This document shows, in pieces, positions 1 through 64,000 of a stretch of DNA of 64,000 bases (positions within the stretch are counted from its first letter, which is position 1; every line of letters begins with the position of its first letter). The DNA comes from Octopus vulgaris (taxonomy: Eukaryota). The notes below the pieces were generated by a model, which made no database searches, was not told where the DNA came from, and saw only the letters and a program-made list of their open reading frames with translations. The stretch covers positions 219,852,001-219,916,000 of the forward strand of contig OX597814.1 of the NCBI GenBank assembly GCA_951406725.2. Direction: 5' to 3'. The position numbers and the translations under genes were made by a program.

Positions 1-748
1 ACATATATGCACTGTGGCATATGCACATACATATATATTATATCTTTATACATCAGGATCGTCACCATTGTTATCGATATCGTTTTCACGTCTGCTTTTC
101 TGTGCTCAGATTGGCTGATCGAAACTTTTCCACGCCTCTTATAACATAGAGATATGGCACACCTATTCTGGAAACGAAGTCACACACAGCAAAAATATGT
201 ATATGTGTGTGTGACTTGTTCCCACCCACAAAATTCCAGACCGTGTGCCTATAATAGAAAGGATTATTATCATCATTCGCCTGGGTCAACTTTGCTTTTC
301 GCCCTTTCGTGATCAATAGAATAAATTACCAGTCAGGTACTGAAGCTATAGGGGTGGTGGTGAAGTAACATACTTAAAATACTAAATTTTACTTATAATA
401 GTAATTATATTATACATGATAAATCTAGTAATGGTTATTACAATAGAATGAGATCTCATCAGACACAGAAAATAAATTTGTTAAAAGCTTAGGTTTTTAA
501 CCTTTTTACTGCCACGCCTCACCTAGAAATTTGTTCTTCTTTCCATGCTCCCTTTGCATCTATGAATAAAATTCCCTCCCAGACTTTAAATAACATCTAA
601 AATATGTTTTTAGTCTTTTTATTGAATATGAATTAGTCACATTATACAAAATATGTATAATTTTATATATAATCACATTATACAAAAAGTCGGAGACTTG
701 ACACTGCTTCTTAGCAAAAAGAAATTCTTTTTATTGAATATGAATTAG

Positions 749-2693
749 TCACATTAGTTGCTTCTTAGCTACAAGATCTTGAACGCGTGGTTGAATGCCA
801 GAGAGTGCACGGCATAAGTTCCTTTCAATATTCAACCTGTTTCTGTACTTGGTCATGACAACAGCAAGTTTGGAAAATGCAGCTTCCCAAAGATACGTGG
901 ATCCAAACATAGCTAAAATCCGAAGAGCCTGATGTGAGATCAAAGAGTAAACAGGAAGGTACTTGATTTAGAATGTTTCAAGATCCAGTTCTTTGAAGTC
1001 TTCCTTAGCTGGGAGTTGAACTTCAGCTCAAGAAACTTCTCTTGCACTTTGTCAAAAAACATCAGTCACTTCACACTGAAATGGGTTCCTGATGAATTTC
1101 CAAGCTTCACGCTTTTTATCTATATCTGTGAAGTATCTGGTGAATTCTGTTTTCAAGACAGTTAGATGAGTGATTATTTATTTCTTGAACTCAGAATCAA
1201 GGTTACCATAAATGAGAGCAGAATCCAAGTAACTAAAACTGGCTATATTTCCCTGCTGAATTCGACATTTCTAGAGGTCGAGTTTGGCCATGAAGGTTCG
1301 AATGGTGTCGTGGTGCGTGAGAATATTGATTTTTTCCCCTTGTAGTTTAAGGTCGAGAGCATTCAACGCTTCGAGGATGTCCACCAGGTAAGCTAGAGAA
1401 AGCTGAAATCCTTCAGACTGGAACTTGTCATGGAGATCTGCCTTCGGTTGCAAATCTAGAAATATTGCTACTTCTTGTAGTTCATAAAGCCGTCCAAGCA
1501 TGTTCCCTTTGATAGCCATCGCACGTTCGTGTGGAAAAGCAATGCTTCATGTTTAGATTCCATATCTTTATACAACAGTTTGAAAAGACGACTGTTTAAG
1601 GCTCCACCCTTAAAGTTGACAACCTTCCAATTTCAGAAGGCAATGTTCTGGATGCTAAGGCTTCACGATGAAATATGCAATGTGCACCGACAACAGATGG
1701 ATTTTTTTCTTTCACCCTAGTAATGAATCCAGACTGCAGACCAAGCATGTCTGGAGCTCCATCAGTGCATACCCCTGCCAGTGAATCCCACGAAAGTTTG
1801 TTTTCTTGAAAGAAGTTTGATATATCACGAAAAATAGTTGTTGCTGTCACCATAGGGTGACAGAACAACATTTACTCTTTTACATAGTTGCTTGACACAG
1901 AATGAGCTCATACCAGTAGCTGAAAGCACTGAGCGATGACAGCCGTTTCGTCACACTAGATGGCAAAAACAGTAGAGTCTCTTACTTGATCGAGAATTTG
2001 ATCTTTGATGTCTTGAGATCCTTCCCTTGACTGTATCGTCTGATAGTGAAATCTGGGAAAGCTTGTTTGCACTATCTTGAGGAATAAACAGACTTTTTTG
2101 TATATCCTTTGCTGTAGAGACAAATAGATTATTGAGGTATGCCTAGATAAAAAGCAACCTCTGATGACATAATCAACCAGTCTTTGAAATCCAATGAGCT
2201 GATAGTGACGGCATCCAAAGTTGGTAGATAGGATCATAGAAACCACTTCACCAAATCGTTTATAGCCATGTTTAACCAGATATACTAGGACCATTTCACA
2301 ATCTTTCCCCGAAAGAGTTCTGCTGCATGGAGTAGACTTGGTTTTTATGAGACACTCTCCGATGTTGTGTCTCTTCTTGCTCTTTGCCATCAACATGGCG
2401 ATCTCATAGGAAGCCTCAACAGCCATTGAAGTTTGTTGCTGAAATGCCACACTACTGTTCAAATTAGCTTGCTTCAAGGAATAGCTTTTTGTTTCAAAGA
2501 ATACTTTGGACTTGTCTGCAAGAGCAGGATGTGTTGTCCTTAAGTGCCGTTCCAAGCATGAGGGTCGTATTCCATCATTGCTCAAAGTTTTGTAACATAT
2601 CACTCACTTGGAGACTTCTGTATCACACTTTTTGAGGGTCACGAATCCAAATCGAATTTATTCGTCAAGGTACTTCCGTTTCTTTGCACCCAT
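749..2693 (-). pseudogene. Degenerate hAT transposase (Buster/Charlie/ZBED5-like)
   Basis: Frameshifted minus-strand fragments: MGAKKRKY..RFGF, ICYKTLSND..PS.LERHL..HP (BED-like), CTDGAP.M.G..GF, HCI.HREALA, LAYLVDI..LN.L.LQG and C-terminal FGSTYL.EAAFSKL..KYRNRL. Multiple stops and frameshifts. Confidence 0.85.
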
Positions 2694-3518
2694 TGCGAAT
2701 TATTTGATGTGCAGTGGACAACAAAAATATGTGAACAAAAGATAAGGCACATGTGAGGTAATGTTAAGGTCCATGTTAGAACGCTTGGAGTAAAAAGTTC
2801 TGAAAAAAAAAACCCTCAAAAAATTGGAATAAAAGTTAAATTAAAGGAAAAGTTATACGAAAAATTTGTACAATAAAATATTGCATTTATTTGTACGAAA
2901 ATATAAAAACGGTTTCTTAAAAAATGAAAAGATTTTGCATAGCTTTTAGTTTTACCTAGTACTTTCTGTAATATTTAAATCTGAATTTTAGTTTAACATT
3001 TGGCTTTATATTATAATTTTTTATTACAAAAAAATTTACTATATTTTTAACATAATCATTTAATATTAAAAATTTTGGTTTTTATTGTTATTTAAAAAAA
3101 ATTTTCCAATCTGTTTTAATTCTTTTTTGAGTCTTTATAGTAGAACCTATTACATACTCTTTGGTTTACGCACTGGGGTCGATATAATCAACTTAATCCG
3201 TTTGTCTGTCCTTGTTTGTTCTCTCTGTGTTTAGCCCCTTGTGGGTAGTAAAGAAATAGGTTTATTTCCTATTTTTAAATATATCGTACTTTTCATCTTG
3301 CTATAATTTAAAAATAGTTTTCAATTTTTAAAATTAAGTTAATATTTCTTAGTATGTTACTATAATGATTTGATAATGTTTCAGCAGGTCTCTTGATTTT
3401 TAAGAATCACATTATTTCATGTATATGAAAACTGTGGATCAAACTTGTTTATAATCTATTAACTGAAAAAGATGTTTGTCTTTACACGATAATAATATCT
3501 AAGCTTTATATCAGTGGT

Positions 3519-3918
3519 GGAGGCGCAATGGCCCAGTGGTTAGGGCAGCGGACTCGCGGTCATAGGATCGCGGTTTCGATTCCCAGACCGGGTGTTGTGA
3601 GTGTTTATTGAGCGAAAACACCTAAAAGCTGCACGAGGCTCCGGCAGGGGATGGTGGTGATCCCTGCTGTACTCTTTCACCACAACTTTCTCTCACTCTT
3701 ACTTCCTGTTTCTGTTGTACCTGTATTTCAAAGGGCCGGCCTTGTCACTCTCTGTGTCACGCTGAATATCCCCGAGAACTTCGTTAAGGGTGCACGTGTC
3801 TGTGGAGTGCTCAGCCACTTACCCGTTAATTTCACGAGCAGGCTGTTCCGTTGATTCGGATCAACTGGAACCCTCGTCGTCGTAACCGACGGAGTGCTTC
3901 CAAAAAAAAAAAAAAAAA
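3519..3918 (+). mobile_element. tRNA-derived SINE with poly(A) tail
   Basis: A box TGGCCCAGTGG, B-box-like GGTTTCGATTCCC, poly(A) at 3902-3918; flanked by near-identical ATA(T/C)CAGTGGT duplication. Confidence 0.8.
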
Positions 3919-3921
3919 TAC

Positions 3922-4272
3922 CAGTGGTTCTTAACCTGAGTCTTGTAACAAAAAACAAAAACAAAAAAAATTACCAAATAAAAGTAAATGTTAACGCTAC
4001 AGTTGAGAATTAGTGAGGGTTTTGAGGGATACGAAGTGGGTGGGTGGGGGCAATAAGTACAGAAAATGGTAAGTGACGCTAAGGTAGTAGAAGAAGAAAG
4101 CTAAAGTTATAAGGCGATACTTTTGCATTTTTTCATAAACTTCTCATTATTTGACCATGCTCTCGTTAAGAGAATAACAAATATTATTAGAGAAATTTCT
4201 GGGTTTTTTTTCTCAAGGACTCGCTCCATCCCCTTTGGAAATTGCTGACGCTCCCCAAGTTAAGAACCACTG
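3922..4272. mobile_element. hAT-type MITE
   Basis: Perfect 14-bp TIRs CAGTGGTTCTTAAC (3922) / GTTAAGAACCACTG (4259-4272), resembling Charlie-type ends. Confidence 0.75.
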
Positions 4273-4311
4273 GCTTATACAATCCACTTCTAGAGTAAAA
4301 TTTATATATTA

Positions 4312-4709
4312 TTAGCAGTATCGCCCGGCGTTGCTCGGGTTTGTAAGGGAAATAACTATATAAGCATTTTTAGAGAGTTATAGCCAAAAAATAGGAAAAA
4401 AATGCATTAAAAATGTGGAAAAATTGATGGTAAATTTTTTTTAAAATTGTTGACTCATCGTAGACATTTTTAGAGAGTTACTTCCCTTATATAATAGCGA
4501 AAAAATGCATTAAAATGGAAAAAAATGATGGTAAGTTTTTTTTAAAATTGTAGACTCATCGTAGACGTGCGCTAATACCCAGAAGGACTCGATATAAATC
4601 ACGACTATAAGATACCCGGTTTTGGTTAAACTGCACCGCAAAATGTGGGAGTAGTTAGGAATCTAAATCGTAGGAGACAGACACACAACTTGACTTTTAT
4701 ATATAAAGA
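4312..4709 (-). mobile_element. Non-autonomous Helitron
   Basis: Minus strand begins TCTTTATATATAAAAG, ends with hairpin CCCGAGCAACGCCGGG then CTAA (CTAG in other copies); lies between host A and T with no TSD; further copies at 37736-40291 and 49854-50251. Confidence 0.85.
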
Positions 4710-5664
4710 TTGTATTTGTTTTGTTTGTTTGGTCATTACACCTCGCTCACCACTTAAGTGGGCGCTAGGCATAACAACTACTAAGAAGAAAGGTGCTACA
4801 AAAAAAAAAAAAAATTTGAAAAAGAGTCGGTTGAGTTTCAAGACCCACTGCTTTAAAGCATTCTCACACGATTGTCAACTTGTTGTATTGTTTGTATAAC
4901 CCGGACACTAACGCTACATACAAGTTAATAATCGGCATGTTTTATTTGAACCCGTAACAAATCAGAAACCGTGTAGTTTCTACCGCCAGTTTAAATCAGT
5001 TCTTAAAAGCCAAAGCCCAATATGTTGTGCCGGTTCAAACCGGCAAACAATAAATTTTAGCGTAAAATATATTTAGATAAATTGCATACGGATTTACAAA
5101 ACTGAAAAACTTTAATATCAACAATCTTCTGTAAACATTTTACCTTTCTTTTCTCCCTGACTACTCGAATATGTCAACATACCTTTTATTGCAACAACAC
5201 AATTAAATGCACGATAAAAATTAAGGAGGTAAATATCTCCTCCCAATATATAGAAACTGCGCAATTACGAAAACTTAAATGCACTCCAGTAGAAATTGCC
5301 TTACTGTACCTCCATCAAGTTAACAGGCTAGGATGTACATCCCCTTGTGGGCAATAAAGAAACAGGCTAGGATGTACATCCCCTTGTGGGCAATAAAGAA
5401 ACAGGCTAGGATGTATATATTATATTGTGTTACAGCTTCCAAAATATATAAATTTTTTAAAATTATTTCGTTTTTGGATTTGGTTTGCAAGATTCTTTAT
5501 ATGAGTTCGTGTGTTGAAGCATATTCTGTTGTGTCTGGGGAGAGTCATTTTCTTTTTGTGCCTTATCACTGGTAAAATTTCCACTTATTTCTTATTTTCT
5601 TGCAACCTCTTCAATAGTCTTGACTCTGTCCCTTATTTACACTGCGTTCCCTTTTGTTTGTTCA

Positions 5665-5687
5665 TGCGCACGTGTGTGGGTCAGTGT

Positions 5688-5743
<56 letters not shown>

Positions 5744-5975
5744 CTATACATGCATGCATGTACGTATGTATGTGTTTGCATGTGTATGTATGTATATATG
5801 TGTATATGCATATATGTATGTATGTGTGTGCATCTGTGTGTATGTATGTATCCTGCGTATTTATGTGCCTTGCATGTCTGTTTGCGTATTTTCTATGTAT
5901 GTGTGTGTGTGTGTGAGCATGTGTTTGCACCTCTGTCTCCTCGTGTGCGCATGTGTGTGTGTGTGTGTGTGTGTT
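5665..5975. repeat. Compound (TG)n/(TATG)n microsatellite
   Basis: Direct inspection; source of the spurious CV/HT ORFs. Confidence 0.95.
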
Positions 5976-6015
5976 ATGCAACTATGTACCTAGAAAAATA
6001 CAGAATCACAGCTCT

Positions 6016-8209
6016 TCATGGCAGCGAATGCAGACGACATTGGAATGTTTGTTCTTGGCAAACATGGAGATTACAATTCTTACATGTAGTACGAGTTTTC
6101 CTGTACGTTTTGGGCCGCACAAATAACATCTTCCTTTTTTTCTTTGGCTGAGGAATCTCAAAATGAGGTTGACGTTTGTGTTCTTTTCTTGTTTGGTTGA
6201 GAAATGTTAGCGGAACTAGAAGACTGTTTGTCTTGTTCTTGTTTAGCATTAACTCCAGCAAGTTCCTTTCCTAACTGAATTAGGTTCTCACTTCTTTTAT
6301 CTTTGAAACTTTGCAAGTGAATCTGTTTAGCAACAATGAAAACATTCACTGTACTTATATCAGTCATGTTGTAGAATATAACCATAGGCCATCTTCGAGT
6401 CATTCTTTTGCAAGTGTATGTCCTTACCATCTTATCTAGGGTATCTACTCCTCCTTTTGTTTTGTTGTAACATGTAGTAACTTCAAGTTTCTTTTCAGCA
6501 CTTTTTGAATCAATCGAAGGCTGAGAGTGCATTGTACTCATAAATATGACGACATAATTTTTCTTGGGACAATAAGATAGGATCATAGAATCCTTTCGAA
6601 ATCCAAATATTGTGTTGTTGATTTCTTTTCCATTTGTGGAAGCATTTGGAAGTTCAACTCTGTTCTTTCTAATTGTTCCAACTGAAACAGTTTTCTTGCT
6701 AAGCAGCTCTCGAGCCAATCCTAGACTTGTAAAAAAATTATCACAAGTTATATTGCAACCAATAATTTCAAGTTCTTTTACTAGGTCTCCCCACCCCTTT
6801 ACTGGGTCTTTTCTAGTGTAGATTTGCATTTTCCAGGTATAAGATGTTTCACTATCACAGGTTGCCCAAATTTTAATTCTATATTTCCCTAGTTTTGAAG
6901 GAATATATACCCAGAGTGGGCAATGTCCTCTGAATGAAACTAATTGTTCATCAACTGTCATGCATGAACTTGGAGCATATCCATCTTGCAAATTATGATT
7001 CCACATTTCAAATACTTCTCTTATGGACTCCAATTTATCATCACTTCTCTTTTTTCTTCTTGCACTAGCATCCTCAAAACGCAATACTTGTAAAATCTGT
7101 TGAAATCTTCCCCAGCTCATAATTTTGTTGAATATTGGGCGGCCATCTTCTTGACTCCATAACTGTGTGACATTTTCATGTTTAGATTTATAAAAACCAA
7201 TAAGAATGATCAGTCCAATAAATTTCTTTAGCTCAGAGTGATCAATTTCCTAAACAACCTGACCTTCAACATTTGTCCATTTACGAATTACTTCAAGAAG
7301 ATTCCGGCGCATAAAGATAGTAAAACACGCTTCAATGCTATCGCAAAACCTTTTAGCAAAATGGGATGGTCCACATTCTTGGTGCACAGTATTCCAAGAT
7401 GAAGTTCTTACTGCTGCTTGAGTAAGAGGATTAGAATGCCAAACATCTTGTCTGTCTCTAGAAACATATTGCTCATTCATAATTGTGTTTATCTTCGTCT
7501 GATGACACAGAACCCAAACTGTCCAGCATGCAACCACTTTCACCATTATTTTCAGAGCAATGGAAGGAATCACTAACCTCTTCACTTTCTTCATCGAATT
7601 TTAATAACCTTTTCGATATTTGGTCTTCACGCAAGTTTTCACGTCTAGGCATATTGGAAAGCACCACTGAACTATATGAAACTTGATAGCAGACTAAAGG
7701 CAGATATTGCTCTCCCACATAGTTATACTCTCCTGAAAGTTGATGCATTATATTGTAAGAACTATTTCATCACATAGAAATATTGCATCACCCTATAACC
7801 TAGCAGATTGAAGGTGATGCAATACTACACAAATTTACAGGAATGTTTTCATAATTTTCCCTATTTTCTCTGAAATTCAGCAAATAGATTGAATACAATT
7901 TTATCTATTTTATATCCGATAAATAGCTAGGAAAATAATATTTTATACTGCTTTTATTCTGTTTAGAATGACAAGAGTATTGTCTGAATCTAATTCGAGA
8001 GTCCAATGGACCCCTACGGTAATTAATGTAGAAAGTGAAATTTTCTAACTTTTATAATCATATGGAAAATTTCCCATTTGACAAATAAAAAAAAGAGTCG
8101 AGAAAAAAATAAGTATCACAAGAAATCAGCAGAATCAAATAATATAAACAGTAGGAAAAAGCAACTGAAAACCTGAAATGGGTCCATTGAACCCATTTCA
8201 GAAGGTTAA
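6016..8209 (-). pseudogene. Degenerate piggyBac transposon (PGBD4-like transposase)
   Basis: ORF 6158-7120 has TVDEQLVSFRG, ITCDNFFTS, YNKTKGGVDTLD and RWPM motifs; C-terminal C..C..HVC..H in the 6016 ORF; 5' end TTAA|CCTTCTGAAATGGG near 8205 with a subterminal palindrome at 8173-8201. Confidence 0.88.
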
Positions 8210-8770
8210 GCCAGAACGTTGCCCCTTGTGTAAACAAAGGATAGGGTTCTGAGAAACTTGCTTCTTGCAATTACATCATTTACACAACGCCAGCATTAAT
8301 AGTATTATTGTCTGATGAATTCATATCAATCAGTGAGGAACTCTCGCAAACAGATACTCACTCGCAAGTATATGCATTTTAACTTTTGCATACTTTAACG
8401 AAAAAGAAATTATCTAGGAATTTTATTTCTGTATATTTCTTATGATGTTCTGTCTTACTTGGCTATCCCAACGCGCATTCTCGAACACGACTCACTGAAT
8501 TTTATTGCATTCAGTTAAGTTACAGTTTGTGAACTTGCTTGCATTGCATTTAGACATGGTTATAAAATCTGGTTTCACCACACATTTCATGTTTGGCATT
8601 TATTATTGTCATCATCTAGCAGAAATTTTTACATTATCATTCTGCCTGAAAATGGTTCGCACTATTTACCGCTAGTGGCTCCTTTGATAAACATGTTTGA
8701 CCATTTAATCAGAAACCTAAAAAAATTAACACGTTACTATGAAATAAAGATTTAGAAATTCCCTTTCCTG

Positions 8771-8833
<63 letters not shown>

Positions 8834-9365
8834 GCTGAATTACGCTCTTGCTTGAAGCATAGGAGAATAACACTACAACATAATTAGCAGGTGTTCTTTA
8901 TGAAGTATTAATCACTCAGTTACAAATTACATTTGTAAGAATTAAACGTGGTTTCTGGTTGTAATTTCTGAAATATATGCTTTGCAATTAATCACGGTAG
9001 ATATTTTTCTTTCCTTTTTTTCAAAATTTCCATTCATCTATCATCATTATAGACGAGCCTGAAATTAGAAAATAGCAGCATAATGTCCTTCAAACGGCAC
9101 CATACTGTCTTAAACAAGAACCCATTGGACGATGTAGCTCTACATTTCAAGACAGATAGAATGGTCACAAAAAAAAAAATGTTTTTGATATGTCTACTTG
9201 ACCAGGGCTAATCCAGGCTTAAATAACAACAAAATAAAATTCAATTGGCAACCAAATTGCTCATCAATGTATTTAAACAGGAAATTATGAACTGTTAGAT
9301 CCAGTCTTCCTAGATTTGATACTTATGTTCATAAAACCTTACAATATATATTTTTTTCTTCACAT

Positions 9366-11897
9366 CTAACCATCCAGCTCCCAACAGTTGTTTTCTATGT
9401 ATGGAACTTCACTGGAAATGGAGTCCCAAAAACCTGACAAAGAGAAGACGTCTGTTATTACGAAATCGCTTTCATTTTCGATACTTGATGTTTCAATTGT
9501 AGGGGCAGGGATTGTAAAGCAATCATTAACCTCTTTATTAGAGTTAAATGTTGAACTATCGTTCATAACACAAAACGGTTCATAATAACGATTGCTGTTA
9601 CTGACGAGGTCGAAATTATCATTTCTGTCATATATCAAAGATGACTGTATGATGTTAGGCAATTCAGAATCCTCATTTGCTTGTAATATTTCAAAACCAT
9701 CGCTATCAATACTGTTTAATATATTAAACGAATGGTTTGGCAATGTATGAATTTTAATAAAACAGTTGTCTGATGATAATGATGTAGCAGCATAAGGACT
9801 GGAATTTCTGATATGATGCTTGCAGTTAATGCATTCTGTATAACCTTTAAGGAAATCAATCGAACCATCAGATTTATAGTGAATATAATTATACGTATGA
9901 TTATCTGCATTGTTTTTCTCATTCAATTGGCAATCATTGCTGCAAGTTTTGTGGCAGGTTTTCAGTTTCTTTTTGCAAGGTTTTGTTGAAACAGTTTTCA
10001 GCGTTCTCGTTGCCTCTTTGGAATTCCTTGTTCGATGACGTCTGCATTCTGTAGAATTTTTATACGTTTTGCTAGTGTCTGTCTTGGAAGCTGAAAAAGT
10101 AGCTTGGCATATTTTGTGTCGAGAAACATTACGAACGTTCAATAATTTCTCATTCAGACTTTTTATCTTTTCATGTTTTACGTTATCAAACACTTCATCT
10201 GTCGGAATATTTTTATCAGAGAGATTTTGATCTTTTGATAAAATCCGAGTTCTTGACACACCGTGTAAATTTCTATGTTCTAACGCATTTAAATTATTCC
10301 TACGGTTTATCGGTTTCTTTGTTTTTGCTTTATTCCTTTGCACACCGTCTACGTTTTCGGCAAGTAATTTGCTTGGACAAGAAAAACGATTATTTTGTTT
10401 AGGGATGTCACTTACTTTTTTCCTGTATTTGGATTTTGATTTCTTGTCTTTTCCTTGTGCAACCATCTTTTTATCTGCTGTTGTCGATTTTTGCAAGGCC
10501 TTGTAATTTCTCTCCACTAGTTTCTTTGAAACTGGTTTTGCCGTTTTAGTCCATAAATCGGGTAGAGCACTTTTCACTTGCTGAACACCACAAGAGTAGA
10601 TGTTCTTTACAGGACTCTCTTTAAATAATTGCGTAACTTTAACGGATTTTGATTCTTCCAGATAGTGTGACGGACATATATTTCGTACTGGTGATATCGA
10701 TTCAAAACTACATCCGCTCTCCGGGTGTGCTTTTCCATTTAATTCCGGTATTTTGTTACATCTGAAGTCTGTATGAAAACATTGCTTCGTCTCTTTCAGA
10801 GAATTAATTTTTTCCCTGGTGTTGTAAGATTCACTCATTGTTTCATCCTTGTCGCGTTTTGACTGACTTTCAATATTTAAAGATTCCTGATCGATATTTT
10901 CATCAGGTTGATTAAGAAATTGAGCGTGTTGAAATGATCTCACCTCGTCTTGGGAAATCAAATTTGTTCCATTGCTTGCAACGGATAGCTTCATATCTAC
11001 TTCCAAAGAACCGACAGGTTTATTCATTCTGTCTAAAGCGTTTGCATCAAACGGAACAGTATATGCAATGCTACAGTTTGGCAACTGCAAATTATACAGA
11101 TTAAATGAATCACCCGAATTAAATTCTTTATTTAAAATGCTATTTGGAATATCTGTCATTGGTATTGGATTCGTAGAACCACAAGTTTCGCCTATTTCTG
11201 TCGAATTATCATTAACTCTCTCTGATTTGGACAAGTTTAGTGGCAGAGAATTTGGTTCATGCAAGATATTTTCAAAATTTCTTTCGTTGAGGAACGAGTC
11301 TCTTTTGGTTAATTCTTTATCGTGAGAATAAACATTCGAATTATAAGATACTGTGTTACGATCATCACAAATTAACAATTGCTCGGCCTGCAGTGGAATA
11401 CCTTTTTCGTTTAGACTACAGGTGTATCTGAATTCAGAAGGAATCTCATTATTCCTCATAGAATAAAAATCCCATCCACTTGGTTTTGAATCATTATGAG
11501 AAAATATCACTGAAGAACTTGTTGGGCATAATTCATTCAAATGGGATTCTTTCATAAGAGGCACAGAATCTTTAACCTCCAAATCTCCAGATTGCTCATA
11601 AGAAATATGAACTTGACTGGATGTCTGAGTGTCTTGAACAGACGGGTAGCCAGTAATTAAAGGGACGGGGTCCACTAAAAACATAGCGAACTTGTTATTG
11701 GCAACTGCTTCATTTGGAAAACTCAGATTAATTCCTTGCGGAAAAGAGTTAAAAACATAACTGTTCGGTATTATATTCAACATATCACAGGAATTAGAAT
11801 CAGTCCCAATATGTTCTAAGTTTTTAGTATAATAATCAAAGAGAACTTGTCGATCATCAACCATATTTAAATTGTTGGTAACAAAACTTACACTCAT
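9366..11897 (-). CDS. Large coding exon of an unidentified host gene (Ser/Asn/Lys-rich, probably disordered, with basic NLS-like patches)
   Basis: Uninterrupted non-repetitive ORF of over 840 codons in AT-rich DNA; acceptor-like TTTTACTATTTTTCAG immediately before ATGAGT at 11897; possible donor GTTAGA at 9370 or stop TAG at 9366. No domain recognised. Confidence 0.8.
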   Translation of the reverse strand: MSVSFVTNNLNMVDDRQVLFDYYTKNLEHIGTDSNSCDMLNIIPNSYVFNSFPQGINLSFPNEAVANNKFAMFLVDPVPLITGYPSVQDTQTSSQVHISYEQSGDLEVKDSVPLMKESHLNELCPTSSSVIFSHNDSKPSGWDFYSMRNNEIPSEFRYTCSLNEKGIPLQAEQLLICDDRNTVSYNSNVYSHDKELTKRDSFLNERNFENILHEPNSLPLNLSKSERVNDNSTEIGETCGSTNPIPMTDIPNSILNKEFNSGDSFNLYNLQLPNCSIAYTVPFDANALDRMNKPVGSLEVDMKLSVASNGTNLISQDEVRSFQHAQFLNQPDENIDQESLNIESQSKRDKDETMSESYNTREKINSLKETKQCFHTDFRCNKIPELNGKAHPESGCSFESISPVRNICPSHYLEESKSVKVTQLFKESPVKNIYSCGVQQVKSALPDLWTKTAKPVSKKLVERNYKALQKSTTADKKMVAQGKDKKSKSKYRKKVSDIPKQNNRFSCPSKLLAENVDGVQRNKAKTKKPINRRNNLNALEHRNLHGVSRTRILSKDQNLSDKNIPTDEVFDNVKHEKIKSLNEKLLNVRNVSRHKICQATFSASKTDTSKTYKNSTECRRHRTRNSKEATRTLKTVSTKPCKKKLKTCHKTCSNDCQLNEKNNADNHTYNYIHYKSDGSIDFLKGYTECINCKHHIRNSSPYAATSLSSDNCFIKIHTLPNHSFNILNSIDSDGFEILQANEDSELPNIIQSSLIYDRNDNFDLVSNSNRYYEPFCVMNDSSTFNSNKEVNDCFTIPAPTIETSSIENESDFVITDVFSLSGFWDSISSEVPYIENNCWELDG

Positions 11898-13064
11898 CTG
11901 AAAAATAGTAAAACGTTTAAAAATTAATTTTTTTAAATTACAAATCATTCAAATGCTTTTCTTTATTCTTCAGATTTAAGTATACCAACAACCAGAAATT
12001 TGTCGGACATACACGATTAAACAGCAGTATTTTACTCCTATTTCATTTTTGTCAAAAGAATAAGTGTAAAGACGACCCCGGTGAAGTAGGAACTTAGAAA
12101 GCAAAGAGCCAGAATAAATATAGCAAAGCGTTTTGTCTAAATCTCAATATAGCACAGCTTACCGTTTTAAATAACACAGCTTATATAATTCGACTATTAA
12201 AAAGACTGGAATATCCTTGATCCCAAGATTTATTCGACTAGGATTGACCTGAAGAGAAGTAAAAAGAAAAATAGAACTAGTAAAATTCTTCGAAGACATT
12301 TAACTTGAAGGTAGAAAATATAAAACTCAGTTATAGCTTATTCTGAAACAGCATTGATTTGCTCCAAGTCTGCTCAGATAAACAGACCCATGGCATGCTG
12401 CCCAATCACTCAAACATCTAGGTATGGATCACAAAAGAATCGATTTCCCACCGTTCGACCGGTGTTCCAGGTGCATCTACTCCACCTTATAAAAAATCTG
12501 TGAATCATAAACATTTACATTACGGAGTAATAAAAGTAGCAGCAACCTATAACATATGTAAGAGCGTAAATTCAATTTCTTTAAATAGCAGCGAATTTCG
12601 AAAATTCTTTATAGTAGTCACGTAACTATTGGGATTTGAACTATAAGTTAATTCGTCATGTATCGTGTTAAAAAATAATACCGTAAAATGTATATTACTT
12701 GTCGACTAACTAAAATGTTTCTTGCAACTGAAGTTCAATTCCTGATTGTAGTTATTTCGCTTACCAAATACTCTTAGGAAAGACAAGAATATAACCACCT
12801 ATTTTTCCCCTTCGAAATCCATTGGGCTGAACCATACATCTATGCATGATATGAATGGAAAATTGTTTCTCCTAACGCAAAAGTTACGGTAAAAAGTGAA
12901 AAAAAAAAATTATTTTTGTTGAAGTGTAAGTAACTATAAAATAGTTTCGGGTTAATGGTTTCAAAGAAAATTTAGAAATACATCCAAAATTTCTGATGAA
13001 TCGTGAAATAGTCTGAGTTAGATTTAGCTGGTGTCGAGTATTATTGGTGTATCATTTTACACTG

Positions 13065-13255
13065 AAGGCGGCGAGCTGGCGAGCTTAGCGGTATTTCGTC
13101 TGTCTTTACGTTCTGAGTTCAAATTCCGCCGAGGTCGATTTTACCTTTCATCCTTTCGGGGTCGATAAATTAAGTTCCAGTTGCGTATTGGGTCGATCTA
13201 ATCGACTGGCCCCTCCCCCAAAATTCCAGGCCTTCTGCTTAGAGTAGAAAAGATT
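13065..13255 (+). mobile_element. tRNA-derived SINE family A (AAGGCGGCGAGCTGGC head)
   Basis: Same head, GAGTTCAAATTCC B box and a close variant of the GCCTTTCATCCTTTCGGGGTCGATAAA core seen in copies at 14427, 16252, 32913, 59018 (+) and 51266-51470 (-). Confidence 0.8.
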
Positions 13256-13695
13256 CTACATAGAAGCCCTGTTGATAGATTAAGGTACAGTCACTACATC
13301 GTTTCCAATAAAATTCCTTGCGAAGTACCACATTTTTTCAGAATAGTTTCATTGTAGCATATCTACCAAACAGCTCGCAAGACAATATCTAAATTCCACA
13401 GTAATTTTCGTTTTAAAATATAATTATAGCCAGCATGAAATATCCAGACATGACCGTTTTCCGACATTACTCACTGTTTTGAGACACTGGGTTCTGATGA
13501 TCTGAAAGAATGCTTCAGGACTGTAATTTGTCTTTTTTTTTTTTTTTAAAAAAGTCTTCGTAAATATCTTCGTTTGATTTCGTATACTTTAAAAGACAGT
13601 TTTGCTACAATTCTTTTAGCTTTTAGAATTTTCAGCTTCAATTTAAAGTACTTCGTATAAATCTACACGTACAATTCCAGTGATTAGCCGTGTGG

Positions 13696-13737
<42 letters not shown>

Positions 13738-14426
13738 ATATTGTATACTGTCAATCTAACAAGAACGTGACAGTAGGGGGTACACCACCGCTGTATAGCC
13801 CTAGGAAGCATCGAACGCCTCCTATATATATATATATATATAGTAATTTTAATAATATTTAATTTAATCTTTTTTCATTAAATGATTTAAAGTATGATGA
13901 TTATTATTCTCAGACATTAAAGGGAAACATGTAAATTGAGAAGCTTTCCTGTCTTGTTTTGTTTTTTTCTTTGCTCCCCTTAATCCAACATCATAACCGA
14001 TGGCTATTGTAACACAGCAGAAACAACGCTTAAAGCAGGCAGATTTTCAAAATTTTCCAGTAACTTTTAGAATACAAATCATATAGTTTTTTCTTCATTA
14101 GTATAATAGTATTCCTTCCTCATATTCATCAAAATAAACAAAACACGACCAATACTATAGCCAATTTTCTTGGGTTCAAACCGGCAAACAATAAATTTTA
14201 GCGTAAAATATATTTAAATGAATTGCATACGGATTTCTTTACAAAAAAATTAAACTTTTAAAAGAAAAAAACAAATGACTCATAACTCTCTTATCTTTCT
14301 CATACATGATTTATTTCCATGCAGACACAAAAGTCAATAAATTTGAAACTTAGGTAATTCATTTATATTAGTTCAAGTCCCAATAGATTATATGAGAATT
14401 ATTTTTATTTATGTATTCTCAGCTAT

Positions 14427-14842
14427 AAGGCGGCGAGCTGGCAGAATCGTTAGCATGCCGGGCGAAATGCGTAGCCGTATTTCGTCTGCCGTTACGTTCG
14501 GAGTTCAAATTCCACCGAGGTCGACTTTGCCTTTCATCCTTTCGGGGGTCGATTAAATAAGTACCAGTTATACACTGGGGTCGATATAATCGACTTAATC
14601 CGTTTGTCTGTCCTTGTTTGCCCTCTCTGTGTTTAGCCCCTTGTGGGTAGTAAAGAAATAGGTATTTCGTCTACCGCTACGTTCTGAGTTCAAATTCCCC
14701 CGAGGTCGACTTTGCCTTTCATCCTTTCAGGGTCGATTAAATAAGTACCAGTTACGCACTGGGGTCGATATAATCGACTTAATCCGTTTATCTGTCCCTG
14801 TTTGTCCTCTCTGTGTTTAGCCCCTTGTGGGTAGTAAAGAAA
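14427..14842 (+). mobile_element. SINE family A, partial dimer
   Basis: Full monomer plus a repeated 3' part; flanked by 17-bp TSD TATGTATTCTCAGCTAT. Confidence 0.85.
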
Positions 14843-16056
14843 TATGTATTCTCAGCTATCATTCAGGAAGTGTTCATTTCATGGAAAGGGTTAAGTTGGT
14901 TAAATTGAGTAAGTAACTTATTTGTATTGTTAAGTTGCTTTTGGACAGAAGACTTGCGGTGTTTAATATTCAAATGTAACTTTTCAGAATCCTCATTGAT
15001 ATTAACACAACATTGATGCTAATTATAAGATTGGAATATTAAATCAGTAAAAATTCCACCGAGGTCGACTTTGCTTTTCATCCTTTCAGGGTCGATTAAA
15101 TAAGTACTAGTTAAACACTGAGGATCGATGTAATCGACTTACCCCTTTCCCCTTAAATTACTGGCCTTGTGCCAAAATTTGAAACCAATATTAAATTAGT
15201 GAGACTTTTGAAACGAGTCCATTGTAAACTAGTTTTAATGGTTTGAACGTGAAAAGCTGAGTTCAAATTCACGAGAAAGTAGAAAGTGCTAGTTTGTGTC
15301 TAAATTATTGTACCCTTTAAAAGTTGGTACGGTACTCCAGTAATATCTGAAACTCACAGAGAAACAGTTTTTGCTCTCGAGTGGAAGGTAAATGTAATAA
15401 ATAATAATAAAATCAAGATATCTAATAAAGTCGAGCCCTTTAAAAGAGCAACGATTAAATATAGTTAAATACGATTTCAAATTCACTGTCAACAATCAAG
15501 AAAGAAAATTGGATGAAAAAAAATCTGAACTTCTCTAACTATCGTTTATACATATGTGTTTGTTTGTTTGTCTTATTAATTTAAAACCAAATACTGCATA
15601 AGCCTCATATACAGGCTTATGAATTATAAGGTTAAATGTACTCTTTATGTATATATAAATAAAATACTTTTCATATGATAGGAAGTTTAAATAAGACCTA
15701 CATTGAAAGAATTCTGCTTTCCAAATTACCAGCTTACTTCTGTCCGCTGCATTTTCTACGTTGAAATAATAATAAGTGAAATAATACTGAAATCCTAAAT
15801 TTATAATTCTTTCTTTTTTTTTTTTTTTTTCTTTTTGAATACCAACTACTGTTCAATCTGAATTTAATACATACTTGGTATTTAACTGGGAGTTTTGGGT
15901 AGCAATAAACATTGGTAGACTGGTTTTACTTTCTTTAAATGAGCCAATAGTTAAATTCAATAATTGTTAACACCAAATGCTGACTTGAAGGATATGTCTT
16001 TTTCTTTTTTTTCTTTTTCAAATATAAGTTGTCTTACTAATATATTTGACTGTCTT

Positions 16057-16635
16057 GTCTGCAGTTACGTTCTGAGTTCAAAATCCGCCGAGGTCGACTT
16101 TGCCTTTCGGGGCCGATTAAATAAGTACCAGTTACGCACTGGGGTCGTTGTAATCGACTTAATCCCTTTGTCTGTCCTTGTTTATCCACTACTATGTTTA
16201 GCCCCCTGTGGGCAATAAATAAATAAATAAATAAATATATTTGACTGTCTTAAGGCGGCGAGTTGGCAGAATCGTTAGCACGCCGGGCGAAATGCTTCGC
16301 GATATTTCGTCTGCCGTTACGTTGTGAGTTCAAATTCCGCCGAGGTCGACTTTGTCTTTCATCCTTTCGGGGTCGATAAATTAAGTACCAGTTACGCACT
16401 GGGGTCGATGTAATCGACTTAATCCCTTTGTCTGTCCTTGTTTGTCCCCTCTGTGTTTAGCCCCTTGTGGGTAGTAAAGAAATAGGTATTTCGTCTACCG
16501 TTGCGTTCTGAGTTCAAATTCCGCCGAAGTCGACTTTGCCTTTCATCCTTTCCGGGTCGATAAAATAAGTACCATTTGAGTAATCAACTTACACCCTTAT
16601 TCAAAATTGCTGGCCTTGAACCAAAATTTGAAATC
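16057..16635 (+). mobile_element. Tandem SINE family A insertions
   Basis: Copies separated and flanked by three AAT(A/G)TATTTGACTGTCTT repeats (16039, 16234, 16636). Confidence 0.85.
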
Positions 16636-16779
16636 AATGTATTTGACTGTCTTATTTACATTCAACAAATATGAGATTTGTGAAACAGCTGAAACAACAT
16701 AAATGTTATGCCAACACTTAACAAATAACTAAGCATCAACATTCTAGACAGATAATTGTTGTTTATTGTTCCTGTTGAT

Positions 16780-17007
16780 ACTCTTTACTCTTTACTCTTT
16801 TACTTGTTTCAGTCATTTGACTGCGGCCATGCTGGAGCACCGCCTTTAATCGAGCAACTCGACCCCGGGACTTATTCTTTTGTAAGCCCAGTACTTATTC
16901 TATCGGTCTCTTTTGCCGAACCGCTAAGTAACGGGGACATAAGCACACCAGCATCGGTTGTCAAGCAATGCTAGGGGGACAAATACAGACACACAAACAC
17001 ACACACG

Positions 17008-17065
<58 letters not shown>
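16780..17065 (-). mobile_element. SINE family B, 3' part
   Basis: TACTCTTTTACTTGTTTCAGTCATTTGACTGCGGCCATGCTGGAGCACCGCC tail shared with copies at 29250, 36466, 45242 and ~53040. Confidence 0.8.
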
Positions 17066-17586
17066 TACGTCAATTTATTTCTCTTGTCTCCATTTTGGTC
17101 ATTCGCTCCGCTGCTTTAGTTTTGCACCGAAAGACAAGGAGGACATTTTGCAAAACGAACGGTTTCAATTGACTTGACGCCAGAAGTGAACAACTGACCG
17201 TTTCGAATATTTTTTGGTCAACAGCATTAACCTCCATATATTATTTCTCTACAAAGTAGGACGATCTTACTCTCTTACTCGTTTCAGCCATGCGGCTGCG
17301 CAAAATTGAGAAATAAAATTTAATAAGGCGCGCCGAACAAACTAGATATTGGATTACTGATTTAAAAGCATACCAAGTAAAAATGATTAGTCATCTTACT
17401 ATTCAATGACAGTATCGTAGACCTCTGAGTGGGTACGGTACAACACCAAATAAGGAAGTGCTCTTTCGCCTGTGAGCTTCGGGCTATATGGCTGTGGGTT
17501 AAGAAGTTTGTTTCCCAACCACATTGTTTCTAGTTCAATCCCACTGCGTGGAAACTTGGGCACATGTTTTCTGTTATAGGCTCGGG

Positions 17587-18252
17587 GGATCTTTTCCTTT
17601 TGAACGGCACTTTGTAACATAATTTCTAGGTAACTATAAAGTTTTAAAGTTCGTATACTGGTAGAATGTGATTATAAAACATCATTTTCTCTTGGTTTTA
17701 TTGAGAAAATTCTATAGTTTGTAAGATATTTCGTCTGAAATTTCGAGCATTTCGGCAATTTTAACCAATCGATTACCTCCATTGAGCTAAAATCATTTGC
17801 TGCGTCTAAAACTGAGATAACATCCTCTCACTAACCCTAAACCTCCCCCTAACCCTAACCCTAATTTTTTTTTCTTAATTGTTAAATCAATTTAATTGTT
17901 ACGCGTGTAAAAAAAAACGAAAGCAATGGAAAATAATTTAAACAATTAACAAACAAAATAATTCTATAATTTTATACACACGCTTTCCGTGTTAGGGTTA
18001 GGGTTAGGGGGAGGTTTAGGGTTAGTGACAGGATGTTGTCTCAGTTTTAGACGCAGCAAATGATTTTAGCTCAATTAGAGGCAATTGATTGGTTAAAATT
18101 CTAAAAATTAAACTACGTTAAACAAACGAATTACAATTTTATCAAGAAAGCCAAGAGAAAAAATGTTTTATTTTGACACATTCTACCAGTATACGAAGTT
18201 TTAAAGTATTTAGTTAACTAGAAATTGTCTGCCGTTCAAAAGGAAAAGATCG
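17587..18252. mobile_element. Foldback MITE with long TIRs and internal TTAGGG-like repeats, inserted in a family B SINE
   Basis: GGATCTTTTCCTTTTGAACGGCA ... TGCCGTTCAAAAGGAAAAGATCG; imperfect arms of roughly 270 bp; 8-bp TSD GGCTCGGG (17579-17586, 18253-18260); the host SINE continues on both sides. Confidence 0.85.
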
Positions 18253-18759
18253 GGCTCGGGCCGAGTAAAGCTTTGTTTCTGGATTTGATATACGGGGACT
18301 GAAAGAAAACCGTCGCGCGCACGCGCGCGCGTGTGTGTGTGTGCGTGCGCGTGTATATGTGTGTGAGTGAGTGTGTATATAAATATGTGTGTATGTATAT
18401 ATATATATATATATGAATATGTATGTGTGTGAGTGCGACTTTGAGACTGCCCCCTCTCATCACCATTTGACAATCAATGTTGGGTTGTTTACGTCCCTGA
18501 AACATAGCGGTTTGGAATCAGAAATCGATAGAATAAATACCATGGTTTAAAAGAAATATAGGGGCGATTCGTCCGATTAAAACACTCCGATGCGTTGTCC
18601 CAGTATGGTTGCTGTCCAATGACTATAACAGGTAAATCGTAAAAAGTAACCCAGGTCTTGCTGAAATAGGGAATTCTGGTTGCGGAGTGTGCACGCTGGT
18701 TCTGGTAATCTTTTTAAATACTTACAATCTAGAAACAGTAGAGTGAGGTAATTAACCTC

Positions 18760-19189
18760 TTAATACATTATGGACACATTGAAACTCCGACGTCTGGCAG
18801 CTGACTTGGCAGACACCCATACAATTATCAACCATCGCACAAACAATAACTCTGAGCACCTTTTCAAACTCCACCCATCTAACACCCGTGGACATATTTA
18901 CAAAGTCAGAAAACAGCACAGCTCCCATGACTTCAGGAAACATTTTTCCACGCTGAGAGTTGCTGAAGCATGGAACAAACTGCCGGCATCAGTTATTAGT
19001 TGTCGGAGCACTGCATCCTTTAAAACTTCCATGCTTCCTGAGATTCGCCAACACTACACCTGATTTTCTCCCCTCCATACACACACAAGCATGTATCTGA
19101 CTCATACATTGTTCGCTTTCCAGACATTTGTACATTACTGCATATACTCTGACAAGTTGTGGTGCACCTGAGCACTGTATACAATAATT

Positions 19190-19243
<54 letters not shown>
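18760..19243 (+). mobile_element. 5'-truncated CR1-type LINE (ORF2 C-terminus, 3' UTR, (ATT)n tail)
   Basis: TL..RR...D, TRGH.YK, RKHF..LRV.EAWNKLP..V motifs typical of CR1-group C-termini. Confidence 0.8.
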
Positions 19244-19244
<1 letters not shown>

Positions 19245-19663
19245 CTCGTATATCTCCGTTCAGAGATGTCTAGTAAATATATTTTTGAACGAAAATATAC
19301 GTTCACTGTACTCTGAGATGTTTGTAACTTATTTCTAACCCGAAATACTTCGTTTATGGTGTTATTCCCGTTTTCTATCATTAACTACAAAGGGCACAAA
19401 AAAAAAGAAGAAAAACCTTTTTTGTCTGCTACCCGGACAAATGGTGCTGTACTAAACTAAATCGAGTACGCTGATTCCAAATCTGAACTCAAAATTACTG
19501 TAACACGTCAGGATTTTGAGTTAGGCGCATAATTATATATTAATACTACATTAGTATCGGGAATGGTTAAGTTCAAGGTAAAAAATTATCATAATAGTAT
19601 ACTAGTACTGTATATAGTATATTTATGTTCAAGGCAAATATTATTATAATATAATGGTACATA

Positions 19664-19695
19664 GTAGGAGTGGCTGTGTGGTAAGTAGCTTGCTT
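19664..19695 (+). mobile_element. Orphaned 5' head of a family B SINE (target of the downstream insertions)
   Basis: GTAGGAGTGGCTGTGTGGTAAGTAGCTTGCTT closely matches the heads of uninterrupted copies (reverse complement of 29638-29672 and 36845-36872). Confidence 0.85.
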
Positions 19696-21555
19696 CCGCA
19701 CATGCGCGTCAGGTCGACTTCTTGCCAGTGAACAGTGAGGACGTGAGCTTTGAGCTCCGTCCTAGAAAGAAAAAAGAACAAAAACAGAGAAGGTTGTCGA
19801 GGCAAGTGATTTTGTTTTATCTGAGTTGGGTGTAATTTGTTATATTGTAATTTTTTGTTAACAAATTTCGCCCATTGCTGGGACAATTTCGCCTGCTCTC
19901 GGAGGCTGCTGTTTTGTGAATTTAGTGTGAATTTTTTGGATTCATTTTAAAAAACAGTGGAGGGGTGTATCCTCGGCCGAATGATTAGAACCTGTTACAG
20001 TTGCTGTTGCAGTTACCGTTGGCTGTGACCAGTTTTGTGTTTGGATTTATTGGAGTTCTTTTACCAATTACGGGAAAAAACGATTCATACCAAGGAACCT
20101 ATATGCATTTGACCGGGAATACCTGTGGGCCAGGAAATTGGAGTTTTGCTGAGTGAATTGTTTTCCTTTTTTCCGTCTACCCTTCCTGTTTTGTTTTAAC
20201 TGTTTAATTATTTTTTGGACTTTATTATATTTTTTACTGTTTCTGTTAACTTTTGTGTACCAGTTTTGGACTTATTCTGTGACCTTTGAACTTTCTTTGA
20301 ACTTTCAAGACTTTCTTTTTTGCACATGGCAAAAATAAACGGTGTCGCTGCTTTGGAGTGGGAGGTGGTCCCACCCAAACAGTGGATTAAAGATCTTGAG
20401 AAGAGGACGGTGGTGCTACGGACCTATTCTAGGTCGCGTGGTGCCATCACCCTCTTCGACAAGAGCATAATAGAGAGAGAGAGTTGGCAGACTACCTGCC
20501 AACTATAAAATTTATTTCACGGGGGACCAAATTTGCAACGGTCTGGTTGCTGTTTGGTACCCCCGAGGAAGCTGGCAAATTTGCCAGCGAGCCCCTTGAG
20601 GGGAATGAAATTTTGTTCTCCCCCACGTATTGTGGGAGGAAGATAAGAAGAGCCTGGGTATGCGGGCTGCCCCCGGGCACGGAGGCGGGATGGATCGAAG
20701 ATACCATCCGGCGAGGCCTGGGGGATAGCGGGCCCAGGCTATTGAGGGTGGACGTTGCTCCTGCGGTTGACTGGGAGGGGTCAAAGGCAACTTTGACCCT
20801 GTGGACCCCGGTGGCCATAGGAGATATGACATTCCCAGACTTCCTAAATATGGCCGGGTACAGGTACCTGTGCCTGGAGCCTGGCCATATCAGGAAAAAC
20901 TGTACCAAGGACCGTGGTAAGGCCCTGCAGCATGAAAAGGAGAAAGTGCCCGCCGCCTCTTCATTGGAGGGGGAGACGGTGGAAGTTGCCTCCACGAAAA
21001 GAAAAAGAAAGGTGAGCAACAATGGTTGCTCACCAAAGAATGTTCAGGCGGCGGAGGAGGGTAGCGACCCCCGCGTCTGTCGACGCAGCCCCCTGCTCCC
21101 GCAGCCTCAAAAAGAAAGAGGAAAAAGAGGAGTAGAGGACGGTCGGTGGATGTTCCTGGGCCGCAGGTGGGATAGGGCTCCGTCAGTGGGAAGTGTGCCA
21201 CTGACGGAGCAGTGTGAGGTCCCTTCCTGTGAAGAGGAGGTGTTTGTCCTCTTTTACCACGAGGGAGGGACGGTGAGTAAACTTTTGGATGGCTTGGGTG
21301 GCCGAGAACGTGTGTACTCGGTCTGCCCAAGAAGTCCGATATGGCCTCCGCAGGTGGCTGCGGAGGTAGTAACGGAAAACATTTTGTCAAAGGTCACAGC
21401 AACCTTTGACAAGAAAGAATTTGCTTTCCTCTTTGCAGGCTCCGACTTGTCGTTGCAGAGTTGTCTGCAGGCGGCAAGTCACTTTGCTTGGGGGACCTGA
21501 CAAGGAGAATTGTTGTAAATCTATGTGCTGCCCTAGTGGCAAATTAAATGAAATA
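19696..21555 (+). mobile_element. ORF1-only non-LTR retroelement, subfamily 1 (copy 1)
   Basis: About 630-nt T-rich 5' UTR; ORF1 20326-21500 (MAKING..WEVVPPKQWIKDL, frameshift at an AG run, broken knuckle LCLEPGHIRKNC); short 3' UTR ending GGCAAATTAAATGAAATAAA; no ORF2; flanked by AAGTAGCTTG. Confidence 0.8.
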
Positions 21556-21565
21556 AAGTAGCTTG

Positions 21566-21777
21566 TAAGAGGTTTTAGTGCCTCCTTCTTGTAAGAGATT
21601 TGAAACCTCATTGATTTTTAAAAAAGAAAATATGTTTTCGAGAAAAATCCAATCGGCGGGTGTTGGGTTTCGTCTCTCATTTATTCATTCAATTTCATTT
21701 TCATTCATTAATGTGTTTGTCCAGCCCGCAAAGCTACACAATCGTTGTACTGTCTATATGACAAATTTTATGAAACA
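21566..21777 (+). mobile_element. 5'-truncated 3'-UTR-only copy of the same retroelement family
   Basis: Aligns by eye with the 3' UTR of the 34318-36346 copy (GTAAGAGG..CTTGTAAG, ATGTTTTCGAGAA..CAATCGG); ends GACAAATTTTATGAAACAAAG; flanked by target repeats. Confidence 0.7.
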
Positions 21778-21790
21778 AAGTAGCTTGCTT

Positions 21791-23247
21791 CCGGTTACCC
21801 ATAGTGCATTTAGTTTGTCGTTTGTGTGCGAGTCGGACGTCGGTTTTGTTGCTACGGTAAGACAATGTACTCAGACCTTAGTGGGTCTGAGTTGTCTTCA
21901 GAGGAGGAGCTCGTAAGGGCGGCCATAGCGATGGACAGTATGCTAGAAAAGACCAGGAGTTTTGCAGAGGTCACGGAGAAGAAACGAAGGGAGTTGGACT
22001 TGGCTGGTCTGAAAAATTATGACAAGATGTTACAGAAGGTGGGAGGGGACGTAAGGCTGTCGCCCCCCAAAGGAATTATGGAGAAGATGGAAAGGAAAAC
22101 TATCACCTATAATATGTTCTCTTTAAAAGGAAAAAAGGCTGAGCAGGTGGAAGCGGATACAGAAAAGGCGCCAAGAGAGAAGTCTAAAGAGATTACATAT
22201 ATCACGAAAGGAAAAGATATGGCACCATGGTCGTCCAATTTAGGACAGCTGAAGAGGCAATGAGGCTGGCGAGTGTGGCGGTGAAAACGGAGGAGGTAGT
22301 GCTTCTGCCCACATACCTGGGAAGAAAAACTTCTAAGGTGAGGGTAGAAGCAATTCCACCGGATGTAGAAGTCGCTTGGGTAGCGGCAGCTGTCCTTGTT
22401 GGAAGCGAGGAGGAGGTGGCTGTCCTCCAAGCCACAGAAAGAGAAGAAGGAGGGTGGAAAGGAATGACGCTCGAGTTAATTTTTCAGACGGAGGAGGGAC
22501 AACTCGAGAACTTGGCAAAGACTGTGACGCTGGGGAAATCGTGCTGAGGGTGTGGGTAGAGGGCAGAGTACCACGTTGTTTTAAATGTGGCCAAACGGGC
22601 CACATTAGAGCATACTGTCCTCTACGAAGGACTATGGTTGAGGATATAGTTGCGGAGACAGAAGAGAAAAGAGAGGAAGACAAAATAGACGGAGGAAACG
22701 ATAAAAAGGAGGAAGAATGGAAAGTTGCAGAGCGCAAAAGGAGAAAGAGGAAAAAAAAGAAAAGACACTGAGTATGATGTGGCACCCCAGTCCAACCCCA
22801 TCCCACCCAAGACCACTCAGACCCACCCTCCCCATACAGACATCAAACCCACCCACCCCATTTCCCCTCAAGAAAAAAAGAAAAAGAAAGAAAATACACC
22901 ACAAAATTTAGAAGAACCCCCCTCCCGGTGAAAAAGGTTATGAATGCATGACGGAAAGAATGTTATCTTTAAGTGACAGGGAAAAGGGAAAAAAGGATTG
23001 GACGAAAAGAGAAAAAGGACTCAGGACCCAGAGACAGCGAGTGGTGTTACTCAGTGTGGGGTGAGTAGCACACTCTTCATAATATCATTTTCAGATATCA
23101 TTCATATTATCATATTTTAATTTATTCTTCATGTGCATTTTCATGTTCATTCATTATATCATATTCTATTCCTTAATTGTTATATGTCCCCACATGTGTT
23201 GTAGTGTCCCCTCTGTGTATTGCCTTTATGGCAAATTTAATAAAATA
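21791..23247 (+). mobile_element. ORF1-only non-LTR retroelement, subfamily 2
   Basis: Frameshifted ORF1 21865-22931 with V.V.F.T.EEA, LLPTYLGR..KVRV..IPP and intact CCHC knuckle CFKCGQTGHIRAYC; AT-rich 3' UTR ending GGCAAATTTAATAAAATAAA; no ORF2. Confidence 0.8.
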
Positions 23248-23260
23248 AAGTGGCTTGCTT

Positions 23261-24606
23261 ACGCGCATGCGTGTTTGTTCGTTGCTTATTGGATTGAACA
23301 CTGTCAAGACCGTTGGTGGCCGTCTTGAATCGAAGAACTGTTGAAGAGGCGCGACTGCAAGGTAGGCACTTGCTTTTTTTTTGTTTTAGGGATTCGGTGG
23401 GGATTTTGTTGCTTGACAATGTTTTTCTTTTTTCAAATAAGAAAGTCTTCATTGGGTCTCGAACATTTGTCGGCTGCAGCCACGCTCAAGTAACTCACTT
23501 ACCGGTGCGAATTGTTTTGTTCTGGTGAGCGTGTCTCACTACCAAAATTTGAAAAGTTTATAAAAATTCGACCCATCCGTGGAAGAATGTGGTTTTTTTT
23601 TGTTTTGGTGAGCGTGTCTCACTACCAAAATTTGAAAAGTTTATAAAAATTCGACCCATCCGTGGAAGAATGTGGTTTTTTTTTTTTTTTTTTGCTACAA
23701 TGAACTGGAGTACCAGTGTGAAGCAATATTCTGGAGGATTACCTGTGGACCCGGATTATCTAAGTGGTGGAATTGTGTTGCCGTGCTGGAACTGTTTTCC
23801 TTCGTTCTTTTCTCTGCTCTGTCTTTTTGTTCTTTCTTTGTGTTTCTTTGGACTTTTATTTGAATATTTTGAACTTTTTTCTTGAACATTTTCCTGTTTT
23901 TGTTTTTTTAAAAAGCATGGCAAAAAATAAAAACACTGTCTTTGAGGGGGAAATTGTGCCTCCCAGGCAGTGGGTAAAGGACCTTAATGAGAGAGCGGTG
24001 GTGTTGAGGACATATTCCAAGTCCCTCGACACCATCACTGTGTTCTCTCAAGTACATATTGAGAAGGAGTTGGCAGAATACCTGCCAACCATCAAGTTTA
24101 TTGCAAGGGGTGTCAAATAGGCAACTGTACTTCTTACCGGGCTGTTTGGTTCGTACAATATTGTGGAGAGGGAAATGTTTAGTTCCTTTTTGATGACTTC
24201 CAGTCCACATTATGAAGGTTTCTTGATTTACATTTTTGGCGGGGTATTGAAAAGCTGTGGGCTTTTGAACCCTAAGTTATAGCAGTACTTAGTCCCGATT
24301 TTAGATAGAGTGGGCGGTACCTTTTGGGGAAAAAATGGCGTCCAGTTCGGAAATTTATATAACACTCTATGCCGAAATTAGGTACTAGCTCTTCCAGAAT
24401 TTTCCATTTATAGATTTTTACATATCTGTCCGCCTTCGCTCCAAGGAATGAAGTCATAGTTTTTTCGGCCTCTTCCTGTTGTACATCTGCTACACTCTCT
24501 CAATTTTTTTAGTGTAGTGAGGTTGGACTTTTTCAAGCTTCATTGATACAAGTTATCTGCATGTGGTTGCTATTTGATACCCCTGAGGAGGCTCGCATTT
24601 TTGCAA
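23261..24606 (+). mobile_element. Subfamily 1 retroelement (copy 2), interrupted and 3'-truncated
   Basis: ORF1 from 23917 (MAKNKN..GEIVPPRQWVKDLNERAVVLRTYSKS) is homologous to copy 1; resumes WLLFDTPEEAR near 24564 after an inserted segment; ~80-bp tandem duplication in the 5' UTR (23523-23690). Confidence 0.75.
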
Positions 24607-24609
24607 TTT

Positions 24610-25800
24610 ACTAAATGATACACAGCATGGCTTCCGCCCTGGAAGAAGCTGCCTCACATAACTCTTACAGCACTATGACTGGGTTTTGAAACAGCTGCTT
24701 GACCATTCAGATATCAATATGATATATCTTAACTTTGGAAAGGTACATCGTTGTATGATGTGTCAGAATCTGCGAGACATTGGCACAGCTGGTAAACTGG
24801 GAGAGTAGCTGCATGACTTCCTAAATGATAAAAGCCAGGCAGTTGCAGCCAACGGCACTCTCTCAGAGGAAACCCGCAGGGAACTGTCTTGGGGACCATT
24901 ACTATTTATATTCGCTCTCTTAGATATACCCATGATCACTCAGACAACCACTGTCACTAACTATGCTGATGACACAAAATTATAACAGACAAAAGAGAAC
25001 TCAAACGATGTCACAAGTTTACAGCGGGACTATATGCAATATACAAGTAGGCTGAAGATAATAACATAAAGTTTAATGCTGGAAAATTTCAAGCATTGCG
25101 CTATCAGCTCATAAATGCAGCCTGCATATACAGGACCCAAATGGACTGCAATCCCAGAGTCACAGACAGTGAAAGATTTAGGTATCAGTATGTATAATGG
25201 TGCATTATTTCATATGCACGTTACTAACATGGCAGTAACATGAGATAACTGGCAGGATGAATACTAAGATCCTTCAAGACCAAGATGCCATGTTCATCCG
25301 GTGGAAGACCCTTTGTTCTCAGCCGCCTGAACTATTGCTCTCAGCTGTGGTCACACATAGTGCCAAACTAACAGTGAAGCTTGAAAAAGTCCAACCTTAC
25401 GACACTAAAAAAATTGAGAGAGTGTAGCAGATGTACAACAGGAAGAGGCCGAAAAAACTATGACTTCATTCCTTGGAGCGAAGGCGGACAGATATGTAAA
25501 AATCTATATATGGAAAATTCTGGAAGAGCTAGTACCTAATTTCGGCATAGAGTGTTATATAAATTTCCGAACTGGACGCCATTTTTTCCCCAAAAGGTAC
25601 CGCCCACTCTATCTAAAATCGGGATTAAGTACTGCTATAACTTAGGGTTCAAAAGCCCACAGCTTTTCAATACCCCGCCAAAAATGTAAATCAAGAAACC
25701 TTCATAATGTGGACTGGAAGTCATCAAAAAGGAACTAAACATTTCCCTCTCCACAATATTGTAAGAAGTACAGATGTGGGAACAGAGTCAAACTACCTTA
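24610..25800 (+). pseudogene. Degenerate CR1-like LINE reverse transcriptase region
   Basis: PQGTVLGPLLF and NYADDTKL motifs at about 24875-24980, KDLGI, L.YCSQLWS; many stops. Confidence 0.8.
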
Positions 25801-25957
25801 CATAGCAAATGGACCAACAACAAAGACAAAAAGCTCACACAGAAATGGTGATATACAATTCCACCACCATGAAGAAATCAGCCAAAGAAGAATGATGTGT
25901 AAAAATACAAAATCACGGCGGTGCTTCAGGAATATGGTTAAAACGAGTATATATATA

Positions 25958-26677
25958 CTAGCAGTAATACCCGTCGTTCATCGGATAATTACTTTTACTC
26001 TTTCTCAGGAGTCACATTCAAATTATTATTACATATATAATAGATTTCTCAACGGGGATTTCAGGGGAGAGTTTCAGGGAGTCGCTGGCGATGTATCGTG
26101 GTGATCAAAAATCCGGCCTGCTAAAATTTGGTTAAAGTGATTCAAACTGCAGACTCAACGCAAAATGGTCACAATTAATTCCAAAGCGTTAAAAATGTTA
26201 TGAAAACAATTGGTATGTGTTCACAAAGTCCAAACGATTAATACGAAAAAATCCTCCAGGCTACATCCCGAAAATTCATTTCTTTGCCGAATTTCTACAA
26301 TGTTTACGGCGATTCGTTTTTATTTCTTGATTTTTTATTTTTGATGCAATTTACGCATGCTTGCACGCATGGTGAACACAGTTCACGTCAAACAGCTGAG
26401 TAAAGTTCACTATTCAATGCATGGGATAAGGCCTAAACAAACACATTATCGATCTTTGCACTTGCGAGATGAATTTCGGAACAGGGCCGATGTCGGACCC
26501 CCCTGGCACCTGTGCAGGTGGCACGTAAAAAGCACCCACTACACTCGCGGAGTGGCTGGCGTTAGGAAGGGCATCCAGCTGTAGAAACTCTGCCAGATCA
26601 GACTGGAGCCTGGTGCAGCCCCTGGCTTCCCAGAACCCGGTCGAACCCGTGCTAGCGCGGAAAACGGACGTTAAACA

Positions 26678-26718
<41 letters not shown>

Positions 26719-26876
26719 ATAGCGCAGTTCAATTTTCATTCGCCTAAACTTTAAGTGACCCATTTTTGGTGGTTCTACGATTTGTTGGCTAGGAGGAGAT
26801 GTGCCGGGAAGTTAAACACACAGACACACACACACATACACACACAGACACACAAGTTGAGTTTTATATATAGAGA
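25958..26876 (-). mobile_element. Non-autonomous Helitron (second family) containing a nested SINE-like insert
   Basis: Minus strand starts TCTCTATATATAAAAC and ends with imperfect hairpin CCGATGAACGACGGG then CTAG, between host A and T. Confidence 0.7.
26490..26716 (+). mobile_element. Retroposon 3' fragment with (GAT)n tail (RTE-related)
   Basis: GGCACGTAAAAAGCACCCACTACACTC...GGACGTTAAAC then (GAT)n; second copy at 47480-47833. Confidence 0.7.
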
Positions 26877-28084
26877 TATGTATAACCCTATTGATATGCT
26901 CTTTGGCTTGTCACCTCTCTTTTCTCTTTCTTAATGCCTGTTTACAACGCCATGCATAATCCTTTCTATTTTAGGCTCACGGTCTGAAATTCGTGGAGAG
27001 GGAGGTACTCGGTTACATCGATCCCAGTATTCAACTGGTACTTATTTTATCGAGCCCGAAATCAATGAAAGACAAAGTTGGCGACGGTTCCATTTGAACT
27101 CAGAACGTAGAGAGCCGGAAGAGATGCCGCTAAGCCTTTTGTCCGTGCAGCAATGTTATTTAATCACTAAAAATAGCTTACATTTAAAAAATGATTTTCA
27201 ATCTATCGTTTGCCTTTCGTTACTTCAAACATATTTACGATCTCATGGGTATTGAAATTCTTCTAATTCCATTATGAATTGTACTTCCACAGGTATACAA
27301 ACATCAGTTTATTCATCTGAATCAACATTTCTTCTCAGGGGATTTTCCTATTTCTCACAAATACTCGAAATGGGGTGTTGAACTACTCTTCTTTCCTGCA
27401 AGCCACCCCCACTTCCTGTTGAACAGAGAGAAAAAGAAGATGAAGAGTGTCATAGTAACCAATTACTTGCTATCGTGAGCAGAGTGTGTGAGTATTTGGA
27501 TGAAAGTGAGACAGTTGACACCTCTCCCAAAGTCTTATTATTCGCTATGTAAAAATGAGAACTTGGTTTCTATTCTACAAAACCGAACTGATGGACTTAG
27601 AAGTAATTAATTATCAAGTAATTAACTGATTCTTTACGCAGGAACCAGGTCACGCATTTCTGGACAGGGTACAGACGTTTTTAAACTGGCTCCAATATTA
27701 GAAATATACGTTCTTCTTTCAAGTATTATTGTTTTTCATCTATACTGTATGCTCGTTGAAGGAGTGCCGCCAAATGTGACTTTTGCCGACATGGCCAGAC
27801 ACACGAGATCATTGGAAGTGATGTCCAGTTTAAAATTCTAGAGGATGACGCTTTTGGGGATACTGCAAGTAGTGTTAGAGCACCAAAGTGTTTCAGTTCG
27901 GAGAGAGAGGTTTAGTGAATGGTAAGACACAACAAAGGGGATGAGCTGAGGAGTCCCAGTTCATTCGGGTTGATCGGAGAGGAGGTAGTACACTGCTTAT
28001 TTGGTTGTAGGACTTGTACCTGGAGAAGAGACAAAAAAAAAAAAAAAAGAAAAAGGAAAAGAAACTGTGGTTGTATGTTTCGTC

Positions 28085-28425
28085 TACACTCACCTCTTTA
28101 TGAGAGCTCAAAATCTCTCGTGGAAGCGCCATCCAACCAAAATGCAAATATATGGGAAACTACCACCTGTGTCATCTCTTGTGAAAGGTAAGAGAGTCCA
28201 GTTTGTTGGACATTGTTGTAGAGCTGAAAAAGAGGTAATTTCTACTCTTCTCCTCTGGAAGCCATCTACGCGCAATACCAGAGGGCGCACACTCTCCTAC
28301 CCTGATGTAATCTCCAGGGATACAGGCATCCAGCAACAGGACCTCCGTAATGCCATGATGGACCGTGAAGTCTGGCGTAGCATGGTAAATTCCATTGTCT
28401 CGACCACGGTCGAACAATGATGATG
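28085..28425 (+). mobile_element. 5'-truncated RTE-like LINE
   Basis: ORF2 C-terminus (QFVGHCCRA..EVISTLLLWKP, M.DREVWR); short (ATG)n tail; 10-bp TSD ATGTTTCGTC at 28075 and 28426. Confidence 0.8.
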
Positions 28426-29249
28426 ATGTTTCGTCACTGGATAATAAATTTATTTTTTATTTGAATAAAAATAAAGTTAATACAAATAAGCCTCTTTTTG
28501 AACAGTTGAATTTTATTTCAATGGGAAAATAATGTTCCTTCTGTTAGAAAATTTGGAAAAGCCCGGAAATCAAACAATGTGTCTGTAGGGCTAGTAAGAG
28601 TTGATAAGTAAAAAAGTGAATCTTTGCTAAACAAGCGGTTTATATTAACAGTGGTAGAAACAATTACAGTAGCGATGGAAGCAAAGATGGAAAACAGTGT
28701 GTCTGTGGGCTTGCAGTTGCAGTGGTTAGAGTGAATTATTGTCAAGCAGGCGAACGACAGCTTTTGATTTAGACGTAGCCTTAATCAGTTATATAGGCAG
28801 CAGCTGCTCTGCCTCAGACATGTGAACAGTACTTTAATACGGGTCACACCCAGGCTCCGTAGAGGGTCATCAGTTGTCTCGAACTGAAATGTTTTCTGAC
28901 ACTAAGATATCTAGCTGTACAGTTTTTAGCATGCTTACAGATTTGTCGTCGCCTTAAAATATTGCAAGAGCTGGTGAGCTCTAGTATTTGTAATGAGTTT
29001 GTAAATTTTAGTTGTGTTCTTCAATAGGGATGGTAAGGCTTGACAATGATTTTCTTTGATGAATAATGACTGTTTCCCGCTCATGAGTAACAAAATACAA
29101 CGTTTCGTTTTCGACATTTAAAAATGTATTGATAATATCTAATAATGATAATTTTCTGAAAAAACAGCACAAGGCCAACTATTTTTGGGTTGGTGATGTG
29201 GGAGGGAGGAACAAATTGATACTTACGACCCATGTATTTAACAGGTACT

Positions 29250-29447
29250 CTCTTTTACTCTTTTACTTGTTTCAGTCATTTGACTGCGGCCATGCTGGAG
29301 CACCACCTTTAGTCGAGCAACTCGACCCCGGGACTTATTCTTTTGTAAGCCCAGTACTTATTCTATCGGTCTCTTTTGTCGAACCGCTAATGAACGGGGA
29401 CATAAACACACCAACATCGGTTGTCAAGCAATGCTAGGGGGACAAAC

Positions 29448-29500
<53 letters not shown>

Positions 29501-29670
29501 CATATATACGACAGGCTTCTTTCAGTTTCCGTCTACCAAATCCACCCACAAGGCATTGGTCGGCCCGGGGCTATAGCAGAAGACACTTGCCCAAGATGCC
29601 ACGCAGTGGGACTGAACCCGGAACCATGTGGTTGGTTAGCAAGCTACTTACCACACAGCCACTGCTGCGC
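29250..29670 (-). mobile_element. Complete, uninterrupted family B SINE
   Basis: Head GGCGCAGCAGTGGCTGTGTGGTAAGTAGCTTGCTAACCAACC, B box GGTTCAGTCCC, central (TA)/(TG) tract and family tail. Confidence 0.88.
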
Positions 29671-30770
29671 CTAATAATAATAATTTTCTGAAAAAAAGCC
29701 CAAGGCCAACTATTTTTGGGTTGGTGATGTGGGAGGGAGGAACAAATTGATACTTACGACCCATGTATTTAACAGGTACTTTATATTATCTATTGCATAA
29801 TTGGGACTCAGAACACAAAGAGCCGGAGAAGTACCGCAAGGCATTTAGTCCGACTCTGTAACGATTCCGCCAGCTCAGTATCATATAATGATGATTGTGA
29901 TATCTTAATTCGAACTATGGATTATTTCTTAACCCTAGTTATTTTTCTTTATGCAGTTTGTGGAAGGAGTTTGATTTTGAGCTACAAATATCAACCCTTC
30001 CGTTACCTTCTTCAAAACGCCTTTTTATAGCCACTTCGCAGATCCTTCAATACTTCTTATTTTTTCTCTGTCTATCTAACGTTTTGTTTCTCCACAATTT
30101 TCTTTCCCTCCTCATTTTTTTCATATCATCACTTATGGTTTACATACAGGCCTTCATCTATTAATTTCTCATTGATTGTGCTAATATACGCGACTAGATT
30201 GTCTTCCTCACTCTCAACATATTCAGTTATGCTTTGTTGATCTCTGCCTCTTTCTTTCTCGGGGACATATATGAACTTTATATCACCCTGGGAGTGGTTA
30301 TAAACCAGTTCATCGTTTAGTTTTTTCTTGTTTTCCTGTCCATTTTCTTTTCTTTTTTTAGCAACTTTCCTTTATATCTTCTTACTATACATGTACTGTA
30401 CCTTACAAGTAACATTGCCCATGAATTTATAACTATCATAGTGTTGTCTCCATTGGCTTTTTAGTATGTCTGTAGCATTCTTTTCGGCTGATATATTTCA
30501 TGTCGTTATGAAGTATTTTATCTACTTCCCAGATAAAGAGGTATTTGTATGCTTTCATTCAACTCAATCACCTTGATAACTTCTCTGGAGGTCAACACCA
30601 ATCTACCTCTCCTTGATACTTTCCCCACTTTTCAGTTTCAGATGACAATATCTCTTCAGTCTAAATTCTATTTTTTTGTTTCTTTTTTTTTTATATTTGC
30701 AGTCTAGCATCGAAGCAATCGTCTAATGCTTTCTCCCCAAAATTGTGGAACTTGTGGCATAATTTGAAAC

Positions 30771-32913
<2,143 letters not shown>

Positions 32914-33649
32914 GGTGGCGAGCTGGCAGAATCGTTAGCACGCCGGGAAAAATGCTTTGCAGCATTTCGTCTGCCTTGACGTTCTGAGTTCAAATTCCGC
33001 CAAGATTGACTTTGCCTCTCATTCTTTCGAGATCGATAAACTAAGTACCAGTTACACAAGCGCCGACTTGTTGATATCACACAATTAAACGGCAAACGAA
33101 AATGGCAATTATACACCTTACGCTTAATAACTTGAAACGACTAACTGCGGACTAATTCAACTTAAATCATCCACAGGAGTGCACCTTTATAATAAATTAC
33201 ACCGTCCAAAAACGGGTGCATTTGCTAGTGTGTGTATATATAAACTTTGAATAGATTTACTGAGGTGATCCCTTTTTGCAACCATAGGTTTTCGTCCACC
33301 TTTTTGAAAGTGTATAGAAATAAAAGGAGATGTAATAAAATTGTTTAGTGTTACGGGGATTTGAAACCGGCGCGGTTAAATTTCTGCTAATATGAGTGTT
33401 TAGCAATAGACATTTTTTTCTCCAAACTTTTAGAAAATTTGGACTGGTCTGCTGATGGGTTTTCTTTGAAATAATATAACATTTTCATAAAAATGTTTTA
33501 CTCTGTGACATGCTACAGCAATTCTGAGTCCAGATTCGGAATCAGCGCACTCGATTTAGTTTATTACAGCACCATTTGTCTGGTAGCAGACAATAAAGTT
33601 TTTGTTGCCCAGTGTTATTTTTTCTGATGCTCTACCGTTTCTACTATGA

Positions 33650-33950
33650 AGGCGCATGGCTCGGTGTTTAGGGCGTCGGACTCAAAATCATGAGTTTGTG
33701 TGTTCGATTTTTTGTTGTGTTTGTTGTGTTCTTGAGCAAGACACTTTATTTCACGTTGCTCCAGTTCACTCAGCTGTAGAAATGAGTTACGATGTCATAG
33801 GTGCCAAGCTGTATCGGCCCCTTTGCCTTTCCCTTGGATAACATCAGTAGCGTGGTGGGCGGAGACTGGTATGCATGGACGACTGCTGGTCTTCCATAAA
33901 CAACCTTGCTCGGACTTGTGCCTCGGAGGGGAACTTTCTAGGTGCAATCC
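33650..33950 (+). mobile_element. tRNA-derived SINE family C (CORE-like middle)
   Basis: GGCGCATGGCTC head and TTGAGCAAGACACTTTATTTCAC..CTCCAGTTCACTCAGCTGTAGAAATGAG; second copy at 56008-56313 (-). Confidence 0.75.
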
Positions 33951-33954
33951 TATT

Positions 33955-36385
33955 CTGTTACACTTACTTGTTTCAGTTATTTGACTGTGGCCATGCTGGA
34001 GCACCGCCTTTAGTCGAACAAATCGACCCTAGGACTTATTCTTTGTAAGCCTAGTACTTATTCTATCGTTCACTTTAGCCGGACCGTTAAGTTAGGGGCA
34101 CGTAAACACACCAGCATCGGTTGTCAAGCGATGGTGGGGAGACAAACACAGACACACACACACACACATGCATATACAACGGACTTCTTTCAGTTTCCGT
34201 CTACCAAATCCACTCACAAGGCTTTGATCGGCCCGAGGCTATAGCAGAAGACATTTGTCCAAGGTGCCACACAGTGAGACTGAACCCGGAACCATGTGGT
34301 TGGTAAACAAGCTACTTTATTTCATAAAATTGGCTATGCAGCCTTACAAAGATGTAGCTGCGGGTTGGACAAAGACACAAATGATAATGGAATGGAAAAA
34401 ATGGTTGGTGGGGGAAGCAGACAACGCCCACCGATTGCTGCTTCTCGAAAACATTGTTCTCTTTTTCTCAACAACACAAAATGAGGTATTGAACTTCTTA
34501 CCACAGTTCAAAGAATGGACACAATCGTCCTTACAAGATGAGACGCTGAGCCTCTTACCAAAAAATAACAAATTCAAATCGAGGTACTAAGGCCTCTTAC
34601 CTTTCCTCCTCGACCAGGCTATATGCCGCCCGCAGGCAATCCTGCAGTTCTCAGTCGGGGCTCCAAAAAGCAAAACTATATTGGTCCTTGGGAAAGGAGT
34701 CAAGGAGTCCATCACCCTGAACATATCATTCTCCAAGTTACCTGCGGAAGCCAATCCGGGTCTTCAGTCCAGGACAGGATCCCCTCCTCCGTCTCTCTAG
34801 CTTCACAAAGCTCTGTACAGCTCCTTCCTTATGAAAGAAGATCACAAAATCATCCTTCGTTATAATGGGAGTGGCCACAGTTTCCTTCGTCGATGGCACA
34901 ATTCCCACTGATGAGGTTTCAGGACATGCCGGCAGTGTACTACTAACCGCCGATAATGTCCCATTCTTCGTCTTCATTTTTCTCCATTGTGCTACGGGAG
35001 GGTGTAGTTCCTCTGCTTTATCCGGAGGATATTCCCTCCTTCCCGCAGCCTTGAGGTCCTTCGGTAGGCAACCATTGTTTCCCACCTTCTTCCTTTTTTC
35101 CCCTTTTTTCGAGGAGGTCTCCACCTCTTCGATTGCCTCCATGTCTCCCTTTAAAGGAGGGGCAACTACTTTTATTAACTGCTCCAGGACCCTACTTTGG
35201 GCCTGGGGGACAGTTCTTCTTAATATGGCCCAGTTCCAGGCACAGGTGACACTTGGTGGGGAGGGGTGTCCCTTAAGTATCACTGGGTACCTGTAATCGG
35301 CCATTTTCATAAAATCTGGAAATACCAGACCTTTAGCGGCTGATTGGGTCCATAGGGTCAAAACCGCTTTTGACCCCACCCAATCAGCCGCCGGCAACAA
35401 TTTCACAATTAAAAGCTTGGGCCCGCTGCCACCCAGACCCCGGCAGATAGTGTCCTCTATCCATTGCAGTTCAATGCCCGGTGGAAGCCCACAGACCCTA
35501 GCTCTTCATAATTTCTTCCCACAATATATGGGAAGAAACAGAATCTTTTGCCCTTCTTAGGGCTGGCTCGCAAATTTGCGAGCCACCTCAGGGGTGTCAA
35601 ATAGCAACAACACCTTTGCATATCTAACAGCCTTGGAAATAAGCTTAATTAATCTTTTTCTATTTCTGTCTTAGGAAAGACCGCGATGGTGTCGAGTGAC
35701 TTAGAATAAGTCCTCAACACCACAGTTCTTTCCTCTAAGTTTTTTAACCATTGCTTAGGTGGGATAATTTCCCACTCCAACGCAGTGTTCAATTTCTTCG
35801 CCATGCTTTGAGGAAAAAGTTCAGAAAAAAAAAACAAACAACAGAAGTCCAAACAAAGTCAAAAAACATTTCGGAGGAAGACAAAGAAGAGAAAAAGAAA
35901 GAAGGAAGACAGTTCAAATCACGGCAACACACAATTACAGCCAGCCTGTACTCCTGGCCAACAGGTACTCCAAAAGGTATTCCAAAAGTGAACAGGGACA
36001 CAGCAGCAGGAACACAACTTCAAAAAAATCCGCCATAAATAGGTAAAAATTCAGAAAATTTTCCAAATAAATTTCAAAATTTTTGTGGGCGGGATTCGCC
36101 CCCAAAACAACACAATTCTCACAATTAAGTGAGACAGCGCAACTGTAAGCAGACAAATGTCCCGGAATCCAGTGGGTATTTCTTGTTCGAAAAAATAATG
36201 GACATCAAACAAAAAACCCCACTGAATCCCCCAAAACAAACGTCCTACCTTACAGTTGCGTCTTCAAAGTTCTTCAATTCTATACAGCTGCAAAGCAACG
36301 TCTTGACTACACCAGTGCTGTAGTAAACTAACTAACGCATGCGCGTAAGCAAGCTGTTTACCACACAGCCACTCTTGCGCCTATA
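33955..36385 (-). mobile_element. Family B SINE split by a retroelement insertion (head 36347-36385, body 33955-34317)
   Basis: Joining the two halves and removing one 13-bp repeat restores a full SINE like 29250-29670. Confidence 0.85.
34318..36346 (-). mobile_element. ORF1-only non-LTR retroelement, subfamily 1 (copy 3, full length)
   Basis: ORF1 from 35804 (MAKKLNTALEWEIIPPKQWLKNLEERTVVLRTYSKS..DWVGSKAVLTLWT) is homologous to copies 1 and 2; 3' end GCCAATTTTATGAAATAAA; 13-bp imperfect TSD at 36347-36359 and 34305-34317. Confidence 0.85.
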
Positions 36386-36465
36386 CTGTCTTTATATAGA
36401 TTAAATGAGAAGAAATATACATGGTTGCGAGAATTGTTAGATGAATCGTATACATAATGAAATAA

Positions 36466-36673
36466 CTCTTTTACTCTTTTACTCTTTTACTTGTTTCAGT
36501 CATTTGACTGCGGCCATGCTGGAGCACCGCCTTTAGTCGAGCAAATCGACCCCGGGACTTATTCTTTGTAAGCCCAGTACTTATTCTATCGGTCTCTTTT
36601 GCCGAACCGCTAAGTGACGGGGACATAAACACACCAGCATCGGTTGTCAAGCAATGCTAGGGGACAAACACAG

Positions 36674-36706
<33 letters not shown>

Positions 36707-36872
36707 CATATATACGACGGGCTTCTTTCAGTTTCCGTCTACCAAATCCACTCACAAGGCATTGGTCGGTCCGGGGCTATAGCAGAAGACACTTGCCCAA
36801 GATGCCACGCAGTGGGACTGAACCCGGAACCATGTGGTTGGTTAGCAAGCTGCTTACCACACAGCCACTCCT
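36466..36872 (-). mobile_element. Family B SINE, uninterrupted
   Basis: Near-identical to 29250-29670. Confidence 0.88.
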
Positions 36873-36964
36873 CAGTCTTTACTCTTTTTTTTTCTACCGT
36901 TTCTACTAAGTCGCCAAACAAACTGGTATGAAGTTCAGCATAACGATGTAAAAGTCTTATGATG

Positions 36965-37199
36965 CAGGGTGTTGAAAAAGTCTCTCCGCAGTGAATTTTT
37001 TTCATCCTGCGCATCACATGGCGTTATTTCAAGAGTTTTCCGGTGAACGGTTTATTTGAAAGGGACTTTGGCCACCAAGATTACCTGATTTAAACACTAC
37101 CAGCCTTTTTTTTTTCTCTGGAGCAAGTAAAGGATCAGTGTACAAGGATACCCCGAAAGTATTAAATACTTTCTGCGGAGAGACTTTTTGAACACCTTA
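36965..37199 (+). mobile_element. Tc1/mariner-superfamily deletion derivative
   Basis: About 27-bp TIRs CAGGGTGTTGAAAAAGTCTCTCCGCAG / CTGCGGAGAGACTTTTTGAACACCTTA; internal WPPRLPDLN..FF.W..VKD.VY remnant. Confidence 0.75.
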
Positions 37200-37735
37200 T
37201 ATAATCAAGCATCGTCTTTTTAACACCAAATCGGCCTTGATTGAGCAGACCGATTGTTATATTTTCATAAATGTGTGTATGAGTATGTATATGTGTGTAT
37301 GTATGTATGTATGTATGTATGTATGTATGTATGTATGTATGTATGTATGTATGTATGTATGTATGTATGTGTGTATGTATGTATGTATATATTCAGAAAT
37401 ATTTCTGATTTTGGTAATCAGTGAATAAACTTCACTGAAAATTAGATATATATATTTACGAAGTCGGGACAGATATCTGCGGCTGGCGGGCTTCTGCTAC
37501 TCTAGACCGATGATGGACAACGATCCCGAAACATGCGTGTTTCTAGATGCAGGCCTGGCTGCTGGGGGTATTTGTCTCCCCTTCGTAAATATATAAGGAC
37601 ACAGGAAAAAATGTGTCGAAGCCATCAGGAGGCGTCGATGCTTCCTAGGGCTAAACAGCGGTGGTGTAATACCCTACTGTCACGTTAAATTGACAGTATA
37701 CAACCATTCTATATATGTGTATATATATATATATA

Positions 37736-39002
37736 TCTCTCTCTATATAAACGGCAGTTTGTCTGTGCGTGTTTCTGTGTGTCTGTTTTCTCGTACCCTC
37801 ACTCTGACCACGGCTTTCAACCGATTCTGATGAAACTTGACACACACATAGCCCAATGTCATAATTCAAAACTAACGCAGCGAAAATTTTGAAAAGTTCC
37901 CCCAGTTCTGAAAAAAATCGATAAATTCGACATGGGGTCGAGAATGAGAAACCCAAACCACAGACCGTCTAGGGGACGCAACTCCACCTGTTTTAACTCT
38001 CAAAAAAAATTTACCATCATTTTTTTCCATTTTTTTGCTATTTTTTGGCTATAACTCTCTAAAAATGCTTTATAGTTATTTCCTTACAAACCTGAGCAAC
38101 GCCGGGCGATACTGCTATCTCTCTATATATAAACGGCAGTTTGTCTGTGCGTGTTTCTGTGTGTCTGTTTTCTCGTACCCTCACTCTGACCACGGCTTTC
38201 AACCGATTCTGATGAAACTTGACACACACATAGCCCAATGTCATAATTCAAAACTAACGCAGCGAAAATTTTGAAAAGTTCCCCCAGTTCTGAAAAAAAT
38301 CGATAAATTCGACATGGGGTCGAGAATGAGAAACCCAAACCACAGACCGTCTAGGGGACGCAACTCCACCTGTTTTAACTCTCAAAAAAAATTTACCATC
38401 ATTTTTTTTCTATTTTTTGGCTATAACTCTCTAAAAATGCTTTATAGTTATTTCCCTTACAAACCTGAGCAACGCCGGGCGATACTGCTAGTATATATAT
38501 AAAACTGTAGTTGTGTGAGTGTCTGTCCCCTTCGATTTAGATTCCTAACTACTCCCACATTTTGCGGTGCAGTTTAACCAAATTCGGGTATCTTATAGTC
38601 GTGATTAATATCGAGCCCGTCTGGCTATTAGCGCGCGTCTACGATGAGTCTACGATTTTAAAAATAATTTAACATCATTTTTTATTCCATTTTAAAGCAT
38701 AATTTTTCGTGTGTCGATGGCGGCGGAGTTGGCGTCCATGGTCACACCTGCACCTGTTTGCTTCTCCCCCTTCTTCCCTCCCTCGTGAAGCTGTGGGGAA
38801 GGGAGTGTAAGGAAATCAACGTCGTAAAGCGTTGTCAAGGAGACCAGCGTTCTTTTAGAACAGCGACTTCATGGCTTGAAGACACCAAAACAGAAATGAC
38901 TAAGAAAGCCCGAATTGGCATCTATAAGGGAAGTAACTCTCTAAAAATGCTTATATAGTTATTTCCCTTACAAACCCGAGCAACGCCGGGCGATACTGCT
39001 AG
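37736..39002 (+). mobile_element. Head-to-tail array of three non-autonomous Helitrons
   Basis: Units about 37736-38116, 38117-38491 and 38492-39002, each ending GCAACGCCGGGCGATACTGCTA(G); the first two are near-identical. Confidence 0.85.
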
Positions 39003-39397
39003 TATATATATATATATATATGATTAGCACTAATTTGTTATGCGCATTTAGTAGACAGTATAACAACGTTATAGTGATGTCGATTAAGTGACATCGTATA
39101 ATTTTATAAGTATGCGTGAAAGAGGGGGGGCGTTACCACCTTGTACGTAAACAACAAGAACAATAAGAGTTTGCGAAACGTTTGTAATAAGTCATAACAT
39201 ATTTATTACTGGAGGTAATGCGTTAACATGTAAGGTTAATTGAAGGAAAAGCTTGTAACATCACATGAGCCCAGGTCTCCAAGTAAAATGAGGCAAACAC
39301 AGGCGCGAGTGGATGTGTTTGCGAGTGGCCTGACTCAATGCACGTTTAGGAATCGACAGACAACAGTGATTTCTTTATTCGCCGACAAAATGGCATA

Positions 39398-40291
39398 TCT
39401 TTATATATAAAAGTGAAGTTGTGTGAGTGTCTGTCTCCTACGATTTAGATTCCTAACTACTCCCACATTTTGCGGTGCAGTTTAACCAAAACCGGGTATC
39501 TTATAGTCGTGATTCATATCGAGCCCGTCTGGGTATTAGCGCGCGTCTACGATGAGTCTACGATTTTAAAAATAATTTACCATCATTTTTTTCCATTTTT
39601 TAATGCATATTTTTTAAATAAAGGGCTCACACCTGCACCTGTGTTGTTTCTCCCCCTTCTTCCCTCCCGCGTGAAGCTGTGGGGAAGGCAGGGTAGGGAA
39701 ATCAACGTCGTAAAGCGTTGTCAAGGAGACCAGCGTTCTTTTAGAACAACGACTTCATGGCTTGAAGTCGCCAAAACAGAAATCGCTAAAAAAGCTGAAA
39801 CAGATCCACAAAAACGGCAAAAATCCGCCACACAGGGCAGGTTTCCTGTGCAAACAATTTGCACAACCGAATGTTTTAGTTGTTGCACAAATCTTTATAT
39901 ATAAAAGTCAAGTTGTGTGTCTGTCTCCTACGATTTAGATTCCTAACTACTCCCACATTTTGCGGTGCAGTTTAACCAAAACCGGGTATCTTATAGTCGT
40001 GATTCATATCGAGCCCTTCTGGGTATTAGCGCGCGTCTACGATGAGTCTACGATTTAAAAAAAATTTACCATCATTTTTTTCCATTTTAATACATTTTTT
40101 CGCTATTATATAAGGGAAGTAACTCTCTAAAAATGTCTACGATGAGTCAATGATTTAAAAAAAAAATTACCATAATTTTTTATTCCATTTTTAATGCATT
40201 TTTTTTTGCTATTTTTTTGCTATAACTCTCTAAAAATGCTTATATAGTTATTTCTCTTACAAATCCGAGCAACGCCGCGCGATACTGCTAG
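39398..40291 (+). mobile_element. Composite Helitron (two 5' ends, one 3' end)
   Basis: TCTTTATATATAAAAG starts at 39398 and 39892; single hairpin plus CTAG end at 40291. Confidence 0.8.
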
Positions 40292-40533
40292 TATTCATTA
40301 AAATTTTAAAATCATAACGTCTTATCATCCTGATCCTCATATTGCAATTACAAGCACTGATGGACCGCCTCCCCTGTAAGACTTCCATTGTTTGTCCCCG
40401 ACCCCTCCTTCTTATTATATCTATGTATGCCTGTCTGTCTGTTTGGTTTATTCATTCAACAAGTAAGGAATTAATTTTTGCTTTTGTTTGTTGTCCTTTA
40501 AAGGAATTTCTTTTTCTGCTTGTGGTTTCCGTA

Positions 40534-42720
40534 GTTCTGGATCAGAACTACGACCCCACCTCCCCCTCCGGTTCGACTAGGAGACATGATTTTCTCATAA
40601 CCGTTCAGGAGAGGTGTGAAAGCCTGCAACTAGTCCAACTTGGTCTCTGTAGCAGCCATCACATTTATTCTGTGTGACCTGAGGCCCTCGAGGTAACAAG
40701 CCTGCTTCCTCTTTGACCCCAAGCCAAGCACATTCAAACATCCGATCTTTAATGTAGCCATGTCAGTTGAAGAAGGAAAAAAAACGCTGAGCTTACCTTT
40801 CTCATTTTTCTCGGTTTTATACTAGAGGAGGAAAGTCCTTAGTACCACCCGCACTAACCCCTCCTCCTCCTTCCTCTCATACAGGAATGGTTCTATCCTG
40901 GATTAAAAATTTTCGGCAGGTCCTTCATTTCCACAATGTGTCCTCTATGTCTTTCTTTTCATTCAAGATACAAGCTTTGTGGCAGTTTGGCTACCGTATC
41001 TATGTTTTTAATGTTATTTTTATATATCTTCGTTTGACGATGGGGCTTATAACCTCATCTAAATATTTATTTTGTGTTTTGTATACGACTATCGTAAGAT
41101 CCTCCTTCTTGAATAGTTTTATCGTGCTTAGTCCCATCGTTTCTTTTTTAGGGCTTCCTATAGGTTTTTCCGTAGTTTTTACCATTTTCATTTTTGGAGT
41201 CGCCTCTTGAATCTTTGAAGGCGACGCCATTTTCTGACGGCATTTACGTGTCACCGTTTGGAAGTCCATTTCTTCTTCTGATAGTATCACAGTAGTTTTT
41301 TCTTTTCCTCCGGCATTTCGCTGGTATTAGAGGAGGTGGACACCCGATGTGTAACCGCCTCCTTGGCGGGGGCGTCTGCATCTTCACGGTCACCCCTTTT
41401 GTAATTGCCTCCTTGGCTGGGGGTGCCGTAATATTGATGTTTGCCGATGCCCTCTTCGTAACAGCCTCCTTAGCTAGGGGCGCCGGTGCTCCTTTTTCCT
41501 AGGGGTTTGCCGACGCCTTCTGCGTAACAGCCTCCTTGGCTGGAGGTGCCGGCGTTTCTTTTTCCTTCGAAGAGATGGTGGCTTTCTGTGTAATAGCCTC
41601 CTTGGCTTGGGGTACCATCTCTTCTTTATCTTCCTCATCCTTGTTCTTAGGGCATTTTGACATAATGTGCCCTTTCTTGTCACATTTAAAACATCGTGGT
41701 CTTCTCCCCTCAACATTTACAGGTAATATAGTCCCCTCCCCGATATGAATGGTTTCGGGGAGGTTTTCTAAGACTTCGAATGAAGCCTGGGCCAGAATCT
41801 CCAGAGTTTGACCCCACCAGTTTTGCGTGGCATCCCTGGAAACCTGGATGATATTTATTTTTTCCTCCCTGCCGAAAAGGATGGAGACGGCTATCCACGC
41901 CGCTTCCACCTCTGGAGGAATATTTTAAATTTTCATTCGGACCGTCCTTCTACCTAGATACAGCGACAAAAACAGTATATTTCCACTTTGCACGGTTCGA
42001 GTCGAGAAGTCTCTAGCCTTCTCGGCTTCTATTGTCGCAAACCTTGTGCCTCTGGCCAGGTATTTGATTTCGTTTAACGCCAGCCAGAGGCATTTTTCGA
42101 TTGCTGATTCTTCTAAATGTTCGAATCTTTTTTTTTTTTTCCCAGGATTGAAGACTTTATAAATTATAGTCTTTTCTTTGGTTCTAGTTATCATTTCCCC
42201 AGGCGCCGTCAGTTTGCTTTGTCCTTCGGTTTCTGTAATTAGTCCGAAATACTGTTGTATTTCTTTTTTTTTTTTTATTCAATTTTTTTCCCCTTCGCCT
42301 ACAGCGACGGCAAAATTCAACTTCTTTGGCTGTTCGAACAAAGCCATTTCACAATAATAATAATTTCACAGAAAAATATACGAGAATAGAAAAATAGTCT
42401 TCCGCGAGGAATGCAGTTAAACAAGTTACACAAAAATTTTTCTACACTTCCTCCAAGGGAGAGGACAACAAAAATTATTCACAATAGAATAATAAATCAA
42501 CGTTTCCCTACGGAAACCACAAACAGAAAAACAAATTCCTTTGAAAGATGACACACAGACAGACACTGAGTGAACAGACAGGCAAGAGTGATTTCTTTAT
42601 TTGCCTATTCAAGACAAACGTAGAGAGGACAAACAATGACAGACTAGACACCACAAGTGGGGACAAAAACATAAACAGGTGAATGAAAGATGACGATGAC
42701 GATGAAATGTCCACTCGGCC
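40534..42720 (-). mobile_element. L1/Tx1-like LINE 5' portion: 5' UTR, ORF1 (CCHC) and start of the ORF2 APE endonuclease
   Basis: ORF1 from about 42347 with YLARGTRFATIE, LYLGRR, VEGRRPRCFKCDKKGHIMSKC; ORF2 ATG at 40761 reads MATLKIGCLNVLGLGSKRKQACYLEGLRSHRINVMAATETKL then GGGVVVLI (APE N-terminal motifs). Confidence 0.8.
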
Positions 42721-43067
42721 CGACCTCCGAGCAGTACCGTTATCAACTATATTTTACCTCTGTTTTAAAACTTACGTTTATCAAAATAGATATCTTAATA
42801 AATGAAATGTGTTTTTAATTTTCAAGTTCTACCTCAGGATGGTAGATAGTCGTACCCAACGGGTTTACTTCGTCACCGAAGCTTGCCAATTGCCTATTCA
42901 AGGCATATATATAGGGGAAAAAACAGAGACATACAAGACATCCCCAGAGGGGACCAAAATTATAAACGGATGAATAAAATTAACTATATTTGCCTCTATT
43001 TTTAAGCTTACGTTTATCACAATAGATATCTTAATAGATAAAATGTGATTCTAATTTTTCATTTTCT

Positions 43068-43248
43068 AGCACCTGATCACCATCCACGTAGCGTCGGAAG
43101 TACCTCAGCCTCAACGCATGCTTGCGCATCATTGGCCGAGGCAACGCCAGTCCTCCCTTTAACGGTTTCTGGCAGCAGATGGAGCACCCCACAAGTGGTG
43201 GCTTCCCCTTCCACAAAGAGCGGAAAAAGATCCGTTCAAACTTGGTCA
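43068..43248 (-). pseudogene. L1/Tx1-type ORF2 fragment (post-RT region)
   Basis: [14 protein letters not shown]....GGLALP resembles the FLW..GGLG.P segment that follows RT in L1-clade ORF2. Confidence 0.6.
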
Positions 43249-43249
43249 G

Positions 43250-45184
43250 TCATCCACCCATCCATCCATCCATCCATCCATCCATCCACCCATCCATTCA
43301 TCCATCCATCCACCCATCGACACGTCCATCCATCCACCCATCCATCCATCCATTCATCCATCCATCAATCCATCCACCCATCCATCCATTCATCCATCCA
43401 CCCATCCATCCATCAATCAATCAATCCACCCATCCATCCATCCATCCATCCATCCATCCATCCATCCATCCATCTATCCATCCACCCATCCATCCATCCA
43501 CCAATCCACCCATTAATCCATCCATCCACCCATCTATCCATCCATACATCTACCCATCCATCCACAATCCATCCATCCATCCATCCACCCATCCATCCAT
43601 CCATCCACCCATCCATTCATCCATCCATCCATCCATCCATCCATCCATCCATCCATCCACCCATCCATCCATCCATCCATCCACCCATCCATTCATCCAT
43701 CCATCCATCCATCCATCCATCCATCCATCCATCCACCCATCCATCCATCCACCCATCCATCCACCCATCCATCCATCCATCCATCCATCCATCCATCCAT
43801 CCATCCATCCATCCATCCATCCATCCATCCATCCATCCATCCATCCACACCATCCATCCACCCATCCATCCATCCATCCATCCATCCATCCATCCGACCA
43901 TCCATGATCCATCCATCAATCCACCCATCCATCCATCCATCCATCTATCCACCCATCCATCCATCTACCCATCCATCCACCCAGCCATCCATCCATCTAC
44001 ACATCCATCCATTCATCCATCCACCCATCCACCTATCATCCATCCATCCATCCACCCGCCCATCCATTCCATCCACCCATCCATCCATCCATCCATCCAC
44101 CCATCCATCCATCCATCCATCCACCTATCCTTCCATCCATCCACCCACCCATCCACCCATCCATTCATCCATCCATCCATCCATCCACCCATCCATTCAT
44201 CCATCCATCCATCCATCCATCCATCCATCCATTCATCCATCCATCAATCAATCCACCCATCCATCCATTCATCCATCCACCCATCCATCCATCCATCCAT
44301 CCATCCATCCATCCATCCATCCATCCATCCATCCATCCATCCATACATCTATCCATCCACCCATCCATCCATCCACCAATCCACTCATTAATCCATCCAT
44401 CCACCCATCCACCAATCCATCCATCCATCCATCCACCCATCCATCCATCCATCCACCCATCCATCCATCCATCCACCCATCCATTCTTCCAATCATCCAT
44501 CCATCCATCCAACCATCCATCCATCCATCCATCCATCCATCCATCCATCCATCCATCCATCCATCCATCCATCCATCCATCCAACCATCCATCCATCCAT
44601 CCACCCATCCATCCACCAATCCATCCATCCATCCATCCATCCATCCATCCATCCATCCACCCACCCATCCACCCATCCATTCATCCATCCATCCATCCAT
44701 TCATCCATCCACCCATCCATCCACCCATCCATCCATCCACCCACCCATCCACCCATCCATTCATCCATCCATCCATCCATCCATCCATTCATCCATCCAC
44801 CCATCCATCCATCCATCCAACCATCCATCCATCCATCCATCCATCCATCCATCCATCCATCCATCCATCCTCCCATCCATCCATCCACCCACCCATCCAC
44901 CCATCCATTCATCCATCCATCCATCCATCCATTCATCCATCCACCCATCCATCCACCCATCCATCCATCCATCCATCCATCCATCCATCCATCCATCCAC
45001 CCATCCATCCATCCATCCATCCATCCAACCATCCATCCATCCATCCACCCATCCATCCACCCATCCATCCATCCATCCATCCACCCATCCATCCATCCAT
45101 CCATCCATCCAACCATCCATCCATCCATCCATCCACCCATCCATCCATCCATCCATCCATCCATCCATCCACCCACCCATCCAT
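43250..45184. repeat. ~1.9-kb (CCAT)n tetranucleotide array
   Basis: Direct inspection; CCAC, TCAT and CAAT variants interspersed. Confidence 0.97.
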
Positions 45185-45241
45185 TGTCGTACTACACTGG
45201 TATCATTACATTTTTAACGTGCTTTACTCATATTTAAGTAT

Positions 45242-45628
45242 ACTCTCTTACTTGTTTCAGTCATTTGACTGCGGCCATGCTGGAGCACCGCCTTTAGCCG
45301 AGCAAATCAACTCCGGTACTTATTCTTTGTAAGCCCAGTACTTATTCTATTGGTCTCTTATGCCGAACCGCTAAGTGACGGGGACGTAAACACACCAGCA
45401 TCAGTTGTCAAGCAATGCTTGGGGGACAAACACACTCACACATATATATATATATATACATACATATATACGACGGGCTTCTTTCAGTTTCCGTCTACCA
45501 AATCCACTCACAAGGCATTGGTCGGCCCGGGGCTATAGCAGAAGACACTTGCCCAAGATGCCACGCAGTGGGACTGAACCCGGAACCATGTGGTTGGTTA
45601 GCAAGCTACTTACCACACAGCCACTCCT
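45242..45628 (-). mobile_element. Family B SINE, uninterrupted
   Basis: Matches 29250-29670; older plus-strand relatives follow at about 45760-46400. Confidence 0.85.
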
Positions 45629-45916
45629 GGTTGACAGTATGTGTGCACTTCGATATTTTATTTGAGGGGGGGGCATATAAAAAACCATATGCACACATGC
45701 AGACTACATCCTTCCCCTCCCTCTTTGTCTGCCCATCCACTTGAGTAGGTATAAACGCATACAGGACCATGTGCTTAAGAAATTTGCTTCCTAACCACAT
45801 AGCTTTGGGTTGAATTCTGCTGCATGGCACCTTGAACAAGTCTCTTCTGCTATAGCCTCGGGCCAACAAAAGCCTTGTGAGTCAATTTGGTAGACGGAAA
45901 CTGAAAGAAGCCCGTC

Positions 45917-45947
<31 letters not shown>

Positions 45948-47479
45948 CATATGTTTGTATATATCTGTGTGTGTGTGTATCTGTGTTTGTACCCCCATCA
46001 CCACTTGACAACCGGTGTTTCTGTGTTTACATCCCTGTAACTTAGTGGTTCAGCAAAAGATATTGATAAAATAAGTACTAGGCTTCAGAAAATAAGCCCT
46101 GGGGTTGATTTGTTCCACTGAAACCTTTTAAAGTCGTGCTCCAACAAGGCTACAGTCAAATGATTGAAAAAAGTAAAAGAATATATATGAGGTTTTTGGC
46201 CCTACTATAGTTTGACAACTAGTGTTGGTTTGTTTATGCCCCCATAATCTGCTGATTTGGCAAAAAATCACACACAAAAACAAAGAATAAATACCAGGTT
46301 TAAAAAAATAAGTACTGAGGTTGATTTGTTTGACTAAACCTGTCAAAGTGTTACTCCAGCATGGCCACAGTTTAATGACTGAAACAAGTAAAAGACAGCA
46401 GATAAAAAAAATATGACAAACATTATATAACTGAATCCACTTGACTAATAATAGATGTCATTGGAGTCTGGGGCAGCGCAATATATTCGATGTACATCCA
46501 GAAAGAATATCTCTTTGTAATCATTGGTTGATACAAAGAACTAAGGAAAGCCTCAAAGAAAAACATAACTAGGTGAAGCAAGTGTGCTTTTGAATCGCAA
46601 GGAGTGTGGAAGTCAAGGACTTAACTCTATGAGGTTTGTTGGCAAACATCTATAGGACTCCCTACATGACTCTTCCGACATGGCTCTCAATACTTTGGGC
46701 CAATGTGTACCAGCTGCCCCACCACAACTTCACTGAGGCTTTCAGACTATGAGATTTATGATATTCATCTTCCACTTGTTTCAGTTATCAGACTGTGGCC
46801 ATGCTGGGGCACTGCCTTGATTTTATGATCATTGTCTATTCAGCATTTGATAGTGGATTGAGTATCAAACAAAATGTCCTATTCAATTACTTTACATTCT
46901 GAGTTCAAACGCTGGTGAGGTGAACTTTACCTTGCTTCATTTCAGAGACATCCACTGTGAATTCTTTTGGCCTCCACCTATTGTCATGTTGTTATAGAGA
47001 TGGCTGCCTTCCATGTCATGATGCTCTCAACAAGATCATAACGCATGGCCTTGATGCAGCCAGCTTCCTTTTCCAGCTTCAACCAGTGGGGCTAGATCAA
47101 GGGGATGGAAAAAAAGGCCTGATGATTTGACAATTTTCCTGTTCTGTGGAAAATTGTCGACTGCATATGGCTTTCCTCATCAGGAATGCCAGTGGCAACT
47201 TGGTGAGTGTTCAGTGACCAACCCATGCTCAGCAGGCTGAGAGGGGCAAACTGTTAAAATATTGGCCGCTCTCTGATAGGTTTATGGTTGAGCCTGTAGG
47301 AATGGAGACCTCTAGCATTCTCTACTGGGACCATAAGGTGGATTGACAAGCCATTTTAGCTATCTAATTGCTGTGAGGAAGAGGAAAGATATGATGATTT
47401 AAGCTGGGCCCTTTATCAAACTTCAATATTATTTACCAATTTATAAAATTTACTTCATGGTTAAGATGGTATCTTAATA

Positions 47480-47833
47480 GCTTGCCAGCGCCGCCCCCGA
47501 CTGGCCTCGTGCCGGTGGCACGTAAAAAGCACCATCCGTTCGTATCCGTTGCCAGCCTCGCCTGGCCCTCATGCCGGTGGCACATAAAAAGCACCATCCG
47601 TTCATGGCCGTTTGCCAGCTCTGTCTGGCACCTGTGTGGGTGGCACGTAAAAAGCACCCACTACACTCACGGAGTGGTTGACGTTAGGAAGGGCATCCAG
47701 CCGTAGAAACACTGCCAGATCTGACTGGGCCTGATGAAGCCTTCCAGCTTCACAGACCCCAGTTGAACCGTCCAACCCATGCTAGCATGGAAAACGGACG
47801 CTAAACGATGAGGATGATGATGATGATGATGAT
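47480..47833 (+). mobile_element. Retroposon fragment with (GAT)n tail
   Basis: Three internal GGCAC(G/A)TAAAAAGCACC repeats; homologous to 26490-26716. Confidence 0.7.
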
Positions 47834-48120
47834 AAACTAATCAAGTAATGAGGTTGATTTATTTTCTTATAGTGTATTTCAAATGTGAATGGAATAAAAA
47901 TGGAAGAAAATCTTAGTTTTCTTCTAAATAAAAAAAAAATCTTAATAATAGAAGAAAATCTTAATTGGTAGAAACAAGTTTTGGTATCTCAATATTGGCT
48001 AATTTAATCTGCATACAAAAATACAGACATACTACATACATACAACTGCTAACAAAAATACAGACTAATGTAAATTTTTTCTTTGTTCATAATTTTTTGA
48101 TTACAATATTGAAAAAAAAT

Positions 48121-48560
48121 ATGCCCCCAAAGAAGAAATGTAATCTTTCCAGAAAAATCTATCAAGCAAGGAGGATTTTAGAAAACCGAAGCCAAGAGTC
48201 TCAAGAGATAAGGGACATGAAACTTTCTCAAGATCACCAAAGGCCATGCTGCAGCATGTCTGATGGAGTCTCAAGACAGAAGGGAGATGAGACTTTCTCA
48301 AGATCAGCAAAGGCCATGCTGCAGCATTTAATGTTGAATCATTAAAACAATGTTTAGCATACCAGATTACACAGAGGTCCAGTAGAATAGCTCTCAGAAA
48401 CAGACTAAATTCGTTCTTCACGACTCCTGGAGCTGCTTTCAGATATGATCCATCCCATTCTCATAAAAATTATGATTCTGTCCAAATTCATGTGTTAAAC
48501 TCAAATTGTCGTTTCTGCAAAGCTTTAAAATTTACTCCATAATGTTTTGTTGTCATGCTG
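48121..48560 (+). pseudogene. Degenerate N-terminal fragment of a Helitron RepHel protein
   Basis: MPPKKK..R..ESQE.R..LSQD repeats followed by AAFRYDPS..Y..V.I..LNSNCRFCKALKF, resembling the Cys-rich start of animal Helitron RepHel ORFs. Confidence 0.55.
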
Positions 48561-48659
48561 CACTTTCCTGTATCACCTGTTTCAACACAACAATAATATA
48601 TATATATATATATAATAATAATGATAATAATAATAACAATAATAATAACAATAATAATT

Positions 48660-49213
48660 TGCCCTGATGCAGTACCAGGCAGTGGCTTTCATGGCTTCTG
48701 ATCTTAACTGATTGGAAGTGTTATCATGTACATTGTTTTGTCTTGGTATAAAAGATGGGCTACAGCAAATATTCTGCTCAATACCACAGATTTACTTGTC
48801 AGTTATTTGACCGTAACCAGTTGAGCATGTCCCTTAGTGGCTGACGATATGTGCATCTCTGATCATGAGCAGAAGTAGTGGGGGAGCATCATAGCCATGT
48901 GTTGAGAGGGATTCTTTGGGGTTTGAATAATTCACCTCTGGAAACATGGGTGGTTCTTTCAACATCCTTAAACAACCCTTATTCAGGGACCTTTTGAGCG
49001 GGATGGGCTACTCAACCTGAAGAAAATTCTAACTGGGCCCCACCTGCAAGGTCATGTGCTGTTTATCTTGATATGAGATCACCATGTCGCGCACATATGG
49101 TTGTGATGCATGTGCCTGGTGTACCCTTATCAGACGGGTAGTCATGATGGGTATATTGGGCTTCATATATTTTACCCCAGTGTCACTTTGATGGCATGCA
49201 CTGCTCTCTCACA
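48660..49213. mobile_element. Non-coding retroposon-like fragment within (AAT)n
   Basis: GC-richer block bounded by (AAT)n tracts on both sides, like the R4/Dong-type insertion; no ORF recognised. Confidence 0.45.
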
Positions 49214-49573
49214 CAATAATAATAATAGTAGTAGTAGTAGGGAATATAATTTCAAACTTACAGGGAAAAATTCAATTTAGCAATTCTAAATCAAATTTCA
49301 CAATATATAATATATGTATATAATTTAGAGAAAAACTTCTAAGACATTCAATAGTGAAAGACGTTATTCACACCATATAGAAAAAGTTAAATATACTATA
49401 AAAAACATTATTCTAAAAATCAATAGAGTACATAAACAATAAATAAATAGTAAATAGACTACACGCATTTTGTGGCTATATTTTTGAATAGATAATAATA
49501 ATAAAATCAATTTGATTAAAACTAAATTGATTTATAATTCTATTTAAAAATATAGTCACTCATCAGGTCTATG

Positions 49574-49628
<55 letters not shown>

Positions 49629-49853
49629 TAATAATATAAACAATATAAATAATATAATATATGTACTTATCTTAACTTATAAATTAACTAATAAATATAG
49701 AAAAATACGTGTTTTAACAATAAATAATAGAATAAAATTTAACAGTATTTCTTAAAATAAAAACATTACTTATCGAAGAAATGCTGTTAACTAAAATTTT
49801 AAACGTAATATGTAGAACTTAGTGTTTATAAGAAATTTATCATTTATAAGAAA

Positions 49854-50251
49854 CTAGCAGTATCGCCCGGCGTTGCTCGGGTTTGTAAGGGAAATAACTA
49901 TATAAGCCTTTTTAGAGATGTAAAGTATAATAGCCATCTCAATATGGCTAACCACAAAGTGGGGTGTTACAGCAGCTTTTTACGTTCTGAGATTTAATAA
50001 TAGATTTTTAGAGAGTTACTTCCCTTATATAATTGCAAAAAAAATGCATTAAAAATGGGAAAAATGATGGTAAATTTTTTTTTAAATCGTAGACTCATCG
50101 TCGACGCATGCTAATACCAAGAAGGGCTCGATATGAATCACGACTATAAGATACCCGGTTTTGGTTAAACTGCACTGCAAACTGTGGGAGTAGTTAGGAA
50201 TCTAAATTGTAGGAGACAGACAGCACACAACTTCACTTTTATATATAAAGA
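49854..50251 (-). mobile_element. Non-autonomous Helitron
   Basis: TC...hairpin-CTAG ends, A|T insertion site, homologous to 4312-4709. Confidence 0.87.
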
Positions 50252-50665
50252 TTTATAGCATGAAAACATGACGTAAGTAAAAATTATAGAATAAATAGAT
50301 AGAAATATTTATTTAAGCTGTTAAAAAGATAAAATATTCAAAAACTTTAAAAATATATGAATAGGAAATATGAATTGTAAACCTGTCTATAAAATATAAA
50401 GTGGTACGATGAAAAGAACAAAAATATAGTAGTATCTTCCACACAGTCCTTTTGATTGTTTGAGTTTTTTTAGCTGTTTTATATTCAGACTATTATTCAA
50501 ACTGCTTAATTCAGTAGTTTAAATAGGCCACGCCTACTTTGGATTCCATGTATATGAAACTATCAATAGTGTGGCTTATACTTGTGAGGTGATTATATAA
50601 AGCAATATATATATATATATATATATACATATCATCGTTTAACATCCGTTTTCCGCGCTAGCACG

Positions 50666-50700
<35 letters not shown>

Positions 50701-50781
50701 ACAATATAATAAATAAATAAAACATATGCATATATACATACATATACGTACATACTTACATCTATATGTATATATACATGC

Positions 50782-50812
<31 letters not shown>

Positions 50813-50990
50813 AGTACAGGACACCACAAATAAACGTAGAACACAACGAGAAACAAAAACATAAAATCAAAGAAGGAAACGGACCTTTTTTAACAACGAT
50901 AAAACAGAGTACAGGACAAACAATGCAAGGAAAATTCCCCTTCATCAGCGGCCCCTGGTTCAACTCAATGTGTGTTTCAAAAAAAGTAAG

Positions 50991-51033
<43 letters not shown>

Positions 51034-51656
51034 CTGTATATATATATGTATATGGTTCTAAAATTTCAACTTGTTTTTGCTTTACTATTTTCCAAAGACA
51101 TTAACATTACATTTTTTAAAAATTATTTCTTTTATAGTACTTCGTTGATTTCTTCCATTTTCTTTTTTCTATCTCCTAATTTGAATGTTTTTGTACTCAA
51201 CATTTGTTCTGAAACTCATCAACTGTTTTGCTTTATCAAATTATCATCCCCCATGTCTACACCGATAATCCTATTTCTTTACTACCCACAAGGACAAACA
51301 GAGGACAAACAAGGACAGACAAACGGATTAAGTCGATTATATTGACCCCAGTGCATAACTGGTACTTATTTAATCAACCCTGAAAGGATGAAAGGCAAAG
51401 TCGACCTCGGTGGAATTTGAACTCAGAACATAGCATTTCGCCTCGTGTGCTAACGTTTCTGCCAGCTCACAACCTTCAGTATTATACCACTCAAGAGAAA
51501 ATGACTTTCTTGTGTTTTGTTTAAAATGCAAGATGATTACACTTGCTGTAAACTTACAATAAATGCTTCAACCCTCTTTTCTAGTTCTAACAACAATTAG
51601 CTAAGGATTTTTAACAGGTGAGAAAAGTAAGTTGAGTGAGATCATCATTTGCAAGT

Positions 51657-52025
51657 ATTGTATTTTTAGACATATAAGGCTCATAGGCTTATAAAGTGCA
51701 CCCTAATTTTGGTAGGCCTAATCTGTGAAAAAAAGAAAGGAAAAAACTGCAGCTAGCCCCAAATACCCTAGCTGAATGTCTTGCGCATTTTCATGTATAG
51801 GAACCATGAAGACTGATGCCTTTTGTATTGGTTGGCTAATTTACATTAACTCCACACTACCAAATATCACCACTGACCTCCACTGGGGACAGTGGAGGTC
51901 AGCCCATCATTAATAACACTAATCAAGTCTACCCAAAACCTGACCTTCAGCATATAAGGCAGAGGGGGTCTTTTGAGGCAAATTCTTTGGAAGAAAAAGT
52001 GTGCCTTATATGCTGGAAAATATGC
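51657..52025. mobile_element. Old pogo/Tigger-like MITE
   Basis: Degenerate TIRs TATTGTATTTTTAGACATATAAGG / CCTTATATGCTGGAAAATATGCTA; internal hairpin CTGACCTCCACTG..CAGTGGAGGTCAG. Confidence 0.5.
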
Positions 52026-53220
52026 TAAATTTCACCATCTTTACTGGCTGTTTTCATTGTTTAATTCTCTATCAAGCTGGCTTATAATAGGTAGTGTACT
52101 CATTTTCCCAGCAGGGCACCAATCTGAAATGTATAGATATTTGATACAGTGGTATTAGTATAATAAAAAGTGTGGAAATTATTATTCCTACTGACAGGTT
52201 TCCTGAATATAATCAGCCATAACAAAATAGTCAGAGCTCATGACTCTGGAAAATATGACCAACACTGCTTAATTTTAATTCCTTCTTGTCTGTTGTAATC
52301 TATCTAACTTAGGCAATCGATCAAAAAATATAATTTCTTATTGGGGAAGATAATAGAAAGGCATTTGTGAGTATGTGTGTGAAACAGTCTTCCATATATG
52401 TAATGTTATGTATATTACCAAAACTCTATCTTTGTCATCTATGTCACTGCATTGTGCTTCGTTAGAGCACTATTCTACCTAAGCACAAAGCAATTTCATG
52501 ATTCTAAGATAGAATTTGTAATGTTTTTACTTTCAGTATCCAATTCTTGTTTAATAAAATGGATGCTAATTTTTGAAACTTGAGAATCCCCACCCCACAC
52601 TCTGCAAATCTTACAGTTCAGCTTTTGCCTAAAACTCAAAGAAGTATATTTCCAAATTACAAAGATCCTGAGGAGTGGTTCTCAAATCTGGTTTTGGGTA
52701 GTTTTAAGTGAAGGATATATAAGTTTACTATCTATAGATCACACCAAAAAGCATTTGTCGTTACTTTAGATGCAAAAATATAAAATAAGAATACGAAAGG
52801 AATGGAGAAGTGGAATGAAAAATATTGTTTAATTATTGAAGCAAGAAGTAGATTAGTTGATATGATGTATGCAGAGGCATGAGGTGGGGTGTCGAGGAGG
52901 GAACTGGTGCATGTTGGGGCATACGTTGTGATCAATAGAGATAAAGCTCAGTTGAATGAGTGAACACACAAACATGATGGGGTGAAGGAGGGGACGCTTT
53001 GGTGCTGGTGAGGTTCAAATAATATATACTCTCTCTCTCTCTCTTTTCTCTTTTTACTTGTTTCAGTCATTTGACTGCGGCCATGCTGGAGCACCGCCTT
53101 TAATCGAGCAACTCGACCCCGGGACTTATTCTTTGTAAGCCCAGTACTTATTCTATCGGTCTTTTTTGCCGAACCGCAAAGTGACGGGGACGTAAACACA
53201 CCAGCATCGGTTGTCAAGCA

Positions 53221-55390
53221 ATAGATTCTAAACCTTGCTTCCACACCTGAAATTTCTTCTCTAGTTCTGGTAGTGATTCTGCAATGGGGGCCAGATCATC
53301 AGCACAGAGGAGCTCCCAGGGGCAACCTGTCTTGAATTCCTCTGTTATTGCCTGGAGGACTATGATGAATAAAAGGGGACTGAGGGCTGATCCTTGGTGG
53401 ACCCCTACTTCTATTTGGAATTCTTCACTATACTCATTGCCAACCCTAACCTTACAAATGGCATCTCTGTATAGGCCCTGTACAGCCCTTATTAACCATT
53501 CGGCAATCCCCAGTTTCCATATCGCCCACCACATAAGGAATCAGGGGACCCTGTCAAAGGCTTCCTCCAAGTCCACAAAAGCCAAGTATAAGGGTTTATC
53601 TCTGGCTAGGTATTTCTCCTGCAGTTGCTGCACCAGGAATATAGCATCAGTGGTGCTTCTACCTGGCGCAAAACAGAGCTGCATCTCATCTAAGCAGACT
53701 CTCTCCCTAATTGGGCTATGATCCTCTCTGTGACCTTCATCAGCTCATCCAGCAGTTTTTTTTATCCCTGTAGTTATTTCTGTCGAAAGCATCACCTTTA
53801 CCCTTGTAGCAGTTGACTATGGGGCTACTATGCTAGTCATTGAGTATCACTCAATCTGAACTACCTGGTTTACAATGTGGGTGACTAGGCCATAGCCCAC
53901 ACCACCAGATGTTTTAAGTATCTCAGCAGTGATTCCTGATGGGCCGGGATCTTTTCCTGGCTTCATACCATTAATTACTTTATCTACCAGTGTGCTGTCT
54001 ATTTGGATAGCTGGTCCCTCTACTGGGTCAACATTTGGCAGGCTCTCCTCCTCCCCTTCATTCTCCATGTTCAGCAGTCTTTCATAATGGCTTCTCCAAG
54101 CTTCTTTCTTTTCTGAATCATTAAAAGCAAGTGCACCATCATCCATGCAGATACATTTCTCTCCTGTGACATCACAATGTTCTCTCACACACTGTCTTGC
54201 AATCCTAAATGCTTCAGTTCTTTGGTCCTCACATCACTGGACATTGGAAAACTTCTTTTCTGCTTCGCCTTTTGCTATGTATACCTGTCGCCCAGCCTCC
54301 CTTCTGGCTATCTGGTACAGTTCCATGCTACTCCCACCCTTCCAGGCTTTCCAGGCCTGTTTCTTTGCTCTAATGGCCTTGTCTACTGTATTATTCCACC
54401 ACCACATAACTCTAGGTCTGGAAGGGACTTTGCACCATTCACAGACTTGGTCTCTGGCATTCAGCTACCTGTCCTATAGGAATTTCCGGCTACCTTCTAT
54501 GTCCAAGGTCTGTAGCTCCTCCTCCCTCTCATCAAATATTTTGATGAGGATGTCCCTAAATCTCTGACCACGCGAAATGTTCTTTAGCTTCCAAATCCTT
54601 CTTTTCTGGATTGGTCTGCTTCTTGGCATCCTTCTGGCCTCGAGCCTAAAGTCACTAATGACAAGTCTATGCTGGGTGGGGGGGTGCATTCTTCACCAGG
54701 GAGGGTCTTTGTATTGAAGAGCAACCCTGCATCCTGCTGTTGAGTGAGGATTAAATCAATTTGGCTGGCAGAGTTACCTGATTGATAGGTCATCAGGTGG
54801 AAGATTAAAAGGTTACCTGCATCACAGAACTCCAGTAGCCTAGTTCCCCTGTCATTTCAGGAACCAATACCATGGCCCCTGTGTACACCGGTGAAGATAC
54901 TGGATTGCAGTCCAACATGCCCATTAAAATCTCCAGCCACAAAGATGAGGTCATTGCCACTCATCTTTGAGGTAACATGTAGAAGGGTATCATAAAAATG
55001 GTCCTTCTGGTCATTTGGTAGGCCTGCTTATGGGGCATAGGCAGAGGTAATTGTAATACTGTTCTGTAGGACTAACCTGAGTTTAAGCACTCTATCGCAT
55101 ACCCTGACAACCTCTATGACTTTATCTACCCATTTCTCTGCAATTTCTCTATTCCATTCATGTTACCTTACCAGAAAATCTTATACCTATGTGCCTTGCC
55201 TGTGAAGACCCTGGCTGAAGCCCCTCTCCATCTTACCTCTTGTATACAGCATACATGTCTCCTTTCAAGCATCTCTGCAATCTCACTGGACCGACCTTTC
55301 AGTGTGCCTACATTGACAGTGCCAACTCTGAAAACTGGGAAAGGAATGTGAGGTGAGGCGTGGGGAAGAGAGATGTTATTCAGTGCCTGA
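53221..55390 (-). pseudogene. Degenerate RTE-clade LINE (APE + RT)
   Basis: VGTVNVGTL..IQEVRWRG (APE), SQIDLIL, QHRLVISDF, GVHQGSALSPLLFIIV and WELLCADDL (RT); 3' end abuts a family B SINE at about 53030-53220. Confidence 0.88.
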
Positions 55391-56007
55391 AAAGAAGAGG
55401 GAGGTTGTCGTGTTCGTTTTTTAGGTATGATTCACCTATTCTCACTTCCGACTTGACACCATTCAAACATTGAAGCGTGTTAACATTGTTGCCCCTACAG
55501 GAGGTAGGAGTAGGTCATCATTAGAAAAGGGAGTTGTATCAGACAGAGAGAGGAAGCAAGCTCATCCATACATACACACAAGCATGCACGCACGCACCCA
55601 TACACAGAGGAACAAGCACACACGTACAGTCCATTAGCTGTCTCCTTCACTTGATATGTGCATGGGAAATTACTGGGTAGTTGTTGGCATATTTCGAGAT
55701 GAAACGAACGAAACATAGTCGGTAAAGTAGGTGGGCAGCTAACCTAGTAGCATTTGTCCGAGGAGAGTGAGGGGGTGCAGGTAATATATAGAAATCAGCC
55801 CAGTGAGGAGGAGGGAATGAGAGAAGAGACATCAGGTAATGGTGGTGGGAGGAGAGAGAGATATCCGGTGTAGATGGTGAGAAGATAAAGATCGAGATAT
55901 CCGGTATTGGTGGTGGTGGTGGTAGGGCAGGCGCACCGCGAACAAGCAAAGTTTAATTTGGGGAGATGGTACGAGGAACGAATGTAGTAGTAGTAGTAGT
56001 AGTAGTA

Positions 56008-56313
56008 TGGGATTGCACCTAGAAAGTTACCCTCCTAGACACAAGTCCGGGCAAGGTTGTTTATGGAAGACCAGCAGTCGCCCATGCATACCAGCCTCCC
56101 CACTCCACGCCACCAGTGTTATCCAAGGGAAAGGCAAAGGGGCCGATACAGCTTGGCACCCGTGACGTCGCAACTCATTTCTACAGCTGAGTGAACTGGA
56201 GCAACGTGAAATAAAGTGCCTTGCTCAAGAACACAACACGCAGCCCCGTCCGGGATTCGAGCTCACAACCTCACGATCGTAAGCTCGACGCTCTAACCAC
56301 TGAGCCATGCGCC
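56008..56313 (-). mobile_element. SINE family C
   Basis: tRNA-like head GGCGCATGGCTCAGTGGTTAGAGCG..GAGCTCGAATCCCGG; (CTA)n tail. Confidence 0.8.
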
Positions 56314-56693
56314 TAGTAGTAATAATAACAATAAGAAGAAGAAGGAAGAATATACATTCGTAATGTTCATGGCGGGTGAGAAATTTGACCAGAAAAAAAA
56401 AAACGAGAAATTGCAAATTAAACAGGCCAAGAAACGAATAATTATCCTAATATAATTAGTTAGCTTCCGAGAAATTGGCTGTTAGTAAACAATACATTTA
56501 AAGTGTTAATGGCAAATGAATGTATGAAAGATCGAAAAAAACGAGAGAATGTTAACTTAGCAATGCATCATCATCATTTGGCGACTGGGCAAGAATACAT
56601 GAGAGAATGGAACGGAAGCTGCAATCGGAAGCAAGTTTAATTTGGGGAGATGGTACGAGGAACGAAACACATACACACGCGCACGGGCATATC

Positions 56694-58999
56694 TGTAGTG
56701 ATACTATAACGGTGCGCGCGCGCGCGCACCATCCATTTTCTATTTCGCGCGTGTTGGTGCCTTCACCAAGGCACAGAAAGGAAGGGCCACCACCACCGTC
56801 GCCTTTCAACACCGTCGACCTCCACATGATGTACATAGCAACTCGCTAAGTTCGTTACACTGGTGACCTCCCGACGTGATTCTGGTCTAAAACCAGAGAT
56901 CACTTATCAACAAAAAAAATCCAGTTTTTCTGCGAAGTCGGAACACGATTTAACTCTACGCATTCATCTTTCGACGATTTGTTTCCGGCCACCACAAACA
57001 GTTGTAGAAGGAGCCTCTTTCTTATTCTACAGCCATGATGACGAACGCCATCACATCATCGATGCCTTTTCTCCACCTTCGTCATCGCTATCGTCGTCTG
57101 TCTACTTCACGTCGTCGCTATCTTCGTCGCCATCATCACTAAGAACGATGTTGTCTCAAGTCCACTACAGTCGCCTTCCACCACCACCGTCGCTTTTCAA
57201 CACCGTCGACCTCCACAAGATGTACATAGCAACTCGCGGAACTTTAGCGTGCACGCTGTATTGTGCATATGCCCACCAAGGATTTACAGCACCGTCTATC
57301 TACGAGATTCTTCTGTTCCAGTTAACATGTCACAGCATCGAAGCTACAACCGCTACACATTGTGTTCAACCGGCATCTGCATTTTGTGATTTCAACATTT
57401 CTGTTACAGAACGAACTGCTATTGTGCTTCAGGCTATTACAGACTGGTAAATTAATTCTTGTCTGGAATAGCCTTGAGAGACATTTTTTCTATGCGCTGT
57501 ATTTTTTATATTTTTGCTCGCATTCACCTTGTATGTATTTCTGTCGCACACACGTACACACACATAAATGCTCTCTCTCACATACATACGTCACACATGC
57601 TTTTCTCGCTTGTTTGTTCCATGCTAAATTTGCCTTTTGTGGACACCCCTCATTTCTATAGACCCTAGGTCGGTCACGTATACATAGAGAGGGTTGTTTG
57701 TCCATTATAACGCGCCAGCATGTCATACCTTTGTTCCTGTACGAACGAGGCATATAATCGCTCAACCACTGGCATATTCTTGCTGTTTTTCGGTCTGGCA
57801 AGCACTATTGCATTTCATGCGCCTTTGCTTCGCATCGTGTACTTGGCTTGTTTTTTTTGCAACACGTTTGCGCTAGCTTAATTCTTTTCCCGACTCATAG
57901 GACGTCGGATGTTCACATGCGCTGCGCCATGTTTAGGCGTAATTATTTTTCCCTGTTAGACCACTGTTGGTCACGTAATTAACAGAAAATTATCTGTGTC
58001 GCGCATCACACCAGCATGTTTGCACTTTTGCCTTTTGTGTTACTAGCGAGCTTCTGTCAATTCCATTTCCTCTCCTGCAGCAATTGATTTAACTGCTATT
58101 TCGCAGGATCAACTACCTTTAGAGAAGTTGGATTTTAATTTCGCCTAGGTTCATTAACTGTGAGTTCTGCCTTTTCTTCCGCTTCCTTCAGCGGAAGGTT
58201 CTATACTTTGTGACGTATACACTTTCATGCATGCACTCTTGATTTTTGCTCATTGAGTATTTTTTCTCTTTTTCCTTTAGTAAATTTCTTGTGTATGTTA
58301 TAAATTTTGTCATTATATTATTGTGTGCTATTTGGTTGTCTGGTGTCCACCTTGAGTTTTGCAGTCACTACAATAAGTTTCCTTTCGTGCGTACGCACTG
58401 GAGGGGAGCCTTGTAGTGATACTATAACGGTGCGCGCGCGCACCGTCCATTTTCTATTTCGCGCGTGTTGGTGCCTTCACCAAGGCACAGAAAGGAAGGG
58501 CCCTCTCGCGCATGCGCGAACCACCGGAAGCACGACCCTGGCCAAGGAAGGGGGTCGTAGGACGTTTGACCGCTAGCAGCAGCAGCGGCGACTTGGGACG
58601 GCAGCGATTGAACGCGGCGGTCACGCATATTTTCTCTCCGTTCGAACTTGCTTCTAGCAGTCCTTACCAAAAGGCCTTTAACCAAATTGTTGCAGACCAA
58701 CATCGTCTCCATTGTTCGACGCCATCTTGAACCCGTTCTGTTTTTGCGGCTGAATATTGTAAATATTACAATCGATTAACTTTCAGCCTTGCGCGCCCAG
58801 AACCAAGGACATCAGATAACACACTTATTGTTATTGTTACCAAGAAAGAGAATAAAGTAGTTATATATATTTTACGTCTGCGTGTTGTTGTTTCTGACTA
58901 GTAGAATTCTGGATTATTAAAGCAACGGCTAGTGAGTGATTGCTTTCTTGTACCCCGAAAGAACAAGACAAGATATTCACTCACATTAAGTTCGTTACA
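56694..58999 (+). mobile_element. Non-autonomous LTR retrotransposon (Gypsy-like) with tRNA-Trp PBS
   Basis: LTRs TGTAGTGATAC...TAAGTTCGTTACA at 56694-56859 (rearranged) and 58412-58999; PBS TGGTGACCTCCCGACGTGAT at 56861; PPT GGAGGGGAG at 58400; no pol ORF. Confidence 0.8.
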
Positions 59000-59865
59000 C
59001 AATCTATACACAAGCCACGGCAGGTAGCTGGCAGAATCGTTAGCTCGCTGGGCCAACTGCTTCACGGTATTTCGTCCGTCTTTCAGGTTTGAGTTCAAAT
59101 TCCGCCGAAGTCAACTTTGCCTTTCATCCTTACGGGGCTGGATAAAATAAATACCAGTTAATCACTGCTGCCGATGTAATCGACTCAACGTCTTCCCCGA
59201 AATTCATTTACTTGGTTCAGTCACGTGTGTATGTATCCTGCCTATGACCTTAAGTTGCATCCAGTTGTGGGACCTTGGTTCGGAAGTTCTAGGGTTTTGA
59301 TGAGTATGGAAACACTTCTTAGCCACTATTTATTCCAAGGTCTACCTTGACCCGAATCAGCAGCACCTATCAGGGTTCCAGCTGTGTGTTTGCTTCTATA
59401 TCGACAACTCAATGTGAAGGGCCTCTAATTCCCATTAGAACTTCCTTCCTACAGAAGGTAAACTCGTATCAGAAAAACCCGAAGTGCAAGTGCAGTTGTT
59501 TTATGCTTCTCTGAACCTGAGTTGTACCACAGGTTTTAAGAGCTGATTGCGTTGAAAAGTGGGTTCAGTACTCTGCAACACTTTTATCCACTCAAAACAA
59601 ATTCACCCTTGGGAACTTCTTGGAATCTTGAGTCTAACAAGTGGTCTTTCCCGGTCACGAGTTGACTTCCACCACCATACATACATGCATGCACGCACAC
59701 ACATATATACATACATATACAAATATATGAGTATATATATGTGTGTGTGTGTATATATATAAATATATATATATCTATACAAATATATATATACACACAC
59801 ACACATATATATACTCATATATTTGTATATGTATATATATATATATATATATATGTATATACACT

Positions 59866-59936
<71 letters not shown>

Positions 59937-61006
59937 CAAAGTGAAGTTGTAAGGTACCGCACGAGTGGAAATATATATGAAAGAAGTTTTGAAAATGCAA
60001 TTTTAAAGATGTTTATTTACTTGACCTGTTTTCACTTTTTTAGAAAAAGATTGTCAAAAGTAAAATGTAAAGCTTTGCATAAGATTTGTTGCGTTAAGTA
60101 CTGGTTGTCACAAAAGTATTAAAATACATATATACATTCTATGATAATAATAAGAAAATGTTTAAAACAGTTTACAGGAAAAATCTTGAGAAAATATTAA
60201 AAACGTTCGTTAAAAATATTAGGATTTCATTAAAAATCATGTCTGTTTGGAAGTATCTATATATATATATATATATACACAGAAAATTATATGTTCAAAA
60301 AGGTCATATTTTTGTGGTATATATACACAGAAAGAGATATATTTAGGAGTTTACAAAGAATTTGAGATGAATTGACCTGTTTTACCAGTTTATCGTAAAA
60401 GGCTATTTACTATCTTAAAGGATAGTGGGAGGTTGGATTGGGTGGGGGGAAGGAAGAGCAATATGGAATTGAAAGGATTTTTTTGTTTCTCTTTCAAGGT
60501 TCAGTGGTTTTGGCGATTGGTCTTAGAGGTCAGAATGGTGTGAGGGTGTGTGTCTGTATGTGTGTATGTATACATGTGTTTGTGTATATGTGTGTGGGCC
60601 GCTCTTGATTGGTCCCAGGGTTTATTTTTGTGTGTGCGCATGTGTTTGTTCGCGTGTGTGTATGTGTGCGTCTGTACTTAAACAGGACACAACACACACA
60701 CTCACATACACACACATAACATCCCCACCAACACAAAAAAACATACAAACATACAGACGCACACACTCACACACACGACAAGATAACAATACATTTTTAT
60801 CGTTACAACTGTTGAGACCGACATTTCATAGTAGTGCTGACTATTCAATCTGTCCCGCTACAGTTGGTGACGTTCGACTGCAACTAAAAACTTTATTGTT
60901 ACTAATTGGATTGTTCCACCGTGGAAAAAGTTCTGTTGCAGTGTTAATTTAAATTTGGCTATGGTGGATCGAATCCACTTCATGCTTGCAGGATCCACTA
61001 CATCTA

Positions 61007-61390
61007 TATTGAGTCATCCCGTAAATAATGCGTTTTTTTTTATACTTCCCCTTCATTTTTTACAATGCTTTTCCATCTATTTGGTAGACTTGCAAGGCCC
61101 CTCTTCCAAAATTCACTTGTCCGTGACGAAAAATACTCATCCAGTACTGACTTCATCTACAGAATTCATATTTTTTTTCCGTCCAAATGATTTTGAAGAC
61201 AACGGAATAAATGATAATCAGATGGAGCAATGTCCGGCGAATATGGTGGGTGAGGTATCGTTTCCCATTCAAACTGCTCCAGCCTTTGGAATGTCATCCT
61301 CGCTGCATGTGGCCGAGCATTATCCCGATGGAAGAATACCTTTCGTCTTGAAACTAAAGATGGTCGTTTTTCTTCTAGCGCTGACTTAAG
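61007..61390 (-). pseudogene. mariner transposase 3' fragment with TIR
   Basis: FHRDNARPH..T.QRL..FEWETIPHPPYSPDIAPSDYHLF (DD34D mariner motifs); TA followed by TIR-like TTGAGTCATCCCGTAAATAATGCG. Confidence 0.88.
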
Positions 61391-61682
61391 CTTATATGGT
61401 TCAAATGTAGAGAAAAGAAAAGACAAAGAAGGGCGAAGGGACAACATGCAGGTGTATCAGTTTGACACTCGGGAAGAATGGAAAAGTCTTTGACGTTTCG
61501 AGCCTCACACTTCGACTGAAAAGGATAGAAGGCAAGAAAAATGAAAAAAGAGAGGAAGAAAAAAACTGATGTATATGTACGGGCGCGCGTGTGTAGACGA
61601 GTGAGTGGGTAAATCGTAGGAAGGACACTCAACACATTTATTGGGATTTACAAGTATGGATCAAACTGTTTTGATCCATATA

Positions 61683-61741
<59 letters not shown>

Positions 61742-62397
61742 AAAAAAGCAACAAGAATGGATTAAAATCTCGGTACGATCGTTTCGTACGAGGACATCTT
61801 TAATAAGCTACAAAAAATGCAGTGAATACAGATGGCTCGTACTCGTCAGCCGAAAAAACATCAGGGAATTCCCAAACATCAAAAGGGGTAGATACAAAAG
61901 AGGTTGTAAGATTAACTGCATTGAAGAAAGTTCGATTCATGGAGATCCGATGAAAGGTTTTAAACTTACAGAATTTGTGCATGTCTACATATAGCTCATA
62001 TTGAATTTTTAATCAAGTTGTGTGAAGAAATTTTCGGATACAGTCATGTAAAATTTCTGAAAATCCGAGTAAGAGGCAAAGTGACTGCCATATCATGTAG
62101 AGGAAGGTCTGAGTAAAAGCAAAGTGACTGTCATATCGTGTAGAGGAACAGATTGTTATTGAAATTTACAAGAATCGCAGATAAGTTCGATTCTTGGAGA
62201 TCCGATGAAAAGTTTTGAACTTACAGAATAAGTGCATGTCCTTATAGTTCATAATCCATTTTTGAGAAGATATTTAGGGTACAATCATGCGAAAAATATC
62301 AGGGAATCCGAATGAGAAGCAAAATGACAGTCTTATATTGTAGCGGTTCAGGTTGTTAATGAATTTTACAAGAATCACAGAGAGAGGAGGAAGGAAG

Positions 62398-62774
62398 TAA
62401 AAATTTAATCAGTTACTGCTATTTAAGCTGTCAAAGAGAAAGGAAAGGGGAAGCTAAGGGGATGGACACAAGTTGATACTAACAGAAAATCTAAGCTTGT
62501 TTAGTGCAAAATTCGAACTGAGGTCAACAATTTCTTTCTTTATTTATAAATGTTACTATTAATAGAATGTCAGGTTACAATGAGGTCATTAAAAAGGAAA
62601 GAAAAGAAAAATGGGGTTGTTTTTAAATGAAATCAAACAATTTGTTGACCTCAGTTCGAATTTTGCACTAAACAAGCTTAGATTTTCTGTTAGTATCAAC
62701 TTGTGTCCATCCCCTTAGCTTCCCCTTTCCTTTCTCTTTGACAGCTTAAATAGCAGTAACTGATTAAATTTTTA
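62398..62774. repeat. 133-bp inverted repeat with 111-bp spacer
   Basis: 62398-62530 is the reverse complement of 62642-62774; no mismatch seen by eye. Confidence 0.9.
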
Positions 62775-62916
62775 ATCCATTCTTGTTGCTTTTTTCCTAT
62801 TTGTAATCACCCCACTTGTCGTATGGTTAACACCATATAGATTTCCGGTGCATCCTAGTTAAGGACCATAATCATGTGAATTCTTTAGAATTCACTTGAA
62901 TCTCAATTACCTAACC

Positions 62917-63033
<117 letters not shown>

Positions 63034-63423
63034 ATTGAAGTAGATAAATGAATTATCTTATTACGGATTATTCAAATGATAACCGACACCTGGGTAGCAA
63101 AAATCACAACAGAAAAGCACGGTTGAGGTTACGACCATGGGGCCTAAAATCCGTGCCTTAGTGCGGAAATTTGAAGTTTTATATATTTAGTGTAGGAAGA
63201 AATGGAGCTGAACGAAGATTTAACAAAATTCCTTTTTATTATTTTCCACATATGTTTCAAAGGCTGCAAAGTCCCTAATTCGGATTGAATAAGGAGTCCA
63301 TTTTGCAGCCTTCTCTTCTCCAACAAAATGCACAGCAAGCTTTTCGACAAACGCTCACGAGGAGCCCATGGAATAAATGGCACAAACTGTCTATCACTAT
63401 GCGTTGACGCCAGGCTGGGTGAA

Positions 63424-64000
63424 AGCCGACGAGAAAGTCCGTTGAGATAATTCAAGGTCAAAATCCGGTTAACAGAAGGGGAGTGCAGGAAAATCAAAGA
63501 GTGTGAATGTATTCTGTATGACTGGTGTTAATATTTTAATTGTTTTAAGAGTGGGATTGGTTTCCGATATTAATACAGCGTTTCCGATATTAATACAGCG
63601 TTCTTAAATTTGTAAGGGGATATCACTCCCCTGTTAGTGTAAGAACTGCTAGTTATCTAGAACTGCTGTCAGGGATGTCACTGTATCCTGCCATGACCAT
63701 TGTTGACACCTCTCTATCAACTGGTTACAGACGAACACACAGACACAGTCTTTTCTGTTGCTTGACCATTAATATCTGCTATATCTCTTTCCCTTGATGC
63801 CTTCTAAACACACTGTCACACATACATAGACGCACACACACATACATGAAAACAATTTCTCACACTCAAACACTCTTAAAACAATTAAAATATTAACACC
63901 AGTCATACAGAATACATTCACACTCTTTGATTTTCCTGCACTCCCCTTCTGTTAACCGGATTTTGACCTTGAATTATCTCAACGGACTTTCTCGTAGACT
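63424..64000. repeat. Inverted repeat of at least 130 bp running off the window end
   Basis: 63424-63553 is the reverse complement of 63871-64000, with two mismatches near the outer end. Confidence 0.9.

Follow-up and report, generated by a model that had tools for sequence, protein, structure and literature searches.

Decayed copies of probable ORF1-only families of a Tx1-like LINE, inserted at a single SINE-head site in Octopus vulgaris

Introduction

In a 64,000-nt stretch of Octopus vulgaris DNA, referred to below as the window, three LINE-like copies with both ends present stop shortly after ORF1. The question raised by this locus is whether they represent non-autonomous families mobilised by the ORF2 product of a relative, or complete elements that lost ORF2 one by one.

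The ORF1-only LINEs described so far belong to the L1, Jockey and CR1 clades or occur in Dictyostelium. The mammalian HAL1 (half-L1) is outlined in PMC5753468 and PMC5786205 as a non-autonomous L1-group derivative with ORF1p only, which arose more than once. HeT-A and Ag-Sponge, named in the relevant part of PMC5786205 as ORF1-present bipartite non-autonomous LINEs, differ from the elements described here in belonging to the Jockey and CR1 clades. The ORF1-only TRE5-A.2 of Dictyostelium is moved in trans by the ORF2 of the full element; the summary given in PMC3159450 includes a strong gain from ORF1 in cis, an essential structured 3' module and targeted integration. Target specificity is likewise described in the portion of PMC4494074 on Tx1-clade LINEs (Xenopus Tx1L in Tx1D, Keno in U2, Kibi/Koshi, crocodilian Tx1-Mar) and the passenger SINEU-3, and O. 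vulgaris is credited with 80 L1-Tx1 consensus families in PMC13282606.

Layout of the insertions

The insertions lie at two loci, an array on the forward strand and a solo copy on the reverse strand.

19666..19697, + strand: 5' part of the host SINE head (alignment and motif; blastn against an empty SINE copy, 19666-19694 at 97%)
19683-19697, + strand: 15-bp target duplication upstream of A, forming the end of the 5' SINE-head part
19698..21555, + strand: element A, 1858 nt (628-nt 5' UTR, ORF1 20326-21500, 55-nt tail)
21556..21565, + strand: target duplication 3' of A, shortened to 10 bp
21566..21777, + strand: D-type 3'-UTR piece, 212 nt (local alignment to the D 3' UTR; junctions)
21778..21792, + strand: target duplication at the boundary of this piece and B
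21793..23247, + strand: element B, 1455 nt (72-nt 5' UTR, ORF1 from 21865, CCHC at 22574-22621)
23248..23262, + strand: target duplication at the B/C boundary
23263..24607, + strand: element C (5' UTR of the A/D type; first ~85 ORF1 codons at 23917-24137 and 24562-24607)
33954..34317, - strand: 3' part of the host SINE of D, opening with the downstream target duplication
34318..36344, - strand: element D, 2027 nt, solo insertion (540-nt 5' UTR, broken ORF1 35804-34597, 279-nt 3' UTR)
36345..36380, - strand: 5' part of the host SINE of D, including the upstream target duplication (36359-36345)

The coordinates given for the three two-ended copies in the preliminary description were correct within 2 nt, the last bases of the target duplications having been included, and the organisation reported there, a 5' UTR, an ORF1 that has a CCHC knuckle or retains a remnant of one, and a short 3' UTR in 1.46-2.03 kb, holds for A, B and D. 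The 5' end of B has no homology to those of A, C or D, and its completeness is therefore judged from the flanking duplication and from the ATG 72 nt into the element. Element C is interrupted by an unrelated RT element, and its 3' part is gone.

The stretch 21564-21777 aligns with the D 3' UTR from 65 nt past the D stop (local alignment, z 25, 0/200 shuffles), so that either A ends at 21555 and is followed by a separate truncated insertion, or A reaches 21777. Most probably the piece inserted separately, as a 5'-truncated copy with microhomology (CTTG) at its junction; it may instead be the 3' UTR of A itself, which would place the 3' end of A at 21777.

The target site

All five insertions (A, the 212-nt piece, B, C and D) occupy one site of the SINE head and carry a duplication of about 15 bp. 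With up to 3 mismatches allowed, 16 copies of the target motif were counted where 3.3 would be expected; six of these sites are junctions of the elements described (one of them, the shortened copy at 21556, falling outside the pattern match) and five are empty SINE heads. The host SINE is a multicopy repeat of about 420 nt. These data support insertion at a specific site, and the duplications are of the kind that target-primed reverse transcription typically leaves. The SINE-head target was absent from the preliminary description.

The head contains words that we take, by eye, to be similar to tRNA-type A and B boxes. They would suit the view that the elements actually target a host RNA gene such as a tRNA, the SINE head being a look-alike, or that SINE and element spread as one unit, and RNA genes are among the targets given for Tx1 relatives in the target section of PMC4494074. 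This view is nevertheless unlikely: both loci are SINE heads, tandem and 5'-truncated insertions indicate that the site was cut anew, and neither ARAGORN nor Rfam found a tRNA in the window or in the head. It bears on the target only and leaves the ORF1-only reading unaffected. No ribozyme or snRNA was detected by Rfam. An octopus CORE-SINE, OR2, is named in PMC4758252. The three youngest empty SINE copies have GCTAAC in common.

Absence of ORF2

In all three copies bounded by duplications (A, B and D) the element ends 55-280 nt past ORF1, which leaves no room for ORF2. The ORF1-only structure proposed earlier is thus borne out, by length after ORF1, in 3/3 complete copies, in a sample of one copy per family within one window. 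A Pfam search of 31 frames downstream of ORF1 found no endonuclease or RT, and control pieces from the elements E and F likewise gave none; 58 short frames yielded nothing relevant in Pfam, controls included. Neither a SINE-targeted ORF2 nor an RT core of this group was found in the window. The RT at 24600-25770 was considered as the ORF2 of C and rejected, as it cuts the ORF1 of C at codon ~85, begins partway into the RT domain and has motifs that are presumably of CR1 type.

The earlier claim that all complete copies lack ORF2 thus refers to these three, and the window also holds incomplete elements (~40540-43245), outside the SINE site, that are probably ORF2-bearing relatives.

40537..42590, - strand: element E (ORF1 from 42347 with zf-CCHC; ATG at 40761 opening an APE-like N-terminus, broken off after ~75 codons)
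42590..43245, - strand: F2 and F, in tandem with E, pieces interpreted as the C-terminus or thumb of ORF2 followed by a 3' UTR

The ORF1 of the SINE-site elements is homologous to that of E. The APE-like piece of E aligns with positions 4-77 of the Pfam Exo_endo_phos profile at E 0.067, below the cut-off; it had no relevant match in a PDB search, and no longer protein among 70 candidates matched it. The assignment of F and F2 to an ORF2 C-terminus or thumb is our assumption from sequence motifs, and these pieces had no match in Pfam or PDB. Their tails are B-like, with the same terminal hairpin. F appears to have an internal ORF2 deletion, which indicates that such deletions do occur.

An alternative origin is that the copies descend from autonomous elements with both ORFs and that ORF2 was deleted independently in each of them, at or after insertion or by recombination in the array. 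All copies are decayed, A combines a B-like tail with a D-like ORF1, as a within-array deletion could yield, F seems internally deleted on the motif reading, and E shows that ORF2-bearing kin exist. D, however, stands alone, with the two halves of its SINE and the two duplications all present, and there is space for at most a few dozen ORF2 codons. If breakpoints were random, it would be very improbable for ORF2 to be lost cleanly three times without a recognisable trace; a rough null model with a single deletion and assumed sizes of the elements gave 0.3-0.6% per copy and ~1e-7 for three. Separate deletions are thus quite unlikely as the origin of the three copies.

Both clean ORF2 loss and selection on ORF1 would also be accounted for if the copies were by-products of autonomous masters, in which splicing or an RT template jump drops ORF2 each time, so that the junction is common and no lineage replicates. 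The ORF1 end of E and the ORF1 stop of D both read GAAAG-GTAAG, which we take to be a splice-donor-like word. On the other hand, all four GTAAG words, which splicing would take out, are kept in D, and none of the three complete copies is full-length (0/3), although many full-length siblings would be expected at SINE sites. Homology of the D 3' UTR to the inter-ORF spacer of E was rejected, the alignment being no better than chance (z -0.2). An origin as such by-products is considered very unlikely.

The reading preferred here, with a probability of about 0.72, is that A-D are decayed copies of non-autonomous ORF1-only families of a Tx1-like LINE, which would have been mobilised in trans by a SINE-specific ORF2 and would have worked like HAL1 or TRE5-A.2.

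The 3' ends

None of the SINE-site 3' ends carries poly(A) (0/4), in agreement with the preliminary description. The shared 3' tail proposed there was confirmed in part: the tail of B resembles the F2 3' UTR and a hairpin is common to the ends, but the tails of A and D differ if A ends at 21555. From ORF1 stop to 3' end the distance is 55 nt in A, ~170-180 nt in B (by eye) and 279 nt in D, the last being near the length of the UTR following ORF2 in F2 (233 nt, with the F2 ORF2 read from motifs). In local alignments to the 3' UTR of F2, itself outside the SINE site, z was 5.6 for B, 4.3 for the D-type piece (weak, 1/200), 0.5 for the tail of A and -0.4 for D. Element A has a D-like ORF1 but a 55-nt tail of B-like type. 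The difference between the 3' ends of A and D despite their related ORF1s counts, if A ends at 21555, against the family reading.

The 3' UTR of D contains four GTAAG-started repeats and a terminal hairpin. In 4/4 SINE-site ends such a hairpin is present at a distance of 13-16 nt from the terminus, the background being 4.1% per end, and it covaries (85.7% of cells pair, 1/500 shuffles), with the reservation that it was picked post hoc. RNAalifold gave no consensus structure for a longer alignment of five tails, and tails folded singly had no advantage in stability over shuffled sequences (z -1.5 to +0.7). The AATAAA in the tail is completed only by the first AA of the target.

ORF1 and its selection

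The preliminary description had called for an intact ORF1, and none was found; stops or frameshifts occur in every ORF1 here, which makes A-D dead copies. The ORF1 of A has one frameshift near 20470 and an in-frame 13-codon deletion that took the first knuckle Cys, the remnant matching Pfam zf-CCHC at E 0.13; B has several frameshifts and a knuckle above the Pfam zf-CCHC cut-off (E 7.6e-5), and the knuckle of D is frameshifted. As every copy is broken, A-D were rejected as intact or domesticated genes.

In Pfam, ORF1 had no match to Transposase_22, zf-CCHC being found instead; the HAL1-like design suggested earlier is accordingly retained as regards the ORF1-only organisation but not as strict HAL1. 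Leads to an RRM came via Atlas from stored homologues (zf-CCHC/RRM_1/ZCCHC3-RBD clusters, score 0.89-0.93, TM < 0.5), and PDB sequence searches returned zinc-knuckle matches or noise only. An ORF1 with RRM and zf-CCHC fits Tx1 as characterised in part of PMC5203782; in the present elements the CCHC knuckle is found, and the RRM is a putative one from the Atlas leads.

The closest named proteins are from Octopus. The search for homologues of the ORF1 of A gave one match among 2623 candidates and five in a representative set of 1.84 billion, and an alignment search for ORF1 homologues gave four among 7999 scored; no ORF1-ORF2 fusion was seen among these matches, which are proteins without DNA context. 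In the ORF1 tree, A, C and D form one clade with the O. sinensis protein P0001, which differs from the sequence of the window itself (support 100/100; for D the last 16 residues were read in a wrong frame, and less than half of the columns are filled by C and by the protein P0003). B represents a second, distant ORF1 lineage, to which the tree gives no firm position.

Purifying selection was evident in the N-terminal two-thirds of the ORF1 of A, C and D, with dN/dS of 0.11-0.26 at dS >= 1 over N-terminus, putative RRM region and knuckle. For A against D, the RRM region (118 codons) gave dN 0.26, dS 1.00 and pN/pS 0.40 (0.27-0.58), and the N-terminus pN/pS 0.29 (0.16-0.48); dN/dS was 0.11 for A against C and 0.16 for C against D, and off-frame controls gave 0.75-1.43. 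The expectation of selection on ORF1 did not extend to the linker and C-terminus: in the DNA alignment of A and D the C-terminal ~80 codons (pN/pS 0.89, 0.58-1.36) and the linker (0.82) were without signal, and a protein-guided alignment of this stretch gave 0.64 but included codons misaligned near frameshifts. The homology of the A and D ORF1 ends is consequently soft. The host SINE of D is 90-91% identical to the three young empty SINEs over 140 nt, and since it is only ~10% diverged, A, C and D split long before the insertion of D. The selection could date from a time when the A, C and D lineages still had ORF2, as the test cannot date it relative to ORF2 loss.

Proposed mechanism and comparison with known systems

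In the mechanism proposed, the source elements of A-D would be transcribed derivatives of a Tx1-like (L1-group) LINE that encode in cis an RNA-binding ORF1 protein of the CCHC type and depend on an autonomous relative for endonuclease and reverse transcriptase. The helper endonuclease would cut the abundant SINE head, the bottom strand at GGT/AAG and the top strand ~15 bp further; the staggered cut would give the ~15-bp duplication, whose re-use would build head-to-tail arrays. The conserved 3' end (hairpin and AT-rich stretch) is probably recognised by the helper. With AATAAA completed by the target AA, transcripts may read into the target, and priming may then rely on base-pairing to the nicked strand rather than on poly(A).

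A more elaborate version can be offered only tentatively and is on balance doubtful: a layered guild of at least two deeply diverged ORF1-only families sharing one helper endonuclease, which would cut the SINE head between its promoter boxes. The SINE would be a self-expanding safe landing site, struck copies being silenced, the poly(A) signal completed by the target and priming achieved by target pairing, and young SINEs might escape by a change of the cut site, for which the GCTAAC of the three youngest empty copies would be a candidate.

Compared with HAL1 as outlined in the two reports cited, the present elements are similarly ORF1-only and would likewise be non-autonomous and of L1-group type, but have a CCHC-type ORF1 without Transposase_22, insert sequence-specifically, lack poly(A) and occur in a mollusc. 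With TRE5-A.2 they have in common the ORF1-only design and targeted integration; TRE5-A, in the account of PMC3159450, integrates ~50 bp upstream of tRNA genes via TFIIIB/C, whereas here insertion is at one base inside the SINE head and the duplication is fixed. The target-specific Tx1 LINEs in the pertinent part of PMC4494074 are similar in that they, too, insert sequence-specifically into repeated sequences, transposons among them, and form tandem copies that sandwich one duplication. That part gives DNA transposons, LTR elements, microsatellites, satellites and small RNA genes as Tx1 targets and names neither a SINE nor an ORF1-only Tx1 family. PMC8869645 and PMC11203168 contain nothing specific to these elements, and no report of a SINE-targeting ORF1-only system was found in the open-access literature. 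The half design is already known, while the SINE target, which is the most unusual part, and the combination appear undescribed.

If the reading is true, a Tx1-like ORF1-only version at one SINE site would bring the design into a further clade and make SINEs one more kind of target for site-specific LINEs. Such a version would offer a natural system for the gain from keeping ORF1 in cis and for the recognition and priming of a 3' end without poly(A). For the annotation of octopus repeats it is of relevance that these elements of 1.5-2 kb resemble unknown genes. Relatives carry the annotation of uncharacterised proteins or, in one case, EPM2A-interacting 1-like.

Structure of the ORF1-only elements

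The sequence of the window is AT-rich, repeat-dense and eukaryotic, and contains four decayed LINE-like elements with a CCHC-type ORF1 (A to D), together with a short piece, all located in SINE heads.

A: 19698-21555, +, 1858 nt; 5' UTR, single decayed ORF1, short tail
Piece: 21566-21777, +, 212 nt; D-type 3' UTR sequence
B: 21793-23247, +, 1455 nt; 5' UTR, single decayed ORF1, short tail
C: from 23263; fourth copy, with an unrelated RT element breaking into ORF1 at codon ~85
D: 36344-34318, -, 2027 nt; 5' UTR, single decayed ORF1, short tail

The preliminary description of three copies with a 5' UTR, an ORF1 and a short tail was confirmed for A, B and D, as was the CCHC knuckle or its remnant, which scored above the Pfam zf-CCHC cut-off in B, was frameshifted in D and lacked its first Cys in A, where 13 codons of ORF1 are gone. 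The absence of room for APE/RT was also verified: the ORF1 stop lies 55 nt from the 3' end in A, 279 nt from it in D and some 170-180 nt from it in B, so that ORF2 cannot be present in these copies. These features probably mark non-autonomous families with ORF1 only, derived from a Tx1-like LINE and mobilised in trans by an ORF2 specific for the SINE (probability about 0.7); judged from this one window, the half-LINE idea as a whole is probably right. Independent loss of ORF2 from each copy by deletion is unlikely: in a rough null model with a single deletion, breakpoints spread uniformly and sizes assumed, ORF2 would be lost cleanly in 0.3-0.6% per copy. Repeated splice or template-jump products of ORF2-bearing elements are likewise unlikely.

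The 5' UTR of C contains an 83-nt tandem duplication (23515-23689). The RT element cutting C, which from its motifs we take to be CR1-like, carries a 399-nt inverted duplication (98%) of its 3' part (24150-24548 and 25369-25767).

Insertion site

The same ~15-bp target word was found at every junction of A, the piece, B, C and D. The word belongs to the head of a SINE, a multicopy repeat about 420 nt long; five empty heads occur in the window. D is flanked by the first 36 nt of the SINE upstream and by the remainder downstream, with the word duplicated, and A, the piece, B and C stand head to tail with one copy of the word between neighbours; all five insertions, spread over two loci, thus occupy one SINE site. 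This site falls between A-box-like and B-box-like words, as judged by eye against the consensus; a tRNA origin of the SINE head was supported by neither ARAGORN nor Rfam. An RNA-gene target or hitchhiking, which would concern the target only, is rather unlikely.

The piece matches the 3' UTR of D (z 25, alignment against shuffles), and the target duplication upstream of it is only 10 bp long and shows CTTG microhomology; the piece is read as a separate 5'-truncated insertion. Alternatively, A may end at 21777 rather than 21555, since the piece begins as far from the ORF1 stop of A as its match does from that of D.

The three youngest empty heads (97-99% identical; 29635-29649, 36841-36855 and 45597-45611, -) have GCTAAC in common, and occupied sites have GCTTAC or GCTTCC at that position, next to the top-strand cut; GCTAAC is possibly a subfamily marker or an escape from insertion.

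The 3' ends

No poly(A) was found at the 3' ends of the elements, in agreement with the earlier observation on the shared tail. At all four SINE-site ends AATAAA (AACAAA in the piece) is finished by the first AA of the target, and a 4-5-bp hairpin, with differing stems, stops 13-16 nt short of the target (background 4.1% per end). The same hairpin is present in F and, with a G-U pair, in F2, two relatives outside the SINE site; pair counts over the six ends gave 85.7% paired, a value reached by 1 of 500 shuffles. A conserved 3' hairpin has moderate support, because it was chosen after inspection, the ends are related to each other, RNAalifold on a longer alignment of the tails gave no consensus structure, and single folds of the tails were unremarkable. 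Among other LINEs, those with stringent 3' recognition are marked by stem-loops (PMC3747384); R1Bm reverse-transcribes accurately only when target sequence is present downstream, and SART1 anneals target-like words (PMC7265360). The transcript of the present elements might read through into the target and prime by it.

The 3' UTR of D starts with four GTAAG-started repeats (34600-34480, -), and after each of these comes a possible short stem. The ORF1 stop falls within the first repeat, and the piece has two of the repeats (21564-21615, +). The repeats resemble the target word GGTAAG, and folding of this region was no better than shuffles.

ORF1 families and selection

The best protein match of the A ORF1 was Octopus sinensis XP_029652367 (59% identity, E 1e-65), the remaining named ORF1 matches being from O. 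sinensis and O. vulgaris, which makes an octopus the host of these elements. A, C, D and the O. sinensis protein P0001 form one clade with full support, and B groups with E, a probably ORF2-bearing relative, and other octopus proteins, its exact position not being fixed, in a tree where C and the protein P0003 fill less than half of the columns and the last 16 residues of D are in the wrong frame. The ORF1-like proteins P0005 and P0007, a near-identical O. vulgaris/O. sinensis pair, are related to B and E; the name of P0005, 'EPM2A-interacting 1-like', looks like a misannotation.

In the RRM-like region (118 codons), the DNA alignment gave the pair A-D a pN/pS of 0.40 (95% interval 0.27-0.58; dN 0.26, dS 1.00), and at the N-terminus (46 codons) one of 0.29. 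For the pairs A-C and C-D dN/dS was 0.11 and 0.16; off-frame controls gave 0.75-1.43. No selection signal was found in the linker (0.82) or the C-terminus (0.89). Of the intact ORF1 under purifying selection that had been envisaged, the selection was recovered in the N-terminus and RRM-like region and the intactness was not, the ORF1 of every copy being broken. The host SINE of D is 90-91% identical to young copies, so that A, C and D would represent old families that split before D inserted. ORF1 is constrained in each; this selection may have acted before or after the loss of ORF2.

Probable ORF2-bearing relatives

A second tandem group (40537-43245, -) comprises E, F and F2. E has an ORF1 homologous to those of A-D and, downstream of it, an ATG at 40761 with which an APE-like N-terminus begins; the Pfam match of this part to Exo_endo_phos (E 0.067) stays under the cut-off. 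F and F2 are taken, from their motifs, to be ORF2 thumb and C-terminal pieces with a 3' UTR; Pfam and PDB searches with these pieces gave no match. Since the group is absent from the SINE site, its members are probably cousins rather than the helper. The 3' UTR of this group is similar to the tail of B (z 5.6) and to the D-type piece (z 4.3), and alignment z-scores revealed no direct likeness to D or A. A 1.9-kb (CATC)n array (43251-45184) adjoins the 5' end of F; the group is possibly a Tx1-like family associated with microsatellites. An inverted E-like 5' UTR copy (40410-40540, +; 86% over 50 nt) abuts the truncated ORF2 end of E.

Comparison with known systems

Like HAL1, the elements would work as ORF1-only non-autonomous LINEs (PMC5753468 and PMC5786205); the HAL1-like design proposed earlier probably holds as to ORF1 alone, HAL1 proper being set apart from A-D by their CCHC-type ORF1. 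TRE5-A.2 (PMC3159450) would be especially close in its way of working. Target specificity and ORF1 type make Tx1 membership of A-D likely (PMC4494074 and PMC5203782; further leads in Atlas). An octopus survey counts 80 L1-Tx1 families, and the portion available mentions neither their targets nor ORF1-only forms (PMC13282606). Neither an ORF1-only Tx1 family nor a SINE-targeted LINE was found in the open-access literature. The half design is already known, and the SINE-head target is the more unusual aspect.

Other sequences in the window

The 860-codon open frame at 9366-11948 (-), without a match in Pfam, is probably a large host exon. A BED-finger transposase remnant lies at 1271-2603 (-), an RT remnant at 53214-54233 (-; RVT_1, E 6e-6) and a piggyBac-type transposase at 6158-7766 (-; DDE_Tnp_1_7, E 5e-64).

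What the first reader, a model, noticed from the sequence alone, without database searches (positions are those of the whole stretch)
33955..36385. Independent insertion splits a complete SINE at the same nucleotide, showing the TSD and empty site
Seen on the minus strand: SINE head ...GTGGTAAACAGCTTGCTT, then the 2.03-kb element, then ...ATGAAATA-AAGTAGCTTGTTT-ACCAACCACATGGTTCCGGGTTCAG, where the SINE resumes. Uninterrupted copies (29250, 36466, 45242) read GGTAAG(T/C)AGCTTGCTAACCAACC, giving the empty site. This is a second locus, in opposite orientation on the chromosome but the same orientation relative to the SINE. The site lies between the Pol III A and B boxes, so insertion should disable the SINE promoter (inference).
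Basis: seen in the sequence. Interest (0 to 1): 0.88.

Follow-up and report, generated by a model that had tools for sequence, protein, structure and literature searches.

The report
Half-LINE rebuilds its SINE landing site
This is an old, broken copy of a jumping gene that carries only an RNA-packaging protein, likely borrows the cutting and copying enzyme of a full-length relative, sits like most of its kin at one fixed base inside a very common short repeat, and likely brings along its own copy of part of the landing site, which would let later copies stack at the same spot.

Summary
Confirmed. A 2.03-kb element (36350-34318, minus strand) splits a SINE between its A and B boxes, at the same base as the locus at 19.7 kb. 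The two elements are 74% alike and share no colinear flank. The element holds only a decayed ORF1 (predicted two RRMs plus CCHC) and no ORF2. Targeting is genome-wide: 69 of 70 loci picked by element tail land on this base, as do 20 of 32 insertions of the focal subfamily. Near-identical elements sit in SINEs only about 86-89% alike, which argues against duplication or hitch-hiking. A full ORF1+ORF2 LINE of the L1/Tx1 group uses the same site and tail and is the likely helper. One correction: the apparent 13-15-bp TSD is composite. In 38 of 38 typed full-length copies, positions 10-15 of the 5' copy follow the element subfamily, not the target. The target-derived duplication is about 9-10 bp, and the element's own 5' end restores the rest. 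SINE promoter loss, the helper and the Tx1 label are inferred. This scan found the same system before at other loci of this genome.

The parts
36360..36382 (-). SINE head left upstream of the insertion, with the A-box-like TGGCTGTGTGG at 36371-36361
   Evidence: matches intact window SINEs
36351..36359 (-). 5' copy of the target-derived duplication (about 9 bp, AAACAGCTT; 2 differences from the 3' copy)
   Evidence: length inferred from 37 full-length pairs elsewhere
36345..36350 (-). First bases of the element (GCTTAC), which mimic target positions 10-15 and complete the apparent 15-bp repeat
   Evidence: inferred; the C-versus-T difference at position 11 recurs in L078 and L122 of the same subfamily
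34318..36350 (-). 2.03-kb ORF1-only non-LTR element, full length, old (78-85% to most scored genomic relatives)
34597..35804 (-). Decayed ORF1: at least 3 stops and 2 frameshifts; about 49% identical to an intact 414-aa ORF1 of a young relative (L252)
   Evidence: stop position read
34318..34343 (-). 3' tail: small hairpin (GGCTGCATAGCC) plus AT-rich TGAAATA end, shared with the autonomous LINE
34303..34317 (-). 3' copy = the original target (AAGTAGCTTGTTTAC); core duplication 34317-34309
33955..34302 (-). Remainder of the SINE, with the B-box-like GGTTCAGTCTC starting at 34286
   Evidence: 85% to the intact copy at 36466 over 385 bases
19660..24600 (+). Sister locus: SINE head followed by three ORF1-only elements head to tail, each junction carrying the target motif; the third is interrupted by other repeats
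36466..36872 (-). Intact SINE 80 bases upstream, used as empty-site reference (others at 29250-29666 and 45241-45629)

Best explanation
The stretch is a decayed full-length copy of an ORF1-only non-LTR retrotransposon that sits at one fixed base of a SINE head and was likely copied in by target-primed reverse transcription using the ORF2 enzyme of a full-length L1/Tx1-group LINE that sits at the same base. Shown: the element's structure, same-base targeting, independence from the host SINE, the shared tail and ORF1 with the autonomous LINE, and purifying selection on ORF1 between subfamilies. Inferred: (1) the LINE endonuclease nicks the bottom strand at TT|A in CTACTT|ACC by reading DNA sequence; (2) ORF2 grips the shared 3' hairpin tail in trans; (3) full-length RNAs begin with 5-6 target-like bases that join, or anneal to, the cut top strand, so positions 10-15 of the 5' repeat copy come from the element; (4) this restores a full site behind an intact head, so later copies stack; (5) the host SINE loses its Pol III promoter.
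For: Targeting: 29 of 30 and 40 of 40 loci picked by element tail only, 70 of 641 hits; 20 of 32 events for the focal subfamily; 10 of 10 focal-type 5' ends follow the motif. The 12 off-target sites read A(A/T)GTA: A 11/12, G 10/12, T 9/12, A 10/12. Independence: 21 close pairs average 97.5% in the element against 89.4% in the host SINE, lower in 19 of 21; L252/L253 99.6% against 85.9%. Helper: L061-L063 carry ORF1 (CCHC) plus endonuclease, RT and zf-RVT inside the same site; their ORF1 matches ORF1-only proteins at 23-30%, best E 2e-22; the best PDB hits are L1 ORF2p. No ORF2 trace in three window elements (best E 2.0). ORF1 dN/dS is 0.09-0.25 between subfamilies. Composite repeat: mismatches 5 of 333 at positions 1-9 against 53 of 222 at positions 10-15; the 5' copy reads CTAAC in 26 of 26 copies of one group (12 against a different target) and CTTACC in 12 of 12 of another, 10 of them lacking G10.
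Against: 12 of 32 focal-subfamily events lie outside the SINE, so for this older subfamily it is a strong preference, not strict specificity. For the focal copy itself, element and SINE-flank identities overlap (last 400 nt mostly 86-92%, two outliers 67% and 80%, against 79-91%), so its independence rests on the family. The autonomous copies fetched are frameshifted in ORF2, and their ORF1 is only distantly related to the focal one (direct tblastn E 0.024), so the actual helper of this subfamily is not identified. L271 has the same TTCC variant on both sides, which fits a plain 15-bp TSD. Truncated copies show exact TSDs of 0-17 bp, 4 of 12 at 15, so the top-strand cut is not fixed at +9. The hairpin is only 4 bp, 72% of cells paired, and register-shifted in the focal subfamily. 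Pairs and mismatch cells are not independent, and one pairing (L257) is doubtful.
Confidence: 0.8

Rival explanations
1. Tethered targeting: the ORF1/ORF2 particle is brought to SINE heads by Pol III factors (TFIIIC/TFIIIB), as for Dictyostelium TRE5-A, and the motif is only the local nick preference.
For: The site lies between the A and B boxes. TRE5-A.2 is an ORF1-only element targeted via ORF1-TFIIIB contact (PMC3159450, passages). ORF1 is kept under selection in the non-autonomous families.
Against: Insertion is at one base, not in a distance window. Hosts include decayed SINEs (86% to reference), junctions between stacked elements, and a motif with no SINE head (L003). Off-target sites share the sequence motif. 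0 junctions lie before a canonical tRNA B box (low power).
Confidence: 0.1
2. Composite hitch-hiking: head, element and SINE body move as one unit using the SINE's tail, so same-base junctions are inherited rather than re-made.
For: All full-length copies have the same orientation and nearly always the same head. Some 5'-truncated focal-type copies keep the SINE body but show no head. Some close pairs also have close SINEs (L184/L208: 98.7% and 98.5%).
Against: Near-identical elements sit in divergent SINEs. Inserts truncated to 36-206 nt sit behind an intact head with TSDs. Off-SINE copies have their own TSD (L011, L081). Unrelated element families share the site.
Confidence: 0.05
3. Plain 13-15-bp TSD: both repeat copies derive from the target, and their differences are later mutations.
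For: 4 of 12 truncated insertions show exactly 15 bp. L271 shares a variant on both sides. The focal copy is old enough for 3 of 15 differences.
Against: In young copies mostly 90-99% alike, the 5' copy keeps the subfamily's bases against 16 differing targets (12 + 4), and 10 copies lack the same G. Recurrent mutation cannot give this.
Confidence: 0.07
4. The two window loci descend from one segmental duplication.
For: They lie 15 kb apart and share SINE head, element family and one 99-base repeat.
Against: Elements are 74% identical, with no colinear flank. One locus is a three-element array, the other a single copy in a complete SINE.
Confidence: 0.01

Closest known systems
Target-specific Tx1-clade LINEs: Tx1 in Tx1D, Keno in U2, Kibi/Koshi in microsatellites, Tx1-Mar in Mariner-N4_AMi (Kojima 2015, PMC4494074; matched passages and section 16 read; supplements not seen)
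   Same: Two-ORF LINE with APE endonuclease that inserts into another multicopy repeat and likely mobilises non-autonomous passengers with the same preference.
   Different: The target is one base in a SINE head. The passages read name DNA transposons, LTR elements, snRNA genes and microsatellites as targets, not SINEs. The passengers here encode ORF1. Tx1 membership was not tested on a tree with named references.
ORF1-present non-autonomous LINEs: HAL1, HeT-A, Ag-Sponge (Kojima 2018, PMC5786205, passage read; the HAL1 paper itself was not held)
   Same: 5' UTR, ORF1 and 3' tail without ORF2; ORF1 maintained by selection.
   Different: Here several deeply diverged ORF1-only lineages share one sequence-defined site in a SINE and form mixed stacks.
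R1 and R2 rDNA elements of Drosophila (Stage and Eickbush 2009, PMC2718515, passages read; R2Ol, PMC6795142, passages)
   Same: Fixed bottom-strand site; tandem arrays separated by the TSD through re-insertion at the 5' TSD; 5' junctions shaped by annealing of target-like element ends.
   Different: Those are autonomous and target 28S genes. Here a dispersed SINE with more than 63,000 exact sites is the target, and subfamily-specific 5' bases overwrite the distal repeat.
Dictyostelium TRE5-A.2 (PMC3159450, passages read)
   Same: ORF1-only, mobilised in trans, needs a 3' RNA module, associated with Pol III promoters.
   Different: TRE5-A inserts about 50 bp upstream of tRNA genes by protein tethering; this element inserts inside the promoter region at one base.

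Membership tests
ORF1-present non-autonomous LINE (HAL1-like) | ORF1 homologous to that of an autonomous LINE | tested here: met
   ORF1-only proteins match L061 ORF1 at 23-30%, best E 2e-22; tblastx focal versus L063 E 5e-8
ORF1-present non-autonomous LINE (HAL1-like) | No ORF2 in full-length copies | tested here: met
   tblastn with both ORF2 pieces against three window elements, best E 2.0; full-length inserts with both ends are 1.4-2.3 kb
ORF1-present non-autonomous LINE (HAL1-like) | Spread as its own family with ORF1 under purifying selection | tested here: met
   40 loci scored; dN/dS 0.09-0.25 for six pairs over residues 1-180, 0.40 for one closer pair; 0.82 and 1.48 for two pairs within the old subfamily
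ORF1-present non-autonomous LINE (HAL1-like) | TPRT hallmarks: 5' truncation, constant 3' end, TSDs | tested here: met
ORF1-present non-autonomous LINE (HAL1-like) | Mobilisation in trans by the partner ORF2 | not testable with these tools
   inferred from the shared tail and site
Tx1 clade (helper LINE) | ORF2 with APE endonuclease, RT and C-terminal zinc finger; ORF1 with CCHC | tested here: met
   Pfam PF03372, PF00078, PF13966, PF00098
Tx1 clade (helper LINE) | RT phylogeny places it in Tx1 rather than L1 | tested here: inconclusive
   PDB hits are L1 ORF2p only, with no R1-clade endonucleases; homologs carried no clade names; no tree was built; the Tx1 label is recalled
Sequence-specific LINE (criterion of Kojima 2015: more than 20% of flanks in one repeat) | Flanks dominated by one repeat | tested here: met
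   69 of 70 and 20 of 32
Sequence-specific LINE | Endonuclease cleaves the target in vitro | not testable with these tools
   only the off-target consensus A(A/T)GTA
tRNA-derived SINE (host) | Head with A and B boxes traceable to a tRNA | tested here: inconclusive
   A- and B-like boxes 43 bases apart; no Rfam tRNA hit at E<=10; no clear parent among 30 genomic tRNA loci of 6 amino-acid types at the match

The most novel reading that the evidence does not exclude
A guild of LINE parasites (one autonomous L1/Tx1-group lineage and several ORF1-only lineages) uses a SINE as a self-renewing, genome-wide target array. Each lineage carries a heritable 5-6-base target mimic at its 5' end that overwrites the distal part of the duplication, so every full-length insertion rebuilds a standard landing site behind the SINE head while silencing the SINE it lands in.
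Probability: 0.55. Interest if true: 0.68.

Novelty: new variant of a known kind. Interest (0 to 1): 0.52.

Why it matters
Site-specific LINEs are known from rDNA, snRNA genes, microsatellites and DNA transposons. A SINE head as a single-base target, shared by autonomous and ORF1-only lineages, was not found in the papers searched (Repbase and subscription journals not searchable; Kojima 2015 supplements not seen). Because the target is a polymorphic dispersed repeat, hundreds of natural insertions show which junction bases come from target and which from element. That makes the open question of second-strand priming in APE-type LINEs directly testable from genomes. A small endonuclease domain with an extended DNA preference would also be of interest for targeted insertion work. 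The focal copy itself is a dead fossil.

Tried and rejected
The 5' anchor ACGCGCATGCG proved mostly chance. Of 60 regions fetched, 4 had element homology, all 4 behind the target motif; one more (L130) had the motif but no protein match. The 5'-junction pattern gave 46 hits; of 40 fetched, 18 were an uninterrupted SINE variant and 22 element insertions (counted by eye). Orthologous empty allele: contigs of coded runs laid on the focal locus and on L252 were flooded by SINE copies and stopped at the repeat; no verdict. No RNA holder listed. Rfam found no ribozyme or tRNA in 33900-36950. L204, first taken as a private target variant on both sides, is uninformative because of a 5-base microhomology. 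A 10-base stretch after the junction in L255/L258, first read as a decayed target, is part of the 5' UTR. The microhomology measure failed for 8 of 12 truncated copies, and L011 was not found by that script. The claim in earlier notes that the SINE carries the LINE's tail was not confirmed: no blastn match between the window SINE and the L061 3' UTR, only a loose likeness of the last 15 bases by eye. The ORF1 model is low in confidence overall (mean pLDDT 51; about 55-85 over residues 21-200); the wide VIA-align search did not run.

Full report
Observation. On the minus strand the SINE head (36382-36360) is followed by AAACAGCTTGCTTAC, a 2.03-kb insert ending TTTTATGAAATA at 34318, then AAGTAGCTTGTTTAC and the rest of the SINE to about 33955. 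Intact window copies at 29250, 36466 and 45241 show the motif once. One 31-base empty-site pattern has 63,742 exact matches in G000, with 0 for the reversed control. The A-box-like and B-box-like motifs are 43 bases apart in an intact copy and 2085 apart here. The genome looks octopus-like (SINE recalled from memory, and earlier notes); I did not try to identify the record.

The sister locus is independent. At 19683 (+) the same base carries three ORF1-only elements head to tail, each junction showing the motif. The focal element and the first of these are 73.7% identical, and 2 kb of upstream flank share only a 68% SINE at a different distance.

What the insert is. It has a 5' UTR, an ORF1 from 35804 broken by at least three stops and two frameshifts, and a tail of about 280 bases. 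An intact 414-aa ORF1 from a young relative (L252) is about 49% identical. Its model (mean pLDDT 51, better over residues 21-200) matches tandem-RRM proteins, and the Atlas returns CCHC and ZCCHC3-type RNA-binding clusters at 0.88-0.92. ORF2 pieces find nothing in the three window elements (best E 2.0). Between ORF1-only subfamilies dN/dS is 0.09-0.25 in six pairs. Within the old focal subfamily two pairs give 0.82 and 1.48, consistent with decay after insertion. The family is dispersed: 40 of 2730 candidates were scored, many 5'-truncated with a constant 3' end.

Targeting is genome-wide. An element-only tail pattern has 641 exact hits. Of 70 examined, 69 continue into the SINE at the same base: 29 of the first 30 and 40 of 40 that I chose by tail variant, not by flank. 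For the focal subfamily, 30 distinct 3' flanks were caught, 18 on the motif and 12 elsewhere. One entry covers three loci, giving 20 of 32 events; two of the 20 are followed by another element, and L007, L009 and L020 were missed by the pattern. The 12 off-target flanks read A(A/T)GTA, pointing to a sequence-reading nick at TT|A on the bottom strand (inference). All 10 focal-type 5' ends found follow the motif. Tail plus SINE B box occurs 589 times, tail plus canonical tRNA B box 0 times. With SINE sites far outnumbering any parent tRNA, this test is weak.

Not hitch-hiking. Among 46 junction loci with a full SINE flank (of 57), 21 pairs with at least 93% element identity average 97.5% in the element and 89.4% in the host SINE, lower in 19 of 21; unrelated pairs average 86.5% (pairs are not independent). 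L252 and L253 are 99.6% alike over 2228 bases in SINEs 85.9% alike. Inserts as short as 36 bases sit behind an intact head with a TSD. For the focal copy alone the comparison does not discriminate.

Likely helper. Among the first 30 of 283 tail-plus-SINE junctions, several had ORF2 ends upstream. L061-L063 are 5.4-kb elements with ORF1 (CCHC), endonuclease, RT and zf-RVT between SINE head and body. L061 and L062 are 98.9% alike in SINEs 95.6% and 85.5% alike. Their ORF1 is homologous to the ORF1-only proteins (23-30%), and they share the tail, including a 4-bp hairpin with some compensatory change. For that hairpin 72% of cells are paired and 1 of 500 shuffles reached the covariation score; the focal subfamily pairs in a shifted register; 42 of 44 tails were aligned. 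PDB sequence hits are L1 ORF2p. The Tx1 label is recalled and was not tested by a tree, since the homologs carried no clade names.

The 'TSD' is composite. Of 52 tail-selected loci, 44 had a 5' junction in the fetched DNA, 40 were longer than 1400 bases, and 3 with a one-base shift were set aside. In the remaining 37 pairs, mismatches between the two repeat copies were 5 of 333 at positions 1-9 and 53 of 222 at positions 10-15. The cells are not independent, the search pattern covered positions 1-6, and L257 is a doubtful pairing. Across the 40, the 5' copy tracks the element's 5' UTR type. It reads CTAAC in 26 of 26 of one group, 12 of them against a different target. It reads CTTACC in 12 of 12 of another, 4 against a TAAC target and 10 lacking the same G. 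The autonomous L061/L062 behave alike. In the focal subfamily the C-versus-T difference at position 11 recurs in L001, L078 and L122; L271 is a counter-example. Truncated copies have exact TSDs of 0, 6, 7, 8, 10, 10, 10, 15, 15, 15, 15 and 17 bases. So either the top strand is cut near +9/10 and joined to the element's first bases, or it is cut near +15 and the cDNA end anneals and overwrites the overhang. My data do not separate these. Either way a full site is rebuilt behind the head, which would explain stacking, as proposed for R1 arrays (PMC2718515, passages). An attempt to see an empty allele in public contigs gave no verdict.

Comparison and verdict. It works like Tx1-Mar with its passengers (PMC4494074), has the build of HAL1/HeT-A/Ag-Sponge (PMC5786205) and TRE5-A.2 (PMC3159450), and has R1/R2-like junctions. 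A SINE as single-base target was not found in four searches. A 2026 octopus repeat annotation lists 13 recently active L1-Tx1 families, with no occurrence of 'target' or 'nested' in its main text (PMC13282606, passages). Earlier notes of this scan describe the same system at other loci. I saw only their summaries; these mention rebuilding of the site but give no position-wise test. New variant of a known kind; interest 0.52.

Noticed in passing
window 21540-21790 (+); L216, L221: The first element of the sister array has two 3' ends: an internal tail plus target remnant, followed by about 220 bases of a sibling family's tail. The same chimera recurs in L216 and L221, so stacking at the site can create new subfamilies by tail capture.
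   Followed up: partly
window 29139-29257 and 29671-29788: The intact SINE at 29250-29666 is flanked by a 119-bp direct repeat (95%), an unusually long TSD; long TSDs are recalled as typical of RTE-type mobilisation.
   Followed up: no
L067:7470-7900: A 5'-truncated tail of the autonomous LINE is flanked by a duplication of about 108 bases of the SINE starting at the target base.
   Followed up: no
window 41499-41924 (-): Another CCHC ORF1-like remnant, closer to the autonomous ORF1 (35-46% in tblastx), with no target motif found at its ends.
   Followed up: partly
L080, L089, L070, L024, L190, L195, L304-L308: Certain older tail variants land mainly in the AAGAAG...TTCC SINE subfamily, which suggests that element lineages track SINE subfamily waves.
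   Followed up: no
L001, L002/L270, L012/L181, L075: 5' repeat copies of the focal subfamily share C at position 4 (3 of 10) and C at position 9 (3 of 10). C4 is in 0 of the first 100 empty sites listed. The element-supplied part may reach further upstream in this subfamily.
   Followed up: partly
L255, L276, L279, L280, L310: Several young copies combine the 5' UTR of one subfamily with the tail of another, suggesting recombination or template switching among ORF1-only lineages.
   Followed up: no
window 6158-7249 (-): A 363-aa frame that looks like a piggyBac transposase remnant (recalled motifs; not searched).
   Followed up: no
window 9366-11948 (-): An 860-aa open frame of unknown kind, probably a large host exon.
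   Followed up: no
window 63429-63553 and 63871-63995: A 125-bp perfect inverted repeat pair, possibly a young MITE.
   Followed up: no
window 24150-24548 and 25369-25767: A 399-bp inverted duplication (98%) of a LINE-like fragment interrupts the third element of the sister array.
   Followed up: no
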